From: a virus
Lineage: Duplodnaviria; Heunggongvirae; Uroviricota; Caudoviricetes
Strand: one strand, 5' to 3'
IMG/VR virus record: IMGVR_UViG_2563366926_000003
DNA: 21,813 bases
In this document: positions 1 through 21,813 of the stretch, piece by piece
How the letters are laid out: every line of letters starts with the position of its first letter
Numbering within the stretch: the first letter of the stretch is position 1
Made by a program: the position numbers and the translations under genes
Notes under the pieces: model-generated
Told to the model about the DNA's origin: nothing
Databases searched by the model: none
Seen by the model: the letters and a program-made list of their open reading frames with translations, nothing else

Positions 1-1284
1 TTACTTCTTCGCCTCTGCAACCACTTTGCTACCCACGCCGCGGTTATTGTATTCCCACATGCGGTTGTAGTTAGTGTCATTCAGATTGCGCTGTACTTCG
101 TCGTTATCATCAACGTTGCCAGTATTACCCGCAAACGGACGATTGGAAATCACCGCATCGGCCCACGGTTTCGCCGTGTTAAAACCTTCGTTGATGGCGC
201 TATCACGGATCACTACCTGACCGTTGGTATTGGCATCAACATCCAGCGAGCGGCCCAGTTGCGCCACGCCATCCCCGGAAGCATTGAAACGGCTGTTTAC
301 GGCGAGGAAACCGTAGTAAATGTTGGACAGCGTAGCCGGTGCAAACACATACGCTTCTTGCTGGGTACGGGAGTTCACCACGCGGAATTCGGTGTTATCG
401 AACACCACTGCGCCGCGACCAGAAACGATATCCACATCCCCTTCAATGTAGCTGTTAGTCACCAGGGTACGCGGCTGACGGTTGCTTTCCAGACGGTTTT
501 GCACACCGCTGTTGGTGACAAAGAAGGTATTCTGGCGACCGAGAATATTGACGTTATTGATCTGCACTTTGTCGCCATCAGTACGCAGTGCCACCGCCGG
601 ATGGTTACCCGCATCTACGCTATCGCCCAGTGTGTTTTCGATGGTCAGGTTTTGCAGTTGCAGGCCATTGTTTTGTGACCAGAAGACCGCAGAACAGAGC
701 ACGCCAATGCTGTCGCTGCGTTTGCTCTGGCAGCTATCGTACATATACCACGCTGGTTTACCCGGCATATATTTGCCGCGTGGGTTGACGTCGTGACGCC
801 AGTCGGCTGGGCTCATGCCCCCATCAAGGGAAAGCCCAATTTTCACATCAATCGGTTTTTCACCTGTACCGTACAGAGTAATTCCACCCGGAGCGGCAGG
901 GACATACACCGTTCCCTGATACTCACCAGGCATCACGGCAATATACTGGCGCTTGTTGGTACGCTTGATAATTGCCGCATCTACCGCCGCCTGAATCGTG
1001 GTATGCGTTACACCTTGAGTACCCGCCGGGCCGACAACAAAGTCAGGTTGTGCAGGCAGGGTAATCGGGGAAGGATTCCACGCTGCAGCACCTGGTGTCA
1101 GGGATGCAAAATAGTGTTGAGCATCGAAATTCTGCGCTTCTTTTGCCGACAGAATCGGGCGAGAAGAGGTACCAGGCGCGGTTTGATCAGAAGGACGTTG
1201 ATCGGGCGGTGTTGAGCTACAGGCGGTCAGCGTCACGCCAAAAGCCAATGCCAGCGCCAGACGGGAAACTGAAAATGTGTTCAC
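1..1284 (-). CDS. ybhC: Host lipoprotein YbhC (pectinesterase-like / acyl-CoA thioesterase family), flanking lambda attB
   Basis: Full 427-aa ORF with a lipoprotein signal peptide (lipobox LTAC); recognised as E. coli YbhC, the gene next to the lambda attachment site. Stop codon at window position 1-3. Confidence 0.85.
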   Translation of the reverse strand: MNTFSVSRLALALAFGVTLTACSSTPPDQRPSDQTAPGTSSRPILSAKEAQNFDAQHYFASLTPGAAAWNPSPITLPAQPDFVVGPAGTQGVTHTTIQAAVDAAIIKRTNKRQYIAVMPGEYQGTVYVPAAPGGITLYGTGEKPIDVKIGLSLDGGMSPADWRHDVNPRGKYMPGKPAWYMYDSCQSKRSDSIGVLCSAVFWSQNNGLQLQNLTIENTLGDSVDAGNHPAVALRTDGDKVQINNVNILGRQNTFFVTNSGVQNRLESNRQPRTLVTNSYIEGDVDIVSGRGAVVFDNTEFRVVNSRTQQEAYVFAPATLSNIYYGFLAVNSRFNASGDGVAQLGRSLDVDANTNGQVVIRDSAINEGFNTAKPWADAVISNRPFAGNTGNVDDNDEVQRNLNDTNYNRMWEYNNRGVGSKVVAEAKK

Positions 1285-1330
1285 AGGTTGCTCCGGGCTA
1301 TGAAATAGAAAAATGAATCCGTTGAAGCCT

Positions 1331-1418
1331 GCTTTTTTATACTAAGTTGGCATTATAAAAAAGCATTGCTTATCAATTTGTTGCAACGAACAGGTCACTA
1401 TCAGTCAAAATAAAATCA
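1331..1418. other. attL: attL (B-O-P') hybrid attachment site: 15-bp core GCTTTTTTATACTAA plus P' arm
   Basis: Exact lambda core sequence at 1331-1345; left flank (gaagcct) is the bacterial B arm, right flank (gttggcattataaaaaagcattgcttatcaatttgttgcaacgaacaggtcactatcagtcaaaataaa) is the phage P' arm carrying Int arm-type sites; int lies immediately adjacent. Confidence 0.88.
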
Positions 1419-2489
1419 TTATTTGATTTCAATTTTGTCCCACTCCCTGCCTCTGTCATCACGATACTGTGATGCCATGGTGTCCGACTTATGCCCGAGA
1501 AGATGTTGAGCAAACTTATCGCTTATCTGCTTCTCATAGAGTCTTGCAGACAAACTGCGCAACTCGTGAAAGGTAGGCGGATCCCCTTCGAAGGAAAGAC
1601 CTGATGCTTTTCGTGCGCGCATAAAATACCTTGATACTGTGCCGGATGAAAGCGGTTCACGACGAGTAGATGCAATTATGGTTTCTCCGTCAAGAATCTC
1701 TTTGCATTTATCAAGTGTTTCCTTCATTGATATTCCGAGAGCATCAACATGCAATGCTGTTGGGATGGCAATTTTTACGCCTGTTTTGCTTTGCTCGACA
1801 TAAAGATATCCATCTACGATATCAGACCACTTCATTTCGCATAAATCACCAACTCGTTGCCCGGTAACAACAGCCAGTTCCATTGCAAGTCTGAGCCAAC
1901 ATGGTGATGATTCTGCTGCTTGATAAATTTTCAGGTATTCGTCAGCCGTAAGTCTTGATCTCCTTACCTCTGATTTTGCTGCGCGAGTGGCAGCGACAGG
2001 GTTTGTTGTTATATGGCCTTCAGCTATTGCCTCTCGGAATGCATCGCTCAGTGTTGATCTGATTAACTTGGCTGACGCCGCCTTGCCCTCGTCTATGTAT
2101 CCATTGAGCATTGCCGCAATTTCTTTTGTGGTGATGTCTTCAAGTGGAGCATCAGGCAGCCCCCTCCTTATTGCTTTAATTTTGCTCATGTAATTTATGA
2201 GTGTCTTCTGCTTGATTCCTCTGCTGGCCAGGATTTTTTCGTAGCGATCAAGCCATGAATGTAACGTAACGGAATTATCACTGTTGATTCTCGCTGTCAG
2301 AGGCTTGTGTTTGTGTCCTGAAAATAACTCAATGTTGGCCTGTATGGCTTCAGTGATTGCGATTCGCCTGTCTCTGCCTAATCCAAACTCTTTACCCGTC
2401 CTTGGGTCCCTGTAGCAGTAATATCCATTGTTTCTTATATAAAGGTTAGGGGGTAAATCCCGGCGCTCATGACTTCGCCTTCTTCCCAT
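1419..2489 (-). CDS. int: Lambda integrase (tyrosine recombinase)
   Basis: 356-aa ORF (MGRRRSHERRDLPPNLYIRNNGYYCYRDPRTGKEFGLGRDRR...); full length and sequence recognised as lambda Int; adjacent to attL and overlapping xis. Confidence 0.97.
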   Translation of the reverse strand: MGRRRSHERRDLPPNLYIRNNGYYCYRDPRTGKEFGLGRDRRIAITEAIQANIELFSGHKHKPLTARINSDNSVTLHSWLDRYEKILASRGIKQKTLINYMSKIKAIRRGLPDAPLEDITTKEIAAMLNGYIDEGKAASAKLIRSTLSDAFREAIAEGHITTNPVAATRAAKSEVRRSRLTADEYLKIYQAAESSPCWLRLAMELAVVTGQRVGDLCEMKWSDIVDGYLYVEQSKTGVKIAIPTALHVDALGISMKETLDKCKEILDGETIIASTRREPLSSGTVSRYFMRARKASGLSFEGDPPTFHELRSLSARLYEKQISDKFAQHLLGHKSDTMASQYRDDRGREWDKIEIK

Positions 2490-2685
2490 TTCTGATCCTC
2501 TTCAAAAGGCTACCTGTTACTGGTCGATTTAAGTCAACCTTTACCGCTGATTCGTGGAACAGATATTCTCTTCCATCCTTAACCGGAGGAGGGAATATCC
2601 TGCATTCGCGCACCCATCGACGAACTGTTTCAAGGCTTCTTGGGCGTCGCTGGCGTGCGTTCCACTCCTGAAGTGTCAAGTACAT
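2467..2685 (-). CDS. xis: Lambda excisionase
   Basis: 72-aa ORF (MYLTLQEWNARQRRPRSLETVRRWVRECRIFPPPVKDGREYLFHE...) recognised as lambda Xis; 3' end overlaps the int start as in lambda. Confidence 0.95.
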   Translation of the reverse strand: MYLTLQEWNARQRRPRSLETVRRWVRECRIFPPPVKDGREYLFHESAVKVDLNRPVTGSLLKRIRNGKKAKS

Positions 2686-2930
2686 CGCAAAGTCTCCGCA
2701 ATTACACGCAAGAAAAAACCGCCATCAGGCGGCTTGGTGTTCTTTCAGTTCTTCAATTCGAATATTGGTTATGTCTGCATGTGCTATCTGCGCCCATATC
2801 ATCCAGTGGTCGTAGCAGTCGTTGATGTTCTCCGCTTCGATAACTCTGTTGAATGGCTCTCCATTCCATTCTCCTGTGACTCGGAAGTGCATTTATCATC
2901 GCCATAAAACAAAACCCGCCGTAGCGAGTT

Positions 2931-2960
2931 CAGATAAAAGAAATCCTCGTCAGTGCGAGG
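2931..2960 (-). terminator. Putative intrinsic terminator (leftward) upstream of xis
   Basis: Hairpin cctcg-tcagtg-cgagg (2945-2960); on the minus strand it is followed by a T-rich tract (plus-strand ataaaagaaat at 2934-2944). Confidence 0.35.
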
Positions 2961-3134
2961 ATGCTGTTCATTGCTGCTATACACTTTTTTGCTCTCAACG
3001 TAAGCGGTAGCCCATTCTGTTGGGTTGGTGCAGTTGCTTTTAGGAAATGCTATTTACCCCTTAAATGTCGGCTGAAAGAGCTAAAATCCATGCAAAAAAT
3101 TTACGCAATTTTGTGTATTATTGTGCAGTAAGTA

Positions 3135-3737
3135 ATGAGCTATTTTCTGCGCAAAAAATGGATGGTAAATTTGTCCGGGTCAGGAAAAATTTTATGGGCG
3201 CTAAACATGAAAAAAGATTCGTATCCTTATTTGATTTGCATGACAGTTTCAGGGCTGATCTTTATTTTCCTTTTCTTCTGGTGGCGGGCAGATATCTACA
3301 GGGTCACGTTTCTTAATCAGAGTATATCCCACTATTACATTCTGTTTAGCATGGGAATAGCTTTTCTGTTATCTCTGTTTTGGGTTAAGAAGGGGATAGT
3401 AAAACAAAGAGGCTGGAAGAGTCTGTCAGCATACCTTAAGGTTTATGCAGGGATGTGCATATTTGCAGGATTTTTTCTGATTATACCCCTTACGACACTA
3501 ACTTATTTTTTGCCTGGAGAGACATCGTCTTATGTTGCACCGTATCGGTATACTTCCGGTAGTTCAAAAAGTTGTTCTGGAGCTGAGGTGGATGACCCCG
3601 ATCTACATGAGAATATTCGCATTTGCTATCCGTATGGCAATTATGAGTACGATAATATTATCTATGTTGAAAAGAAAATTAATATATTAGGTGCGGTAGT
3701 GACATATGCACAGACCGCGCGTGATGATACTGAATGA
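3135..3737 (+). CDS. Hypothetical integral membrane protein (about 3 predicted TM helices, Cys/Tyr-rich C-terminal tail); AT-rich cargo gene opposite to the pL operon
   Basis: 200-aa ORF with hydrophobic segments (LICMTVSGLIFIFLFFWW; ILFSMGIAFLLSLFWV; VYAGMCIFAGFFLIIPLTTLTYFL); AT-rich sequence with AT-rich codon choice; followed by a strong hairpin terminator. Start uncertain (alternative ATGs at 3161 and 3206; no strong SD for any). Confidence 0.55.
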   Translation: MSYFLRKKWMVNLSGSGKILWALNMKKDSYPYLICMTVSGLIFIFLFFWWRADIYRVTFLNQSISHYYILFSMGIAFLLSLFWVKKGIVKQRGWKSLSAYLKVYAGMCIFAGFFLIIPLTTLTYFLPGETSSYVAPYRYTSGSSKSCSGAEVDDPDLHENIRICYPYGNYEYDNIIYVEKKINILGAVVTYAQTARDDTE

Positions 3738-3771
3738 TATAGTATATAGCGGGCAAGTTTTAGTTAATTTA

Positions 3772-3809
3772 TCGAGGTAATATAATTTACCTCGACTCGT
3801 TTGTTCTGG
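3772..3809 (+). terminator. Intrinsic terminator of the membrane-protein cargo gene
   Basis: Perfect 9-bp inverted repeat tcgaggtaa / ttacctcga (3772-3780 and 3787-3795) with 6-nt loop tataat, followed by the T-rich stretch ctcgtttgttctgg. Confidence 0.55.
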
Positions 3810-3947
3810 TATTAATATTTCGCTTTACGACCGATTTTTATCTGATGATATCATGCGGTTTTCATATACTGACTTACTGTCTTTTCTCCGTTAGCGATTT
3901 TCTCCTGCTCAGCGATGATTTTATCTTTGGCTTCTAGTTAATTTCGC

Positions 3948-4169
3948 TCACTTCGAACCTCTCTGTTTACTGATAAGCTCCAGATCCTCCTGGCAACTTG
4001 CACAAGTCCGACAACCCTGAACGACCAGGCGTCTTCGTTCATCTATCGGATCGCCACACTCACAACAATGAGTGGCAGATATAGCCTGGTGGTTCAGGCG
4101 GCGCATTTTTATTGCTGTGTTGCGCTGTAATTCTTCAATTTCTGATGCTGAATCAATGATGTCTGCCAT
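3948..4169 (-). CDS. TraR/DksA-family C4 zinc-finger protein (lambdoid early-region small protein)
   Basis: 73-aa ORF with a CxxC...CxxC motif (CCECGDPIDERRRLVVQGCRTCASC), typical of the TraR/DksA family that binds the RNA polymerase secondary channel. Confidence 0.8.
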   Translation of the reverse strand: MADIIDSASEIEELQRNTAIKMRRLNHQAISATHCCECGDPIDERRRLVVQGCRTCASCQEDLELISKQRGSK

Positions 4170-4220
4170 CTTCCATTAATCCCTGAATTGTTGGTTAATA
4201 CGCTTGAGGGTGAATGCGAA

Positions 4221-4246
4221 TAATAAAAAAGGAGCCTGTAGCTCCC
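4221..4246 (-). terminator. Putative intrinsic terminator inside the pL operon
   Basis: On the minus strand: hairpin ggagc-tacag-gctcc followed by ttttttatt (plus-strand aaaaaaggagcctgtagctcc at 4225-4245). Confidence 0.4.
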
Positions 4247-4267
4247 TGATGATTTTGCTTTTCATGT

Positions 4268-4579
4268 TCATCGTTCCTTAAAGACGCCGTTTAACATGCC
4301 GATTGCCAGGCTTAAATGAGTCGGTGTGAATCCCATCAGCGTTACCGTTTCGCGGTGCTTCTTCAGTACGCTACGGCAAATGTCATCGACGTTTTTATCC
4401 GGAAACTGCTGTCTGGCTTTTTTGATTTCAGAATTAGCCTGACGGGCAATGCTGCGAAGGGCGTTTTCCTGCTGAGGTGTCATTGAACAAGTCCCATGTC
4501 GGCAAGCATAAGCACACAGAATATGAAGCCCGCTGCCAGAAAAATGCATTCCGTGGTTGTCATACCTGGTCTCTCTCAT
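4268..4579 (-). CDS. Hypothetical early-region protein (lambda orf61/orf63/orf60a neighbourhood)
   Basis: 103-aa ORF in the same orientation and position as the small lambda genes between xis and exo. The true start may be the internal ATG at 4483 (71 aa, MTPQQENALRS...); neither start has a strong RBS. Confidence 0.5.
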   Translation of the reverse strand: MRETRYDNHGMHFSGSGLHILCAYACRHGTCSMTPQQENALRSIARQANSEIKKARQQFPDKNVDDICRSVLKKHRETVTLMGFTPTHLSLAIGMLNGVFKER

Positions 4580-4751
4580 CTGCTTCTGCTTTCGCCACCA
4601 TCATTTCCAGCTTTTGTGAAAGGGATGCGGCTAACGTATGAAATTCTTCGTCTGTTTCTACTGGTATTGGCACAAACCTGACTCCAATTTGAGCGAGGCT
4701 ATGTGCCATCTCGATACTCGTTCTTAACTCAACGGGAGATGCTTTGTGCAT
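4560..4751 (-). CDS. Hypothetical small early-region protein
   Basis: 63-aa ORF overlapping its neighbours in the compact way typical of the lambda exo-proximal small genes. Confidence 0.5.
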   Translation of the reverse strand: MHKASPVELRTSIEMAHSLAQIGVRFVPIPVETDEEFHTLAASLSQKLEMMVAKAEADERDQV

Positions 4752-4912
4752 ACAGCTCCCCGTTTATTATTTATCTCCTCAGCCAGCCGCTGTGCTTTCA
4801 GGGGATTTCGGATAACAGAAAGGCCGGGAAATACCCAGCCTCGCTTCGTAACGGAGTAGACGAAAGTGATCGTGCCTACGCGGATATTATCGTGAGGATG
4901 TTTCATCGCCAT
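4724..4912 (-). CDS. Hypothetical small early-region protein immediately upstream of exo
   Basis: 62-aa ORF whose 5' region overlaps the 3' end of exo by 10 nt (operon-style packing). Confidence 0.5.
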
Positions 4913-5583
4913 TGCTCCCCAAATACAAAACCAATTTCAGCCAGTGCCTCGTCCATTTTTTCGATGAACTCCGGCACCATCTCGTCAAAACTCGCTATAT
5001 ACTTTTCATTCCGCTCAATCACGACATAATGCAGGCCTTCACGCTTCATGCGCGGGTCATAGTTGGCAAAGTACCAGGCATCTTTTCGCGTCACCCACAT
5101 GCTGTACTGCACCTGGGCCATGTAAGCCGACTTTATGGCCTCGAAACCACCGAGCCGGAATTTCATGAAATCCCGGGAGGTAAACGGGCATTTCAGCTCA
5201 AGGCCATTGCCGTCACTGCATAAACCATCGGGAGAGCAGGCGGTGCGCATACTTTCGTCGCGATAGATGATCGGGGATTCAATAACATTTACGCCGGAAG
5301 TGAACTCAAACAGAGTTCTGGCGTCGTTCTCGTACTGTTTTCCCCATGCCAGCGCCTTAGCATTAACTTCCGGAGCCACACCGGTGCAAACCTCAGCCAG
5401 CAGGGTGTGGAAGTAGGACATTTTCATGTCAGGCCACTTCTTTCCTGAGCGGGGCTTGGCTATCACGTTGTGAACTTCTGAAGCGGTGATGACGCCGAGC
5501 CGTAATTTGTGCCATGCATCATCCCCCTGTTCGACAGCTCTCACGTCGATCCCGGTACGCTGCAGGATAATGTCCGGTGTCAT
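4903..5583 (-). CDS. exo: Lambda exonuclease (Red-alpha)
   Basis: 226-aa ORF ([43 protein letters not shown]...) recognised as lambda Exo; start overlaps the bet stop (ATGA). Confidence 0.97.
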
Positions 5584-6365
5584 GCTGCCACCTTCTGCTC
5601 AGTGGCTTTCTGTTTCAGGAATCCAAGAGCTTTCACTGCTTCGGCCTGTGTCAGTTCTGACGATGCGCGAATGTCGCGGCGAAATATCTGGGAACAGAGC
5701 GGCAATAAGTCGTCATTCCATGTTTTATCCAGGGCGATCAGCAGAGTGTTAATCTCCTGCATGGTTTCATCGTTAACCGGAGTGATGTCGCGTTCCGGCT
5801 GACGTTCTGCAGTGTATGCGGTATTTTCGACAATGCGCTCGGCTTCATCCTTGTCATAGATACCAGCAAATCCGAAGGCGAGACGGGCACACTGAATCAT
5901 GGCTTTATGCCGTAACATCCGTTTGGGATGCGACTGCCACGGCCCCGTGATTTCTCTGCCTTCGCGGGTTTTGAATGGTTCGCGGCGGCATTCATCCATC
6001 CATTCGGTAACGCAGATCGGATGATTGCGGTCTTTGCGGTAAATCCGGCATGTGCAGGATTCGTTGTCCTGTTCAAAGTCCATGCCGTCAAACTGCTGGT
6101 TTTCGTTGATGATGCGGGACCAGCCATCAACGCCCACCACCGGAACGATGCCGTTCTGCTTATCAGGGAAGGCGTAAATTTCTTTCGTCCACGGATTAAG
6201 ACCGTACTGGTTGGCGACGATCAGCAATGCGATGAACTGCGCATCGCTGGCATCACCTTTAAATGCCGTCTGGCGAAGAGTGGTGATCAGTTCCTGTGGG
6301 TCGACAGAATCCATGCCGACACGTTCAGCCAGCTTCCCAGCCAGCGTTGCGAGTGCTGTACTCAT
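5580..6365 (-). CDS. bet: Lambda Beta single-strand annealing protein (Red-beta)
   Basis: 261-aa ORF ([66 protein letters not shown]...) recognised as lambda Bet. Confidence 0.97.
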
Positions 6366-6370
6366 CCGTT

Positions 6371-6787
6371 TTATACCTCTGAATCAATATCAACCTGATG
6401 GTGAGCAATGGTTTCAACCATGTACCGGATGTGTTCTGCCATGCGCTCCTGAAACTCAACATCGTTATCAAACGCACGGGTAATGGCTTTTTTGCTGGCC
6501 CCGTGGCGTTGCAAATGATCGATGCATAGCGATTCAAACAGGTGCTGGGGCAGGCCTTTTTCCATGTCGTCTGCCAGTTCTGCCTCTTTCTCTTCACGGG
6601 CGATCTGCTGGTAGTGACGCGCCCAGCTCTGAGCCTCAAGACGATCCTGAATGTAATAAGCGTTCATGGCTGAACTCCTGAAATAGCTGTGAAAATATCG
6701 CCCGCGAAATGCCGGGCTGATTAGGAAAACAGGAAAGGGGGTTAGTGAATGCTTTTGCTTGATCTCAGTTTCAGTATTAATATCCAT
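6371..6787 (-). CDS. gam: Lambda Gam (RecBCD inhibitor)
   Basis: 138-aa ORF ([61 protein letters not shown]...) recognised as lambda Gam. Confidence 0.95.
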
Positions 6788-6885
6788 TTTTTATAAGCGT
6801 CGACGGCTTCACGAAACATCTTTTCATCGCCAATAAAAGTGGCGATAGTGAATTTAGTCTGGATAGCCATAAGTGTTTGATCCAT
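6742..6885 (-). CDS. kil: Lambda Kil (FtsZ-inhibiting host-killing protein)
   Basis: 47-aa reading frame [47 protein letters not shown], inside the 89-aa track ORF; recognised as lambda Kil; overlaps gam and cIII as in lambda. Confidence 0.8.
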
Positions 6886-7018
6886 TCTTTGGGACTCCTG
6901 GCTGATTAAGTATGTCGATAAGGCGTTTCCATCCGTCACGTAATTTACGGGTAATTCGTTCAAGTAAAGATTCGGAAGGGCAGCCAGCAACAGGCCACCC
7001 TGCAATGGCATATTGCAT
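6854..7018 (-). CDS. cIII: Lambda CIII (FtsH inhibitor that stabilises CII)
   Basis: 54-aa frame [54 protein letters not shown], an internal start within the 78-aa track ORF; recognised as lambda CIII. Confidence 0.85.
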   Translation of the reverse strand: MQYAIAGWPVAGCPSESLLERITRKLRDGWKRLIDILNQPGVPKNGSNTYGYPD

Positions 7019-7090
7019 GGTGTGCTCCTTATTTATACATAACGAAAAACGCCTCGAGTGAAGCGTTATTGGTATACGGTAAAGCCGCAC

Positions 7091-7384
7091 TCAGGCGGCC
7101 TTGATAGTCATATCATCTGAATCAAATATTCCTGATGTATCGATATCGGTAATTCTTATTCCTTCGCTACCATCCATTGGAGGCCATCCTTCCTGACCAT
7201 TTCCATCATTCCAGTCGAACTCATACACAACACCATATGCATTTAAGTCGCTTGAAATTGCTATAAGCAGAGCATGTTGCGCCAGCATGATTAATACAGC
7301 ATTTAATACAGAGCCGTGTTTATTGAGTCGGTATTCAGAGTCTGACCAGAAATTATTAATCTGGTGAAGTTTTTCCTCTGTCAT
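7091..7384 (-). CDS. Hypothetical early protein in the lambda ea10 position
   Basis: 97-aa ORF between cIII and ral on the pL strand; assigned by position only. Confidence 0.45.
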   Translation of the reverse strand: MTEEKLHQINNFWSDSEYRLNKHGSVLNAVLIMLAQHALLIAISSDLNAYGVVYEFDWNDGNGQEGWPPMDGSEGIRITDIDTSGIFDSDDMTIKAA

Positions 7385-7477
7385 TACGTCATGGTCGATT
7401 TCAATTTCTATTGATGCTTTCCAGTCGTAATCAATGATGTATTTTTTGATGTTTGATATCTATTCATATCCTCACAG

Positions 7478-7505
7478 ATAAAAAATCGCCCTCACATTGG
7501 AGGGC
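7478..7505 (-). terminator. Putative intrinsic terminator (tL-type) between ral and the ea10-position gene
   Basis: Hairpin gccctc-acattg-gagggc (7488-7505); on the minus strand it is followed by a U-run (plus-strand agataaaaaatc at 7477-7487). Confidence 0.5.
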
Positions 7506-7641
7506 AAAGAAGATTTCCAATAATCAGAACAAGTCGGCTCCTGTTTAGTTACGAGCGACATTGCTCCGTGTATTCACTCGTTGGAATGAATACACAGTGC
7601 AGTGTTTATTCTGTTATTTATGCCAAAAATAAAGGCCACTA

Positions 7642-7842
7642 TCAGGCAGCTTTGTTGTTCTGTTTACCAAGTTCTCTGGCAATCATTGCCGTCGCTCGTA
7701 TTGCCCATTTATCGACATATTTCCCATCTTCCATTACAGGAAACATTTCTTCAGGCTTAACCATGCATTCCGATTGCAGCTTGCATCCATTGCATCGCTT
7801 GAATTGTCCACACCATTGATTTTTATCAATAGTCGTAGTCAT
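7642..7842 (-). CDS. ral: Lambda Ral (restriction alleviation)
   Basis: 66-aa ORF (MTTTIDKNQWCGQFKRCNGCKLQSECMVKPEEMFPVMEDGKYVDKWAIRATAMIARELGKQNNKAA) recognised as lambda Ral. Confidence 0.9.
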   Translation of the reverse strand: MTTTIDKNQWCGQFKRCNGCKLQSECMVKPEEMFPVMEDGKYVDKWAIRATAMIARELGKQNNKAA

Positions 7843-7912
7843 AAGGATAGTCCTGGTATTGTTCCATCACATCCTGGGGATGCTCTTCGAACTCTTCAAA
7901 TTCTTCTTCCAT
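7826..7912 (-). CDS. Small acidic ORF (lambda orf28-like), translationally coupled to ral
   Basis: Minus-strand ATG at 7912 encodes MEEEFEEFEEHPQDVMEQYQDYPYDYDY (28 aa); its stop overlaps the ral start. Below the ORF-track size cut-off. Confidence 0.5.
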   Translation of the reverse strand: MEEEFEEFEEHPQDVMEQYQDYPYDYDY

Positions 7913-8055
7913 ATATCACCTTAAATAGTGGATTGCGGTAGTAAAGATTGTGCCTGTCTTTTAACCACATCAGGCTCGGTGGTTCTCGTGTACCCCTACA
8001 GCGAGAAATCGGATAAACTCTATTCACCCCTACAGAGAGCAAAAGAGAAACGCCG

Positions 8056-8637
8056 ATGAACAACTCATGGTGGCAGGAACTAATGCATTTTTTCCTGCAA
8101 GGAATGACACTTAAACAGTTGATTCATATGCTAATCATCCTGATCATATTGATTATTGTTATGCCGGTAAGCGTAAAAGAATGGATAAACCTGCATAATC
8201 CAGAAATCCTTCCTCATTACTGGATGTATTACATCCTGTTGTTTTGCGTTAGCTATGTGCTTAACGGCGTTGTTAATTCCGCTTATCACGCTGTGACTGA
8301 AAGAATTGAGGTATTCGTTGCTCAGAAGCGCAAATCTAAAGAAGAAAAATATGTGCAAGATTTGTTTGATTCGTTAACTCTTGGAGAAAGAGCGTATTTG
8401 GCATTCGCTGTAGCCGCTAATAACCAGCTACAAACGGAAAAGGGAGCTCATGAATCAATTTCATTGCTCAAAAAAGGACTCCTCGTTCGAAGGCCTCCTG
8501 CTGTTGGATATCCTGATACCGACCGTTTTGTTATTCCTGAAAGCTATAGACATGAGTGCTACATTCGGTTTGCCGGGAAGGCAGACAGCCTTATGGATGA
8601 ACTTATCGCTCAGGATAAGCATGGCAAAAACAAGTAA
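8056..8637 (+). CDS. sieB: Superinfection exclusion protein B
   Basis: 193-aa ORF with N-terminal hydrophobic segments (LIHMLIILIILIIVMPV; YWMYYILLFCVSYVLNGVV); sits between ral and N, convergent with the pL operon, as sieB does in lambda and P22. Confidence 0.8.
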   Translation: MNNSWWQELMHFFLQGMTLKQLIHMLIILIILIIVMPVSVKEWINLHNPEILPHYWMYYILLFCVSYVLNGVVNSAYHAVTERIEVFVAQKRKSKEEKYVQDLFDSLTLGERAYLAFAVAANNQLQTEKGAHESISLLKKGLLVRRPPAVGYPDTDRFVIPESYRHECYIRFAGKADSLMDELIAQDKHGKNK

Positions 8638-8653
8638 TTAGCAAATGAATTTA

Positions 8654-8962
8654 TCATCTCGCCGTCAGTTGTTTTGATTTCCGGTAGCCTGCCGCGTAAA
8701 TAGCTACGTTTGGCAGGCAAACACTTCCACTGCATTCATCTACTTTCTTGCAGCGAAGGCTTCCGAGTGATATTGCTTTTTCAGAAAGGCTTAACCGCTT
8801 TCTCGGGTCTTCCTGAACAGGTTCCTCACTGTCTGTGCCGAAGATCGAATCGATGATGTTGCAGATGGAATCACGCTCGATGGCCAGCTTTCTGCGCCGC
8901 TCATGACGGCGAGTTTTGGCATTTCCTGCAAATGTTGATTTTCCGTACACGATTACCGTCAT
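8654..8962 (-). CDS. N-type transcription antiterminator, P22 gene 24-like (not lambda N)
   Basis: Internal start MTVIVYGKSTFAGNAKTRRHERRRKLAIERD... (102 aa) inside the 130-aa track ORF; arginine-rich N-terminal motif; recalled as similar to P22 gp24; lies downstream of a P22-type nutL. Confidence 0.8.
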   Translation of the reverse strand: MTVIVYGKSTFAGNAKTRRHERRRKLAIERDSICNIIDSIFGTDSEEPVQEDPRKRLSLSEKAISLGSLRCKKVDECSGSVCLPNVAIYAAGYRKSKQLTAR

Positions 8963-9080
8963 GATGTTTTCCTCATGTGAAATGGCTTTGGTGGTGATGC
9001 GCCAGATGCTGATCTTCTGGTTGCTGTCGTTACTGCTGCAATTCACATCACCCCAAACCCATCTCGTTTGGTATCTGTTC

Positions 9081-9114
9081 GCGCTTTGTCAGCGCATCAT
9101 CGAAGTTAAAGAGC
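9081..9114 (-). promoter_or_regulatory. nutL (boxA + boxB), P22 specificity
   Basis: Minus-strand reading gctctttaa (boxA-like, consensus CGCTCTTTA) ... gcgctgacaaagcgc (boxB hairpin; 5-bp stem, 5-nt loop); matches the P22 nutL boxB as recalled; about 120 nt upstream of N. Confidence 0.7.
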
Positions 9115-9371
9115 CTGCCAATCTGTTCCGTTTGGCTGCCAGCGTCCTGCTGATGGCGATGATAATGAACCAATAGTTCGATATTATCAAGAACTATAAG
9201 TACGAATTGTTTGTGGCTCATTAACTTAATGAGATATGTTTTTGATATGTAAAGGAATTTATTTTTGTAAAGATTGAAGATTGGTCAGTAGGAGAGAAAG
9301 AATTGTTTGCTGGCGTGTTAGTTCGTGGGTTAGCACATGTGCGGATGTTAAATAAGGTAGACGATCGTGAG

Positions 9372-9398
9372 GAAAAGAAAAACCGGCGCTGAGGCCGG
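9372..9398 (-). terminator. Terminator ending the leftward cI-ORF299 transcript
   Basis: GC hairpin ccggc-gctgag-gccgg (9383-9398) followed on the minus strand by a T-run (plus-strand gaaaagaaaaa); sits just after the ORF299 stop. Confidence 0.5.
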
Positions 9399-9404
9399 GT
9401 ATAA

Positions 9405-10304
9405 TTATTTGATTATTTCTTTTATAAAGACTTCTTTCGGTTGGTATTTTTTATCTGATGATTTGAGCTGGTACGTTATTGTTATATCAGCACGTACAGC
9501 AAATTTACCTGCAAAATCTGATGGGTTTACGTTGGGGCCAAGAACCATATTTACTCTTCGATCTATTAATCCAGGGATAACAGCAGCCCAACCTTTCTCT
9601 GGATTGTCGAGGTCTAATGCACGGATTTCAACATCAACATCAAAATGATCCTGAGTATATGACTCTGGTGTGAAGACAACTTCAGTTGGGGCTTTTTTAA
9701 TGGTTTCAGCGGGAATGGTCACTGTACCACCCCCTGTACCTATGACCATCGTAGATCCTTCGTCTGCCCTAGCTGGGGCAAGCGTCTTAATGGAACTTTT
9801 GGCAAGAGTCTTCTTATTGGTTACCGTGCTTTCTATGATTGCTTGAAGACGGTCAGGTGAAATATTAGCCTCACCGGCACCAATATTGATGATTGTATTG
9901 TTATTTGCTTCAAAGTGGGAGGTGTTGCTTGGAGCCATAGCCTTAGTTGCTAGAACTAAGCCATATCCAACCAGACCAATAACAACAGCACCAACGAGAG
10001 CGTTTCTCATTTTCCCATTTCCGATCTTTGCATGAGCGCCAGCAAGAAACTTGTCCATTTCTTCTTGGCTACCAAAGAGGAGTTTAATAACAATATCTTC
10101 ATAAAGGCTTCCTGCTTCTAATCGCGCAACATGCACCGATATATCAAGGATATTAGCCCCTGTCAGTTCCTGCAAAACACCTTCTGATTGTTTTGCGATG
10201 GCCTCCCACCCTTGAAGGGAGGTAATCACATCTTTGATGCTTACAGGTTCTTTAGTTGAATAATATATGTTTTCGGTAAAGGTTAAAGATAATTCTTGGG
10301 ACAT
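9405..10304 (-). CDS. Hypothetical membrane-anchored protein (one central TM helix) in the rexAB position of the immunity region; candidate superinfection-exclusion / abortive-infection gene
   Basis: 299-aa ORF with a good RBS (gaggg, 6 nt upstream of the ATG), co-oriented with and 130 bp downstream of cI; central hydrophobic helix ALVGAVVIGLVGYGLVLATKAMA; visibly more AT-rich than the lambda backbone; no family recognised. Confidence 0.7.
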   Translation of the reverse strand: MSQELSLTFTENIYYSTKEPVSIKDVITSLQGWEAIAKQSEGVLQELTGANILDISVHVARLEAGSLYEDIVIKLLFGSQEEMDKFLAGAHAKIGNGKMRNALVGAVVIGLVGYGLVLATKAMAPSNTSHFEANNNTIINIGAGEANISPDRLQAIIESTVTNKKTLAKSSIKTLAPARADEGSTMVIGTGGGTVTIPAETIKKAPTEVVFTPESYTQDHFDVDVEIRALDLDNPEKGWAAVIPGLIDRRVNMVLGPNVNPSDFAGKFAVRADITITYQLKSSDKKYQPKEVFIKEIIK

Positions 10305-10433
10305 CCGAGCCCTCGCTGTTTCTTTCGATTTGCTGTGTTAAGCTAATATTTTAATATCCATGTTTCTGTTTGCTTGCAGTGTGTTTCTCACCACCATCCA
10401 AACGTACTGGTTACTAGCTATGTGATGATGAAG

Positions 10434-11141
10434 TCATGAACTTTTCAGCCATTCCCTGGCCTCGATGTCATCTAGGTGGCGAGATTGCTTCAGAATACCA
10501 GCTACATACTCCACCTTTGCTACTTGATGATAAGGCAACGTTATTGGCCTGTGGTCTTGGTTGATGCTTGTAAATTGGTATTCTCCGTCTCTGTCATAGC
10601 CAAGAACCTTGATCATGTTGTGCCCTTCAATGGTTCTGACAAACACCTCATCACCTGGGAATACTTTGGTGTTAGGCTCAATGAGTACATATTCTCCTGA
10701 TTTTATTCTGGGCCACATGCTGTCTCCTTTTACACGAAGACCAAAGGCATCTGGATCATCGCTATAAATCTTGAGCCACCCATCGCGCTCTTCGGTCATC
10801 TCGATGGCACCATCAACACCAAGAATTGCCTCACCAACCACGCGCACTAACCCTTTTTTTAATTTGCCAACAATTGAAAAAGTATCTTCATCATTCGCTC
10901 CATTTAACGAAGTGCCGTGCTGAAGCCAAACAACATCAACGTTTAGAAATTTCGCAAGCGCATTCATTTTTTCCTGGCGTGGTAAAGACTCAGCATTAAA
11001 CCATTTGCTAACGCCTTTGGACGAAAGAGAAAGGGCACGGGCTATGGCCATTCCCCTACCATGTTCATCAAGACCAGCTTCTTTACAGGCTTGCGCTAGC
11101 CGCTGGGCGAATTCTTTGCGCACTTTTTCATTCTGAACCAT
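10434..11141 (-). CDS. cI: CI-type prophage repressor (N-terminal HTH, C-terminal S24 LexA-like autopeptidase); non-lambda immunity
   Basis: 235-aa ORF; C-terminal domain carries the S24 catalytic motif (GDSMWPRI ... MIKVL) for RecA-stimulated autocleavage; divergent from cro across an operator region; no SD upstream, so possibly leaderless like lambda cI from pRM. Confidence 0.88.
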   Translation of the reverse strand: MVQNEKVRKEFAQRLAQACKEAGLDEHGRGMAIARALSLSSKGVSKWFNAESLPRQEKMNALAKFLNVDVVWLQHGTSLNGANDEDTFSIVGKLKKGLVRVVGEAILGVDGAIEMTEERDGWLKIYSDDPDAFGLRVKGDSMWPRIKSGEYVLIEPNTKVFPGDEVFVRTIEGHNMIKVLGYDRDGEYQFTSINQDHRPITLPYHQVAKVEYVAGILKQSRHLDDIEAREWLKSS

Positions 11142-11219
11142 GAGTACGATACTAAAGCACTTGCAAAAACTTTCAGTTCAACCATAATGCGTACTGAAAG
11201 TACGAAAAAGGACATTCCT
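11142..11219. promoter_or_regulatory. OR / pR-pRM divergent control region
   Basis: Candidate pR: TTGCAA (11161-11166), 16-bp spacer, CATAAT (11183-11188); a 15-bp near-palindrome cgtactgaaagtacg (11190-11204) overlaps the predicted +1 as a candidate operator; cro RBS aaggac follows. Confidence 0.55.
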
Positions 11220-11447
11220 ATGCAAAATCTTGATGAGCCGATTAAAGGTGTCGGCATCCCTGAAGTTGCGAAGGCTTGTGGAGTTAGCGAAAGGGCTGTC
11301 TATAAGTGGCTCAAAAACGGCTTCCTCCCTAAGACTGAGTTTTTTGGGAAAACGAAATACGCATCAAAAATCGAAGAGATTTCTGGTGGCAAATATCAAG
11401 CAAGCGAAATGCTTGAAATAAGCAAAAAGAACCTTCTGGCAGCATAA
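11220..11447 (+). CDS. cro: Cro-type repressor (HTH)
   Basis: 75-aa frame MQNLDEPIKGVGIPEVAKACGVSERAVYKWLKNG... with an HTH motif; internal ATG preceded by RBS aaaaagga; divergent from cI. Confidence 0.8.
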   Translation: MQNLDEPIKGVGIPEVAKACGVSERAVYKWLKNGFLPKTEFFGKTKYASKIEEISGGKYQASEMLEISKKNLLAA

Positions 11448-11454
11448 GTAACAC

Positions 11455-11489
11455 CGCTCTTTATCAATCTGCACCGCCGACAACGCGGT
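11455..11489 (+). promoter_or_regulatory. nutR (boxA + boxB), P22 specificity
   Basis: boxA cgctcttta (11455-11463) followed by boxB hairpin accgccgacaacgcggt (11473-11489); matches the P22 nutR boxB as recalled; located between cro and cII. Confidence 0.7.
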
Positions 11490-11553
11490 AACTAATTAAG
11501 AACTCATCGAAAGATGCGTATTAGTGATTATTTACCTATGGAAATAGTAAGAA

Positions 11554-11853
11554 ATGGAACAAACAAATTACAGCAAACTATCACAGCGCGACGTTGATCG
11601 CGCAGAAACAGATTTACTTATCAACCTGTCAACGCTTACTCAGCGCGGTCTGGCAAAGATGATTGGCTGTCATGAATCGAAGATAAGCAGAACAGACTGG
11701 AGGTTTATAGCTTCGGTCTTGTGTGCTTTTGGCATGGCATCAGACATCAGTCCGATTAGCAGAGCTTTTAAGTATGCGCTTGATGAAATCACCAATAAAA
11801 AACGCCCGGTGTGCAAGACCGAGCGTTCTGAACAAATCCAGATGGAGTTCTGA
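11554..11853 (+). CDS. cII: CII transcriptional activator (lambda-like)
   Basis: 99-aa ORF; C-terminus ...TNKKRP..TERSEQIQMEF matches the lambda CII C-terminus; follows cro and nutR. Confidence 0.88.
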   Translation: MEQTNYSKLSQRDVDRAETDLLINLSTLTQRGLAKMIGCHESKISRTDWRFIASVLCAFGMASDISPISRAFKYALDEITNKKRPVCKTERSEQIQMEF

Positions 11854-11875
11854 GGTCATTACTGGATCTATCAAC
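11797..11875 (-). ncRNA. oop: oop-like antisense RNA (antisense to the cII 3' end)
   Basis: The minus-strand sequence gttgatagatccagtaatgacctcagaactccatctggatttgttcagaacgctcgg... matches the lambda oop RNA as recalled and ends in a hairpin plus ttttttatt. The terminator stem differs from lambda's; the same change alters the CII C-terminus. Confidence 0.5.
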
Positions 11876-11885
11876 AGGAGTCATT

Positions 11886-12785
11886 ATGACAAATACAGCA
11901 AAAATACTCAACTTCGGCAGAGGTAACTTTGCCGGACAGGAGCGTAATGTGGCAGATCTCGATGATGGTTACGCCAGACTATCAAATATGCTGCTTGAGG
12001 CTTATTCGGGCGCAGATCTGACCAAGCGACAGTTTAAAGTGCTGCTTGCCATTCTGCGTAAAACCTATGGGTGGAATAAACCAATGGACAGAATCACCGA
12101 TTCTCAACTTAGCGAGATTACAAAGTTACCTGTCAAACGGTGCAATGAAGCCAAGTTAGAACTCGTCAGAATGAATATTATCAAGCAGCAAGGCGGCATG
12201 TTTGGACCAAACAAAAACATCTCAGAATGGTGCATCCCTCAAAACGAGGGAAAATCCCCTAAAACGAGGGATAAAACATCCCTCAAATTGGGGGATTGCT
12301 ATCCCTCAAAACAGGGGGACACAAAAGACACTATTACAAAAGAAAAAAGAAAAGATTATTCGTCAGAGAATTCTGGCGAATCCTCTGACCAGCCAGAAAA
12401 CGACCTTTCTGTGGTGAAACCGGATGCTGCAATTCAGAGCGGCAGCAAGTGGGGGACAGCAGAAGACCTGACCGCCGCAGAGTGGATGTTTGACATGGTG
12501 AAGACCATCGCGCCATCAGCCAGAAAACCGAATTTTGCAGGGTGGGCTAACGATATCCGCCTGATGCGTGAACGTGACGGACGTAACCACCGCGACATGT
12601 GCGTGCTGTTCCGCTGGGCATGCCAGGACAACTTCTGGTCCGGTAACGTGCTGAGCCCGGCCAAACTCCGCGATAAGTGGACCCAACTCGAAATCAACCG
12701 TAACAAGCAACAGGCAGGCGTGACAGCCAGCAAACCAAAACTCGACCTGACAAACACAGACTGGATTTACGGGGTGGATCTATGA
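11886..12785 (+). CDS. O: Lambda replication initiator O
   Basis: 299-aa ORF (MTNTAKILNFGRGNFAGQERNVADLDDGYARLSNMLLEAYSGADLTKRQFKVLLAILRK...) recognised as lambda O; contains the ori iterons internally. Confidence 0.97.
   Translation: MTNTAKILNFGRGNFAGQERNVADLDDGYARLSNMLLEAYSGADLTKRQFKVLLAILRKTYGWNKPMDRITDSQLSEITKLPVKRCNEAKLELVRMNIIKQQGGMFGPNKNISEWCIPQNEGKSPKTRDKTSLKLGDCYPSKQGDTKDTITKEKRKDYSSENSGESSDQPENDLSVVKPDAAIQSGSKWGTAEDLTAAEWMFDMVKTIAPSARKPNFAGWANDIRLMRERDGRNHRDMCVLFRWACQDNFWSGNVLSPAKLRDKWTQLEINRNKQQAGVTASKPKLDLTNTDWIYGVDL
12234..12362. repeat. ori-lambda: four iterons followed by an AT-rich unwinding region
   Basis: Four directly repeated, internally palindromic units (atccctcaaaacgaggga; aaatcccctaaaacgaggga; ...atccctcaaattggggga; ...atccctcaaaacaggggga) followed by an A-rich tract (caaaagacactattacaaaagaaaaaagaaaag), inside O. 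Confidence 0.85.
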
Positions 12786-13483
12786 AAAACATCGCCGCAC
12801 AGATGGTTAACTTTGACCGTGAGCAGATGCGTCGGATCGCCAACAACATGCCGGAACAGTACGACGAAAAGCCGCAGGTACAGCAGGTAGCGCAGATCAT
12901 CAACGGTGTGTTCAGCCAGTTACTGGCAACTTTCCCGGCGAGCCTGGCTAACCGTGACCAGAACGAAGTGAACGAAATCCGTCGCCAGTGGGTTCTGGCT
13001 TTTCGGGAAAACGGGATCACCACGATGGAACAGGTTAACGCAGGAATGCGCGTAGCCCGTCGGCAGAATCGACCATTTCTGCCATCACCCGGGCAGTTTG
13101 TTGCATGGTGCCGGGAAGAAGCATCCGTTACCGCCGGACTGCCAAACGTCAGCGAGCTGGTTGATATGGTTTACGAGTATTGCCGGAAGCGAGGCCTGTA
13201 TCCGGATGCGGAGTCTTATCCGTGGAAATCAAACGCGCATTACTGGTTGGTTACCAACTTGTACCAGAACATGCGGGCCAATGCGCTGACTGACGCGGAA
13301 TTACGGCGCAAGGCTGCCGATGAACTGACCTGTATGACAGCGCGAATTAACCGTGGTGAGACGATACCTGAACCAGTAAAACAACTTCCTGTTATGGGCG
13401 GTAGACCTCTAAATCGTGCACAGGCTCTGGCGAAGATCGCAGAAATTAAAGCTAAGTTTGGACTGAAAGGATCGATGAAATAG
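12782..13483 (+). CDS. P: Lambda replication protein P (DnaB helicase loader)
   Basis: 233-aa ORF recognised as lambda P; start overlaps the O stop (ATGA-type coupling); the extreme C-terminus may differ from lambda where the cargo island begins. Confidence 0.93.
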   Translation: MKNIAAQMVNFDREQMRRIANNMPEQYDEKPQVQQVAQIINGVFSQLLATFPASLANRDQNEVNEIRRQWVLAFRENGITTMEQVNAGMRVARRQNRPFLPSPGQFVAWCREEASVTAGLPNVSELVDMVYEYCRKRGLYPDAESYPWKSNAHYWLVTNLYQNMRANALTDAELRRKAADELTCMTARINRGETIPEPVKQLPVMGGRPLNRAQALAKIAEIKAKFGLKGSMK

Positions 13484-13722
13484 AGCTAAAATATTAGCTT
13501 TAAAATAAAGTATATCTAGCGAATATAATCCAGGACTGGTTGTAATGCCCGCAATAATTGATTGCGTGACTAATAAAATTTTTCTTCCATTGTAATCATT
13601 TAACCATAAAGTTTATGTGGATATTTTATTTGTGTGTTGATTTTTTTGTAACGTTCTGTATATTTCGCACCTCTTGTCATACCAGTTATTTTTTTCATTA
13701 TATTCATAACGTTGATTGAACT

Positions 13723-16700
13723 ATGACCACTGTGAATAAAAAGTTAAAAAAAACTGCATCTGGCGCGATTACATGGTCAGTAATTGTTACCCAGATATTA
13801 TCTCCAGTTTCTCTTTCTTTGATTCCGGCAAACAGTTTTGCATCGTCTGATAATAAAGATGTTACGCAAATTTATGCTAGCGATGAGCGTGCAAATAAAG
13901 TGGCCTCATTTGCAGTAAGTGCAGGTCAGAGTCTGGCGAATAATAATGCAAGTAGTTTTGCTGTAAATACTTTATCAACTCAGGCGACAAAAGAGGTCGT
14001 CGATTGGTTGCAACAATATGGCAATGCGCGCATCAAGCTTAATGTCGATAATTCTTTTTCCTTGAAGGATTCATCATTCGACTTTTTATATCCATGGCTG
14101 GATACTCAGGATTATGTGCTATTCAGTCAAACATCACTACATCGTACTGATGACCGTAATCAGACCAATATTGGTTTGGGGATTCGTCATTTCACTCCTG
14201 ATAATGCAATGTTGGGTGCGAATGTTTTCTACGATTATGATTTAAGTCGCAGCCACTCTCGCGCAGGTTTTGGGGTTGAGTACTGGAGAGATTATTTCAG
14301 GCTTGGTGTAAATACCTATTTTGGTTTATCTGACTGGAAGGACAGTCGGGATATTGATGATTATCTGGAAAGACCCGCAAATGGCTGGGATTTTTCTGCT
14401 GAAGGATGGCTACCTGCTTATCCGCAATTAGGGGCATCTATTCAGTTTGAAAAATATTATGGTAAAAATGTCGGATTATTTGGAAGCGATAATCTGCAGG
14501 AAAACCCTTACGCAGTTACTGGGGGAATTTCTTATACACCAGTTCCTCTGATTAAGTTTTCTGCACAGCATAAGCAAGGACAGAGCAACGTTCACGATAC
14601 AACCTTTGGTGTTGAGTTTAATTACCGCCCAGGCGTTTCCCTTGCTGAACAGCTTAGCAGTGACAATGTTGCAGTTATGCGAGAAGTCCAGAACCGGCGT
14701 TATGATTTTGTTGAACGAAATAACAACATTGTTCTGGAGTACAAGAAGAAGCATGCACTGAAAATCAGCTTACCAGAGTCTGTTCAGGGGGATGGCGAAT
14801 CAATCATCCCTGTAACACTGACAATCAACAATGCCAGTGGTGGTATCAAGTCTGTACAGTGGAATGATAGTGTATTCACTGCGGCTGGCGGTAAGATCAG
14901 TGGAAATGGCACATCATGGCAGGTCACTTTACCGGCTTATAAAAGCGAAGGTGTAAATTCGTGGAATGTTGGAGCCACGGTCCAGGATAATAGAGGCAAC
15001 GTTTCCAACTATGCGGTGATGAATATTAGCGTTATCAATAGTGGTGTCTCGACAGCGGATTCTTCTTTTATGTTGGATGGAGATTCATCTCCGACGATCT
15101 CTGCTGATGGTCAATCCACTCATCCAATAGTATTAAGCCTGAAAGACAGTAACGGTAAGGCATTAACCGGACTGGCTGATGACATTGAAATGTCAGTGGA
15201 ATTTACTGCGGATAGCAATAGTGCTCGACAGCGTGAAACGGTAACTGCCCCGTCATTAGGCGCGGTAGAGGAAATCTCTGCTGGTGTATATCGCTCTGTT
15301 CTGACTGCTGGTTCGCAGGCTGGCACAGTACGTGTAACAGCAAAAGTTCAGGGAAAAACCTTTACTTTGAATATTAAGCAGGCAGCCGTTATTGATAGTG
15401 ATGTCTCGACAGCGGATTCTTCTTTTACGTTGGATGGTGATTCGTCTCCGACGATCTCTGCTGATGGTCAATCCACTCATCCAATAGTATTAAGCCTGAA
15501 AGACAGTAACGGTAAGGCATTAACCGGACTGGCTGATGACATTGAAATGTCAGTGGAATTTACTGCGGATAGCAATAGTGCTCGACAGCGTGAAACGGTA
15601 ACTGCCCCGTCATTAGGCGCGGTAGAGGAAATCTCTGCTGGTGTATATCGCTCTGTTCTGACTGCTGGTTCGCAGGCTGGTACGGTACGTGTAACTGCAA
15701 AAGTAATGGATAAAACATTTACTCTCAGTATTAAGCAAACAGCAGCAACAGAACCTGATTCTGAGGTCAGTGCTGTTTTAACCGCTGCACCAGCAGAACA
15801 GGTAGTTGGTTACAATATCAATCTACAACTGGCAGTGAAGGATTCACAAGGAAATGCAATCACTGGTGATAACACTCTGAGCTTTTATGCTCTTAACCAG
15901 GCAGAAGGAGTCGAGTTTGGGGCTGTAACGGAAAAAGACGGTGTCTATAGCGCGACAGTAACTTCAAAACGAGCTGGTAAGATTCGGATCGGTGTTAAAT
16001 CGGGTAGTCACAATTTCTCAGGTATTGAGAAAGAAATCTCCTTTATTGAAGATCGAACACAGTTCGCATTCTCTCGTATTGAAGCCAGTAAAAATAATGC
16101 ATTGGCTGACGGCAAACAACAGAATACGGTGACTTTAAGCCTTGCAGATCGTTTCGGCAATGTTGTGCCCGGTTATGCTGTTACGCTGTCCTTACCTGCG
16201 GGGGTAACTCAAGTTGGTGGTGAACATGCTGTGTCAACTGACGAAAACGGTAATGCTGTTTTTGCGTTAATAAGCTCCACTCCGGGTTCTTACGTGATTA
16301 AAGCTCATGCTGGTTCTCAGATGTCTACTGAGTTAACAGTAACCTTTGCATCAAATATGATCGGAGCTTCACTGTCACTGACGCCTGGAAACAGTAGCTT
16401 AATTTCCAATATTCCTGCTAATGGTAAGGATGCTGCGGTATTGAATGTGCAACTGACAAATACGAATGCGTCGGTCAATGGACAGAAGATTCAGCTCATC
16501 ACCTCATCTGAAAGATTGTCTGTACCGACAAATATCGTGACTGATTCAACAGGGCATGTTTCCGTACCACTTACAACGGTGAGAGCTGGTGAGTATACGG
16601 TGGCTGCACGAGTGACTGACGGTTCCCATAGTGTGGAGTCTGGCAGCGTTAAGTTAACTTTTGTACCAGATGCTGCTTCCGCAGAACTTACTATGAGTAC

Positions 16701-17631
16701 ATCAAAACAGCAGATTGTGGCCGATGGTAGTGAAAGTGCAACAGTGGACATTCAGTTGGTTGATGCCAATAACAATGCGTTTACAGGCGATGTGGATTTA
16801 ACGGTTACACCATCGACGGGAGCATCATTGACCAGTAGTAAACTGCAGTTGGATGCTCATGGACAGGCAACAACGCAGTTCACAGCATCGAAATCAGGCC
16901 AGTACACAATTCAGGCTGAGTATGTTCTAGATGGGAAACGTATAACCGCAAGCAAAAATATTGATGCCGTGACGGATGTGAAGGAGGCTGTGTTGGAGAT
17001 CACATCATCTGCATCTTCGGCTGTAGTGAGCGATACCAACAATCTGATATTTACGTTACTGTTGAAAAGTACGTCAGGCGAAGTATTAAGTGGTCGAGTA
17101 TTGAATATCAAGGCATCTGGGCCGTCCAAATATGGTGCGTTGGTGGTTGATAAAACCACTGTAACGACTGATGAGTATGGTCTGGCTACGGTAAGCGTAC
17201 ATGGTCGAACGGCTGGTTCGTATAAATTAACGGCGACCTTAGATGAACTTGGCAGTGATGTTAGTGAGGTGAAGTCATTCTCTCTGTATGCTGATGAGGC
17301 AAATGGAGTATTGACACTGCATAAAGATGGAGGCTATGACACAGATGATGGTACTCCAGTGGGGGTTTATGCCCGATTTGTTGACCATTTCGGCAATCCG
17401 TTATCTGGTACGGTTGAGTTTTCTGCTGGTAGTGAAGATAGTCCAAACTCTCAACGGGTTAAAATGGAGCCTGCTACAGTAACGTTACACTGGACAGGTA
17501 ATGCAGCCTCGGAGTTCAGCACCTATGAAAGCGGTTATCACTGGATTAAGGCCAAAATAACGAACAGCAAAAATACATATGAGAAAACAATAAGGACTTA
17601 TGTTGTAAAGCTCCCTGAAAAGGATAGTTAA
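13723..17631 (+). CDS. Inverse autotransporter adhesin of the intimin/invasin family (signal peptide, outer-membrane beta-barrel, tandem bacterial Ig-like domains)
   Basis: 1302-aa ORF; N-terminal signal-like segment; residues ~100-340 resemble the intimin/invasin beta-barrel translocator (GIRHFTPDN...GFGVEYWRDYFRLGVNTYFG...FGVEFNYRPGV); the C-terminal ~950 aa is a series of repeated ~100-120-aa Ig-like modules including two near-identical copies; preceded by ~240 bp of very AT-rich DNA and followed by a strong terminator. Confidence 0.85.
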   Translation: MTTVNKKLKKTASGAITWSVIVTQILSPVSLSLIPANSFASSDNKDVTQIYASDERANKVASFAVSAGQSLANNNASSFAVNTLSTQATKEVVDWLQQYGNARIKLNVDNSFSLKDSSFDFLYPWLDTQDYVLFSQTSLHRTDDRNQTNIGLGIRHFTPDNAMLGANVFYDYDLSRSHSRAGFGVEYWRDYFRLGVNTYFGLSDWKDSRDIDDYLERPANGWDFSAEGWLPAYPQLGASIQFEKYYGKNVGLFGSDNLQENPYAVTGGISYTPVPLIKFSAQHKQGQSNVHDTTFGVEFNYRPGVSLAEQLSSDNVAVMREVQNRRYDFVERNNNIVLEYKKKHALKISLPESVQGDGESIIPVTLTINNASGGIKSVQWNDSVFTAAGGKISGNGTSWQVTLPAYKSEGVNSWNVGATVQDNRGNVSNYAVMNISVINSGVSTADSSFMLDGDSSPTISADGQSTHPIVLSLKDSNGKALTGLADDIEMSVEFTADSNSARQRETVTAPSLGAVEEISAGVYRSVLTAGSQAGTVRVTAKVQGKTFTLNIKQAAVIDSDVSTADSSFTLDGDSSPTISADGQSTHPIVLSLKDSNGKALTGLADDIEMSVEFTADSNSARQRETVTAPSLGAVEEISAGVYRSVLTAGSQAGTVRVTAKVMDKTFTLSIKQTAATEPDSEVSAVLTAAPAEQVVGYNINLQLAVKDSQGNAITGDNTLSFYALNQAEGVEFGAVTEKDGVYSATVTSKRAGKIRIGVKSGSHNFSGIEKEISFIEDRTQFAFSRIEASKNNALADGKQQNTVTLSLADRFGNVVPGYAVTLSLPAGVTQVGGEHAVSTDENGNAVFALISSTPGSYVIKAHAGSQMSTELTVTFASNMIGASLSLTPGNSSLISNIPANGKDAAVLNVQLTNTNASVNGQKIQLITSSERLSVPTNIVTDSTGHVSVPLTTVRAGEYTVAARVTDGSHSVESGSVKLTFVPDAASAELTMSTSKQQIVADGSESATVDIQLVDANNNAFTGDVDLTVTPSTGASLTSSKLQLDAHGQATTQFTASKSGQYTIQAEYVLDGKRITASKNIDAVTDVKEAVLEITSSASSAVVSDTNNLIFTLLLKSTSGEVLSGRVLNIKASGPSKYGALVVDKTTVTTDEYGLATVSVHGRTAGSYKLTATLDELGSDVSEVKSFSLYADEANGVLTLHKDGGYDTDDGTPVGVYARFVDHFGNPLSGTVEFSAGSEDSPNSQRVKMEPATVTLHWTGNAASEFSTYESGYHWIKAKITNSKNTYEKTIRTYVVKLPEKDS
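15030..15743 (+). repeat. Near-identical 357-bp (119-codon) in-frame tandem duplication inside the adhesin gene
   Basis: The unit starting gtctcgacagcggattcttctttt occurs at 15046 and again at 15403 (period 357 bp); the central ~280 bp differ at only a handful of positions; encodes VSTADSSF.LDGDSSPTISADGQSTHPIVLSLKDSNGKALTGLADDIEMSVEFTADSNSARQRETVTAPSLGAVEEISAGVYRSVLTAGSQAGTVRVTAKV twice. Confidence 0.92.
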
Positions 17632-17643
17632 CAAAACAGAATA

Positions 17644-17670
17644 GGGAGGGCTAAGCCCTCCCACTTTTTA
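17644..17670 (+). terminator. Rho-independent terminator of the adhesin gene
   Basis: Perfect 8-bp GC-rich stem gggagggc / gccctccc with loop taa, followed by acttttta. Confidence 0.8.
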
Positions 17671-18153
17671 ATTGAGACGGACTGTTTCTTAAATTCACTT
17701 ACGTTAGATATGAACTGGTTATTTTTTATAACAATAAAAGACTTTTGATTTTTGAATATCAGTAAGTAATAATGATTTACGTCGACAGACTGAACATCTG
17801 TTGGTGACTTCTGCGCTAAACGGGGACGTTTATGCGCACATACAATCTAAACTCTCTTCTCTCTTCACAGATGCAGAAATGCACCTGCGATTCTTTGCAT
17901 CCAACGTTTGACCTCTGCGGAGGTGAAGCGTGAACCTCCCACAAGATGGCATCAAATTACATCGCGGTAACTTCACCGCTATCGGTCGGCAGATCCAGCC
18001 TTATCTGGAGGACGGCAAATGCTTTCGCATGGTGCTTAAACCGTGGCGCGAGAGACGCAGTCTAGACTGGCCCCCTGAATCTCCAGACAACCAGTATCAC
18101 TTAAATAAGTGATAGTCTTAATACTAGTTTTTAGACTAGTCATTGGAGAACAG

Positions 18154-18519
18154 ATGATTGATGTCTTAGGGCCGGAGAAACGCAGACGGCGTACCACACA
18201 GGAAAAGATCGCAATTGTTCAGCAGAGCTTTGAACCGGGGATGACGGTCTCCCTCGTTGCCCGGCAACATGGTGTAGCAGCCAGCCAGTTATTTCTCTGG
18301 CGTAAGCAATACCAGGAAGGAAGTCTTACTGCTGTCGCCGCCGGAGAACAGGTTGTTCCTGCCTCTGAACTTGCTGCCGCCATGAAGCAGATTAAAGAAC
18401 TCCAGCGCCTGCTCGGCAAGAAAACGATGGAAAATGAACTCCTCAAAGAAGCCGTTGAATATGGACGGGCAAAAAAGTGGATAGCGCACGCGCCCTTATT
18501 GCCCGGGGATGGGGAGTAA
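18154..18519 (+). CDS. insC: IS2 OrfA (InsC) transposase regulatory/DNA-binding subunit
   Basis: 121-aa frame [56 protein letters not shown]... with RBS ggagaa; recognised as IS2 InsC. Confidence 0.93.
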
Positions 18520-19382
18520 GCTTAGTCAGCCGTTGTCTCCGGGTGTCGCGTGCGCAGTTGCACGTCATTCTCAGACGAACCGATGACTGGATGGATGGCC
18601 GCCGCAGTCGTCACACTGATGATACGGATGTGCTTCTCCGTATACACCATGTTATCGGAGAGCTGCCCACGTATGGTTATCGTCGGGTATGGGCGCTGCT
18701 TCGCAGACAGGCAGAACTTGATGGTATGCCTGCGATCAATGCCAAACGTGTTTACCGGATCATGCGCCAGAATGCGCTGTTGCTTGAGCGAAAACCTGCT
18801 GTACCGCCATCGAAACGGGCACATACAGGCAGAGTGGCCGTGAAAGAAAGCAATCAGCGATGGTGCTCTGACGGGTTCGAGTTCTGCTGTGATAACGGAG
18901 AGAGACTGCGTGTCACGTTCGCGCTGGACTGCTGTGATCGTGAGGCACTGCACTGGGCGGTCACTACCGGCGGCTTCAACAGTGAAACAGTACAGGACGT
19001 CATGCTGGGAGCGGTGGAACGCCGCTTCGGCAACGATCTTCCGTCGTCTCCACTGGAGTGGCTGACGGATAATGGTTCATGCTACCGGGCTAATGAAACA
19101 CGCCAGTTCGCCCGGATGTTGGGACTTGAACCGAAGAACACGGCGGTGCGGAGTCCGGAGAGTAACGGAATAGCAGAGAGCTTCGTGAAAACGATAAAGC
19201 GTGACTACATCAGTATCATGCCCAAACCAGACGGGTTAACGGCAGCAAAGAACCTTGCAGAGGCGTTCGAGCATTATAACGAATGGCATCCGCATAGTGC
19301 GCTGGGTTATCGCTCGCCACGGGAATATCTGCGGCAGCGGGCTTGTAATGGGTTAAGTGATAACAGATGTCTGGAAATATAG
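18477..19382 (+). CDS. insD: IS2 OrfB (InsD) transposase catalytic domain (DDE); expressed as an OrfAB fusion by -1 frameshifting
   Basis: 301-aa ORF recognised as IS2 InsD; slippery A6G motif (aaaaaag, 18470-18476) at the orfA/orfB overlap. Confidence 0.93.
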
Positions 19383-19720
19383 GGGCAAATCCACAGTCTT
19401 TCCCAGAATGCACTCAGCCACATGTGGTACAGCGAAATCAGTGAATACCTCATCAGCAGGGGTAAAACGTTCGCCACTCCAGCTTGGGTAAAAGATGCTC
19501 TCAAACACACATATCTCGGTTATGAAACCAAAGACCTGGTTGATGTCGTAACCGGTGATATCACCACTATCCAGTCGTTACGCCATACCTCCGACCTTGA
19601 TACCGGAGAGATGTATGTCTTCCTGTGTAAGGTTGAAGCCTGGGCGATGAATATTGGCTGCCACCTGACTATTCCGCAGAGCTGCGAGTTCCAGCTGCTG
19701 CGTGATAAGCAGGAGGCGTA

Positions 19721-19891
19721 ATGGCTACACCGCTTATTCGTGTCATGAACGGACACATCTACAAAGTACCAAATCGTCGTAAGCGTAGGCCTGAGCTGAA
19801 ACCATCCGAAATACCAACACTGCTCGGATATACCGCCAGCCTGGTTGATAAAAAATGGTTGCGACTGGCAGCAAGGAGGAATCATGGCTGA
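19721..19891 (+). CDS. ninE: NinE-family small protein
   Basis: 56-aa [59 protein letters not shown]; RBS aggagg; ATG overlaps the ninB stop (TAATG); basic NinE-like motif pattern; gene order as in DLP12 (ybcN-ninE-ybcO-rusA-ylcG-Q). Confidence 0.6.
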   Translation: MATPLIRVMNGHIYKVPNRRKRRPELKPSEIPTLLGYTASLVDKKWLRLAARRNHG

Positions 19892-20174
19892 TTTGAGAAA
19901 AGCAGCGCGTGGTCGGGAATGCCAGGTAAGAATCCCTGGCGTATGTAATGGCAATTCTGAAACGTCTGTACTGGCACATATCCGGCTGGCTGGATTGTGC
20001 GGTACCGGTATCAAACCGCCAGACCTGATTGCCACCATTGCATGTTCTGCCTGTCACGACGAGATCGACCGTCGCACGCATTTTGTTGACGCTGGATATG
20101 CAAAAGAATGCGCGCTGGAAGGTATGGCGAGAACGCAGGTTATCTGGCTGAAAGAGGGGGTAATTAAGGCGTGA
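19884..20174 (+). CDS. ybcO: YbcO-like (DUF1364) putative zinc-binding nuclease of the nin region
   Basis: 96-aa frame [64 protein letters not shown]... with a strong RBS (aaggagg); Cys/His-rich; recognised as the DLP12 YbcO family. Confidence 0.8.
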
Positions 20175-20533
20175 ATACCTACAATATCACATTACCCTGG
20201 CCGCCGAGCAATAATCGCTATTACCGCCATAATCGCGGGCGCACGCACATCAGCGCAGAGGGGCAGGCATACCGCGAAAACGTCGCCCGAATCATTAAAA
20301 ACGCAATGCTGGATATCGGCCTGGCTATGCCTGTGAAAATCCGCATTGAGTGTCACATGCCGGATCGCCGTCGCCGTGACCTGGATAATCTACAAAAGGC
20401 CGCTTTTGACGCACTCACCAAAGCAGGTTTCTGGTTGGATGATGCTCAGGTCGTTGATTACCGCGTTGTGAAGATGCCGGTTGTCAAAGGTGGAAAGCTG
20501 GAACTGACCATCACTGAACAGGGAGATGAATGA
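20171..20533 (+). CDS. rusA: RusA Holliday junction resolvase
   Basis: 120-aa ORF (GTG start overlapping the ybcO stop) [103 protein letters not shown]...; recognised as DLP12-type RusA. Confidence 0.92.
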
Positions 20534-20670
20534 TGTTTGAGTTTTATATGGCAGAACTTCTTCGCCACCGCTGGATGCGCCTGCGCTTATATCGTTTCCC
20601 TGGTTCTGTTTTGACCGATTACCGAATACTGAAGAATTACGCCAAAACCCTGACAGGAGCAGGAGTATGA
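20530..20670 (+). CDS. ylcG: YlcG-like small protein (46 aa)
   Basis: ATG overlapping the rusA stop (ATGA) encodes [46 protein letters not shown]; same position and size as DLP12 ylcG between rusA and Q; below the ORF-track cut-off. Confidence 0.55.
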
Positions 20671-20755
20671 AGTCAGAGATAACAATCAACTAATACTGTT
20701 TTGTTGATTTTTGCTTGTAATTGGCGTTCTGGTCTGAGTTTTGTGGAGTAAGTTG

Positions 20756-21133
20756 ATGCGTGATATTCAGATGGTTCTTGAGCGTTGGGGAGCGTGGGCG
20801 GCTAATAATCATGAAGATGTGACCTGGTCGTCCATTGCCGCCGGTTTTAAGGGATTAATTCCTTCAAAAGTAAAATCTCGCCCGCAATGTTGTGACGATG
20901 ACGCGATGATCATTTGCGGGTGCATGGCCCGTCTGAAAAAGAACAACAGCGATTTGCATGATTTATTGGTGGACTATTATGTCGGCGGCATGACTTTTAT
21001 GGCGCTTGCACGTAAGCATGGGCGATCTGATTGTTGGGTTGGCAGGATGCTCCAGAAAGCTGAGGGCGTAGTGGAGGGTATGCTGATGGTGTTGGATCTC
21101 CGATTGGAGATGGATGCTGATTGTTCGAAATAA
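20756..21133 (+). CDS. quuD: Q late-gene antiterminator, phage 82 / DLP12 QuuD type
   Basis: 125-aa frame [81 protein letters not shown]... (ATG at 20756 with RBS ggag; the track ORF starts at an upstream TTG); recognised as the phage-82 Q family. Confidence 0.9.
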
Positions 21134-21179
21134 TTAAAGGAAAAGTTGCTGTCTGATTCTCATTAGTCTAACATTTTAA

Positions 21180-21215
21180 ATGTTGGAATCGCAACGTAGT
21201 TATTATCATATAACA
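21180..21215 (+). promoter_or_regulatory. Possible late promoter pR' / Q-utilisation region
   Basis: Between Q and the terminator: TTGGAA, about 15-17 nt, then TATCAT/CATATAAC; assigned mostly by position. Confidence 0.3.
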
Positions 21216-21231
21216 GCTTGTTTCCTGATTT

Positions 21232-21261
21232 AGCCAGCCTCCCCAAAGGCTGGTTTTTTTC
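21232..21261 (+). terminator. tR'-like intrinsic terminator downstream of Q
   Basis: Hairpin ccagcct-ccccaa-aggctgg (extendable to ~9 bp) followed by ttttttt. Confidence 0.75.
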
Positions 21262-21288
21262 TAATAAGTATTATTTCGGGTAGGGATT

Positions 21289-21813
21289 TTATTGTTTAAC
21301 CCATAATAATTCATTGACATTGAATCCCAACTTTTGAGCGGTTCGCACATAGTCTGCTTTTACTTTATCTGGAATAGTTGGGGTCCTTGCCAGAATCCAT
21401 AGGTATTCTCTGTTCGGACCACTGACAAGAGCATACTTATACTCATCATCCAGTTTGATTACATTATAGCCACCATAGAAGGGGCCAAAAAACGAAACCT
21501 TCAACGCTGCAGTTTTAGTATCTCCAGTAAAGTATGCTTTACCTTCGCTCTCGCTCCATTTATTTTTCGTTGGATCGTATCCACGGTTAAGTACACGAAT
21601 CCCTCCGTCGTTCCGTTTTCCATAAGTAGCGCTGACCTGTTCCAGACCACGTTCGAACCGGTTCTCGAGGCGAGCTATTTCATACCACTTTCCGAGGTAG
21701 CGGTTGGCGTCAAAATTTGTAATCGGCTGCACACCTTTAGGTGGTGTCGGGGCCTTACATGCTATAAGAGTGAAAGAGAGTGCAATGCCAGTCAACACAG
21801 GCCATAACTTCAT
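21289..21813 (-). CDS. Bacterial lipocalin (Blc-like) outer-membrane lipoprotein; cargo gene convergent with the late operon
   Basis: 174-aa ORF with lipoprotein signal peptide and lipobox (MKLWPVLTGIALSFTLIAC); lipocalin motifs (NFDANRYLGKWYEIARLENRFERG ... SFFGPFYGGYNVIKLDDEYKYALVSGPNREYLWILARTPT) recalled as matching E. coli Blc; start codon at the last base of the window. Confidence 0.85.
   Translation of the reverse strand: MKLWPVLTGIALSFTLIACKAPTPPKGVQPITNFDANRYLGKWYEIARLENRFERGLEQVSATYGKRNDGGIRVLNRGYDPTKNKWSESEGKAYFTGDTKTAALKVSFFGPFYGGYNVIKLDDEYKYALVSGPNREYLWILARTPTIPDKVKADYVRTAQKLGFNVNELLWVKQ

Follow-up and report, generated by a model that had tools for sequence, protein, structure and literature searches.

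A self-contained membrane-protein cassette shared by a lambdoid prophage and the P2 old/tin hotspot: a moron and candidate exclusion gene

Introduction

What kind of unit is a membrane-protein gene that lies between xis and exo of a lambdoid prophage on the strand opposite to its neighbours, and what might its product do? The initial annotation of the locus described an autonomous, opposite-strand, lysogen-expressible membrane-protein cargo gene. This description is supported by the boundaries of the module in P2-like prophages, by a transcription start site (TSS) mapped in Escherichia coli O157:H7 EDL933, and by purifying selection on the reading frame. Classical lambdoid morons carry their own promoter and terminator, have an atypical base composition, are expressed in the prophage state and occur in some close relatives but not in others. 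Among them, HK97 gp15 is a small single-transmembrane (TM) protein, and lambda Bor and Lom are outer-membrane proteins.

We conclude that the locus is a moron, that is, a self-contained accessory transcription unit in temperate phages. Its gene is already annotated and uncharacterised, and we class it as a moron that encodes a candidate exclusion protein. Nothing about it is mechanistically surprising; the cassette is a common, experimentally tractable candidate in the classical phage 434.

Results and discussion

Setting of the locus

The window, by which we mean the whole stretch of 21,813 nucleotides that was analysed, is a lambdoid prophage inserted beside ybhC. The cassette and the features that frame it are as follows.

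1-1284, minus strand: ybhC, left arm
1419-2489, minus strand: int, left arm
2467-2685, minus strand: xis, left arm
2725-2892, minus strand: ORF55 (PHROG 676), left arm
2912-2931, minus strand: leftward terminator-like hairpin from the terminator scan, 8 pairs followed by TGTTTTATGG, directly upstream of ORF55 in leftward transcription
2943-2962, no assigned strand: hairpin scoring as a terminator on both strands in the terminator scan
3070-3827, plus strand: the mobile module (moron), 758 bp, with promoter, 5'UTR, coding sequence and hairpin, common to the lambdoid ea region and the P2-like gpQ-gpA hotspot
3948-4169, minus strand: DksA/TraR-like gene, the next gene after the cassette

Rightward of the DksA/TraR-like gene follow homologues of orf63 and orf60a, then exo, bet and gam, and farther right in the window lie SieB, a cI-like repressor, CII, O/P and other cargo. 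The gene had been placed between xis and the exo-proximal genes, and there it is, flanked by xis and ORF55 on one side and by the DksA-like gene, orf63, orf60a and exo on the other, in agreement with the annotation of both 434 and EDL933. The hairpin at 2943-2962 corresponds to t-L4 of phage 434, which M60848 annotates at the homologous position, and it insulates the left side of the cassette.

Two further candidates in this region were set aside. ORF56 (2961-3131), a "putative membrane protein" according to the records of 434 and mEp332, is situated 5' of the TSS and mostly outside the shared module. It has no family match, RefSeq leaves it unannotated in EDL933, and it is unlikely to be a gene. 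A supposed remnant of an ea22-like 3' end on the minus strand (3830-3947) is unsupported, as its peptide found tblastn matches only in the same phages.

The 879-bp locus is 98.5-99.7% identical to its counterparts in phages 434, mEp332 and 2B8. A chromosomal locus at least 95% identical occurs in 935 of 5426 complete E. coli genomes (~17%), including the decayed prophage CP-933K of EDL933, in which the membrane-protein gene is intact while int is frameshifted and bet truncated. The gene is also retained in Shigella sonnei. The cassette is present in only 5 of 50,697 phage records, and these name its product simply "hypothetical" or "putative membrane protein". The genome announcement of 434 makes no mention of the gene, and a literature search on its accession numbers and on exclusion by 434 lysogens returned nothing. 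The cassette is common, being present in a sixth or so of complete E. coli genomes, in S. sonnei, in O157:H7 and in a textbook phage.

Start codon, composition and selection

The open reading frame proposed at the outset (3135-3737, plus strand, 200 aa) is present, but its start did not hold. Met25 of this frame, at window position 3207, is the first residue of all the homologues at 23-78% identity, with Salmonella, Enterobacter, Klebsiella, Cedecea, Serratia and Pantoea represented. In the Salmonella copy an in-frame TAA lies seven codons 5' of the shared Met, and ATG 3135 is replaced by ATC or TGT in the P2-borne copies. For these reasons the coding start is almost certainly ATG 3207, judging from the aligned sequences:

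3207-3737, plus strand: coding sequence, 176 aa, with the family-wide start; the annotation in the EDL933 TSS paper (892751-893281) equals the same span

This start was already among the candidates listed initially. The alternatives at 3135 and 3162 were rejected: they are not conserved, the Salmonella copy has the in-frame stop upstream of the shared Met, and a 5'UTR of just 7 nt would be left.

The gene was also said to be strikingly AT-biased. With GC and GC3 both at 0.39, this is true against exo (0.52 and 0.62) and bet (0.53 and 0.59), and the overall GC of neighbouring genes is 0.45-0.53; the contrast is weak against int, whose GC3 of 0.41 is near that of the cassette gene, and xis has a GC3 of 0.48.

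Comparison with diverged copies (22-29% amino-acid divergence) yielded dN/dS values of 0.08-0.15 (E. coli P2-borne copy, 0.125; Salmonella copies, ~0.10). The values were lowest in the C-terminal domain (0.05-0.08). The gene is under strong purifying selection. Loss of the frame among related prophages had been named as an outcome that would speak against the gene; instead the frame is kept, even in CP-933K.

Promoter, leader and terminator

Transcription of the cassette could be read from published Cappable-seq data of EDL933 (PMC10469882, supplementary files 6 and 8), which place a plus-strand TSS for the gene at 892672 in seven of eight conditions, uninduced; a call in each condition required three replicates (PMC10469882). 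EDL933 and window DNA are identical over 3067-3179, and since the coordinate offset is fixed by the end of the coding sequence, this TSS is G3128 of the window. In the same data the TSSs of neighbouring genes are rarer (xis in 2 conditions, bet in 4). Because a TSS equivalent to G3128 recurs in this way, the cassette is transcribed from the silent prophage, and the possibility raised initially that no transcript would be detectable does not apply.

3100-3129, plus strand: three direct repeats phased by 10 bp, TTTACGCAAT, TTTGTGTATT and ATTGTGCAGT, overlapping the core promoter
3116-3121, plus strand: -10 hexamer TATTAT, read from the sequence, ending 7 nt 5' of the mapped TSS
3128, plus strand: TSS (G3128), transferred from EDL933 892672
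3128-3206, plus strand: 5'UTR, 79 nt, from alignments
3772-3808, plus strand: intrinsic-terminator-like hairpin with a 9-bp stem, a 6-nt loop and the tail CTCGTTTGTTCTG

No -35 element is recognisable upstream of TATTAT, and an A-tract occupies that position. The phased repeats are present in P2-like phages too, where the unit reads ATTGTGCA three times; a repeat search in L005 returned 3 copies with spacings of 10 and 10, and TTGTGC lies at -106, -96 and -86 from the ATG, at the same positions in three contexts.

The record of phage 434 annotates a CII-dependent promoter here. Such promoters are defined by TTGC-N6-TTGC repeats flanking the -35 region, whereas the TTGT-N6-TTGT match at 3111-3124 overlaps the -10 hexamer and not the -35 region, and we rejected the assignment. 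The annotated "CII site" is one pair of the 10-bp-phased repeats, and the degenerate CII-like pattern is not enriched (8 occurrences against 5.3 expected). No Phage_CII gene was found in the inspected parts of the P2-like loci, and to our knowledge P2-like phages lack CII.

The 5'UTR is conserved in sequence among the phage-borne copies, namely those of the window lambdoid prophage and of the E. coli and Salmonella P2-like prophages. It contains the palindrome ATTTTCTGCGCAAAAAAT (3142-3159) and the conserved element TGGTAAATT (3163-3171), to which similar elements correspond, equally far from the ATG, in the Salmonella and Cedecea copies, but not in the Klebsiella copy. The latter element resembles an extended -10 and was considered as a promoter; as the Cappable-seq table lists no TSS there and only that at 3128, it was demoted to a conserved 5'UTR element. 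A conserved RNA fold was not found in the 5'UTR (RNAalifold -1.8 kcal/mol, without covariation).

Downstream of the gene, the perfect 9-bp stem noted initially at 3772-3795 is present with nine perfect pairs and a folding energy of -12.9 kcal/mol (z-score -3.3; none of 200 shuffled sequences folded equally well). Its tail, CTCGTTTGTT, is T-rich only to a moderate degree. In the P2-borne copy from E. coli, a G-C pair replaces an A-T pair of the stem, both sides having changed, another pair is lost, and the hairpin is weaker (-8 kcal/mol). The cassette thus has an active prophage promoter and a predicted terminator of its own.

A module exchanged with the P2 old/tin locus

BLASTN of the window against the E. 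coli P2-like prophages L017 and L018 aligned positions 3070-3827 over 761 columns at 76.6% identity, so that the shared DNA extends from 137 nt 5' of the ATG to just beyond the hairpin. The upstream non-coding DNA is 78% identical to the E. coli P2 copy and 57-62% identical to the Salmonella copies, and identity at third codon positions is below these values, at 62% and 48-49%, respectively. Since upstream identity exceeds that at third codon positions, the regulatory region is constrained and travels with the gene.

On the lambdoid side, the module of promoter, coding sequence and hairpin is carried by the window prophage, 434, mEp332, 2B8 and CP-933K. In P2-like prophages the homologues sit between the portal gene gpQ and the replication endonuclease gene gpA, the old/tin locus, at which we found five diverged variants of 56-78% identity in four genera:

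E. coli: 78% identity
Salmonella, two variants: 71% and 59% identity
Enterobacter hormaechei: 58% identity
Klebsiella michiganensis: 56% identity, adjoining an NB-ARC/STAND NTPase

One P2-borne copy is frameshifted. A more distant relative, at 31% identity, adjoins an AAA and Peptidase_S8 pair.

By position, the homologues are P2 gpA-gpQ cargo in exactly the sense of the old/tin hotspot in E. coli, Salmonella, Enterobacter and Klebsiella, and the window copy itself resides in a lambdoid prophage. The unit is present in some relatives and absent from others, moves as a whole and is atypical in composition. As an independent transcription unit inside a phage operon it resembles HK97 gp15 and lambda bor and lom, from which it differs in protein family and in its position in the ea region between xis and exo. 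The cassette is a concrete case of one moron swapped between two unrelated temperate-phage lineages.

The predicted protein and its family

The initial annotation had pointed out three hydrophobic segments and a hydrophilic tail rich in Cys and Tyr, and both are borne out: Kyte-Doolittle hydropathy exceeds 1.5 in three segments, which AlphaFold2 models as helices at residues 5-29, 38-61 and 70-101, and the tail of 75 aa contains 2 Cys and 9 Tyr. AlphaFold2, run with 24 sequences, predicts three helices followed by five strands (pLDDT 87, pTM 0.73); the C-terminal domain modelled alone reaches a pLDDT of 90.

3219-3293, plus strand: TM helix 1, residues 5-29 (AlphaFold2, hydropathy, loop charges), with the N-terminal MKK predicted to be cytoplasmic
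3294-3317, plus strand: predicted periplasmic loop 1, residues 30-37, with near-invariant I30, R32, T34, F35 and L36
3318-3389, plus strand: TM helix 2, residues 38-61 (AlphaFold2, hydropathy)
3414-3509, plus strand: TM helix 3, residues 70-101 (AlphaFold2, hydropathy), preceded by a basic, predicted cytoplasmic loop
3510-3734, plus strand: predicted C-terminal periplasmic small beta-barrel of five strands, residues 102-176

The loop before TM helix 3 contains five K/R and no acidic residue, and the C-terminal domain is acidic. Cys123 and Cys140 are invariant throughout the family, within the motifs CSGA and ICYP, and both are kept, together with the length of the protein, down to 23% identity. 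Conservation is concentrated in loop 1, where the model places a short strand at residues 34-36, and in the C-terminal domain rather than in the helices. On the basis of the loop charges, which by the positive-inside rule agree with a cytoplasmic N-terminus, the acidic C-terminal domain, the two invariant cysteines and this pattern of conservation, the product is predicted to be an inner-membrane protein with its N-terminus inside and its C-terminus outside, three TM helices and a periplasmic barrel that is probably disulfide-bonded. We considered and rejected readings as a holin, a GtrA-like protein or a lipoprotein in view of this topology with a periplasmic domain, a position away from the lysis cassette, constitutive expression and the absence of a lipobox.

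That no family was recognised at first is essentially right. Searches of Pfam and NCBIfam gave no match above threshold, PADLOC-DB v2 gave none at E <= 1, PDB sequences contained no relative, no solved structure gave a significant fold match, and a search of the BFVD viral structures returned nothing significant. The one match is to PHROG 1416 (E = 7.1e-51, residues 113-200 of the 200-aa ORF), a profile of 90 positions matched by the C-terminal 88 residues of the protein. PHROG 1416 is annotated without a function and covers only TM helix 3 and the barrel, and its members are apparently N-terminally truncated gene calls. Truncated forms are also present in the databases. The family is small, with 51 clusters at 50% identity among 1.84 billion proteins, all of similar length and all named "hypothetical" or "transmembrane protein". 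The gene, which is transcribed in a silent prophage, encodes a protein with a confidently predicted fold and without a characterised relative.

Homologues at 35-56% identity stand alone among housekeeping genes in Klebsiella sp., Enterobacter, Serratia, Cedecea and on Pantoea megaplasmids. The Pantoea homologues were found in 25 plasmid records, and the Serratia homologue lies between ptsG and mntR. No phage context surrounds these solitary chromosomal and megaplasmid copies, which implies that the ancestral role of the family need not concern phages.

A candidate exclusion protein at the inner membrane

We favour the reading that the product is a superinfection-exclusion or defence protein at the inner membrane, to which we assign a probability of roughly 40%. 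It is favoured by the repeated occupancy of the P2 hotspot, by expression in the prophage state and by an outline similar to that of P22 SieA. The P2 gpQ-gpA (old/tin) locus is a reservoir of anti-phage systems (Rousset et al., PMC9122126), and Table S5 of that study, which covers P2 loci, enters WP_000711113 of E. coli as "hypothetical". In a 2026 survey, 19% of P2 elements had only unknown genes at these loci, many of which were predicted, or in P4 shown, to be antiviral; machine-learning estimates put the antiviral share of the unknown proteins at P2 hotspots at only 15-32% (PMC13586616). Non-defence cargo is found at P2 hotspots as well. Old and Tin are cytoplasmic with known exclusion phenotypes, whereas the cassette protein is predicted to be membrane-embedded and is a candidate only.

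SieA, which is expressed from the P22 prophage, is 162-164 aa long, resides in the inner membrane with three TM helices and blocks DNA injection (PMC10883804). The cassette gene is likewise a prophage-expressed single gene with its own promoter, encoding a predicted inner-membrane protein of similar size (SieA, ~165 aa) with three predicted TM helices (PMC10883804), and the start codon of SieA was uncertain, as was that of the cassette gene. The two are not homologous: hhalign against the family profile gave a probability of 0.2% over 10 aligned columns, the conserved SieA motif FxRYPxEAxxFNK is absent, and the genomic positions differ. Moreover, the conserved C-terminal region of SieA is predicted to be cytoplasmic, while that of the cassette protein is a predicted periplasmic barrel bearing the cysteines.

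In the repressed prophage the cassette is transcribed rightward from its own promoter (TATTAT, G3128), against the surrounding pL operon, as an mRNA with a 79-nt leader and the 176-aa coding sequence 3207-3737 that leads to the predicted terminator hairpin 3772-3795. The product is predicted to enter the inner membrane by three TM helices with its N-terminus in the cytoplasm and to display on the periplasmic face a compact module of the conserved loop 1 and the disulfide-bonded five-strand barrel. Under the exclusion reading, this module would interfere with an envelope step needed by superinfecting phages, most likely by keeping the DNA-entry conduit from forming or working, or by acting on an inner-membrane entry factor, and such exclusion would benefit host and prophage alike. 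Against this reading, no family member has a known phenotype or homology to any known exclusion or defence protein, and the prophage already has SieB.

More tentatively still, the protein may be the founder of a new inner-membrane exclusion or defence family, whose disulfide barrel would obstruct the machinery by which incoming phages deliver their genomes and whose cassette would be exchanged between the lambdoid ea region and the P2 hotspot. If true, this may explain an overlooked exclusion phenotype of 434 lysogens and of CP-933K in O157:H7. The recurrence at the P2 old/tin locus makes the gene a cheap, well-defined candidate for a new exclusion mechanism at the periplasmic face of the inner membrane.

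The stable chromosomal homologues make a lysogenic-conversion or envelope-fitness factor unrelated to phages the main rival, though in itself we consider it rather unlikely. The barrel would bind or shield an envelope component and help the cell to withstand, for example, antimicrobial peptides, bile, acid or metal stress; as in the case of lambda Bor and Lom, the host would gain from the gene, and the prophage would thereby be maintained in the population. Besides the solitary homologues in Pantoea, Serratia, Enterobacter, Klebsiella and Cedecea, none of them in a phage context, this explanation draws on transcription that is constitutive across media and growth phases, on the retention of the gene in the decayed CP-933K and in S. 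sonnei, and on a weak fold resemblance to small membrane-anchored or periplasmic barrels (DUF1093/YxeA-like, OB/cold-shock-like). Should the role prove not to be phage-related, the gene would still define an uncharacterised envelope protein family of the Enterobacterales.

It is improbable that the protein is an orphan immunity protein, whose periplasmic domain would neutralise a membrane- or periplasm-acting toxin delivered by a competitor, for instance a bacteriocin that forms pores or targets lipid II, or an effector of a T6SS or CDI system. With its size, three predicted TM helices, constitutive promoter of its own, AT-rich DNA and orientation opposite to its neighbours, the cassette gene is reminiscent of the genes for immunity to pore-forming colicins, and the predicted disulfide-bonded periplasmic domain is reminiscent of colicin M immunity. 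The gene occurs singly and moves horizontally. However, an adjacent toxin gene was seen in none of the ~10 contexts inspected, and neither sequence nor fold matched any immunity protein.

Very improbable, in our view, is an abortive-infection membrane effector that would be inactive in uninfected cells and depolarise the membrane once a phage infects, like RexB and other TM effectors. TM proteins of known defence systems are usually suicide effectors (Rousset et al., PMC9122126), and the cassette encodes a TM protein at defence hotspots. Nevertheless, the gene stands alone, with a sensor partner in none of its contexts; conservation favours the periplasmic module over the helices, and constitutive transcription suggests a non-toxic product.

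Finally, a non-functional or decaying ORF with a transcript that is mere noise, to which the frameshifted P2-borne copy and the truncated database forms might point, can be dismissed: the selection analysis excludes a spurious ORF (dN/dS 0.08-0.15 across 22-29% amino-acid divergence), length and both cysteines are conserved to 23% identity, the fold is predicted with confidence, and the TSS is reproducible in seven of eight conditions.

Promoter region and leader of the cassette

The core promoter of the cassette, the moron module that encodes the 176-aa membrane protein, is overlapped by three ATTGTGCA-like direct repeats with an exact 10-bp period. They are found at the following positions:

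Window 3100-3129: three direct repeats
L005 (P2-borne copy) 5894-5926: three direct repeats
L018 (E. coli P2-like prophage) 4993-5025: three direct repeats

The distance from the repeats to the ATG is unchanged between the lambdoid and the P2-borne copies of the cassette. No such repeats were evident upstream of the chromosomal homologues of Klebsiella, Enterobacter, Pantoea, and Cedecea, and the Serratia homologue has only one TTGTGC upstream. Two further elements are located inside the 79-nt 5'UTR:

3142-3159: palindrome ATTTTCTGCGCAAAAAAT
3163-3171: conserved element TGGTAAATT

The latter, TGnTAAnTT at about -44 from the ATG, is also present in the Salmonella and Cedecea copies and is absent from that place in the Klebsiella copy. 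Judged by its sequence, it looks like an extended -10; despite this likeness, no transcription start site (TSS) is reported there in EDL933.

The Cappable-seq tables of EDL933 additionally list antisense TSSs within the cassette, both of which were detected in two to three of the eight conditions, and one within xis, detected in five of eight:

3314 (-): EDL933 892858, antisense in the cassette
3648 (-): EDL933 893192, antisense in the cassette
2577 (+): EDL933 892121, antisense within xis

The TSS at 892858 is located 7 nt downstream of a promoter-like site, TAAACA-16-TATACT (3348-3321), which a promoter scan had detected.

Upstream of the mapped cassette TSS and mostly beyond the mobile module lies a 56-aa ORF (2961-3131, +), which is named "putative membrane protein" or "hypothetical" in the lambdoid phages 434 and mEp332. 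A family search gave no match for this ORF, RefSeq carries no annotation for it in EDL933, and it is probably not a gene.

The cassette and its relatives in other elements

In the E. coli P2-like prophages L017 and L018, the cassette adjoins a truncated ead/Ea22-like pseudogene inside a ParM/StbA and Plasmid_stab_B locus:

L018 5736-6106 (-): truncated ead/Ea22-like pseudogene
L017 6736-7107 (-): truncated ead/Ea22-like pseudogene

This adjacency hints that the cassette, on entering P2, replaced part of a lambdoid-type Ea22-like gene. The EDL933 prophage CP-933K (L016, locus 1824-6652) is heavily decayed: its int carries a frameshift, and its bet has been truncated and joined straight to the nin region. 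Even so, an intact and transcribed copy of the membrane-protein cassette persists in it. More distant relatives were found on the Logan contig L028 (7001-8040), where two family paralogues of 173 and 174 aa, about 31% identical to the protein of the window, are arranged in tandem. An AAA and Peptidase_S8 pair and a DNA methylase are encoded nearby, surroundings that resemble a defence island.

Other genes and possible cargo of the prophage

The following genes and insertion were identified elsewhere in the window:

8056-8637 (+): SieB (superinfection exclusion B) gene (PF14163, E = 2.5e-22)
13723-17631 (+): intimin/invasin-like inverse autotransporter, 1302 aa (IAT_beta, five Big_1/Invasin_D3 repeats)
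18109-19382: IS2/IS3-family insertion
21289-21813 (-): Blc-like lipocalin ORF (PF08212)

The SieB gene occupies its usual place, left of the immunity region, and with it this prophage already has one exclusion or Abi function. Directly after the O/P replication genes follows the inverse autotransporter gene, which appears to be a large cargo gene for an adhesin within the prophage; the IS insertion comes after it. Downstream of RusA (20171-20533), at the right-hand edge of the window, the lipocalin ORF runs in the opposite orientation and may be a further opposite-strand cargo gene.

Follow-up and report, generated by a model that had tools for sequence, protein, structure and literature searches.

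What raises a question at this locus is the origin of its regulatory core. The whole stretch of phage DNA analyzed here (21,813 nucleotides; the window) has lambda-like early genes surrounding an antiterminator, nut sites, and repressor genes that do not come from lambda, and the initial annotation proposed that the antiterminator N and its RNA targets were exchanged as one specificity module. We put the probability at roughly 0.9 that a naturally occurring lambdoid mosaic prophage, located at lambda attB beside ybhC, has its early regulatory core in this segment and that the core works as outlined below. BLAST comparisons mapped the breakpoints as follows:

1331-2962, 3936-8035, and 11789-13471: lambda-like, 98-99% nucleotide identity to lambda
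7662-9157 (80%) and 11439-11566 (72%): P22-like
9142-9399 and 10406-13471: 933W-like
9142-9157, minus strand: left junction, a short sequence opening the pL transcript (catcagcaggacgc...); here P22-like similarity stops and 933W-like similarity starts

The start of lambda similarity is the attP core, ybhC flanks the prophage, and the site is lambda attB. The initial annotation listed int, xis, exo, bet, gam, kil, cIII, ral, cII, O, and P as lambda-like; all are near-identical to lambda except cII, which is mostly of another type. The parts of the prophage that surround the core in the window, early genes and the integration site, are lambda-like, and the window contains no stx genes. Apart from the type of cII, each sequence feature named in the initial annotation was found where it had been placed. 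Three donors (lambda, P22-type, and 933W-type) are combined in the core, and both the BLAST map and protein identities bear out the earlier description of a mosaic within a lambda-like early region. The left part of the core, together with the nut sites, consists of the following:

8056-8637, plus strand: sieB (superinfection exclusion B), P22-type; Pfam PF14163, E = 2.5e-22
8654-8962, minus strand: N, P22 gene 24 type, 102 aa; start codon ATG at 8962, preceded by a GAGGA Shine-Dalgarno sequence
9081-9095, minus strand: nutL boxB, gcgctgacaaagcgc (GCGCUGACAAAGCGC); 5-bp stem and GACAA pentaloop, identical to annotated P22 nutL
9105-9114, minus strand: nutL boxA, GCTCTTTAAC (GCUCUUUAAC), identical to P22 nutL boxA
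11455-11465, plus strand: nutR boxA, CGCTCTTTATC (CGCUCUUUAUC), also the right-hand junction
11473-11489, plus strand: nutR boxB, accgccgacaacgcggt (ACCGCCGACAACGCGGU), a 17-mer identical to annotated P22 nutR boxB

N is indeed P22 gene 24-like. It matches Pfam PF25694 (N_peptide; E = 4.9e-41) and is identical to P22 gp24 at 72 of 100 residues, compared with 41% identity to 933W N and 27% to lambda N; 40 of the 42 N-terminal residues are those of gp24, and the central region has diverged. Residues 13-30, GNAKTRRHERRRKLAIER, are exactly the arginine-rich RNA-binding motif published for P22 N (PMC3153931). The 3' end of the gene (last ∼24 codons, 8654-8724) has 93% nucleotide identity to the 3' end of 933W N. 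A PDB sequence search with N and with a 30-aa motif peptide, which accepts queries of at least 20 residues, gave no match; the P22 N-peptide entry is probably shorter than 20 residues. We rejected three open reading frames (ORFs) in this region: a GTG-started 130-aa ORF extending to 9046 is only a mechanical extension of N; a 57-aa ORF overlapping nutL (9048-9221, minus strand) is not a gene, given a start codon (ATG) upstream of the predicted pL start and no more than a marginal PHROG match; and an annotated antisense ORF (8961-9176, plus strand) is considered a probable artifact of conserved nutL/leader DNA.

SieB is 82% identical to P22 SieB and 21% identical to lambda SieB, which places sieB in the same non-lambda, P22-type block as N, judging by these comparisons. 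sieB-N-nutL (8036-9157) forms a single P22-like segment. P22 also has sieB adjoining N on the opposite strand; its block is 80% identical at the DNA level, and those of several P22-like Salmonella phages are 86-88% identical. P22 gp24 is of the same PF25694 family and has the identical arginine-rich motif, and the nutL and the nutR boxB of P22 are identical to those in the window; this antitermination system also occurs in phage L, ES18, and other P22-like phages. P22 differs in its Salmonella host and in having c2/cro immunity between the nut sites, whereas the mosaic analyzed here has 933W-type immunity and an Escherichia coli host.

Both nut sites carry P22-type boxB hairpins, as had been proposed, and their sequences are identical to the P22 boxBs. 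For nutL, the boxA, the 9-nt spacer, and the boxB all match annotated P22 nutL, and the boxB is predicted to fold into a 5-bp stem with a 5-nt loop (−8.6 kcal/mol, z = −3.4). For nutR, boxA is one base off the P22 sequence and the spacer differs; the 5-bp stem predicted for its boxB is only marginally better than that of shuffled sequence (z = −1.4), and P22 has the same sequence. Judged as sequence matches, 15 and 17 nt of exact P22 boxB at both canonical positions cannot be chance. An Rfam scan of 8000-12500 at E ≤ 1 returned only a chance snoRNA match and no nut or oop family. The nutL boxB 15-mer is also that of 933W, although 933W has a different N; therefore, to judge from these sequences, only nutR, and not the nutL boxB, discriminates P22-type from 933W-type N. 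The nutR boxB found here differs from that of 933W (TCGCTGACAAAGCGA), whose loop is likewise GACAA; 933W nutR is further set apart from P22-type nutR by its boxA and by a boxA-boxB spacer that is much longer.

Between the nut sites, and extending into cII, the core is of the 933W type:

9162-9190, minus strand: pL candidate, TTGATA-17 nt-CATTAT, from a consensus scan only; overlaps both OL operators
9166-9180: pL-proximal OL operator, TGAACCAATAGTTCG; exact half-site pattern, identical in 933W OL
9190-9204: pL-distal OL operator, AGAACTATAAGTACG; exact half-site pattern, differing from its 933W counterpart at two central positions
9383-9398, minus strand: intrinsic terminator, CCGGCCTCAGCGCCGG plus a T-run, predicted to end the pRM transcript of cI and the 299-aa gene; aligns with annotated 933W tM
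10434-11141, minus strand: cI repressor, 235 aa, with Pfam HTH_3 and Peptidase_S24 domains (HTH and S24 autocleavage domain); 232 of 235 residues identical to 933W cI
11134-11148: OR3, TGAACCATGAGTACG, the annotated 933W oR3; overlaps the cI start codon
11161-11188, plus strand: pR candidate, TTGCAA-16 nt-CATAAT, from the consensus scan; position of annotated 933W pR
11166-11180: OR2, AAAACTTTCAGTTCA, the annotated 933W oR2
11190-11204: OR1, cgtactgaaagtacg (CGTACTGAAAGTACG), the annotated 933W oR1
11220-11447, plus strand: cro, 75 aa, 75 of 75 residues identical to 933W Cro
11554-11853, plus strand: cII; codons 1-78 933W-type, last ∼20-21 codons (∼79-99) lambda-type

The number of matches in the promoter consensus scan equals the shuffled expectation; pL and pR are listed as candidates, and they and the terminator lie where they would be expected. 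The initial annotation was right that cI, Cro, and their operators differ from those of lambda and P22 (25-33% protein identity) and that a 15-bp palindrome could serve as an operator: that palindrome is OR1, the natural 933W operator of highest affinity (PMC3317979). It had also suggested looking for repeated half-sites in the OL and OR regions. A search of the entire window with the 933W half-site pattern, GWACY-N3-RGTWC, found four matches with zero mismatches, all of them in OL or OR, and OR2 with one mismatch. These five operators, each of 15 bp and rotationally symmetric, are split 3 + 2 between OR and OL, as in 933W, whose immunity has been experimentally dissected (PMC3317979). As far as sequence identity can tell, the immunity is this already characterized 933W set rather than a type of its own. 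933W is alike, too, in the position of the pRM-operon terminator and in cII codons 1-78 (identity of cII is 88% with the 933W protein and 41% with the lambda protein, and the lambda BLAST match begins at 11789); it differs in its own N type (41% identical), its nutR, and its OL-cI interval, which holds stk and three other genes in 933W and a single 299-aa gene here.

Most junctions coincide with gene or signal boundaries, namely, the sieB start codon, the pL transcript start, the cro stop/boxA, and a point just downstream of cI. Lambda similarity ends at 8035, ∼20 bp upstream of the sieB ATG at 8056 and level with the aligned start of lambda sieB. The P22 match ends at 9157, 3 nt from the annotated 5' end of the P22 early-left RNA (P22 30888 versus 30885). 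On the right, the alignment tracks 933W past the cro stop to ...accgct at nutR boxA and tracks P22 thereafter. The proposal that mosaic boundaries coincide with module boundaries holds for these junctions but not for two intragenic ones, at cII codon ∼79 and at N codon ∼73 (the latter relative to Stx2a phages). Exchange of N and its targets as one module is also supported, with a refinement: N, nutL, and nutR are all P22-type, and by sequence their specificities match, but they do not form one contiguous block, since nutR stands apart as a P22-like patch of ∼45-90 bp flanked by cro and cII, both 933W-type. A joint exchange must therefore have taken the form either of two separate events or of an imm933W cassette inserted between P22-type nut sites that were already present.

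From the sequence identities and the positions of operators and nut sites, we infer promoter activity, immunity specificity, and antitermination along the following lines. In the lysogen, 933W-type cI bound to three OR and two OL operators would shut off pR and pL, and pRM would transcribe cI and the 299-aa accessory gene up to the intrinsic terminator. Upon induction, pL and pR would fire, producing a pL leader with P22-type nutL and a pR transcript with P22-type nutR just past cro. The arginine-rich motif of P22-type N would recognize boxB hairpins with the GACAA loop, and N, with host Nus factors at boxA, would render RNA polymerase resistant to termination, allowing expression of the lambda-type recombination genes on the left and of cII/O/P on the right. 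The core probably took shape as functional units recombined through short conserved stretches lying between them, at the sieB start, at the beginning of the pL transcript, and at the cro stop/boxA.

We asked how N type and nutR are distributed among 80 IMG/VR loci whose cI is at least 98% identical to that of the window; 70 of these were typed. N type predicted the nutR boxB in 70 of 70 loci, a figure that rests on three N types in related sequences and is inflated by phylogenetic nonindependence. P22-type N occurred with CCGCCGACAACGCGG (30/30), 933W-type N with the 933W nutR boxB noted above (33/33), and a third N type with TCGCTGAAAAGCGA (7/7). Within each N type, the OL-cI cargo, cII alleles, and C-terminal tails of N were reshuffled; there were 13 distinct N-to-cI distances for P22-type N, 14 for 933W-type N, and 6 for the third type. 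This covariation supports coinheritance of N and its RNA targets; N and nutR would stay matched because mismatched recombinants would fail in rightward antitermination, and such selection against mismatches is what we infer from the survey.

The main challenge to this interpretation is that N and nut are not a coexchanged specificity module at all: 933W-type and P22-type N would read essentially the same GACAA boxB, and their pairing with nutR would reflect linkage or a requirement involving boxA, the spacer, or Nus factors. Several observations fit such a reading. Beyond the shared nutL 15-mer and nutR loop, GCGCTGACAAAGCGC is the nutL boxB in 34 of 34 loci with 933W-type N and in 27 of 30 with P22-type N; the arginine-rich motifs are alike (GNSRSRRRER versus GNAKTRRHER); and the boxA and spacer differences between the two nutR types offer another basis for the pairing. 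The two N types may thus cross-react, which would weaken selection for matching, and because they share the nutL boxB but never nutR, the feature that separates them may lie in nutR context rather than in the loop. Set against this, nutR boxB stems differ by N type in 63 of 63 loci, even though cII, a few hundred base pairs to the right, and the cargo to the left are shuffled, and in loci with the third N type both nut sites have GAAAA loops, which shows that loop and N type do covary in this group. On balance we consider a pairing by linkage or context unlikely, while giving it real weight.

Two other readings fare worse than a functional mosaic with 933W immunity. That the region is a decaying remnant of a cryptic prophage, with an N/nut match that is historical rather than functional, is suggested by what follows gene P, where a 1302-aa inverse autotransporter has been inserted, replacing ren and the nin genes, and the window departs from the related free phage 1H12; it is possible that the entire prophage cannot be induced. 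We regard decay of the core itself as improbable. No ORF within 8056-13483 is truncated or interrupted, and the operators, nut sites, Shine-Dalgarno sequences, and terminator show no damage; moreover, 150 complete genomes carry the 2.8-kb core at 99% identity or more, and complete phage genomes of 46.7 kb match it at 99.9%. As for a new immunity type of undescribed specificity, to which the low identity of cI and Cro to their lambda and P22 counterparts might point, it is refuted by the identity of cI (98.7%) and Cro (100%) to the 933W proteins, by OR1-3 that are base-for-base those of 933W, and by the OL operators, one of them identical to its 933W counterpart and the other changed only at two central positions that are weakly read (PMC3317979).

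The genomes in which we observed the segment number 150 of 5,426 complete E. coli genomes (∼3%; ≥99% identity, ≥80% coverage, with 100% identity among the matches listed) and 11 deposited complete phage genomes (99.9% identity; 1H12 and the Lambda_2E9 group, 46.7-kb genomes); it therefore belongs to sequenced, evidently viable phages. The 1H12/Lambda_2E9 phages (genus Jouyvirus) and many Stx2a-converting phages, such as Stx2_EH1965 (LC616032), have the same P22-type N motif, nutL, and nutR together with 933W immunity, and 1H12 lacks the inverse autotransporter insertion after P. Stx2a-converting phages share 8745-9271 (N-nutL-OL) at 93% and 10406-11849 (cI-cro-nutR-cII) at 97%, and they differ in a lambda-like C-terminal tail of N, other OL-cI cargo, and another virion and late region. 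The laboratory hybrids lambda imm933W, immP22, and imm21 similarly join a lambda backbone to foreign immunity and/or N-nut by exchange at conserved flanks, with lambda imm933W and lambda immP22 known to be viable phages (PMC6989128); such hybrids are products of laboratory selection, whereas the mosaic in the window is natural and combines three donors in one core. The gp24 proteins of phages L and P22 have the N-terminal 75 aa and boxBs in common and unrelated C termini, yet they are interchangeable (PMC8022706).

By sequence, then, the region is an ordinary lambda-P22-933W mosaic, functional looking and already known: textbook lambdoid mosaicism rather than a new system. It counts for little as a discovery, as each element has been characterized and the exact combination is already deposited in phages and in ∼3% of complete E. 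coli genomes. Its value, a modest one, is illustrative: 933W immunity is found naturally with three N types, each keeping its own nutR; N and nutR lie on opposite sides of the immunity cassette yet remain matched, which lends population-level support to the classic idea of N-nut coevolution. Lysogens of this prophage should, from its sequence, be immune to Stx phages with 933W immunity, a prediction relevant to how Stx phages spread and to how imm933W-based tools are interpreted.

The only unexplained item in the region is a gene that was absent from the initial annotation's account:

9405-10304, minus strand: 299-aa gene, predicted membrane protein, in the position of lambda rexAB or 933W stk

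This gene is predicted to be cotranscribed with cI from pRM to the terminator. Its product corresponds to phrog_4506 (annotated as function unknown); it gave no Pfam match above the curated threshold, no NCBIfam or PADLOC match, and no match to a described defense protein family or to RexA/RexB. Comparison of its AF2 model (mean pLDDT, 86) with the PDB yielded no convincing match, and a literature search on phage 1H12, Jouyvirus, and WP_000076839 found nothing relevant. We tentatively suggest that it could be an undescribed single-gene phage exclusion or abortive infection protein expressed in the lysogen, although this is less likely than not. One transmembrane helix is predicted in the protein, and after it comes the motif FEANNNTIINIGAGE, which is invariant. 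Its homologues form 55 clusters, every one annotated as hypothetical. In Lonsdalea prophages, homologues likewise occupy the slot between cI and N; others lie among the head genes of a Mu-like prophage and beside a P4-like primase.

The early regulatory core of this prophage (8654-11489; 2836 bp) joins a P22-type N protein and P22-type nut sites to a 933W-type immunity cassette. It is already known in kind, and nothing in the core is new. ORF listing and family scans describe the window as a canonical lambdoid early region:

1-1284, ybhC
minus strand, int, xis, exo, bet, gam, kil, cIII, ea10 and ral
8056-8637 (+), sieB
8654-8962 (-), N
9405-10304 (-), 299-aa ORF
10434-11141 (-), cI
11220-11447 (+), cro
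11554-11853, cII
11886-12785, O
12782-13483, P
13723-17631 (+), inverse autotransporter, 1302 aa, intimin/invasin-like

An E. coli chromosome with 100% identity across the core has the same gene order beside ybhC/ybhJ, the lambda attB site, and the attP core is the exact start of lambda similarity.

We assigned the N start to the ATG at 8962, which matches the P22 gp24 start, has an upstream GAGGA Shine-Dalgarno sequence, and is that of the NCBI-annotated CDS. The product matches Pfam N_peptide (E = 4.9e-41) and, as the initial annotation held, is P22 gene 24-like: it is identical to P22 gp24 at 72 of 100 residues, versus 27% identity to lambda N and 41% to 933W N. Forty of residues 1 to 42 are identical to P22, including G13-R30 (GNAKTRRHERRRKLAIER), the P22 N RNA-binding motif (PMC3153931). 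Compared with Stx2a phages, there is a junction within N at codon ∼73 (window 8745), which parts the boxB-/NusA-binding portion from the C-terminal tail; the N proteins of phage L and P22 show the same intra-N junction pattern and are still interchangeable (PMC8022706). In the loci surveyed here, the tail behind a P22-type N motif is YAAGYRKSKQLTAR in some cases and the lambda-like ...GVTCVGRQK... in others. Together with the Stx2_EH1965 locus (∼3880-4218), these loci place two unrelated tails behind a P22-type motif, one P22/933W-like (...YAAGYRKSKQLTAR) and one lambda-like (...GVTCVGRQKMKLGSKPLI); on sequence comparison, this indicates domain-level recombination inside N. On the plus strand opposite the start of N, nutL, and the pL leader, RefSeq and phage records also annotate a 71-aa hypothetical protein (phrog_6589; 8961-9176), probably an artefact that persists through conservation of nutL DNA.

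Alignment to the annotated P22 nut sites gave the following:

9114-9081 (-), nutL boxA-spacer-boxB, GCTCTTTAAC-TTCGATGAT-GCGCTGACAAAGCGC, identical to P22
11455-11465, nutR boxA, CGCTCTTTATC, one base different from P22
11473-11489, nutR boxB, ACCGCCGACAACGCGGT, identical to P22

Both boxB hairpins are thus P22-type, as had been proposed. The nutL boxB folds into a 5-bp stem with a GACAA pentaloop (-8.6 kcal/mol; z = -3.4), and the nutR boxB into a 5-bp stem, as for the P22 sequence. However, P22-type N is not alone in having a P22-type boxB: in the 933W locus (9614-9680 and 13096-13141), the nutL boxB is the same 15-mer as that of P22 nutL and GACAA again forms the nutR loop, despite an N only ∼41% identical to that of the window. 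The 933W-type and P22-type N proteins may have boxB recognition in common.

The cI and Cro proteins show 25-33% identity to those of lambda and P22, a relation at the fold level only, and so differ from both as first noted. Identity to 933W is 232/235 for cI and 75/75 for Cro; judged by sequence, the "non-lambda" immunity is that of 933W. All three operators of the annotated 933W record recur without a base change at 11134, 11166, and 11190, and the palindrome originally offered as a candidate operator, at 11190-11204, is 933W OR1. Across the whole window, the 933W half-site pattern GWACY-N3-RGTWC has four perfect matches, every one of them within OL (9167-9179 and 9191-9203) or OR (OR3 and OR1); OR2 has one mismatch. 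These matches plus OR2 give three OR and two OL sites, the unusual layout of 933W, in which binding to the five natural sites, each of 15 bp, is non-cooperative and strongest at OR1 (PMC3317979). One OL site is identical to its 933W counterpart, and the other has two central positions changed. Promoter-like hexamers overlap OL (pL, 9190-9162, -) and OR2/OR1 (pR, 11161-11188). An intrinsic terminator at 9398-9383 (-) aligns with 933W tM, which implies a pRM transcript spanning cI and the 299-aa gene.

BLAST of the window against lambda, P22, and 933W mapped the breakpoints of the mosaic:

1331-2962, lambda, 98-99%, int-xis
3936-8035, lambda, 98-99%, orf61 to ral
11789-13471, lambda, 98-99%, cII end, O, and P
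7662-9157, P22, 80%, ral, sieB, gene 24, and nutL
11439-11566, P22, 72%, nutR region
8654-8724, 933W, 93%, N 3′ end
9142-9399, 933W, 73%, OL/pL and terminator
10406-13471, 933W, 93%, cI onward

The corresponding junctions are as follows:

8035/8036, ∼20 bp upstream of the sieB start codon (8056)
9142-9157, short sequence at the pL transcript start
10406, 28 bp downstream of the cI stop
∼11455, cro stop/boxA
∼11500-11545, between nutR and the cII start
11789, inside cII, codon ∼79

In the initial annotation the mosaic boundaries appeared to coincide with those of functional modules. Most do lie at gene or signal borders, and two (in cII and, relative to the Stx2a phages, in N) are intragenic, at plausible domain borders. 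The first junction places sieB, whose product has 82% amino acid identity to P22 SieB, within the P22-type block. At the second, DNA specific to the immunity (promoter and operators) gives way to the N-specific leader, and the P22 match ends 3 nt from the annotated 5′ end of P22 early-left RNA. The pL leader from transcript start to boxA (9100-9157) is conserved in P22, 933W, the window prophage, and phage DE3, a lambda imm21 derivative, which has 42 bp of it in common with the window. It coincides with the junction of immunity-specific and N-specific DNA and, on these alignments, is likely a recombination linker. A non-lambda patch at 2963-3935 replaces ea8.5/ea22; its 200-aa ORF (3135-3737, +) has no NCBIfam match.

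Co-variation of N and nut among lambda, 21, and P22 was reportedly described by Franklin (1985), which is among the references of PMC9074901. Here, N and nutL lie on the opposite side of the immunity cassette from nutR, so a single contiguous transfer could not have brought in all three unless the cassette was inserted between them. We typed N, nutL, and nutR in 80 IMG/VR loci whose cI is at least 98% identical to that of the window, and found three N types with this single 933W-type immunity:

P22-type N, motif GNAKTRRHERRRKLAIER, nutR boxB CCGCCGACAACGCGG, 30/30 loci
933W-type N, motif GNSRSRRRERLKAKALANG, nutR boxB TCGCTGACAAAGCGA, 33/33 loci
third N type, motif GTAASRRRARRANLQ, nutR boxB TCGCTGAAAAGCGA, 7/7 loci

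No N-nutR mismatch occurred in the 70 typed loci, which represent only three N types and are related sequences. Even so, recombination nearby has been frequent. N-start to cI-stop distances take 13 distinct values with P22-type N, 14 with 933W-type N, and 6 with the third type, so that the OL-cI interval, whose cargo varies greatly among these same-immunity phages, is a hotspot of accessory-gene exchange; C-terminal alleles of cII are shuffled across all three N types, and P22-type N motifs are joined to two different tails, as described above. The lack of mismatch despite this exchange argues that N-nutR pairing is maintained by function and not by linkage only. The nutL boxB GCGCTGACAAAGCGC is common to 933W-type N (34/34) and P22-type N (27/30; the others comprise one point variant and two loci in which an additional ORF displaces nutL beyond the searched interval), and what discriminates the two systems may, from these comparisons, be the nutR stem, boxA, or spacer. 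The third N type (90 aa; L056 and six other survey loci) has boxBs with GAAAA loops (nutL GGCTGAAAAGCC; nutR TCGCTGAAAAGCGA), its nutR boxB being essentially one loop base apart from that of 933W.

The 2836-bp segment is present in 150 of 5,426 complete E. coli genomes (at least 99% identity and at least 80% coverage) and is 100% identical among the matches listed. Eleven deposited phage genomes, including 1H12 (genus Jouyvirus), Lambda_2E9, and ev087, carry it at 99.9% identity. The N-motif/nutL/OL and cI/cro/nutR/cII modules recur in dozens of Stx2a-converting phages, at 93-97% identity and with different cargo, and in P22-like Salmonella phages the sieB-N-nutL block is 86-88% identical. The laboratory hybrids lambda imm933W and lambda immP22 are routinely used (PMC6989128). 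The original observation is thus confirmed and its interpretation supported, with corrections for sieB, the 933W origin of the immunity, and cII; the last, called lambda-like, was the only item in error, being 41% identical to lambda cII versus 88% to 933W cII.

The 299-aa ORF, overlooked initially, occupies the slot of lambda rexAB or 933W stk. It belongs to phrog_4506, which has no function assigned; it has no Pfam match above the curated threshold, none in NCBIfam or PADLOC, and no convincing fold match. Its homologues form 55 clusters, mostly from Enterobacterales and all annotated as hypothetical. Aligned, the homologues have an N-terminal domain, then a single hydrophobic helix (∼108-128; predicted transmembrane) and a motif, FEANNNTIINIGAGE, that does not vary; R228, D233, and W239 are likewise invariant in the C-terminal domain, which is beta-rich. 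In Lonsdalea, lambdoid prophages carry homologues at this same cI-N position; in Serratia one neighbours a P4-like primase, and in Accumulibacter a Mu-like prophage has one among its head genes. Mobile accessory genes typically show such a scatter, and this candidate may reasonably be guessed to serve in exclusion, expressed in the lysogen.

The inverse autotransporter, with NCBIfam IatC and intimin matches below the curated cut-offs, directly follows replication gene P in place of the ren and ninB genes of lambda and phage 1H12; it is a large adhesin gene within the prophage early-right operon.

Follow-up and report, generated by a model that had tools for sequence, protein, structure and literature searches.

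ORF299, a predicted inner-membrane protein in the rexAB slot of a lambdoid immunity region, represents a widespread unannotated family and a candidate anti-phage gene

Results and discussion

ORF299 occupies the rexAB slot and is a conserved gene

We found that ORF299, a 299-aa gene lying between cI and pL in a caudoviral immunity region, represents a new family of proteins in a niche that is already known. Judged from its sequence and genomic setting, the gene probably has an anti-phage function. By analogy with known exclusion proteins, it might block genome entry at the inner membrane; this mechanism is offered tentatively, and we slightly favour it over membrane-based abortive infection. 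The window, that is, the whole stretch of DNA that was analysed (21,813 nt), contains the following elements of the immunity region.

8654..8962, minus strand: N gene
9162..9203, minus strand: pL-like promoter TTGATA-17-CATTAT (9190..9162) with the adjoining operator-like GAACTATAAGTAC (9191-9203)
9405..10304, minus strand: ORF299 coding sequence (299 aa plus stop, ATG start), based on the PHROG 4506 match and dN/dS
10434..11141, minus strand: cI repressor (HTH_3 and Peptidase_S24, profile matches), the upstream gene of the presumed operon
11161..11203, plus strand: pR-like promoter TTGCAA-16-CATAAT with the oR palindrome GTACTGAAAGTAC (11191-11203)

ORF299 is thus placed between cI and pL/oL on the cI strand, in a gene order like that of lambda (N-pL/oL-rexB-rexA-cI). 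The order of cI, the pL-like promoter, the operator-like site and N bears out the rexAB-slot placement proposed in an earlier, sequence-only reading. On its left, the immunity region is bounded by the putative pL promoter/operator element; the operator-like GAACTATAAGTAC there resembles the oR palindrome GTACTGAAAGTAC, and homology to other lambdoid N leaders stops at ~9157. The palindrome pattern was not enriched window-wide (7 matches vs 9.8 expected), and the oL assignment therefore rests on position beside the pL-like promoter, not on statistics.

With dN/dS values of 0.09 and 0.05 against its orthologues in Edwardsiella and Kluyvera, ORF299 evolves under purifying selection and is a genuine gene rather than a chance ORF. 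Its RefSeq entry is WP_000076839.1 (phage 1H12 gp50, 'hypothetical protein'). The minus-strand ORF called from the sequence held up in full (ATG start, low dN/dS, 664 homologue clusters), as did the good ribosome-binding site described for it. The signals around the gene are listed below.

10310..10314, minus strand: Shine-Dalgarno sequence GAGGG, 5 nt before the ORF299 ATG (read from sequence)
10305..10433, minus strand: spacer of 129 nt from the cI stop to the ORF299 start (site scan and RNA fold)
9373..9398, minus strand: intrinsic terminator (5-bp GC stem, 6-nt loop, U-tract) closing the presumed cI-ORF299 transcript (fold, site scan)

The site scan detected neither a terminator-like site nor a consensus sigma-70 promoter on the minus strand of the spacer, and we infer read-through of the cI transcript into ORF299 because both are lacking there. 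By eye, we noted a weak TAAAAT -10-like element in this spacer, where weak or non-consensus promoters may occur. The RNA fold z-score of the spacer was 0.08, i.e., there is no structure between cI and ORF299. The co-orientation with cI and the terminator-free spacer suggest that ORF299 is a lysogen-expressed accessory ('moron') gene. At its 3' side, the terminator-like hairpin CCGGC-CTCAGC-GCCGG plus TTTTTCTTTT (9398..9373, minus strand) has a folding energy of -9.1 kcal/mol. The hairpin had been read as the gene's own terminator, and it is indeed present 3' of ORF299; however, it also closes the slot in prophages with other cargo (89-95% identity), and so it is a feature of the slot as well as of ORF299.

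The GC content of ORF299 (41.3%) was lower than that of cI (45.3%), N (48.6%) and the whole window (46.0%), and its GC3 was 32.7% vs 41.5% for cI. The gene is therefore more AT-rich than these neighbours, as had been noted, but cro (GC 42.1%) and sieB (GC 40.5%) are equally AT-rich. Recent acquisition, which had been proposed from AT-richness, is thus weakly argued, since cro and sieB match ORF299 in composition.

ORF299 belongs to a large family with no characterised relative

Profile comparisons place ORF299 in a large, widespread and unannotated family. Residues 1-299 matched positions 1-300 of the 300 positions of PHROG 4506 (E=1.9e-170), which makes the protein a member; PHROG 4506 carries no functional annotation, and membership therefore explains nothing about mechanism. 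All PHROG matches of ORF299 were to families of unknown function. The profile search recovered 664 homologue clusters at 50% identity (counted as cluster representatives at E<=1e-3), nearly all of ~300 aa. The family spans beta-, gamma- and deltaproteobacteria, including their prophages, and its hosts comprise enterics as well as free-living nitrifiers, Accumulibacter, Zoogloea and Methylocaldum. Of the complete E. coli genomes (5,426), 150 carried ORF299 itself, and the gene is a frequent occupant of the cI-pL slot.

Annotation searches gave no functional lead. The best Pfam match of ORF299 was DUF1206 (16.9 bits, below the 26.2-bit cut-off), and NCBIfam returned no match. Pfam searches of 119 diverse family members likewise gave no meaningful match, and the ApeA_NTD1 and PycTM matches were rejected as scattered noise (1-2 of the 119 members, E ~0.003-0.007). 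No family among all 5027 models of PADLOC-DB 2.0.0 matched ORF299 at E<=1, and an accession search of the DefensePredictor supplementary tables did not find it. Profiles built from 34 and 119 sequences matched nothing below E=0.3 among the PDB sequences; the sole Foldseek PDB matches of the AF2 model were to M16 peptidases and were rejected (TM-score <=0.22), and a BFVD fold search with the same model returned only unnamed proteins. We found no literature on WP_000076839 or phrog_4506. The new systems of the P4-hotspot paper bear no resemblance to ORF299, and the Fc02 exclusion genes encode unrelated small proteins. The sequence-only reading had recognised no family and proposed structure and HMM searches as a check: Pfam, NCBIfam and PADLOC stayed below threshold, PHROG 4506 is without function, and the Foldseek and profile searches run here yielded no characterised relative.

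ORF299 is predicted to span the inner membrane once

The product of ORF299 is predicted to be an inner-membrane protein with the following parts.

10008..10304, minus strand: N-terminal alpha/beta domain, residues 1-99 (strand-helix-strand-strand-helix), predicted cytoplasmic (AF2, positive-inside rule)
9933..10001, minus strand: single transmembrane helix, residues 102-124 (ALVGAVVIGLVGYGLVLATKAMA) (hydropathy, AF2, homologue survey)
9870..9908, minus strand: juxtamembrane motif ANNNTIINIGAGE, residues 133-145 (homologue conservation)
9408..9662, minus strand: C-terminal five-strand small beta-barrel, residues 215-299

A Kyte-Doolittle scan revealed one hydrophobic segment at residues 102-124 (best 19-residue mean, 2.24) and no second one, in agreement with the single central helix that had been noticed from the translation. 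One strong hydrophobic helix was also found in 164 of 187 homologues. The mean number of K+R residues flanking the helix was 3.16 on the N-side vs 1.12 on the C-side, and the N-side was more positive in 161 of the 187. Because of this positive-inside bias across the 187 homologues, we predict an N-in/C-out topology, with ~100 aa in the cytoplasm and ~175 aa in the periplasm, the latter forming a helical stalk and the small beta-barrel. The AF2 model had a pLDDT of 83.8 overall and of 73-92 in the N-terminal domain.

Among the closer homologues, the juxtamembrane motif was the most conserved stretch, and A133, N134, N136, I139, G142, A143 and G144 were invariant in their alignment. Residues conserved family-wide were G65, S66, F77, P206, D231, D233, G238, W239 and R250; the beta-barrel bears a family-wide conserved IRAxDxD...GWA motif (R228, D231, D233, G238, W239) in addition to R250. 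Across the family, the cytoplasmic N-domain was as conserved as the periplasmic part. The family alignment contained no conserved catalytic-type residues (His, Cys, Ser), and the product is most likely non-enzymatic.

The slot carries defence-type cargo and ORF299 moves as a cassette

We surveyed the slot in other E. coli prophages with the same cI protein (WP_000250470/473). It contained BstA in L041 (PADLOC E=4e-106), PDC-S43 with a PD-T4-6/Stk-like kinase in L042, PDC-M66A/B in L040 and PD-Lambda-2 A/B-like genes in H-19B; each of these four alternative cargos matches a defence model, whether known or candidate. E. coli OkiPb01707 carries BstA in the slot of ORF299 behind a near-identical cI. 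The cI-N interval is a recognised hotspot with rexAB and bstA and a highly transcribed repressor promoter (PMC8585504). The survey of lambdoid cargo behind cI that had been suggested from the sequence thus uncovered defence-type genes in the slot. Slot cargo, repressor linkage and the family's occurrence in further cargo slots of the classic kind (see below) support the earlier proposal that ORF299 is a phage-defence candidate, and its absence from PADLOC and the DefensePredictor tables speaks against it.

DNA homology with the Edwardsiella and Kluyvera loci delimits a mobile unit.

9371..10366, minus strand: mobile cassette of ~1 kb (RBS, ORF299 and terminator), from DNA homology with the Edwardsiella and Kluyvera loci

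Cassette homology extends over 10346..9371 at 95% and over 10366..9378 at 90%, and the repressors beside these loci are unrelated (18-34% identical). By these alignments, ORF299 travels as a ~1-kb cassette without a recognisable promoter. Prophages that are otherwise nearly identical differ in whether they carry the cassette, and four other cargos accompany the same cI and cro. As for morons in the sense of Hendrix and colleagues, its presence is variable and it has its own terminator, though one common to other cargos.

An HTH-type protein was encoded within three co-oriented upstream genes in 17 of 34 family loci. Of 49 dereplicated loci, 20 had an HTH_3 match, 19 a Peptidase_S24 match and 8 a Phage_CI_repr match in the closest upstream ORF of the same orientation, and this gene was a cI/LexA-type repressor in at least 20 of the 49. 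Profile matches therefore put the family directly downstream of, and co-oriented with, sequence-unrelated phage repressors in roughly 40-50% of dereplicated loci. The same repressor-ORF layout was found in Pseudomonas phages with 24%-identical homologues. No conserved partner gene was detected across the 34 loci, the repressor being the sole conserved neighbour. The family also occupies other cargo slots, including the Q-holin slot and a P4-like satellite: one homologue lies between Q and holin on the late strand (L011), and another is oriented against the late operon (L012). Homologues in Mu-like elements are situated beside the lysozyme gene or ahead of the Mu-type protease (late region). 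Outside prophages, large neighbours had a PADLOC match in 1 of 10 cases, and association with defence islands is weak.

Comparison with known exclusion systems

ORF299 shares with RexA/RexB the slot between cI and oL/pL, the cI strand and a terminator at the operon end; both are presumably read from repressor promoters, and both include a membrane component. In contrast to the two-gene RexAB system, with its sensor and membrane effector, ORF299 is a single ORF without a conserved partner. ORF299 has one helix between two soluble domains, whereas of the Rex pair RexA is a soluble protein and RexB a small one that crosses the membrane several times. Homology to RexA (279 aa; hhalign probability 0.1%) and to RexB (144 aa; 0.5%, membrane segment only) was rejected, and with values below 1% the earlier impression that the protein looks nothing like either was correct. 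A role of Stk in 933W was reportedly described by Friedman and colleagues in 2011.

BstA resembles ORF299 in being a single ~300-aa gene downstream of prophage repressors, in occurring in many Gram-negative bacteria and in having its own terminator. Homology between the two was rejected (BLASTP E=3.5; hhalign probability 0.2%; no PADLOC BstA match). BstA functions where phage DNA is replicated (PMC8585504, Owen et al. 2021), whereas ORF299 is predicted to be membrane-anchored. PdpSau, which is encoded by prophages and anchored in the membrane, permeabilises the membrane and brings about abortive infection; it sits in a holin-adjacent cargo slot (PMC10127798). PdpSau and ORF299 are each a single membrane-anchored prophage accessory protein in a cargo slot; unlike ORF299, PdpSau comes from a Gram-positive host (Staphylococcus aureus) and has an N-terminal membrane helix and a cytoplasmic C-terminus. 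No homology between them was detected or expected.

HK97 gp15 and T4 Imm are inner-membrane superinfection-exclusion proteins. P22 SieA is likewise an inner-membrane protein of superinfection exclusion (PMC10883804). Exclusion proteins of the SieA type are prophage-expressed, non-enzymatic and act on genome delivery, and they provide our working model for ORF299. They have no sequence relationship with ORF299, a larger protein that comprises two soluble domains of considerable size and occurs in many bacterial classes.

Candidate functions of ORF299

Under the entry-block model, ORF299 would be transcribed together with cI from pRM/pRE, and the protein would be made in the prophage state. As a single-span inner-membrane protein it would act at the cell envelope to shield the lysogen against superinfecting phages, its periplasmic part disturbing the genome delivery of the incoming phage at the inner membrane, as P22 SieA and HK97 gp15 do. 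Such a block would need no self-immunity on induction, which fits the hopping of the cassette among lambdoid, Mu-like and Pseudomonas phages and a P4-like satellite. Three observations argue against it: a simple periplasmic blocker would not need an equally conserved N-domain; known Sie proteins tend to be phage-specific and narrow, whereas this family is uniform in beta-, gamma- and deltaproteobacteria alike; and characterised slot cargo (RexAB, BstA, Stk) mostly acts by abortive infection.

A non-defence role in lysogenic conversion or prophage maintenance, which we regard as rather unlikely, would make ORF299 an envelope protein that alters host physiology (e.g., stress tolerance, transport or envelope signalling) or a membrane-tethered regulator of lysogeny or induction. 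Genes on a repressor transcript need not be defence genes, and the same phage also carries lipocalin Blc-like, YbgA-like and Bor-like cargo with host-physiology annotations. The even conservation of both soluble domains across distant hosts also suggests host partners rather than fast-evolving phage targets. However, the four alternative cargos behind the same cI all point to defence, and a host range from free-living bacteria (nitrifiers, Accumulibacter, Zoogloea, Methylocaldum) to enterics makes a host-niche-specific trait unlikely. The homologues in Q-holin slots, the Mu-like late region and the P4-like satellite further argue against a role tied to the repressor.

Membrane-based abortive infection is also an unlikely reading, in which ORF299, inert in the lysogen, would sense an infecting phage, oligomerise and depolarise or permeabilise the inner membrane, so that the cell dies before phage release. 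A soluble domain could serve as the sensor, for which (or for regulation) the conserved cytoplasmic domain would be suited, and oligomers could form via the Gly/Ala-rich helix and the Asn-rich juxtamembrane motif. ORF299 would then parallel RexB or PdpSau functionally but not in sequence. The cargo characterised in the slot is mainly abortive (rexAB and bstA, PMC8585504; Stk-like/PD-T4-6 kinases). One membrane helix rich in small residues, with a conserved polar ANNNxIINIGAGE at the membrane surface, is consistent with such a role, as is the PdpSau precedent (PMC10127798), some ORF299 homologues being likewise holin-adjacent. Nevertheless, no partner, antitoxin or self-immunity element is visible, and the repressor is the sole conserved neighbour; a generic trigger would also be lethal to the carrier phage when it is induced, although the cassette moves freely among very different phages; and with one helix per subunit, a pore requires high-order oligomerisation.

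A more speculative and less probable model is that ORF299 founds a widespread and hitherto unrecognised class of single-protein anti-phage systems based on transmembrane sensing of phage entry. The periplasmic beta-barrel would sense the incoming genome-delivery apparatus and would either signal to the conserved cytoplasmic domain or promote oligomerisation into a lethal pore. Finally, a lytic-cycle accessory role (e.g., a lysis-timing or membrane modulator whose place behind cI is incidental) has homologues beside lysis genes in its favour (L011 Q-holin, the Mu-like lysozyme gene, the Mu-type protease) but is very improbable, given that the L012 homologue faces opposite to the late operon, that about half of the loci are co-oriented with a repressor that is off in lytic growth, and that the presence or absence of ORF299 among otherwise near-identical prophages makes it dispensable for lytic growth.

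Conclusions

In lambdoid prophages, the interval from the repressor to pL has already yielded exclusion systems (rexAB, bstA, stk). If ORF299 is anti-phage, prophage-encoded immunity would gain a further family of proteins, probably with an envelope-level mechanism that is also new. The gene would then also matter when the susceptibility of clinical lysogens (E. coli, Salmonella, Pseudomonas) to phages is predicted. If its role is not defence, ORF299 would still be a conserved, lysogen-linked envelope protein.

Gene and signals

As claimed in the sequence-only reading, ORF299 occupies the position, strand and length listed below and has a good ribosome-binding site.

Features of the ORF299 unit
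9405..10304, minus strand: ORF299, 299 aa, ATG start
10310-10314, minus strand: Shine-Dalgarno GAGGG, 5 bases ahead of the ORF299 ATG
9398..9373, minus strand: terminator-like hairpin CCGGC-CTCAGC-GCCGG followed by TTTTTCTTTT, 3' of the stop codon

ORF299 is a genuine conserved gene and a chance ORF is ruled out. A word-indexed search recovered 55 clusters, and an exhaustive profile search yielded 664 representatives at 50% identity (547 with E <= 1e-10), nearly all ~300 aa and aligned end to end. The dN/dS was 0.09 against the Edwardsiella hoshinae orthologue and 0.05 against that of Kluyvera ascorbata. The AT-richness described earlier holds relative to cI (GC 45.3%, GC3 41.5%), N (GC 48.6%) and the window (GC 46.0%), with ORF299 at GC 41.3% and GC3 32.7%, but cro (GC 42.1%) and the sieB-like gene (GC 40.5%) are as AT-rich. 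Similarly, the hairpin (-9.1 kcal/mol) that had been regarded as the gene's own terminator is present after the stop codon, but is also kept at 89-95% identity in prophages with other cargo at this site (loci L040 and L042, and phage H-19B), and may be the left recombination anchor of a hotspot.

The rexAB slot and its alternative cargo

Identity across this region is 99.9-100% with Escherichia phage 1H12, where ORF299 is gp50 ("hypothetical protein"), and with the "Lambda_ev" phages (genus Jouyvirus). Identical prophages were found in 150 of 5,426 complete E. coli genomes, in which the protein (WP_000076839.1) is likewise a "hypothetical protein".

Features flanking ORF299
10434-11141, minus strand: cI repressor (HTH_3 + Peptidase_S24), upstream of ORF299
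11191-11203: palindrome GTACTGAAAGTAC, between cI and cro, with a pR-like promoter
9190..9162, minus strand: pL-like promoter left of ORF299, directed at N
9191-9203: GAACTATAAGTAC, abutting the pL-like promoter
8654-8962: N

Beyond cI, the genes cro, cII, O and P continue on the opposite strand. N, pL/oL, cargo, cI, oR and cro are arranged as in lambda, whose cargo there is rexB-rexA, and the earlier assignment of ORF299 to the rexAB slot is therefore correct. The operator pattern showed no statistical enrichment within the window, and oL is assigned by position, not statistics. A terminator-like site and a consensus promoter were sought in the 129-nt spacer between cI and ORF299 and neither was found, while its RNA structure was unremarkable (z-score 0.08); we therefore infer co-transcription of ORF299 with cI from pRM/pRE. 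Between N and pL, on the strand opposite the pL leader/nutL region, an ORF annotated as "hypothetical protein" (8964-9176, plus strand) is unlikely to be a real gene.

We compared the slot (9400-10416) with loci L040, L041, L042 and L014. DNA homology with prophages having the same cI ends 18-28 nt past the cI stop (10406-10416) and restarts at ~9400-9415, at the terminator, with sharp junctions. Different slot cargo accompanies the same or a near-identical repressor (WP_000250470/473) in other E. coli prophages, and phage H-19B has only the 3' part of cI in common (10406 to 10887, ~94-95% identity).

Alternative slot cargo and PADLOC matches
L041: 300-aa protein; BstA, E = 4e-106
L040: HipA-family kinase and DUF3037 protein; PDC-M66A/B candidates
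L042: DUF3024 protein, IS1 and Ser/Thr kinase (Stk-like); PDC-S43, and PD-T4-6/mad6 models with E = 1e-37 to 1e-50
H-19B: HigB/HigA-like pair; matching PD-Lambda-2 A/B

Judged by these matches, all four alternative cargos found in the survey between cI and pL that the sequence-only reading had proposed are known or candidate anti-phage systems. The Stk exclusion kinase of 933W reportedly also lies in the cI-N interval (Friedman et al. in 2011). The defence-type cargo agrees with the description of the cI-N interval as a mosaic hotspot with rexAB and bstA, in a study which also ranked the repressor promoter among the most active prophage promoters during lysogeny (Owen et al. 2021, PMC8585504).

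Cassette mobility and family context

Edwardsiella and Kluyvera loci match the stretch 9371-10366, with its RBS, ORF and terminator, at 95% and 90% identity, and their upstream repressors are just 18-34% identical to the window cI; the unit travels independently as a ~1-kb cassette with no recognisable promoter. We examined 73 family loci from reference genomes, IMG/VR and assemblies. Among the first 34, an HTH/repressor-type protein lay within three co-oriented upstream genes at 17 and no other neighbour was conserved, and ORF299 is therefore a single-gene unit. When 49 dereplicated loci were compared, the first co-oriented ORF upstream matched HTH_3 in 20, Peptidase_S24 in 19 and Phage_CI_repr in 8, and homologues only 24% identical in Pseudomonas phages D14C, U7 and U9 still lie downstream of cI. 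Other homologues likewise lie in positions typical of cargo: two separate Q from the holin (one on the late strand and one against), another follows the primase gene in a P4-like satellite, and others are within Mu-like elements. The family occurs in Enterobacterales, Pseudomonas, Cupriavidus, Nitrosomonas, Zoogloea, Accumulibacter and Methylocaldum, and in one metagenome-assembled Desulfuromonadales genome, a host range that speaks against a trait tied to a single niche. The link to known defence genes is weak outside prophages, where PADLOC matched one of 10 large neighbours.

In a Serratia fonticola P4-like element (L008, 8194-12909), three large ORFs (847, 598 and 824+ aa) downstream of the homologue have no recorded Pfam matches, and the 847- and 598-aa ORFs, the sole ones tested, no PADLOC match; the three may represent additional uncharacterised cargo of the satellite. 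Leptolyngbya phage Lsp-JY19, which encodes a DDE-type transposase, has a 332-aa protein (L045, 3281-4279), just ahead of the lysozyme gene, that is 33% identical to the ORF299 C-terminal barrel across residues 220-298.

Protein family, fold and topology

The sole family membership of ORF299 is the unannotated PHROG 4506 ("unknown function"; full-length match, E = 1.9e-170), in keeping with the earlier remark that no family was recognised. None of 119 diverse members had a meaningful Pfam match, and profile searches of PDB sequences found nothing. Kinship with RexA, RexB and BstA was rejected (hhalign probabilities < 1%), bearing out the statement that the protein looks nothing like RexA or RexB. 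The single central hydrophobic helix is likewise borne out: residues 102-124 have a best 19-residue Kyte-Doolittle mean of 2.24, and no second hydrophobic segment was found. An AlphaFold2 model built from 34 sequences was confident (mean pLDDT 83.8, pTM 0.68).

Elements of the AlphaFold2 model
Residues 5-94: N-terminal strand-helix-strand-strand-helix domain
Residues 101-123: membrane helix
Residues 125-179: helical region, then two short strands
Residues 215-297: five-strand barrel

Mean Lys+Arg per 15 residues was 3.16 before the helix and 1.12 after it in 187 homologues, the N-side being more positive in 161. Because of this excess, an N-in/C-out topology is predicted, with a ~100-aa cytoplasmic domain and ~175 aa on the periplasmic side. 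Both soluble domains are evenly conserved. Closer relatives show almost no variation in the juxtamembrane motif ANNNTIINIGAGE (133-145). P206 and W239 are invariant family-wide, and at least 90% of sequences retain L30, G65, S66, F77, P177, A229, D231, D233, G238 and R250. An enzyme is unlikely, since no conserved catalytic-type His, Cys or Ser is present.

Other cargo of the same phage

A SieB-like superinfection-exclusion gene (8056-8637, plus strand) adjoins N; it had no PADLOC match and is a candidate second exclusion function of this prophage. The Q-to-holin cargo slot (16495-19544) holds three accessory genes.

Accessory genes of the Q-to-holin slot
16651-17175, minus strand: lipocalin Blc-like
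17368-18327, plus strand: YbgA-like
18646-19377, plus strand: 243-aa hypothetical

As in lambda, a Bor-like outer-membrane lipoprotein gene (20747-21040, minus strand) follows the spanin gene. Positions 1-296 (minus strand) are annotated in the 1H12 record as the end of SitA, the periplasmic binding protein of a Mn/Fe ABC transporter, and could be cargo or carried-over host DNA.

Likely function

ORF299 is a real, conserved, single-helix membrane protein whose family recurs downstream of phage repressors and at other cargo positions. Within the window's immunity type, validated or candidate defence genes take its place in other prophages. Some anti-phage role is probable: ORF299 would be made in the lysogen, with its larger part facing the periplasm, and would act against superinfecting phages; a lytic-cycle role is highly improbable. 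As its mechanism, we tentatively and by a small margin prefer an inner-membrane block of genome delivery like that of SieA or gp15, because the larger part of the protein would be periplasmic; such a block would also fit a cassette moving among unrelated temperate phages, since self-immunity is not needed. SieA is a worked example (PMC10883804). A non-defence envelope or regulatory role appears doubtful. Membrane-based abortive infection like that of RexB or PdpSau (PMC10127798) is a close rival of the entry block, if on balance unlikely: it matches the habits of the slot's known cargo, it would suit the small-residue-rich helix and polar juxtamembrane motif, and the equally conserved cytoplasmic domain would be superfluous for a passive blocker.

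ORF299 has its niche in common with RexAB, BstA, Stk and SieA, but sequence-based membership tests place it in none of them. We found no paper or supplementary table naming it; the literature covered did not include Brenes & Laub 2025, reportedly a screen of prophage genes from E. coli for effects on temperate phages, and an earlier experimental discovery is therefore possible. Repressor-linked prophage exclusion genes are a well-known type of element, and the protein family and fold combination are new to annotation. Together, these findings strengthen the earlier interpretation of ORF299 as a candidate phage-defence gene, still a working hypothesis.

Follow-up and report, generated by a model that had tools for sequence, protein, structure and literature searches.

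Adhesins determine where E. coli can settle, and a gene that appears to code for a large one is found directly after replication gene P in a lambda-like prophage. The DNA analyzed, IMG/VR record IMGVR_UViG_2563366926_000003 (21,813 nucleotides, hereafter the window), comes from a prophage located at the lambda attachment site, ybhC|ybhB, that also encodes SieB. A preliminary description, made from the sequence alone, proposed that an adhesin of the intimin/invasin family replaces ren at positions 13484-17672, between P and ninB. This locus raises the question of what such a gene does in the early region of a lambdoid prophage, and whether its product would serve the bacterium, the phage, or neither. 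The coordinates of the relevant features are collected in Table 1.

Table 1. Features of the adhesin-encoding segment and its flanks, with positions numbered along the window
Feature	Position	Strand	Basis
Replication gene P, lambda type, left anchor	12782..13483	+	RefSeq annotation of identical locus; blastn map; junction alignment
AT-rich upstream region (28% GC), presumed promoter/regulatory region	13484..13722	+	Composition
Inverse autotransporter adhesin gene, 1302 aa, product identical to WP_001550848.1	13723..17631	+	ORF, Pfam, RefSeq, and PDB comparisons
Predicted long Sec signal peptide, aa 1-40	13723..13842	+	KKLKK n-region, hydrophobic core, SFA|SS cleavage motif; read from the translation
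Inverse autotransporter (IAT) beta-barrel translocator, aa 69-334	13927..14724	+	Pfam PF11924, E 1.4e-100
First, barrel-proximal Ig-like domain (D00-like), aa 342-442	14746..15048	+	Intimin fragment 6tqd, E 1.7e-9
Tandem 357-bp (119-aa) Ig-like module, Invasin_D3 type, two copies	15030..15737	+	TRF
Six further Ig-like modules	15769..17592	+	Self-derived profile and per-domain Pfam
Intrinsic terminator, GGGAGGGC-TAA-GCCCTCCC and T-run	17644..17670	+	Predicted on both strands
AT-rich spacer (28% GC), right end of the variable segment	17671..17802		Composition, sibling comparison
Conserved leader and 5′ part of ybcN, right anchor	17803..18062	+	RefSeq, sibling comparison
IS2, 1331 bp, inserted in ybcN	18063..19393	+	5-bp target duplication CAGTC (18058-18062, 19394-19398)
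3′ part of ybcN	19399..19721	+	Intact 151-aa protein once fused to the 5′ part

The open reading frame is intact, with the 1302 codons previously reported and no internal stop, while the other two forward frames contain 84 and 132. The presence of a 357-bp tandem repeat inside the gene, together with the many draft contigs that end precisely at this repeat (loci L035-L046), could be taken as a sign that near-identical repeats were misassembled or that the gene is a decaying pseudogene. However, the same 3909-bp gene was found unchanged in many complete genomes and the identical protein is present on 476 contigs (P0011), so the fusion artefact contemplated in the preliminary description is not what was found. 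Furthermore, the size variants all stay in frame, with lengths that differ by whole multiples of 119 aa, and dN/dS between alleles is 0.15 in a frame free of stops. The artefact or pseudogene reading is already refuted by these observations, and we assign it a negligible probability.

The alignment with cargo-free sibling phages breaks off at 13471 and picks up again at ~17740-17803. Positions 13472-13483, the final four codons of P, therefore belong to the island, and by these alignments the variable cargo segment extends from 13472 to ~17802. The island is thus real, but its limits differ from those initially given, where the right end, 17672, corresponds to the end of the terminator because the hairpin and T-run sit at 17644-17670. 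The hairpin itself (17644-17662) is as strong and GC-rich as described: its 8-bp stem has 7 G-C pairs and closes a 3-nt loop, and its energy is predicted at -17.2 kcal/mol. The region that follows P, described as ~240 bp of extremely AT-rich DNA, has 239 bp and 28% GC; the GC content is 53% in P, 44% in the open reading frame, and 49-54% in the flanks. In the commoner island type, the position of the spacer is taken by an oppositely oriented alpha/beta-hydrolase gene of 1044 bp, and the homology to this hydrolase-bearing type ends at the terminator.

On the right side, the downstream gene is ybcN and not canonical ninB; what stands of the ninB assignment is a weak NinB likeness (20.6 bits vs. 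a cut-off of 23.8). The conserved leader holds an annotated 33-codon open reading frame (17832-17933), and the 5′ part of ybcN occupies 17930-18062. The IS2 copy lies outside the island and is not present in sibling genomes. In the source strain, it is located between the island and Q, and late gene expression may be crippled there. An IS2-free sibling prophage is ~50 kb long and has a complete set of lambda-like late genes.

Related phages have ren in this slot and the window has none, in agreement with the proposed replacement. Both arrangements exist at the same junction in related prophages: P-ren in 2830 genomes and P-island in 438 of 5426 complete E. coli genomes, making the island common rather than rare. 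The position, which had been considered unusual for cargo, is a regular cargo slot; sibling phages have in the P-ybcN interval either ren and PD-lambda-1 with Rha, or ren and an acyltransferase with a lipoprotein. It is the type of cargo that is unusual, as an IAT barrel was found in none of 50,697 deposited phage genome records, where the adhesin gene was likewise absent. A search of the window with Rfam returned nothing within the island, the sole match being the lambda cIII thermoregulator, and neither the adhesin nor the type-B hydrolase nor any of the hypothetical proteins nearby matched a PADLOC defence model. A phage moron, a concept due to Hendrix and colleagues, is an extra gene located between conserved genes and present or absent among relatives; its hallmarks are a promoter and a terminator of its own, a distinct base composition, and expression from the repressed prophage. 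Siblings with the same P and ybcN lack the adhesin gene and carry other cargo instead, and the segment has its own terminator and a composition unlike that of the phage backbone.

The order of signal peptide, beta-barrel, and Ig-like passenger anticipated in the preliminary description agrees with the Pfam annotation, which consists of IAT_beta at aa 69-334 followed by 5-6 Big_1/Invasin_D3 stretches, and with inspection of the N-terminus, where the predicted signal peptide aligns with that of FdeC. By these sequence criteria the protein is a type Ve inverse autotransporter of the intimin/invasin superfamily. The PF11924 match covers profile positions 16-279 of 279, the barrel is N-terminal to the passenger, and it matches the solved barrels of invasin (4e1t, E 1e-73) and intimin (4e1s, E 1e-63) in PDB. 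The barrel-proximal Ig-like domain, which has a weak Pfam match to Big_13, resembles 6tqd, a structure that we take to be the intimin D00-D0 region. TRF described the tandem module as having a period of 357, 2.0 copies, and 95% match, and its type was assigned by running Pfam on one unit. The six further modules correspond to aa 683-770, 787-873, 891-976, 992-1080, 1094-1186, and 1206-1290. Three of these later modules have Big_1 scores above the cut-off (74.6, 45.5, and 50.5 bits) and two fall just below it. PDB matches, the self-derived profile, and per-domain Pfam together delimit nine Ig-like modules; the whole-protein Pfam values were 5.8e-54 for Big_1 (5 stretches) and 1.7e-53 for Invasin_D3 (6 stretches).

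The last module, aa 1206-1290, is a divergent tip with a best Pfam E value of only 0.058. Pfam found neither a lectin nor a LysM domain in the protein, and a sequence comparison of the tip to PDB found nothing at E ≤ 1. An AlphaFold2 model of the last 218 aa, built without an alignment, had a mean pLDDT of 43.7, which makes it unusable for fold comparison, and a deeper alignment of the tip was not buildable because the retrievable homologues are all ~94% identical or more. The tip would be expected to carry the specificity, and the lack of a recognizable binding fold by Pfam and PDB counts against the adhesin reading.

The adhesin gene matched 561 of the 5426 complete E. coli genomes (~10%), always between P and ybcN, in prophages that differ in attachment sites and immunity regions. 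Prophages with the P-IAT-ybcN arrangement, which is also present in all 37 IMG/VR loci, were located at ybhC or, in strains PAR and EC958, at icd, and have different repressors and Q genes. The lineages that carry the gene include the pandemic clone ST131, whose reference strain is EC958, and ST38. The icd prophage of EC958 has P, a 1421-aa IAT, the hydrolase, and ybcN, and its allele is ~94% identical and includes three copies of the 119-aa module. Across strains the module is present in 1-4 copies, resulting in variants of 1183, 1302, 1421, and 1540 aa. Between two alleles with a dS of 0.18, the dN/dS ratio was 0.15 overall and 0.02 in the barrel, and the proximal ~100 bp upstream of the gene are nearly invariant. 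The gene is under purifying selection, and its upstream region is more conserved than the synonymous sites. It is also intact in a degraded prophage that has frameshifts in int and O and has lost its late genes; a plasmid carries a copy of this remnant, again with the gene intact. A chromosomal copy in E. albertii, adjoining an ABC-transporter/aldehyde-dehydrogenase operon, is 80% identical over the first 237 aa, with upstream homology beginning at 13654; a protein search from this fragment for a full-length orthologue returned short or partial proteins only.

Upstream of the gene there are sigma-70-like matches at 13500-13529, 13637-13664, and 13674-13701, a number at the chance level of shuffled sequence. 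The ribosome-binding site preceding the ATG looks weak by inspection, a point that counts against a moron-encoded adhesin. The H-NS high-affinity motif TCGATAAATT, allowing 2 mismatches, had 21 matches in the whole window vs. 27.7 expected, only one of them at the island edge; these matches lend no support to H-NS binding. The H-NS-type silencing suggested in the preliminary description may still apply, on the grounds of AT-richness and by analogy with FdeC.

Taken together, it is probable that the segment is a one-gene moron of a lambda-like prophage, whose product would be a type Ve adhesin or biofilm factor of the lysogen expressed from its own region. The protein would be exported by Sec via the long signal peptide, and BAM would insert the N-terminal 12-stranded barrel into the outer membrane. 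The C-terminal passenger would then be threaded through the barrel to display a stalk of nine Ig-like modules with the divergent Ig-like tip. Once on the surface, it may act in adhesion or biofilm formation, by analogy with FdeC, YeeJ, IatB, IatC, and IatD, in which case lysogenic conversion could be expected. Since pR is repressed in the lysogen, expression would have to arise from the conserved AT-rich region upstream of the gene, and it would probably be conditional. In the lysogen, transcription would end at the hairpin, and in lytic growth the N-modified polymerase would pass it. Recombination within P and ybcN, the conserved flanks, may carry the unit from one lambdoid prophage to another, and the length of the stalk would shift through gain or loss of the 119-aa module. 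The absence of the gene from deposited phage genomes counts against the release of infectious particles that carry it.

Instead of serving the lysogen as an adhesin, the protein could serve the phage, made by read-through from pR in lytic growth or acting as a surface shield in the lysogen, through superinfection exclusion, receptor masking, or a clumping of lysogens that aids spread. The gene is co-oriented in the pR operon, with no + strand terminator predicted between P and its start, and in siblings the same slot holds the defence gene PD-lambda-1 and Ren, whose annotation reads 'exclusion protein Ren'; SieB is also encoded by this prophage. A role of this kind seems unlikely to us in view of the negative PADLOC result, the architecture typical of host-binding and biofilm adhesins, and the existence of a terminator and a conserved upstream region belonging to the gene. 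Moreover, the gene remains intact in a remnant unable to replicate or lyse, which indicates a benefit to the bacterium.

The gene could also be a functionless passenger, captured once from the chromosome, held off by nucleoid proteins, and spread by its recombination-prone flanks. The AT-rich upstream DNA fits this possibility, as does the difficulty often met in detecting E. coli IATs in the laboratory; IatB, for one, escaped detection as a protein even when leuO overexpression raised its transcript (PMC6714894). The cargo also amounts to ~9% of a size-limited lambda-like genome. On the other side, a useless 4.3-kb load on a cos-packaged genome of ~50 kb would be expected to be lost quickly. 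The strong purifying selection, particularly in the barrel, the identical protein on hundreds of contigs, and the persistence of the gene in decayed prophages make a silent passenger an improbable explanation. The moron that benefits its lysogen is therefore preferred over both alternatives. An extended version of it, to which we give less than even weight, is that the gene represents an eighth, overlooked class of E. coli IATs and the sole one carried by a transmissible phage: a chromosomal Escherichia gene that might have been captured in the P-ybcN slot, spread as a lysogenic-conversion adhesin in the major extraintestinal lineages ST131 and ST38 with a stalk tuned by 1-4 modules, and outlived the phage as a domesticated host gene.

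Should the gene be expressed and functional, one phage event could confer or remove colonization or biofilm traits in key clinical lineages, an FdeC-related surface antigen would vary in presence and length, and the gene would stand as the one clear example of phage cargo that encodes a type Ve secretion substrate. If it is silent, the locus is a well-defined example of a large host gene captured and retained in a lambdoid cargo slot. The adhesin had never been characterized, and in the literature searched it has only a passing mention. Literature searches for WP_001550848, prophage inverse autotransporters, and FdeC with prophage found nothing specific except a 2021 article that mentions a gene in connection with putative mutations from short-read mapping to a reference, without functional or genomic analysis of it (PMC8541385). 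That gene is very probably the ST131 allele, the link through the locus tag being based on position and description.

Among the named relatives aligned, FdeC/EaeH, a vaccine candidate, produced the top-scoring alignment. The alignment with SMS-3-5 FdeC is colinear over 1262 aa with 32% identity, and conservation is visibly highest from the barrel to the post-barrel region, including the NNNIVLEY motif after the barrel. Both proteins share the order signal peptide, barrel, D00-like domain, and chain of Big_1-type Ig domains, and both lack LysM and the lectin tip. They differ in length (1417 aa in FdeC vs. 1302 aa), in location (a conserved chromosomal fdeC site vs. a prophage locus), and in the variable-number 119-aa module of the prophage protein, which matches the solved FdeC fragment 4e9l at only 1.5e-17. 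The low identity, the different locus, and the separate 50%-identity cluster place it outside the FdeC/EaeH orthologue group. In a search of cluster representatives the prophage protein forms its own 50%-identity cluster; the top foreign cluster (P0122) has 48% identity and aligns in the FdeC register, and the nearest ones have generic names ('inverse autotransporter beta domain-containing protein') and belong to Salmonella, Lelliottia, Pantoea, and Enterobacter. FdeC is reported to bind host cells and extracellular matrix molecules and to promote autoaggregation and biofilm formation (table in PMC7312957).

The family named in the preliminary description holds at the superfamily level, but the absence of a lectin tip and the low NCBIfam scores set the protein apart from intimin and invasin proper. 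It shares with intimin and Yersinia invasin the secretion class and the barrel fold, its Ig modules match invasin 1cwv, and its D00-like domain matches intimin 6tqd. Intimin was discarded on the basis of 335 bits in NF033627 (cut-off 1400), the missing lectin tip, and a lambda-like prophage context instead of LEE/Tir. Other candidates rejected were SinH (NF033423, 320 bits vs. a cut-off of 999), YchO/YchP (NF007556, 272 vs. 508), and IatC (NF040978, 397 vs. 2400), also known as Air, which is chromosomal and has 2934 aa; IatC, IatD, and YeeJ were set apart by NCBIfam scores or domain content rather than direct alignment. The published catalogue of E. coli IATs comprises seven chromosomal groups, including IatC (Air/EaeX), IatD, YeeJ, IatB/SinH, and IatA/YchO, and omits the prophage gene (Goh et al. 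2019, PMC6714894). EC958 was scored there only for fdeC, iatA, and iatB, despite carrying the adhesin gene in its prophage (PMC6714894). Like the prophage protein, the catalogued IATs have a PF11924 barrel and Ig-like passengers, and they are reported to be surface-exposed and to promote biofilms (PMC6714894); unlike it, they occupy fixed chromosomal sites, and YeeJ, IatC, and IatD have LysM and lectin domains.

As a cargo element, the segment resembles lom and bor/iss, lambda morons for outer-membrane proteins that alter the surface of the lysogen. It shows the moron hallmarks of a place between conserved genes, an odd base composition, and a terminator of its own; lom and iss are found in this prophage family as well. 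The differences are those of size (0.3-0.6 kb vs. 3.9 kb), location (the late region vs. the early operon after P), and protein class, which is type Ve only in the adhesin described here.

The 1302-aa adhesin ORF is genuine and intact: a cargo gene of prophages that is widespread, is under selection and encodes a new FdeC-like inverse autotransporter. No stop codon interrupts its frame, compared with 84 and 132 stops in the remaining forward frames, and the 239 bp separating P from the ATG have a GC content of 28%, compared with 53% in P and 44% in the ORF. The hairpin downstream has an 8-bp stem with seven G-C pairs followed by a T-run (predicted −17.2 kcal/mol). Therefore, after positions, frame, GC content and stem were re-measured, the preliminary description of the ORF, the AT-rich gap and the hairpin, including their coordinates, was found to be correct.

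Coordinates of the features in the window and of related genes at compared loci
Feature	Sequence	Coordinates	Strand
ybhC	window	1-1284	-
Integrase gene	window	1419-2489	-
200-aa ORF	window	3135-3737	+
Lambda cIII thermoregulator RNA element	window	6973-7031	-
299-aa ORF	window	9405-10304	-
P (end)	window	13483	
Adhesin ORF	window	13723-17631	+
Hairpin	window	17644-17662	
IS2	window	18063-19393	
Lipocalin-family (Blc-like) gene	window	21289-21813	-
Hydrolase gene	L002	11996-13039	
Hydrolase gene	L003	12946-13989	
Hydrolase gene	L008	20420-21463	
E. albertii relative of the adhesin gene	L047 (NBRC 107761)	5929-6711	

An identical locus was found in strain S1-JOR-02-A within a lambda-like prophage adjoining ybhC. 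The gene order is int, xis, exo-bet-gam, kil, cIII, N, sieB, repressor, cro-like, cII, O, P and adhesin, followed by a small ORF, ybcN, ninE, ybcO, rusA, ylcG, Q, lysis genes, iss and head genes. The adhesin gene had been placed between P and ninB; P is indeed on its left, but the gene on its right is ybcN, whose product is only weakly NinB-like (20.6 bits, cut-off 23.8). ybcN is split by a 1331-bp IS2 flanked by a 5-bp target duplication (CAGTC), and removing the IS2 restores a 151-aa YbcN. Among complete genomes this insertion occurs in the record of this strain only, being absent from sibling genomes, and it is also present in one 9-kb IMG/VR contig (L010). Situated between the early genes and Q, the insertion may have a polar effect on the activation of late genes, and it raises the size of the prophage to about 52 kb. 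In one IS2-free sibling the whole prophage, about 50 kb with a complete lambda-like late gene set plus lom and iss, is located between ybhB and ybhC; in a sibling genome (L049) the far end abuts ybhB-bioA. The integration site is the classical lambda attachment site.

Other features of the prophage were observed. The 299-aa ORF, directly upstream of the repressor gene, where lambda has rexAB, may be expressed in the lysogen; it had no significant Pfam and no PADLOC match. Neither database matched the 200-aa ORF, which lies between xis and the exo-xis region on the strand opposite to its neighbours. The cIII element (88.5 bits) was the sole Rfam match in the window. The lipocalin-family gene (Pfam Lipocalin_2, 7e-44), just past Q on the opposite strand, looks like another moron, and after it in the full prophage come a ybgA-family gene and an HTH gene with a frameshift.

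The limits of the island were defined by comparison with the deposited phages PhiR26_1 and PhiR30_1, which have P and ybcN as in the window without the adhesin gene. Homology ends at 13471, within the final four codons of P, and returns between 17740 and 17803. At the left breakpoint the window reads TCGATGAAATAG and the phages GCAACTGTATGA, where the P stop overlaps the ren start. The P-ybcN slot of the two phages holds ren, PD-lambda-1 and Rha, or ren, an acyltransferase and a lipoprotein, and no ren was found in the window, in agreement with the proposal that the adhesin gene stands in place of ren. Of 5426 complete E. coli genomes, 2830 matched a 200-bp probe across the P-ren junction and 438 had the P-island junction. 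The varied phage cargo and these counts indicate that the slot is a regular cargo site, with the adhesin island as one of its common occupants, in place of ren; contrary to the preliminary view, the position is thus not an unusual one.

The adhesin gene alone was matched in 561 of 5426 complete genomes, as two alleles about 94% identical over their full length. The allele of the window (53 records at ≥99% identity) has no neighbouring cargo gene. The commoner one is followed by a convergent gene, absent from the window, for a 346-aa alpha/beta hydrolase of the BD-FAE/Abhydrolase_3 type (Pfam BD-FAE, 5.6e-45), and both genes use one bidirectional hairpin. Homology between the two island types stops directly after the terminator, at 17670. 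The order P, adhesin, optional hydrolase, ybcN is kept in all 37 IMG/VR loci and in the icd prophages of PAR and EC958 and in a prophage of another ST131 strain; the repressors and Q genes of these prophages differ. A 357-bp tandem unit, encoding one Ig-like module, is present in two copies in the window, and variants of 1183, 1302, 1421 and 1540 aa correspond to one, two, three and four copies. Since many short-read draft contigs (L035-L046, IMG/VR) break within this repeat, draft genomes are no reliable guide to copy number, and variants that read mapping places in the repeat, as in PMC8541385, need caution. The possibility that the ORF was an artefact of assembly across repeats was removed because complete genomes match the window sequence.

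Comparison of the two alleles gave a dS of 0.18 and a dN/dS of 0.15, with dN/dS values of 0.02 in the barrel and 0.08-0.41 in the passenger modules, and the 100 bp directly before the ATG are nearly invariant. In strain PAR the gene is intact within a degraded prophage (int and O frameshifted, IS insertions, late genes deleted). The same icd-type remnant is present on the 195-kb plasmid p23AR0151A of a different strain (L009), where the adhesin gene, with a single module, is intact and, like the hydrolase gene, lies downstream of the same AAA-ATPase and HNH genes as at the PAR chromosomal locus. With one genome per species (GTDB), a close relative was found only in E. albertii, with 80% amino acid identity over the first 237 residues, until the contig end (77% nucleotide identity), and nucleotide homology beginning 70 bp upstream of the ATG. 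This chromosomal relative comes straight after the operon of an ABC transporter and a gene for an aldehyde dehydrogenase, with no phage genes nearby. This non-phage setting hints that the cargo may be a captured chromosomal gene with an E. albertii-type relative as its source.

By analogy with established family biology, the protein would be exported by Sec and inserted by BAM, displaying an Ig-like stalk on the cell surface. A role in adhesion or biofilm formation is known for its relatives FdeC, YeeJ, IatB, IatC and IatD (PMC6714894, PMC7312957). Because pR is off in the lysogen, transcription would start in the AT-rich upstream region, where candidate promoter hexamers were no more frequent than chance, and the unit would be closed by the terminator, which polymerase modified by N would pass in lytic growth. 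Control by H-NS is plausible by analogy, and the H-NS motif content here lends it no support. PMC6714894 refers to a paper about the regulation of FdeC by H-NS and implicates LeuO in iatB control.

The RefSeq product name is only 'inverse autotransporter beta domain-containing protein'. Neither the gene nor an inverse-autotransporter barrel was found in deposited phage genomes, the two tblastn matches being a Salmonella genome contig and a 2-kb fragment. What is very probably the ST131 allele of the gene appears among putative mutations from short-read mapping to a reference (PMC8541385). Seven groups of E. coli inverse autotransporters, each with a fixed site on the chromosome, make up the catalogue in PMC6714894, which scores EC958 for fdeC, iatA and iatB only; EC958 carries the adhesin gene. 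Judged from sequence, the gene would be of moderate interest because it is carried by a prophage, is prevalent in clinical lineages and is missing from the catalogue.

The assignment to the inverse autotransporters was borne out by a long signal peptide (SFA|SS site at residue 40, by inspection), a barrel that Pfam places at residues 69-334 (E 1.4e-100) and several stretches of Big_1 and Invasin_D3; neither LysM nor C-type lectin domains were reported by Pfam. Among solved structures, the barrel matched those of Yersinia invasin (1e-73) and intimin (1e-63), residues 342-442 matched the intimin entry 6tqd, which we take to be D00-D0, and later modules matched invasin and FdeC fragments. A profile grown from one Big_1 module found eight modules between residues 453 and 1290, which with the D00-like domain makes nine Ig-like modules. 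Most were confirmed by per-domain Pfam; the last (1201-1302) reached Big_1 at only E 0.058 and had no match in a PDB sequence search. The NCBIfam equivalog models for IatC (397/2400 bits), intimin (335/1400), SinH (320/999) and YchO (272/508) were not passed. When 1.84 billion cluster representatives were searched with the N-terminal 445 residues, these fell in their own cluster (98% identity), all others being at most 50% identical, and the best foreign representative aligned in the FdeC register. FdeC of strain SMS-3-5 is colinear with the adhesin over 1262 residues at 32% identity. Taken together, the domain matches, sub-cut-off scores, FdeC alignment and separate cluster indicate, at the level of sequence, that the adhesin is a distinct FdeC-like subfamily of inverse autotransporters.

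Follow-up and report, generated by a model that had tools for sequence, protein, structure and literature searches.

One Ig-like stalk domain of a prophage-encoded adhesin stands twice in a row, almost letter for letter the same. This raises the question of whether the pair arose by a very recent duplication or is kept alike by recombination, and of what either process does to the length of the protein. The pair lies in a stretch of 21,813 nucleotides (the window) from the virus record IMGVR_UViG_2563366926_000003. The reading that we favour, with a probability of about 0.85, is an old two-copy array whose core has been homogenised by recurrent intragenic recombination, with out-of-register exchange giving alleles of one to four units.

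The adhesin gene and the repeated domain

In its lambdoid E. coli prophage, the gene is flanked by replication gene P on one side and by the nin region on the other. The features of the gene and of the repeat are as follows.

13723–17631, plus strand: inverse autotransporter (type Ve) adhesin gene; ORF of 1302 aa, prophage cargo gene
13927–14724, plus strand: β-barrel translocation domain; Pfam PF11924 match, aa 69–334
15030–15386, plus strand: repeat unit 1; codons 437–555, one Ig-like stalk domain, head1-core-tail1
15387–15743, plus strand: repeat unit 2; codons 556–674, head2-core-tail2
15088–15323, plus strand: identical core of unit 1; 236 bp without mismatch to unit 2
15445–15680, plus strand: identical core of unit 2; 236 bp without mismatch to unit 1
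17644–17662, no strand assigned: G+C-rich hairpin with T-runs on both strands, 13 bases past the stop codon

Residues 69–334 of the adhesin match Pfam IAT_beta with 336.9 bits (cut-off 22.3); by sequence comparison with the PDB, residues 97–341 match the barrels of invasin (4E1T, E = 9.7e-74) and intimin (4E1S, E = 1e-63). In the passenger, Pfam found Big_1 (180.6 bits, five stretches) and Invasin_D3 (179.6 bits, six stretches), and nine Ig-like segments align with one another, the boundaries of the non-repeated ones being approximate. An IAT_beta barrel with a C-terminal passenger of Big_1/invasin-type Ig-like domains identifies the protein as an inverse autotransporter, and the 100%-identical E. 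coli records carry the RefSeq name 'inverse autotransporter beta domain-containing protein'. Judged from homology, the passenger probably passes through the barrel to be exposed at the cell surface. Pfam detected no LysM or C-type lectin domain in the adhesin and identified no distinct tip domain; PADLOC and Pfam gave no match for the neighbouring unknown ORFs. The hairpin behind the gene has an 8-bp stem with seven G-C pairs; it is a mere consensus match that is not significant as a class, and it is likely the terminator that closes the cargo gene.

The adhesin gene is present in 561 of 5426 complete E. coli genomes (~10%) and is carried by the reference ST131 strains EC958 and JJ1886. Outside E. 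coli, a scan of one genome per species gave no homologue, only a 357-bp orphan contig, and megablast (roughly ≥85% identity) gave no match to the gene in 50,697 deposited phage genomes. Although the gene is this common in E. coli, our literature searches (inverse autotransporter/prophage, Iat, ST131 intimin-like, EC958 genome) found no paper that names it and no functional study.

Tandem Repeats Finder reported a single array in the whole window, at 15030–15737, made of 2.0 copies of a 357-bp period with 95% matches and without indels; it found no short tandem repeats anywhere in the window. At 119 codons, the period leaves the reading frame intact across both units. On direct alignment, 20 of the 357 positions are mismatched, and the units are 94.4% identical in DNA and 94.1% in protein, which confirms the near-identical in-frame pair at 15030–15743 first noticed from the letters. 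Similarity ends sharply upstream of 15030. The mismatches are located at unit positions 7, 8, 15, 42, 52, 58 and 295–353; unit positions 59–294 contain none and form a perfect stretch of 236 bp. When 20 mismatches were placed at random, a 236-bp run appeared in 0 of 200,000 permutations (p < 5e-6); the clustering of the mismatches at the unit edges is therefore real. The sequence-only reading had put the almost identical part at ~280 bp; the near-identity holds, and its extent is refined to 236 bp without mismatch, or to 300 bp at 97% match (15030–15329 versus 15387–15686 in the repeat search). The tail of unit 2 carries a substitution cluster, VMDK in place of VQGK, which among the alleles compared is limited to the window-type alleles (the window, L007 and L011). 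The other Ig-like domains of the adhesin share just 25–32% protein identity with the unit and no DNA similarity to it was found; they are alike at the protein level only, as had been proposed.

Taken by itself, a unit gave 45.7 bits with Pfam Invasin_D3, above the cut-off of 33, over its residues 8–110, and by sequence it matched the FdeC Ig domain 4E9L in the PDB (E = 2.9e-7). The AlphaFold2 model of one unit, for which the adhesin's own paralogous domains served as the alignment, had a pLDDT of 84.3 and is a confidently predicted Ig-like sandwich; in Foldseek its best matches were Ig-like domains from InvE, FdeC, InvD, invasin and intimin D00-D0. The two-unit segment, modelled by AlphaFold2 without alignment, reached a pLDDT of 39 and the model was discarded. 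The unit is one complete 119-residue Ig-like domain of the invasin/Big_1 type, and units 1 and 2 would be extracellular domains two and three of the adhesin. As anticipated from the letters, the length of the passenger is a direct consequence of copy number, each unit contributing one Ig domain of 119 residues. Each unit would add roughly 4 nm to the stalk; the projection of the tip from the cell, also raised by the sequence-only reading, may change with it, and stalk length may matter for adhesion or immune recognition.

Age of the duplication

The two-unit structure is present in three allele lineages, which are ~4–8% different outside the repeat. Over a 266-bp core, comparison of the units within each allele gave 3, 1 and 0 differing sites, whereas like-positioned units of different alleles differ at 8–15 sites; the core variants are allele-specific, yet common to all units of an allele. 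The corresponding counts for the tail (unit positions 331–357) are 6, 5 and 5 sites within alleles and 0–1 sites between like-positioned units of different alleles. The head (unit positions 1–28) gave a mixed signal with no clean position-specific pattern. As the tail signatures are position-specific and common to diverged alleles, the duplication came before the alleles diverged. It thus appears to be old and shared by ~6%-diverged alleles, with the core kept alike by concerted evolution.

These comparisons bear on two other explanations of the pair. One is a single, very recent duplication in the window lineage, the copies being identical at birth and diverging without recombination; the high overall identity of the units and their 236-bp perfect stretch are what it would give. 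However, the mismatches are far from uniform, the same tail1/tail2 signature occurs in alleles 4–8% different elsewhere, and core variants are shared among all units of an allele. Moreover, the window's unit pair, with 20 differences, is the most diverged among the alleles compared, the others having 9–10. We consider such an origin highly improbable, and the very recent in-frame duplication suggested by the sequence-only reading does not stand, because lineages 4–8% diverged have the two-unit structure and its tail signatures in common.

The second explanation is strong purifying selection, which would hold the core identical without any recombination, the copy-number variants then being rare unrelated events. 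The core does encode the body of the predicted folded Ig domain; nevertheless, purifying selection would leave synonymous differences, and there are none between the unit cores, while the same core varies between alleles at the 8–15 sites mentioned above. The junctions of the one-, three- and four-copy alleles described below are also exactly as homologous exchange predicts. To this account we assign even less weight than to a recent duplication.

Copy number and its turnover

E. coli alleles at the same prophage position contain one to four units, and the protein lengths fit 1183 + 119n. The forms and their junction structures are as follows.

One copy: gene 3552 bp, 1183 aa (L003, L011); head1-core-tail2
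Two copies: gene 3909 bp, 1302 aa (window, L001, L002, L004); head1-core-tail1 / head2-core-tail2
Three copies: gene 4266 bp, 1421 aa (L005, L006, EC958, JJ1886); h1-t1 / h2-t1 / h2-t2
Four copies: gene 4623 bp, 1540 aa (L010, L012); h1-t1 / h2-t1 / h2-t1 / h2-t2

Each of the four forms was found in complete genomes, and all four retain one open frame. Their junctions agree with what reciprocal products of unequal crossing-over should have. Alleles of different copy number can be almost identical elsewhere: L002 (two copies) and L003 (one copy) differ at 0 of 1307 and 1 of 1888 positions of the gene and at 1 of 4000 positions of the downstream flank, and L005 (three copies) shows 0–1 mismatches outside the repeat to L010 and L012 (four copies). 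The window (two copies) and L007 (one copy) have no mismatch outside the repeat, although some one-copy calls (L007–L009) come from short-read drafts, in which a collapsed repeat could pass for a true deletion. L005 and L006 are told apart by five sites; all five fall within the 1071 bp of the repeat region, and the remaining 3195 bp are the same in both. Copy number is therefore not invariant across related strains, and ongoing unequal recombination, the other process put forward by the sequence-only reading, is borne out by the alleles of one to four units, their reciprocal junctions and their near-identical flanks, with the addition that the process is slow. Among the window-type records listed, 39 of 40 have two copies, and the ST131 serial and clonal records listed all have three. 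Because copy number is almost invariant within clones, turnover is slow, and the repeat is not a switch.

Three other interpretations were considered and rejected. A phase-variable contingency locus does not agree with the 357-bp period, the open frame in all four forms and the lack of short tandem repeats. A divergent N-terminal module behind matches with 66% coverage was dismissed, since direct comparison gave 96% identity there; the 66% coverage arises from BLAST pieces joined across the three-copy array. Extra places per genome are not paralogues; they are off-register matches of the repeat, because a one-copy query leaves a single place in window-type genomes.

The repeat is also a hazard for assembly, as had been warned. 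A 357-bp orphan contig, exactly one repeat period, exists in a public assembly, and short-read assemblies may collapse the repeat or set it apart as a loop. The identical core exceeds the typical short-read length and the orphan contig shows that assemblers do mishandle the repeat; both would fit a genome that truly has one copy, expanded by the assembler in the window. However, the window gene has matches of at least 99% identity in 53 complete-genome records, the two-copy span being present in 39 of the 40 listed, and the 20 differences between the units include junction-specific signatures that artefactual expansion would not create. The chance that the pair is an artefact is close to nil.

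If the array is indeed old and homogenised by recombination, gene conversion or unequal crossing-over would be what keeps the central 236–300 bp of the units of an allele identical. The outer 30–60 bp of each unit would adjoin non-homologous sequence on one side, thereby escape homogenisation, and so retain their position-specific differences. The 236-bp identical core could serve as the substrate for out-of-register homologous pairing of the units, and resolution of mispaired units would delete or add exactly one in-frame domain. Candidate enzymology would be RecA-dependent sister-chromatid exchange, replication slippage, or the prophage Exo/Bet in lytic growth. A bolder proposal is that the adhesin represents an unnamed further E. 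coli adhesin family, whose stalk length is lineage-specific in pandemic clones (three units in ST131-type genomes, two in the window type) and is re-set by phage Exo/Bet at prophage replication; we think this unlikely. If it were true, a temperate phage would tune the projection of a host adhesin, and colonisation, immune recognition or phage-receptor masking would be affected.

The recombination may also be real and functionally neutral, with copy number drifting, stalk length being of no consequence and the array a by-product of repeat instability instead of a device that tunes length. Copy number that is near-fixed within clones and differs between lineages is what drift plus clonal expansion give; IS elements interrupt the gene in some records (H83; H125 and H29), which suggests weak selection, and the adhesin is without known phenotype. 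On the other side, the frame is intact in most alleles at every copy number, and near-identical tandem folded domains are generally disfavoured unless length variation is useful (the argument of PMC8201768), neither point being decisive. We regard neutrality as quite possible, somewhat short of an even chance.

Whatever its function, the lineage-specific number of one to four stalk domains matters for typing the adhesin gene or for using the adhesin as an antigen. In compact form, the locus illustrates concerted evolution, with both reciprocal unequal-crossover products and the edge effect, and it lends itself to measurements of how 357-bp repeats recombine within a prophage.

Comparison with known systems

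That tandem gene repeats evolve in concert, with divergent copies at the edges, is a general phenomenon. Like general tandem arrays, the adhesin repeat has copies that are more alike within the array than orthologues are between lineages, and its homology borders escape homogenisation. Different from them, the edge effect of the adhesin is seen inside a two-unit array, on a scale of tens of bases.

By sequence (4E9L) and by predicted fold (5N40, 4E9L, 5LDY, 1CWV, 6TQD), the closest solved structures to the repeat unit are stalk domains of FdeC (EaeH), invasin, intimin, InvD and InvE; the unit exceeds the FdeC domain that it matches by ~13 residues. The barrel is nearest to those of invasin and intimin. 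The adhesin stays far short of the NCBIfam cut-offs of the named E. coli inverse autotransporters for intimin (334.8 versus 1400), the IatC N-terminus (396.6 versus 2400), SinH/IatB (319.8 versus 999) and YchO/YchP (IatA; 271.5 versus 508), a comparison that covered intimin, IatC, SinH and YchO. Near-identical Ig domains and the risk of misassembly were described in inverse autotransporters by Goh et al. 2019 (PMC6714894), and variable or near-identical Ig repeats occur in the Yersinia ruckeri invasin-like molecule and in the variable-length passengers of E. coli IatB and IatC (PMC6714894). For IatC and IatD there was no evidence of variable tandem-repeat number (PMC6714894), whereas for the adhesin the variation is documented unit by unit. 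Goh et al. followed six genes, to which the adhesin gene does not belong; EC958 and JJ1886 carry its three-copy allele, yet both are listed with fdeC, iatA and iatB only (PMC6714894).

A close parallel by repeat structure is with the Periscope Proteins (Whelan et al. 2021, PMC8201768), namely SasG/Aap, Rib, Sgo_0707, Esp and CdrA. Their stalk includes long, highly identical tandem repeats, each a folded domain; repeat number differs between close homologues, and the proposed cause is intragenic recombination between near-identical DNA repeats (PMC8201768). The operational screen for such proteins takes repeats of >50 residues with ≥80% identity (PMC8201768); the adhesin repeat has 119 residues and 94% identity, and its number varies from one to four between close homologues with near-identical flanks. 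Different from the Periscope Proteins, which have up to 14 or 40+ units and are anchored by LPXTG, the adhesin has a very short array of one to four units, only one of its about nine Ig-like stalk domains is repeated, it is anchored by an N-terminal outer-membrane barrel, and its gene is prophage cargo. By repeat size, identity and copy variation, the adhesin repeat appears to be of the Periscope type; it shows no new mechanism and is an ordinary, well-documented case of recombination-driven change in the length of a surface protein.

Setting and architecture of the adhesin gene

The adhesin gene lies among the following features of the prophage.

9405–10304, minus strand: 299-residue ORF flanked by the cI-like S24 repressor and the N antiterminator, where lambda has rexAB
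13484–13722: AT-rich gap of ∼240 bp, G+C about 0.35, with promoter-like hexamers
13723–17631, plus strand: adhesin gene, inverse autotransporter of 1302 residues
15030–15386, plus strand: repeat unit 1
15387–15743, plus strand: repeat unit 2
17644–17662: strong G+C-rich hairpin with T-runs, shortly after the adhesin stop codon
18064–19393: IS2 copy within the nin-region gene ybcN, transposase ORFs 18109–18519 and 18477–19382

The protein contains one inverse-autotransporter β-barrel (Pfam; residues 69–334, 336.9 bits), followed by Big_1/Invasin_D3 repeats. Among solved structures, the barrels of invasin (4E1T, E = 9.7e-74) and of intimin (4E1S, E = 1e-63) match residues 97–341, intimin D00 matches residues 342–442 and invasin D1–D3 matches residues 792–1039; the scores for intimin, IatC, SinH, YchO and other named families are far under the NCBIfam cut-offs. 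The window is from E. coli, and many complete genomes carry the gene with 100% identity. In NZ_AP022159.1, the gene is flanked by replication gene P and the nin genes ybcN/ninE within a complete-looking lambdoid prophage integrated beside ybhC. That prophage has an intact ybcN but is otherwise near-identical to the window, the 18,063 bases upstream containing 1 mismatch. No match to the adhesin gene was detected among 50,697 deposited phage genomes at megablast sensitivity, and representative genomes of other species yielded no homologue.

With a G+C content below that of the phage genes around it, the AT-rich upstream gap and the hairpin after the stop codon, the gene has the look and layout of self-contained phage cargo; the promoter and terminator counts around it do not exceed shuffled expectation. 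Prophage locus L011 (NZ_CP128875.1) carries the same adhesin allele as the window, with 5 mismatches outside the repeat, whereas its immunity and replication-initiation region upstream of P is different and includes a YdaT toxin domain, a Ser/Thr kinase and a PP2C phosphatase. The block formed by adhesin, P and nin is therefore a module that moves between lambdoid prophages. Neither NCBIfam nor PADLOC matches the ORF at the rexAB position, and Pfam gives one weak, sub-threshold match (DUF1206); an uncharacterised gene for exclusion or defence is a possibility.

Tandem Repeats Finder identified only one array in the 21.8-kb window (15030–15737, period 357, 2.0 copies, 95% matches, 0 indels), and a second, independent repeat search matched 15030–15329 to 15387–15686 at 97%. 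The array lies inside the single adhesin ORF, and its period is exactly 119 codons. Alignment of both units together with 70 upstream bases placed a sharp onset of similarity at 15030/15387. These searches, the alignment and the ORF agree with the tandem repeat and coordinates described in the sequence-only reading. The two units differ at 20 of 357 positions, 6 in the first 58 bases and 14 in the last 63; between them, 15088–15323 and 15445–15680 are identical over 236 bp, a run that was never obtained in 200,000 trials with 20 mismatches placed randomly. Among the alleles compared, the window allele has the most diverged unit pair (20 differences versus 9–10), and only window-type alleles carry a substitution cluster in the unit 2 tail, VMDK for VQGK.

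On its own, the 119-residue unit scores above the Pfam Invasin_D3 threshold (unit residues 8–110) and matches an FdeC Ig domain by sequence (4E9L, E = 2.9e-7), although it is ∼13 residues longer. Modelling of a two-unit segment without alignment failed (pLDDT 39). The one-unit model, for which the protein's own nine Ig-like segments served as alignment, has eight strands (pLDDT 84.3, pTM 0.77), and its top structural matches are Ig-like domains of InvE, FdeC, InvD, invasin and intimin D00–D0. Taken together, the sequence matches and the model indicate that each 357-bp unit corresponds to one whole stalk domain, whose gain or loss would preserve the frame. The remaining Ig-like domains share 25–32% identity with the unit and have no similarity to it at the DNA level. 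The invasin rod, composed of five domains, is roughly 18 nm long; by this analogy, each unit should lengthen the stalk by ∼4 nm.

Copy number and unit junctions across E. coli

The adhesin gene is present in 561 of 5426 complete E. coli genomes, and one to four units were observed. The start (head), middle (core) and end (tail) of all units were compared in a table of 43 variable sites. The first unit of every allele is of head1 type and every later one of head2; the last unit is of tail2 type and every earlier one of tail1.

Table. Copy-number forms of the adhesin gene, all intact and at the same prophage position (h, head; t, tail).
Units; gene length; unit types; examples
1; 3552 bp; head1-core-tail2; L003, L011
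2; 3909 bp; h1-t1 / h2-t2; window, L001, L002, L004
3; 4266 bp; h1-t1 / h2-t1 / h2-t2; L005, L006, EC958, JJ1886
4; 4623 bp; h1-t1 / h2-t1 / h2-t1 / h2-t2; L010, L012

The same length series (1183, 1302, 1421 and 1540 residues) recurs in a large protein collection. Of the 562 matching records, 60 at even spacing were searched with a three-copy query; 35 are three-copy (1 IS-disrupted), 13 two-copy, 9 one-copy (1 IS-disrupted) and 3 truncated or partial. By targeted search, the four-copy gene was found in one complete genome, AVS0193 (L012 3001–7623, NZ_CP124455.1). Its 4623 bp translate as one uninterrupted 1540-residue frame; RefSeq/PGAP splits it into a partial pseudogene and a second CDS, and the pipeline seems to have been confused by the extra repeat.

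IS3-family elements interrupt the gene in complete-genome matches H83 and H29/H125 (NZ_OZ039398.1, NZ_CP123346.1, NZ_CP123321.1), with ISEc52 in a three-copy allele and another family member in an apparent one-copy allele, which suggests that the gene is dispensable in those strains. One 1423-residue database protein (P0003, E. coli UMEA 3489-1) has an irregular duplication of part of the preceding domain (GNGTSWQITLPAYKSEG...) plus one unit, joined mid-unit, away from the unit boundary; it reflects either illegitimate recombination or scaffold misassembly.

The junctions of the one- to four-copy forms are those expected if units paired out of register and exchanged within the core. Outside the repeat, the compared forms are near-identical: between two-copy L002 and one-copy L003 there are 0 mismatches over 1307 and 1 over 1888 positions of the gene, plus 1 over 4000 bases downstream, four-copy genes differ from three-copy L005 at 0–1 positions, and a one-copy gene from draft assemblies has 0 mismatches to the window gene. 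The single unit of L003 combines the head of L002 unit 1 with the tail of L002 unit 2, and the junction signatures of two-copy alleles also occur in distant alleles; because of this site pattern, we infer a deletion from 2 units to 1 rather than a new duplication. The range of 1–4 units, the junction products and the near-identical flanks provide population-genomic support for the earlier proposal that unequal recombination changes passenger length.

Among the matches listed, 39 of 40 window-type complete genomes are two-copy and all ST131 records, serial isolates included, are three-copy. The lone exception among the 40, TUM14771, has a slightly different allele, and the immunity region of its prophage is not the same. 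Copy-number turnover is therefore slow, representing a polymorphism at population scale, not a switch.

Age, homogenisation and assembly of the repeat

We compared three two-copy lineages, whose genes diverge by ∼4% (5′ part) and 8% (3′ part).

Table. Differences within and between two-copy alleles.
Unit positions; unit 1 versus unit 2 within each allele; same position between alleles
Core, 29–294 (266 bp); 3, 1, 0; 8–15
Tail, 331–357 (27 bp); 6, 5, 5; 0–1

The tails thus behave like old orthologous sequence and the cores like sequence repeatedly homogenised within each allele; the head (positions 1–28) gave a mixed signal. The pattern is one of concerted evolution in a duplication older than the allele split. 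As one of two alternatives, the duplication had been read as very recent; the tail signatures shared by diverged alleles contradict this. The 5 sites that distinguish three-copy L005 from three-copy L006 all fall within the repeat region, with the remaining 3195 bp identical, a pattern that fits a shuffling of existing variants among units.

In tandem arrays, conversion and crossover require homology on both sides; sequence near the homology border would therefore be rarely homogenised, leaving diverged unit edges. RecA-dependent recombination in E. coli needs only ∼25–30 bp of homology, far exceeded by the perfect repeat (236–300 bp), and the same prophage encodes Exo, Bet and Gam. Unequal exchange between sister chromatids, replication slippage or Red-mediated annealing during lytic replication could each generate the observed copy numbers; their products would be the same, and sequence data do not separate them.

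The repeat had also been flagged as an assembly hazard, and this warning is borne out. The sole match in the species-representative scan is a 357-bp contig (L013; CAXORL010000232.1, 1–357) in an assembly labelled Moraxella osloensis. Exactly one period long, it begins in tail1 of an ST131-type allele and continues across head2 and the core; it looks like a loop of the de Bruijn graph, written out as an orphan contig, and indicates E. coli contamination of that assembly. In draft assemblies, the exact window allele occurs as one-copy P0042 on 158 contigs and as two-copy P0011 on 476, whereas just 1 one-copy window-type complete genome is among the matches listed; part of the draft one-copy calls may therefore be collapsed repeats. 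For the window itself, an artefactual two-copy state is ruled out: dozens of complete genomes share it, and the units differ at 20 positions.

Relation to known adhesins

Variable passenger length, near-identical Ig repeats and the risk of misassembly have already been described for inverse autotransporters (PMC6714894), and a variable-copy adhesin repeat will not surprise a specialist. The E. coli census in that study covers fdeC, yeeJ and iatA–D only, and its supplementary strain table lists EC958 and JJ1886 with fdeC, iatA and iatB only. However, both strains carry the three-copy adhesin allele, which is absent from that named repertoire; the gene appears to be unnamed. The locus is useful in annotation and typing work and illustrates concerted evolution neatly. 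Of known concepts, the Periscope Protein class comes closest: the stalks of these surface proteins carry long tandem domain repeats of high identity, and intragenic recombination makes the repeat number differ between strains (PMC8201768). As judged from sequence, the adhesin gene passes the sequence screen for that class and likewise varies in repeat copy number.

Follow-up and report, generated by a model that had tools for sequence, protein, structure and literature searches.

Phage lambda can grow without Orf and the nin genes; its N-modified polymerase reads through the terminators of the nin region, and N suppresses IS polarity. YbcN, encoded by the Escherichia coli prophage DLP12, has been purified and behaves like lambda Orf (NinB): it prefers ssDNA and binds SSB (PMC4118853). 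Its sequence, a predicted architecture similar to that of Orf (RAGNYA fold) and its syntenic place ahead of rusA have led to the proposal that it is a distant member of the Orf family; the two proteins differ in that YbcN needs the C-terminal tail of SSB and Orf does not (PMC4118853). The conserved residues of the lambda Orf channel are R41, Q45, N46 and a W or H at position 50 (PMC4118853).

The second described system concerns the gene block that follows ybcN. DLP12 rusA is normally silent, and upstream insertions of IS2 or IS10 switch it on, suppressing ruv mutations (PMC1636454, PMC2265524, PMC10956419). In these alleles, rus-1 (IS2) and rus-2 (IS10), the IS lies upstream of rusA in the lambdoid ybcN-ninE-ybcO-rusA block of E. 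coli K-12.

IS2 itself is well described. Its published ends are imperfect repeats, IRL of 42 bp and IRR of 41 bp; the two disagree at positions 2, 5 and 7, and IRL has one additional base, at position 9 (PMC3219604). A 5-bp target duplication is characteristic of the element (PMC4926192). In the minicircle the outward -35 in IRR is active only when a 17-bp spacer separates it from a -10 in IRL (PMC3219604). The last 150 bp of the right end show no detectable promoter activity (PMC12095673), and the promoter of the left end, PIRL, is weak and repressed by OrfA (PMC3299598). Fusion promoters of IS2, for instance at ampC, in which the right end directs an outward -35 at the downstream genes, need a correctly spaced -10 in the flank (Jaurin and Normark 1983, as cited in PMC9330008).

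The stretch of DNA analysed here (the window, 21,813 nucleotides, IMGVR_UViG_2563366926_000003) carries an IS2 element within the ybcN gene of a lambda-like prophage. Very probably this is a single recent insertion that knocks out ybcN and has little effect on induction of the prophage. Profile matches give the order ybhC, integrase, exo, bet, gam, N-like gene, cI-type S24 repressor, cII, O and P, and the right part of the window continues from P through an adhesin moron, ylcH, ybcN::IS2, ninE, ybcO, rusA and ylcG to Q. The genes that frame the insertion are:

1-1284, minus strand: ybhC, at the start of the window; the integrase gene follows at once.
1419-2489, minus strand: prophage integrase gene, adjoining ybhC.
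8654-9046, minus strand: gene for an N-like antiterminator (PHROG 271, E=3e-46).
13723-17631, plus strand: inverse-autotransporter adhesin gene (1302 aa).
17832-17933, plus strand: ylcH-like ORF of 33 aa, its stop overlapping the GTG start of ybcN; a hypothetical protein occupies the equivalent place in sister genomes.
19721-19891, plus strand: ninE, its start overlapping the stop of ybcN (NCBIfam NF007245, 138 bits).
19884-20174, plus strand: ybcO, a DUF1364 putative nuclease (Pfam PF07102, E=7e-41).
20171-20533, plus strand: rusA, Holliday-junction resolvase (NCBIfam NF007305, 276 bits; Pfam RusA).
20530-20670, plus strand: ylcG (from the annotation of sister genomes; PHROG 2705).
20756-21133, plus strand: Q-family late antiterminator (Pfam Phage_antitermQ, E=2.5e-51; start coordinate taken from the sister-genome annotation).

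E. coli S1-JOR-02-A (NZ_CP145634.1) carries a sister prophage whose flanks, compared with the window over about 11.7 kb, differ at 2 positions. There the lysis, terminase, head and lambda-type tail genes follow as far as ybhB-bioA, and with ybhC on the left and ybhB-bioA on the right the element therefore occupies the classical lambda attachment site. The host element of the insertion thus appears to be a full-length lambda-like prophage at att-lambda (ybhC side), unlike the remnant DLP12. Judged from the sister genome, since the window ends at 21813, the prophage looks structurally complete at about 50 kb.

Several features of the surrounding region may be recorded alongside. The adhesin gene contains a 357-bp tandem duplication (15030-15737; two copies, 95% identical) that encodes a repeated domain, and a strong terminator follows the gene at 17644-17662. 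Just downstream of Q, in the late-promoter region, lies a second moron, a gene for a Blc-like lipocalin (21289-21813, minus strand; Lipocalin_2, E=7e-44); in sister genomes the interval from it to the lysis cassette holds a gene of the YbgA family and an HTH gene with a frameshift. A promoter-like site, TTGATT-17-AATAAT, stands at 17745-17773 on the plus strand, after the terminator of the adhesin gene and before ylcH-ybcN, and matches at 9 of 12 positions; such sites are no more numerous in the region than in shuffled sequence. If the site were active, the nin operon would have a promoter independent of PR.

The insertion itself consists of the following parts:

17930-18062, plus strand: 5' fragment of ybcN, codons 1-44 plus 1 nt; it reads into IS2 to give a 60-aa product, and the same piece is a pseudogene fragment in the sister genome.
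18058-18062, no strand: left CAGTC, 5-bp target-site duplication, read in the sequence.
18063-18104, plus strand: IRL, 42 bp, from alignment of the inverted repeats; the promoter region PIRL follows (PMC3219604, PMC3299598).
18154-18519, plus strand: IS2 orfA (insA), 121 aa, HTH_Tnp_1 (Pfam PF01527, E=1.8e-19).
18471-18477, plus strand: A6G slippery site (AAAAAAG), read in the sequence, for the -1 programmed frameshift that gives the OrfAB transposase.
18477-19382, plus strand: IS2 orfB frame, rve/DDE integrase core (Pfam rve, E=9.9e-19; rve_3, E=1.7e-18).
19353-19393, plus strand: IRR, 41 bp, from alignment of the inverted repeats; its outward -35, TGGAAA at 19372-19377, forms Pjunc in the minicircle (PMC3219604).
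19394-19398, no strand: right CAGTC, 5-bp target-site duplication, read in the sequence.
19399-19721, plus strand: 3' fragment of ybcN, codons 45-151 and stop; its first in-frame ATG, at 19422, opens a 99-aa remnant ORF.

The first-pass annotation described a full-length IS2 at these positions, and ends, length and identity all agree with that description. The element spans 18063-19393 on the plus strand, 1331 bp being the full length, with the transposase read in the same direction as ybcN and rusA. It begins with TAGACTGGCCCCC and ends with GGGGCAAATCCA; at the left junction GACGCAGTC meets TAGACTGG, and at the right junction AAATCCA meets CAGTCTTTCC. Aligned with each other, IRL and IRR mismatch at positions 2, 5 and 7, and IRL has an extra base at position 9, as in the published ends. 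Many E. coli genomes contain copies, labelled "IS3-like element IS2 family transposase", to which the element is 100% identical over all 1331 bp. In the window's copy orfA and orfB lie in the 0 and -1 frames, both intact, with an A6G frameshift window, and copies that are 99.8-99.9% identical to it carry a "programmed frameshift" annotation. Because orfA, the orfB frame and the A6G window are all present, the element looks fully functional.

The same annotation had read an intact 5-bp duplication and two gene halves that rejoin in frame, and both readings hold. CAGTC stands on either side of the element, and once IS2 and one CAGTC copy are removed, 17930-18062 joined to 19399-19721 gives a 456-nt ORF of 151 aa. 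The 675-bp reconstruction of the empty site matches, at 100% and over its full length, at least 25 complete E. coli genomes; in the matching genomes RefSeq labels the uninterrupted gene "ybcN: DNA base-flipping protein YbcN". The accession of the intact protein is WP_001053029.1. On this sequence match, the exact restoration of a known ybcN allele cannot be a chance resemblance.

These junctions also bear on whether the insertion is an assembly artefact, that is, an IS2 misplaced by an assembler that collapses repeats. IS2 is a multicopy element (matches in 4,854 of 5,426 complete E. coli genomes, at a median of 4 places in each), and such repeats often cause misassembly. A misjoin, however, does not create precise junctions with a 5-bp duplication of the exact target, and eleven other loci share the clean architecture with different duplications. 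An artefact or a chance resemblance is accordingly scarcely credible, and the insertion is real, correctly read and ordinary: a recent IS2 event of known kind in a known gene.

The insertion had been described as simple and relatively recent, and the perfect duplication and the left arm of the prophage both bear this out. At least 10 complete genomes match the left 16,778 bp at 100.0%, and those of the listed examples that recur among the empty-site matches have intact ybcN. RIVM_C036569 exemplifies a type with intact ybcN and 100% identity over this left arm. At least 80% of the left arm is held by 42 genomes, and none of the 42 has the insertion of the window. The exact insertion is found in 0 of 5,426 complete RefSeq E. 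coli genomes, and the exact junction 30-mer has no match in the GTDB species-representative genomes. Since identical left arms occur with intact ybcN and no complete genome carries the insertion, it would therefore be very recent and confined to one strain or a narrow lineage.

The interrupted gene can be placed with some precision. It starts with GTG, and its reconstructed product is identical to YbcN of the K-12-lineage DLP12 at 148 of 151 positions (98%). In profile searches it matches PHROG 72, "NinB/Orf homologous recombination mediator", over its full length (E=3.8e-52), and NCBIfam PRK09741, the YbcN subfamily (278 bits). Its position in the nin region, between P and Q and upstream of the junction resolvase gene rusA, is also the one described for the Orf/NinB family, whose genes precede rap or rusA (PMC4118853). 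The ssDNA and SSB binding shared with lambda Orf is that of the DLP12 protein, and may be carried over to the reconstructed protein by analogy, across those 148 of 151 residues. The relationship to lambda Orf is distant in sequence: the Pfam NinB model scores 20.6 bits against a gathering cut-off of 23.8, a PDB sequence search finds no chain at E values up to 10, and the RefSeq name, "DNA base-flipping protein", differs from Orf/NinB. In the earlier label "NinB/YbcN-like", then, the NinB part calls for qualification: the Pfam score falls below the threshold, and it is PHROG 72, the DLP12 identity and the published biochemistry (PMC4118853) that speak for membership of the Orf/NinB family. Because of that score and the empty PDB search, "NinB-like" seems acceptable as a statement of family, not as one of close homology.

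The site of insertion within the protein is consistent with inactivation. The spacing of R44, Q48, N49 and H53 in the reconstruction equals that of lambda Orf R41, Q45, N46 and W/H50, compared by eye and not by structural alignment. The insertion point, at about codon 45, falls between R44 and the Q48-N49...H53 motif, and by our own reading would cut YbcN at its most conserved segment, just before the Gln-Asn motif that lines the central channel of Orf. One IS2, moving by its usual copy-out/paste-in route, would have entered codon 45 and left a 5-bp target duplication, and would part the N-terminal 44 residues from the remainder of YbcN as a knock-out. Loss of YbcN function is inferred with high confidence. 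RefSeq already marks the sister allele of S1-JOR-02-A as a split pseudogene.

The effect on the genes downstream is a separate question. IRL lies upstream and IRR towards rusA, so that IS2 transcription and the outward -35 of IRR both point at ninE-ybcO-rusA-ylcG-Q; the element sits 778 bp upstream of the rusA start. The stop and start codons of the operon overlap at ybcN/ninE (19721), ninE/ybcO (19884-19891), ybcO/rusA (20171-20174) and rusA/ylcG (20530-20533). These overlaps, from ybcN to ylcG, suggest translational coupling along the operon, and lost ybcN translation might therefore lower ninE translation. The earlier proposal of a promoter or polar effect of IS2 on ninE-ybcO-rusA-Q is a reasonable one, with a direct precedent in the IS2 or IS10 insertions that activate rusA, and its two halves lead to two rival explanations.

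The first rival explanation is activation in the manner of rus-1: read-through from PIRL, or a cryptic promoter at the right end, would transcribe ybcN'-ninE-ybcO-rusA, RusA would be made constitutively and the allele would be kept as useful. The resemblance is close. The element is the same and the proteins of the block are nearly identical (YbcN 98%); IS2 reads towards rusA in the window, and rus-1 is compared only by its description as lying upstream of rusA. Upstream IS2 or IS10 does switch on silent rusA in DLP12, and no intrinsic terminator is predicted on the plus strand from the IS2 insertion point (18063) to the end of Q (21133), so transcripts of this kind would meet none in that interval. 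There are also differences: rus-1 is a laboratory-selected ruv suppressor shown to activate rusA (PMC1636454, PMC2265524) and the insertion in the window is natural; DLP12 is defective, whereas the prophage of the window is apparently complete and repressor-controlled. The promoter evidence points away from activation. At 17 bp from the -35 TGGAAA of IRR stands AGTCTT, which matches a -10 at 2 of 6 positions, so that the correctly spaced -10 on which fusion promoters of the ampC type depend, according to the citing source, has no acceptable equivalent here. The scan that gives this 2-of-6 match recovers TGGAAA-17-TAGACT (Pjunc) at the IS2 minicircle junction as a positive control, and a separate consensus promoter scan of the junction between IS2 and its flank finds nothing. 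The published inactivity of the right end (PMC12095673) and the weakness and repression of PIRL (PMC3299598) point the same way, and strong read-through would not stop short of Q and the lysis genes, where it should do harm. At most, weak read-through from the repressed promoter of IS2 into ninE-ybcO-rusA might be expected. Activation of the rus-1 kind is on this evidence unlikely.

The second rival explanation is the opposite one, a polar insertion that domesticates the prophage: termination inside or downstream of IS2, combined with lost ybcN translation, would halt early rightward transcription before Q and lock the prophage in. IS2 insertions are classically polar, and PMC12095673 lists a paper on rho and the polarity of IS2 in gal. 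About 340 nt past the orfB stop (19382) run without an obvious translated frame, and the overlaps between the downstream genes suggest the coupling through which a loss of translation could spread. Against a block stands the N-like antiterminator that the prophage encodes itself, and in lambda N-modified polymerase passes the terminators of the nin region. The terminator prediction, too, gives no intrinsic terminator within IS2 on the plus strand. A literature search on IS2 orientation I or II versus polarity returned nothing usable, and one on N suppression of IS2 polarity in lambda found nothing except an unrelated case, P::IS2. A polar lock on Q is very unlikely, and less likely than activation. 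The suggestion that the insertion decides inducibility loses weight, since no fusion promoter is found and the prophage has an N-like antiterminator of its own.

Insertions of IS2 near ybcN in other genomes give a further line of comparison. S1-JOR-02-A carries IS2 in the same gene and in the same orientation, at 9310-10640, which is equivalent to 18069-19399 of the window; it lies 6 bp further downstream, its duplication is TTCCC and not CAGTC, and 3 nt differ within the element. Because site, duplication and IS2 copy all differ, the event in S1-JOR-02-A is, on the sequence, an independent one. For activation of the rus-1 kind, this second insertion of the same orientation 6 bp away is a point in favour. 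The wider survey is a point against. An initial query for IS2 near ybcN could only join hits of the same orientation, and the reversed element was queried as a control. IS2, or a 95-97% variant of it, lies within about 1.5 kb of ybcN in the orientation of the window in 22 genomes and in the opposite orientation in 12 (binomial p=0.12); counted as distinct events the figures are about 14 and 8 (p=0.29). An orientation bias that would indicate selection for rusA activation is significant by neither count.

At each of the 11 loci inspected the IS2 ends are perfect and a separate 5-bp duplication is present; the sites extend from the ninE/ybcO junction as far as 1.4 kb upstream of ybcN. At least 10 further distinct IS2 insertions occur within about 1.5 kb of ybcN in other E. 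coli, in the ybcL-ybcO interval of prophages of the DLP12 and lambda types and in both orientations; one of them is in ybcM, in the K-12/K1 hybrid EV36 laboratory lineage. About 34 genome occurrences of IS2 near ybcN are observed where about 11 would be expected from genome-wide density, a crude comparison that ignores shared ancestry; an enrichment of roughly three times is on this basis suggestive only. Target similarity to the IS2 ends was considered as a route of targeting and set aside: the best local match scores 12, a value reached in 1702 of 2000 shuffles.

The distance of 6 bp between the two sites hints at a local hot spot. One interpretation is that codons 44-47 of ybcN are a genuine hot spot of IS2, or a target of selection, and perhaps yield recurrent natural rus-1-like alleles rather than neutral decay; it draws on two independent insertions of the same orientation, 6 bp apart, in the same prophage of unrelated isolates, and on at least a dozen further IS2 insertions within about 1.5 kb in other E. 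coli. This interpretation is improbable. If it were true, rus-1-like alleles may switch on RusA or modulate Q in clinical strains. Recurrent independent IS2 insertions in a short interval, one of them 6 bp away, are the only aspect of the locus that is even mildly unusual.

Ranked by the evidence as a whole, a neutral or nearly neutral knock-out comes first, followed by weak activation of the rus-1 kind and then by the polar lock on Q. No observation speaks against the structural reading; the functional part is inference only. Under the preferred knock-out, the prophage would most likely lose one dispensable gene, its induction being little affected, because YbcN/Orf is accessory and the prophage has its own N-like antiterminator.

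The insertion is a natural counterpart of the classical rus-1 geometry, with IS2 upstream of rusA. If it raised expression of RusA or Q, DNA-repair capacity or prophage stability could be altered, and the sequence indicates no such rise. For the annotation of E. coli prophages, ybcN is to be recorded here as a pseudogene disrupted by IS2, within a lambda-like prophage that otherwise looks complete; the insertion has little significance beyond annotation. Since identical prophages without the insertion occur in many sequenced isolates, it can also serve as a useful, very recent strain marker.

Follow-up and report, generated by a model that had tools for sequence, protein, structure and literature searches.

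The gene that closes the analysed stretch of DNA (21,813 nucleotides, referred to here as the window) is a real lipocalin gene that is under selection. We consider it, with a probability of about 0.55, to be a moron of lambda-like coliphages that was captured together with its neighbour rudS and that would be expressed in lysogens from its own promoter, giving a lipid-binding lipoprotein at the periplasmic face of the outer membrane. Taken together, the open reading frame (ORF), its family matches, the adjacent Q gene and the terminator form an arrangement far beyond chance.

Lambda morons are predominantly genes for membrane proteins, and a survey of 19 gut lambda phages named "blc, a bacterial lipocalin" as one of the morons that occur in more than 50% of them (Mathieu et al. 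2020, PMC6969025). Phage records already label the gene "Lipocalin Blc", and it belongs to PHROG 2809, a family with no assigned function. The gut-lambda "blc" moron represented by gp65 of phage 1H12 is the same gene at the same position, with 97% protein identity, and the window carries another allele of it. A literature search returned no functional study of a phage lipocalin; a paper on phiv142-3 and one on ESBL strains from turkey have no bearing on the phage lipocalin, since their subject is host lipocalin-2 or different genes. The gene, its annotation and its moron status are already public, and the finding is correct and largely ordinary.

The additions made here are modest: assignment of the gene to a clade, recognition of a lipocalin-RudS cassette and its chromosomal origin, an estimate of selection, and a pointer to detection of the protein by proteomics. 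About one fifth of complete E. coli genomes carry this phage-borne lipocalin, mostly adjoining the gene for an experimentally active tRNA 4-thiouridine desulfidase, and a "Blc" reported in proteomic or genomic studies of E. coli may be the prophage protein. Membership of clade B and joint travel with RudS lead to testable ideas that involve envelope lipid damage and near-UV or oxidative stress.

The lipocalin gene and its product

The features of the lipocalin gene and of the segment beside it are the following.

20756..21133, + strand: Q-family late antiterminator gene, 125 aa by the RefSeq start (Phage_antitermQ, 2.5e-51)
21146..21174, + strand: tentative late promoter pR' (TTGCTG, 17-nt spacer, TAACAT), read from the sequence
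21232..21262, + strand: intrinsic terminator tR', with a G+C-rich stem of 8-9 bp, a 6-nt loop and a T7 tail
21289..21813, - strand: lipocalin lipoprotein gene, Blc family clade B, complete, 174 aa plus stop
21292..21756, - strand: mature lipocalin domain, residues 20-174, with eight beta-strands and a C-terminal helix in the AlphaFold model
21757..21813, - strand: lipoprotein signal peptide, residues 1-19 (MKLWPVLTGIALSFTLIAC), read directly from the sequence
21757..21768, - strand: lipobox L-I-A-C, its Cys19 aligned with the lipidated Cys19 of K-12 Blc

The window closes with the ATG start codon of the lipocalin ORF as its final triplet. In genomes carrying the window in full, RefSeq annotates the identical coding sequence with the identical start as WP_000780581.1 ("lipocalin family protein"), and an AGGA ribosome-binding site is found 8 nt 5' of the ATG, just past the window end. 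A preliminary description of this DNA had reported a complete gene at 21289, and the intact 174-aa ORF with the RefSeq start confirms it.

The assignment to the Blc family made in that description is equally well founded. The product matches Pfam Lipocalin_2 (PF08212; E=7e-44, 149.7 bits against a cutoff of 24), and it scores 316.1 bits with NCBIfam NF007786 / PRK10477, "outer membrane lipoprotein Blc", for which the curated cutoff is 267, the match covering residues 1-174 of 176. The E. coli Blc crystal-structure sequences in the PDB are matched at E=3.5e-69. The alignment that had been proposed as a measure of divergence from E. coli Blc was carried out with the K-12 protein (from NC_000913), and gave 60% identity over 174 aa with zero gaps. 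The glycine and tryptophan of the lipocalin G-x-W motif (G41 and W43), along with R143 near the end of the barrel, show no variation in two alignments, one with 20 and one with 32 homologues, and the phage protein and Blc have the same core strands (KVSFFGPFYGGYNVI, WYEIAR, RFERG and YLWIL-RTP). Several residues in loops near the barrel opening differ from those of K-12 Blc, with LEN in place of FDH at residues 49-51 and PTKNKW in place of PDRGMW at residues 81-86, so the ligand preference of the two proteins may differ.

The N-terminus, MKLWPVLTGIALSFTLIA-C19-K20, begins with a positively charged MK, which is followed by a hydrophobic core and then by the lipobox. The lipoprotein type given in the preliminary description is upheld by the L-I-A-C19 sequence, by the alignment of its cysteine with Cys19 of Blc, and by the residue at position +2, which is Lys and not Asp, the signal for inner-membrane retention. 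Cys19 is invariant in the 20 Blc homologues aligned. Lipidation of the lipocalin and its sorting to the outer membrane are predicted from the lipobox and the +2 Lys.

The AlphaFold model of the lipocalin (mean pLDDT 81) has 8 strands and a helix at residues 149-161. Foldseek superimposed it on the Blc structures 1QWD, 2ACO and 3MBT with TM scores of 0.82-0.96 and rmsd values of 1.1-1.5 Å; a plant TIL with bound heme and lipocalins that bind biliverdin are further structural neighbours. E. coli Blc (b4149), to which these three structures belong, shares with the phage protein its length, signal peptide, Cys19, 8-stranded barrel and C-terminal helix. It differs in its frd-ampC-blc-gdx context, in its membership of a separate clade and in the residues of the barrel-opening loops.

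Phage cargo between Q and the lysis genes

The lipocalin gene lies on the - strand, and Q and tR' lie on the + strand, the convergent arrangement that had been recognised at the outset. Q corresponds to WP_001204777.1 of RefSeq ("antiterminator Q family protein"), and the ORF list contains an alternative, longer version that starts with TTG at 20741. It is preceded on the plus strand by the tail of a nin region (ninE, ybcO, rusA, ylcG), and is 88% identical to QuuD of DLP12 and to Q of phage 434. In DLP12 and phage 434 the slot after this 88%-identical Q is taken by the nmpC/lc porin gene, which is likewise convergent and likewise encodes an outer-membrane protein, although the nmpC product is unrelated, being a beta-barrel porin and not a lipoprotein lipocalin. 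The slot is variable, in that related phages with the same Q type hold either nmpC or nothing there.

The interval between Q and the lipocalin gene has the classical layout of pR', a short RNA and tR'. The candidate pR', which has 7 of 12 consensus matches, was not among the sites returned by the promoter scan, and it is assigned as such because it sits between Q and the terminator; it is kept in IdasGreatGrand and nearly so in Lambda_ev087. The terminator was also recognised by a terminator scan (positions 8533-8556 of the extended locus L001, equal to 21232-21255 of the window), and its RNA fold has an energy of -24.1 kcal/mol (z = -3.85). Only 27 nt separate tR' from the 3' end of the lipocalin gene. 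The minus-strand version of the hairpin has no U tract behind it, which makes it a poor terminator for the lipocalin transcript. Rfam searches of the whole window and the neighbouring locus, together with a permissive scan of the interval from Q through the lipocalin gene to rudS, returned no known sRNA for the pR'-tR' transcript; the Rfam matches that fell on the terminator hairpin were at chance level and were discarded.

Twelve sequenced lambdoid phages, among them IdasGreatGrand, phage 1H12 and members of the Lambda_ev series, carry the 1.1-kb block from Q to the lipocalin gene at 95-99.6% identity. Among the 5426 complete E. coli genomes searched, 1025 (about 19%) have the block at a coverage of at least 80%, and the lipocalin gene and rudS were matched together in 1151 genomes. 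The window as a whole is a lambda-like prophage adjoining ybhC, and the lipocalin module was also found on a Qin-like backbone. In phages and prophages, the genes past the window end are, in order, a divergent "YbgA family" gene, an AraC/YdeO-like regulator, holin, lysozyme, Rz, bor/iss and terminase, the lysis genes beginning 2.4 kb downstream in relatives. The cargo position between Q and the lysis genes, proposed before these flanks were available, is established by that gene order. Base composition also sets the pair apart: the lipocalin gene has a GC content of 44% and a GC3 of 41%, and rudS a GC3 of 40%, as against 62% for terminase and 52-62% for Q, rusA and terL.

The one circumstance named beforehand as fatal to this interpretation was that the prophage might terminate before the lipocalin gene, leaving a host chromosomal gene outside its end. 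We regard that explanation as excluded, with a residual chance that is negligible, since packaged and sequenced phage genomes carry the same block, lysis genes, bor/iss and terminase follow the gene, and it occurs on different lambdoid backbones.

A second + strand terminator is located just before the holin gene (L001 11409-11430). With tR' it would bracket the cargo block, and could keep transcription of rudS and the AraC-type gene off the lysis genes in a lysogen. The proteins Bor/Iss, Cor and Llp are, like the lipocalin, small prophage-encoded lipoproteins, and they are expressed from the prophage. The phages with the lipocalin gene also have bor/iss, which likewise runs against late transcription; none of these proteins has sequence or fold kinship with the lipocalin.

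Origin of the gene and its rudS neighbour

The best non-phage relatives of the lipocalin, at 75-82% identity, come from Cedecea, Scandinavium, Leclercia, Enterobacter, Pantoea and Klebsiella. To place it among chromosomal Blc genes, 80 species-representative loci were surveyed by tblastn with reference neighbours, and in this set two Blc clades separate cleanly.

Clade A: 73-98% identity to K-12 Blc; 57-62% to the phage protein; frd-ampC-blc-gdx locus
Clade B: 62-64% identity to K-12 Blc; 78-82% to the phage protein; always divergent from an MlrA-like MerR gene

Because the phage protein shares 57-62% identity with the clade defined by synteny with ampC and 78-82% with the clade linked to MerR and RudS, it is, by sequence comparison, neither an orthologue nor a duplicate of the ampC-linked blc of E. 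coli. The preliminary description had called it a paralogue of chromosomal blc; the family was right, but the term is imprecise for a clade-B gene whose product is just 60% identical to E. coli Blc.

The clade-B MerR-type proteins consist of MerR, MlrA_helical and MlrA_C domains, and have no B12-binding domain. What lies beyond this regulator gene varies. In Leclercia, Enterobacter and a metagenome contig it is followed by a transthyretin-like gene and RudS, and in Cedecea and Scandinavium by an operon of SnoaL, SDR, amine oxidase, DUF1365, CMAS and DUF2878 genes; the clade-B locus of Buttiauxella brennerae has both the RudS and the SnoaL-SDR-amine oxidase arrangements. The clade-B Blc proteins of Enterobacter, Leclercia, Cedecea, Scandinavium and Buttiauxella have the same length as the phage protein, and their genes have a divergent neighbourhood with a RudS-type gene.

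The phage gene also has such a neighbour. Just beyond the window end, and divergent from the lipocalin gene across a 192-bp intergenic region, lies rudS, the gene otherwise annotated as "YbgA family". Its product has TudS and DUF1722 domains and is 73% identical to the RudS of the clade-B locus. In phage 1H12, gp65 adjoins gp66 (RudS_vir), which experimentally removes 4-thiouridine from tRNA, and RudS is otherwise absent from E. coli (PMC11417400). Unlike the clade-B loci, the phage version lacks the MerR/MlrB-like regulator gene and the transthyretin-like gene and is much more AT-rich, the clade-B chromosomal relatives having a GC3 of 66-75% compared with about 40% for the lipocalin gene and rudS of the phage. 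Synonymous sites are saturated between the phage and chromosomal copies, so the capture must be old or the true donor unsampled. From these comparisons, the most plausible reading of the phage cargo is that the lipocalin gene and rudS came as a pair from a clade-B locus and that the regulator was lost. Such a locus would have been of the Enterobacter/Leclercia/Cedecea type, in which the lipocalin gene stands opposite a divergent mlrB-like regulator gene and rudS, and the two cargo genes would have been taken up jointly.

Both MlrB and MlrA repress orf319, the RudS gene of Salmonella (bioRxiv 10.1101/2021.03.09.434593). An MlrA-like dyad, AAATTG-N21-CAATTT, located 5' of the phage rudS was considered and set aside: 0.17 occurrences are expected per 17 kb, and 31 of 200 shuffled sequences contained at least one match. 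The right arm of the dyad is imperfect in ev087-type alleles, and the region upstream of the phage rudS is not alignable with chromosomal rudS promoters.

Expression and possible function in the lysogen

Comparison of the lipocalin alleles of the window and of Lambda_ev087 gave 20 synonymous against 5 nonsynonymous substitutions (dN/dS 0.065), and the ORF is intact in most carriers, which number more than 1000 genomes and 12 phages, a few copies being truncated or disrupted by IS elements. The phage alleles are under strong purifying selection. In the spacer between the lipocalin gene and rudS, the ~130 nt next to the lipocalin gene differ by about 5%, as against 17% at synonymous sites.

The exact protein has been detected. 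WP_000780581.1, listed as "Blc" of the outer membrane, was quantified by TMT proteomics in a culture of the lysogen E. coli CCUG 70745. In this single study of a single strain, its level increased 1.99- and 2.98-fold when meropenem had been present for 15 min at 128 and 192 µg/mL, respectively (PMC13459554). Its detection fits expression outside lytic growth, and the rise after the beta-lactam could reflect prophage induction or copy number, not regulation. The restriction to lysogeny and the roles in exclusion or serum resistance suggested in the preliminary description are hypothetical.

The promoter that the preliminary description had expected past the window end was less forthcoming. That region contains the ribosome-binding site and candidate -10 elements, namely CATACT 38 nt 5' of the ATG and TAATAT and TATAGT further up, with no good -35 element among them, and no convincing sigma-70 promoter was seen upstream of the lipocalin gene. 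A promoter scan returned 13 sites, compared with 10.6±3.5 expected from shuffled sequence, and none of them was convincing for the lipocalin gene. Chromosomal clade-B loci share the sequence ATGAAG-N17-(C)TACACTTAA upstream of the lipocalin gene, of which (C)TACACTTAA is presumably a sigma-S-like -10 element. A search for the homologous promoter in the phage gave no more than CATACTTAC, about as far from the ATG, a weak match in a loose alignment that we do not retain.

On the reading that we prefer, the lipocalin gene would be transcribed in the uninduced lysogen from its own promoter within the conserved 192-bp region shared with rudS. The short transcript made constitutively from pR' would be halted by tR' 27 nt short of the lipocalin 3' end, which would shield the gene. 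Sec would export the precursor, Cys19 would receive the lipid, and Lol would carry the protein to the side of the outer membrane that faces the periplasm, where it would bind hydrophobic ligands such as lysophospholipids or fatty acids in the manner of Blc, and so help the lysogen envelope to withstand lipid damage or stress. During lytic growth, RNA polymerase modified by Q would pass tR' and run antisense over the lipocalin gene, and its expression should fall. By analogy with Blc, a periplasmic lipid-binding role in lysogens is the most likely function. According to a summary in PMC8177097, that protein is an outer-membrane lipoprotein that faces the periplasm, binds lysophospholipids with nanomolar affinity and is induced by starvation and high osmolarity; the same paper describes its physiological role as debated between lysophospholipids and heme.

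A further proposal, which refines this explanation and which we put forward tentatively, treats the lipocalin and rudS as a joint stress cassette, a fragment of an MlrB/LitR-type regulon. A clade-B Blc and RudS from an MlrB-type locus, spread by phages to about one fifth of E. coli genomes, might together defend the cell against near-UV or oxidative stress, possibly under the control of MlrA/RpoS. RudS would erase the near-UV-sensitive s4U of tRNA and the lipocalin would scavenge oxidised lipids or lyso-lipids of the envelope, giving near-UV or photo-oxidative protection outside the gut. In the phage, as in the closest chromosomal loci, the two genes stand side by side and point away from each other. 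In Cedecea, Scandinavium and Buttiauxella, this lipocalin clade is found beside a lipid-modifying operon with CMAS, amine oxidase and DUF1365 genes, and RudS_vir, which phage 1H12 encodes next to a lipocalin of 97% identity, has tRNA s4U desulfidase activity (PMC11417400). Other bacterial lipocalins help to detoxify lipid peroxyl radicals (PMC9113575). However, the RudS paper (PMC11417400) makes no mention of a lipocalin, and adjacency may mean co-capture only. Moreover, the enterobacterial regulator is MlrA/MlrB-like and without a B12-binding domain, so that light control there would be hypothetical, and the phage has no regulator gene at all.

Functions at the cell surface or in heme metabolism are less probable. 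A prophage-encoded outer-membrane lipoprotein in a moron slot, convergent with the late genes as bor is, might block an outer-membrane receptor or the DNA entry of competing phages in the manner of Cor or Llp, and the predominance of membrane proteins among lambda morons (PMC6969025) accords with superinfection exclusion or receptor masking. We nevertheless think it unlikely, because Blc faces the periplasm and not the surface (PMC8177097), the fold and core of the phage protein are those of the ligand-binding Blc, the sequences nearest to it belong to chromosomal genes with housekeeping or stress functions in many Enterobacterales, and no PADLOC defence model was matched at E<=0.01. Slightly more doubtful still is periplasmic binding of heme or porphyrin, by which the lipocalin would aid heme trafficking or detoxification in the lysogen. 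Blc binds heme in vitro (PMC8177097), and the heme-bound plant TIL and the biliverdin-binding lipocalins are among the structural neighbours of the model, but the heme role is only a proposal for Blc itself, and the genomic neighbours suggest lipid and tRNA stress instead. There is, finally, little to recommend an inert, decaying passenger, or an element that acts in cis through convergent transcription into pR' and Q. Antisense read-through as far as pR' and Q is conceivable, given how weakly the hairpin should stop transcription that comes from the lipocalin gene; against both versions stand the dN/dS of 0.065, the ORF that has stayed intact in most of the more than 1000 genomes and 12 phages, the detection of the protein by proteomics (PMC13459554), and the conservation of the signal peptide, the lipobox and all core motifs.

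RudS and an AraC-family regulator beside the lipocalin

The neighbors of the phage lipocalin gene were followed beyond the window in two related loci, L001 and L002, where a divergently transcribed gene and a regulator gene precede the holin gene.

L001 9307..10266 (equivalent to window 22006..22965, just past its end), + strand: rudS, encoding TudS and DUF1722 domains
L002 7586..8317, + strand, and L001 10618..11342, frameshifted: AraC-family regulator gene, between rudS and the holin gene
L001 9222..9254, + strand: dyad AAATTG-N21-CAATTT in the lipocalin-rudS spacer, immediately 5' of a TACACA -10-like element preceding rudS

Divergent from the lipocalin gene lies rudS, which encodes a tRNA 4-thiouridine desulfidase; the homologue in phage 1H12, gp66, has been tested experimentally as "RudS_vir" (PMC11417400). 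RudS was reported to be absent from E. coli (PMC11417400); in contrast, the lipocalin and rudS pair has matches in 1151 of 5426 complete E. coli genomes, of which 1047 contain 80% or more of its sequence. The AraC-family gene 3' of rudS is AT-rich (GC 32%), its product is similar to YdeO/GadX, and it is intact in phages and a pseudogene in some prophages. This regulator resembles the acid-resistance regulators Psr/PatE, which are likewise encoded by prophages.

The spacer dyad and MlrA-like regulators

The spacer dyad is reminiscent of the MlrA operator. The dyad alone is without significance, with 0.17 occurrences expected per 17 kb, and it is imperfect in alleles of the type found in phage Lambda_ev087. 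Both MlrB and MlrA act as repressors of the RudS gene of Salmonella, orf319 (bioRxiv 10.1101/2021.03.09.434593). Chromosomal Blc relatives of clade B (78-82% identical to the phage lipocalin) adjoin an MlrA-like regulator in Cedecea (L008), Scandinavium (L009) and Buttiauxella (L019), where the regulator heads a SnoaL-SDR-amine oxidase-DUF1365-CMAS-DUF2878 operon. This operon resembles the Rhodobacter gene clusters for furan/cyclopropane fatty acids that belong to the singlet-oxygen response. In these loci, ATGAAG-N17-CTACACTTAA is common to the promoters of the lipocalin genes.

Lipocalins in other sequence records

L092 3965..4480: Blc-type lipoprotein gene, 54% identical, in Morganella phage IME1369_01

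This temperate phage is unrelated, and its lipocalin gene differs in position, with the lysis genes on one side and the small terminase gene on the other, and in sharing a strand with the late genes. A Blc-type gene in a different slot of an unrelated phage suggests that phages recruited lipocalins independently. Separately, a 2113-bp contig (L012, JARKOR010000135.1) binned as "Candidatus Nanosynbacter" carries the Q (100%) and lipocalin (99%) of the E. coli phage; this is almost certainly due to MAG contamination.

Other genes and elements of the prophage

13723..17631, + strand: inverse autotransporter gene (1302 aa), with an IAT_beta domain and repeated Big_1/Invasin_D3
17930..18067 and 19401..19721: ybcN fragments
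about 18100..19400: IS2 element (transposase CDS 18160..19388)
9405..10304, - strand: orphan ORF (299 aa), directly 3' of the cI-like S24 repressor gene (10434..11141)
6973..7031, - strand: Lambda_thermo, the cIII thermoregulator RNA element (Rfam, 88.5 bits, E=1.8e-20)

The inverse autotransporter is of the intimin/invasin type; its gene is a large, adhesin-like piece of cargo that is unusually placed, after the replication gene P and before the nin region. Within the nin region, IS2 interrupts a ybcN-like gene, and related genomes without this insertion cover 94% of the window, as two pieces. The orphan ORF gave no significant hit in Pfam and none in PADLOC. It sits where lambda has rexAB, and it could be a gene for exclusion or defence that is as yet uncharacterised. 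The Lambda_thermo match confirms an early-left operon of lambda type.
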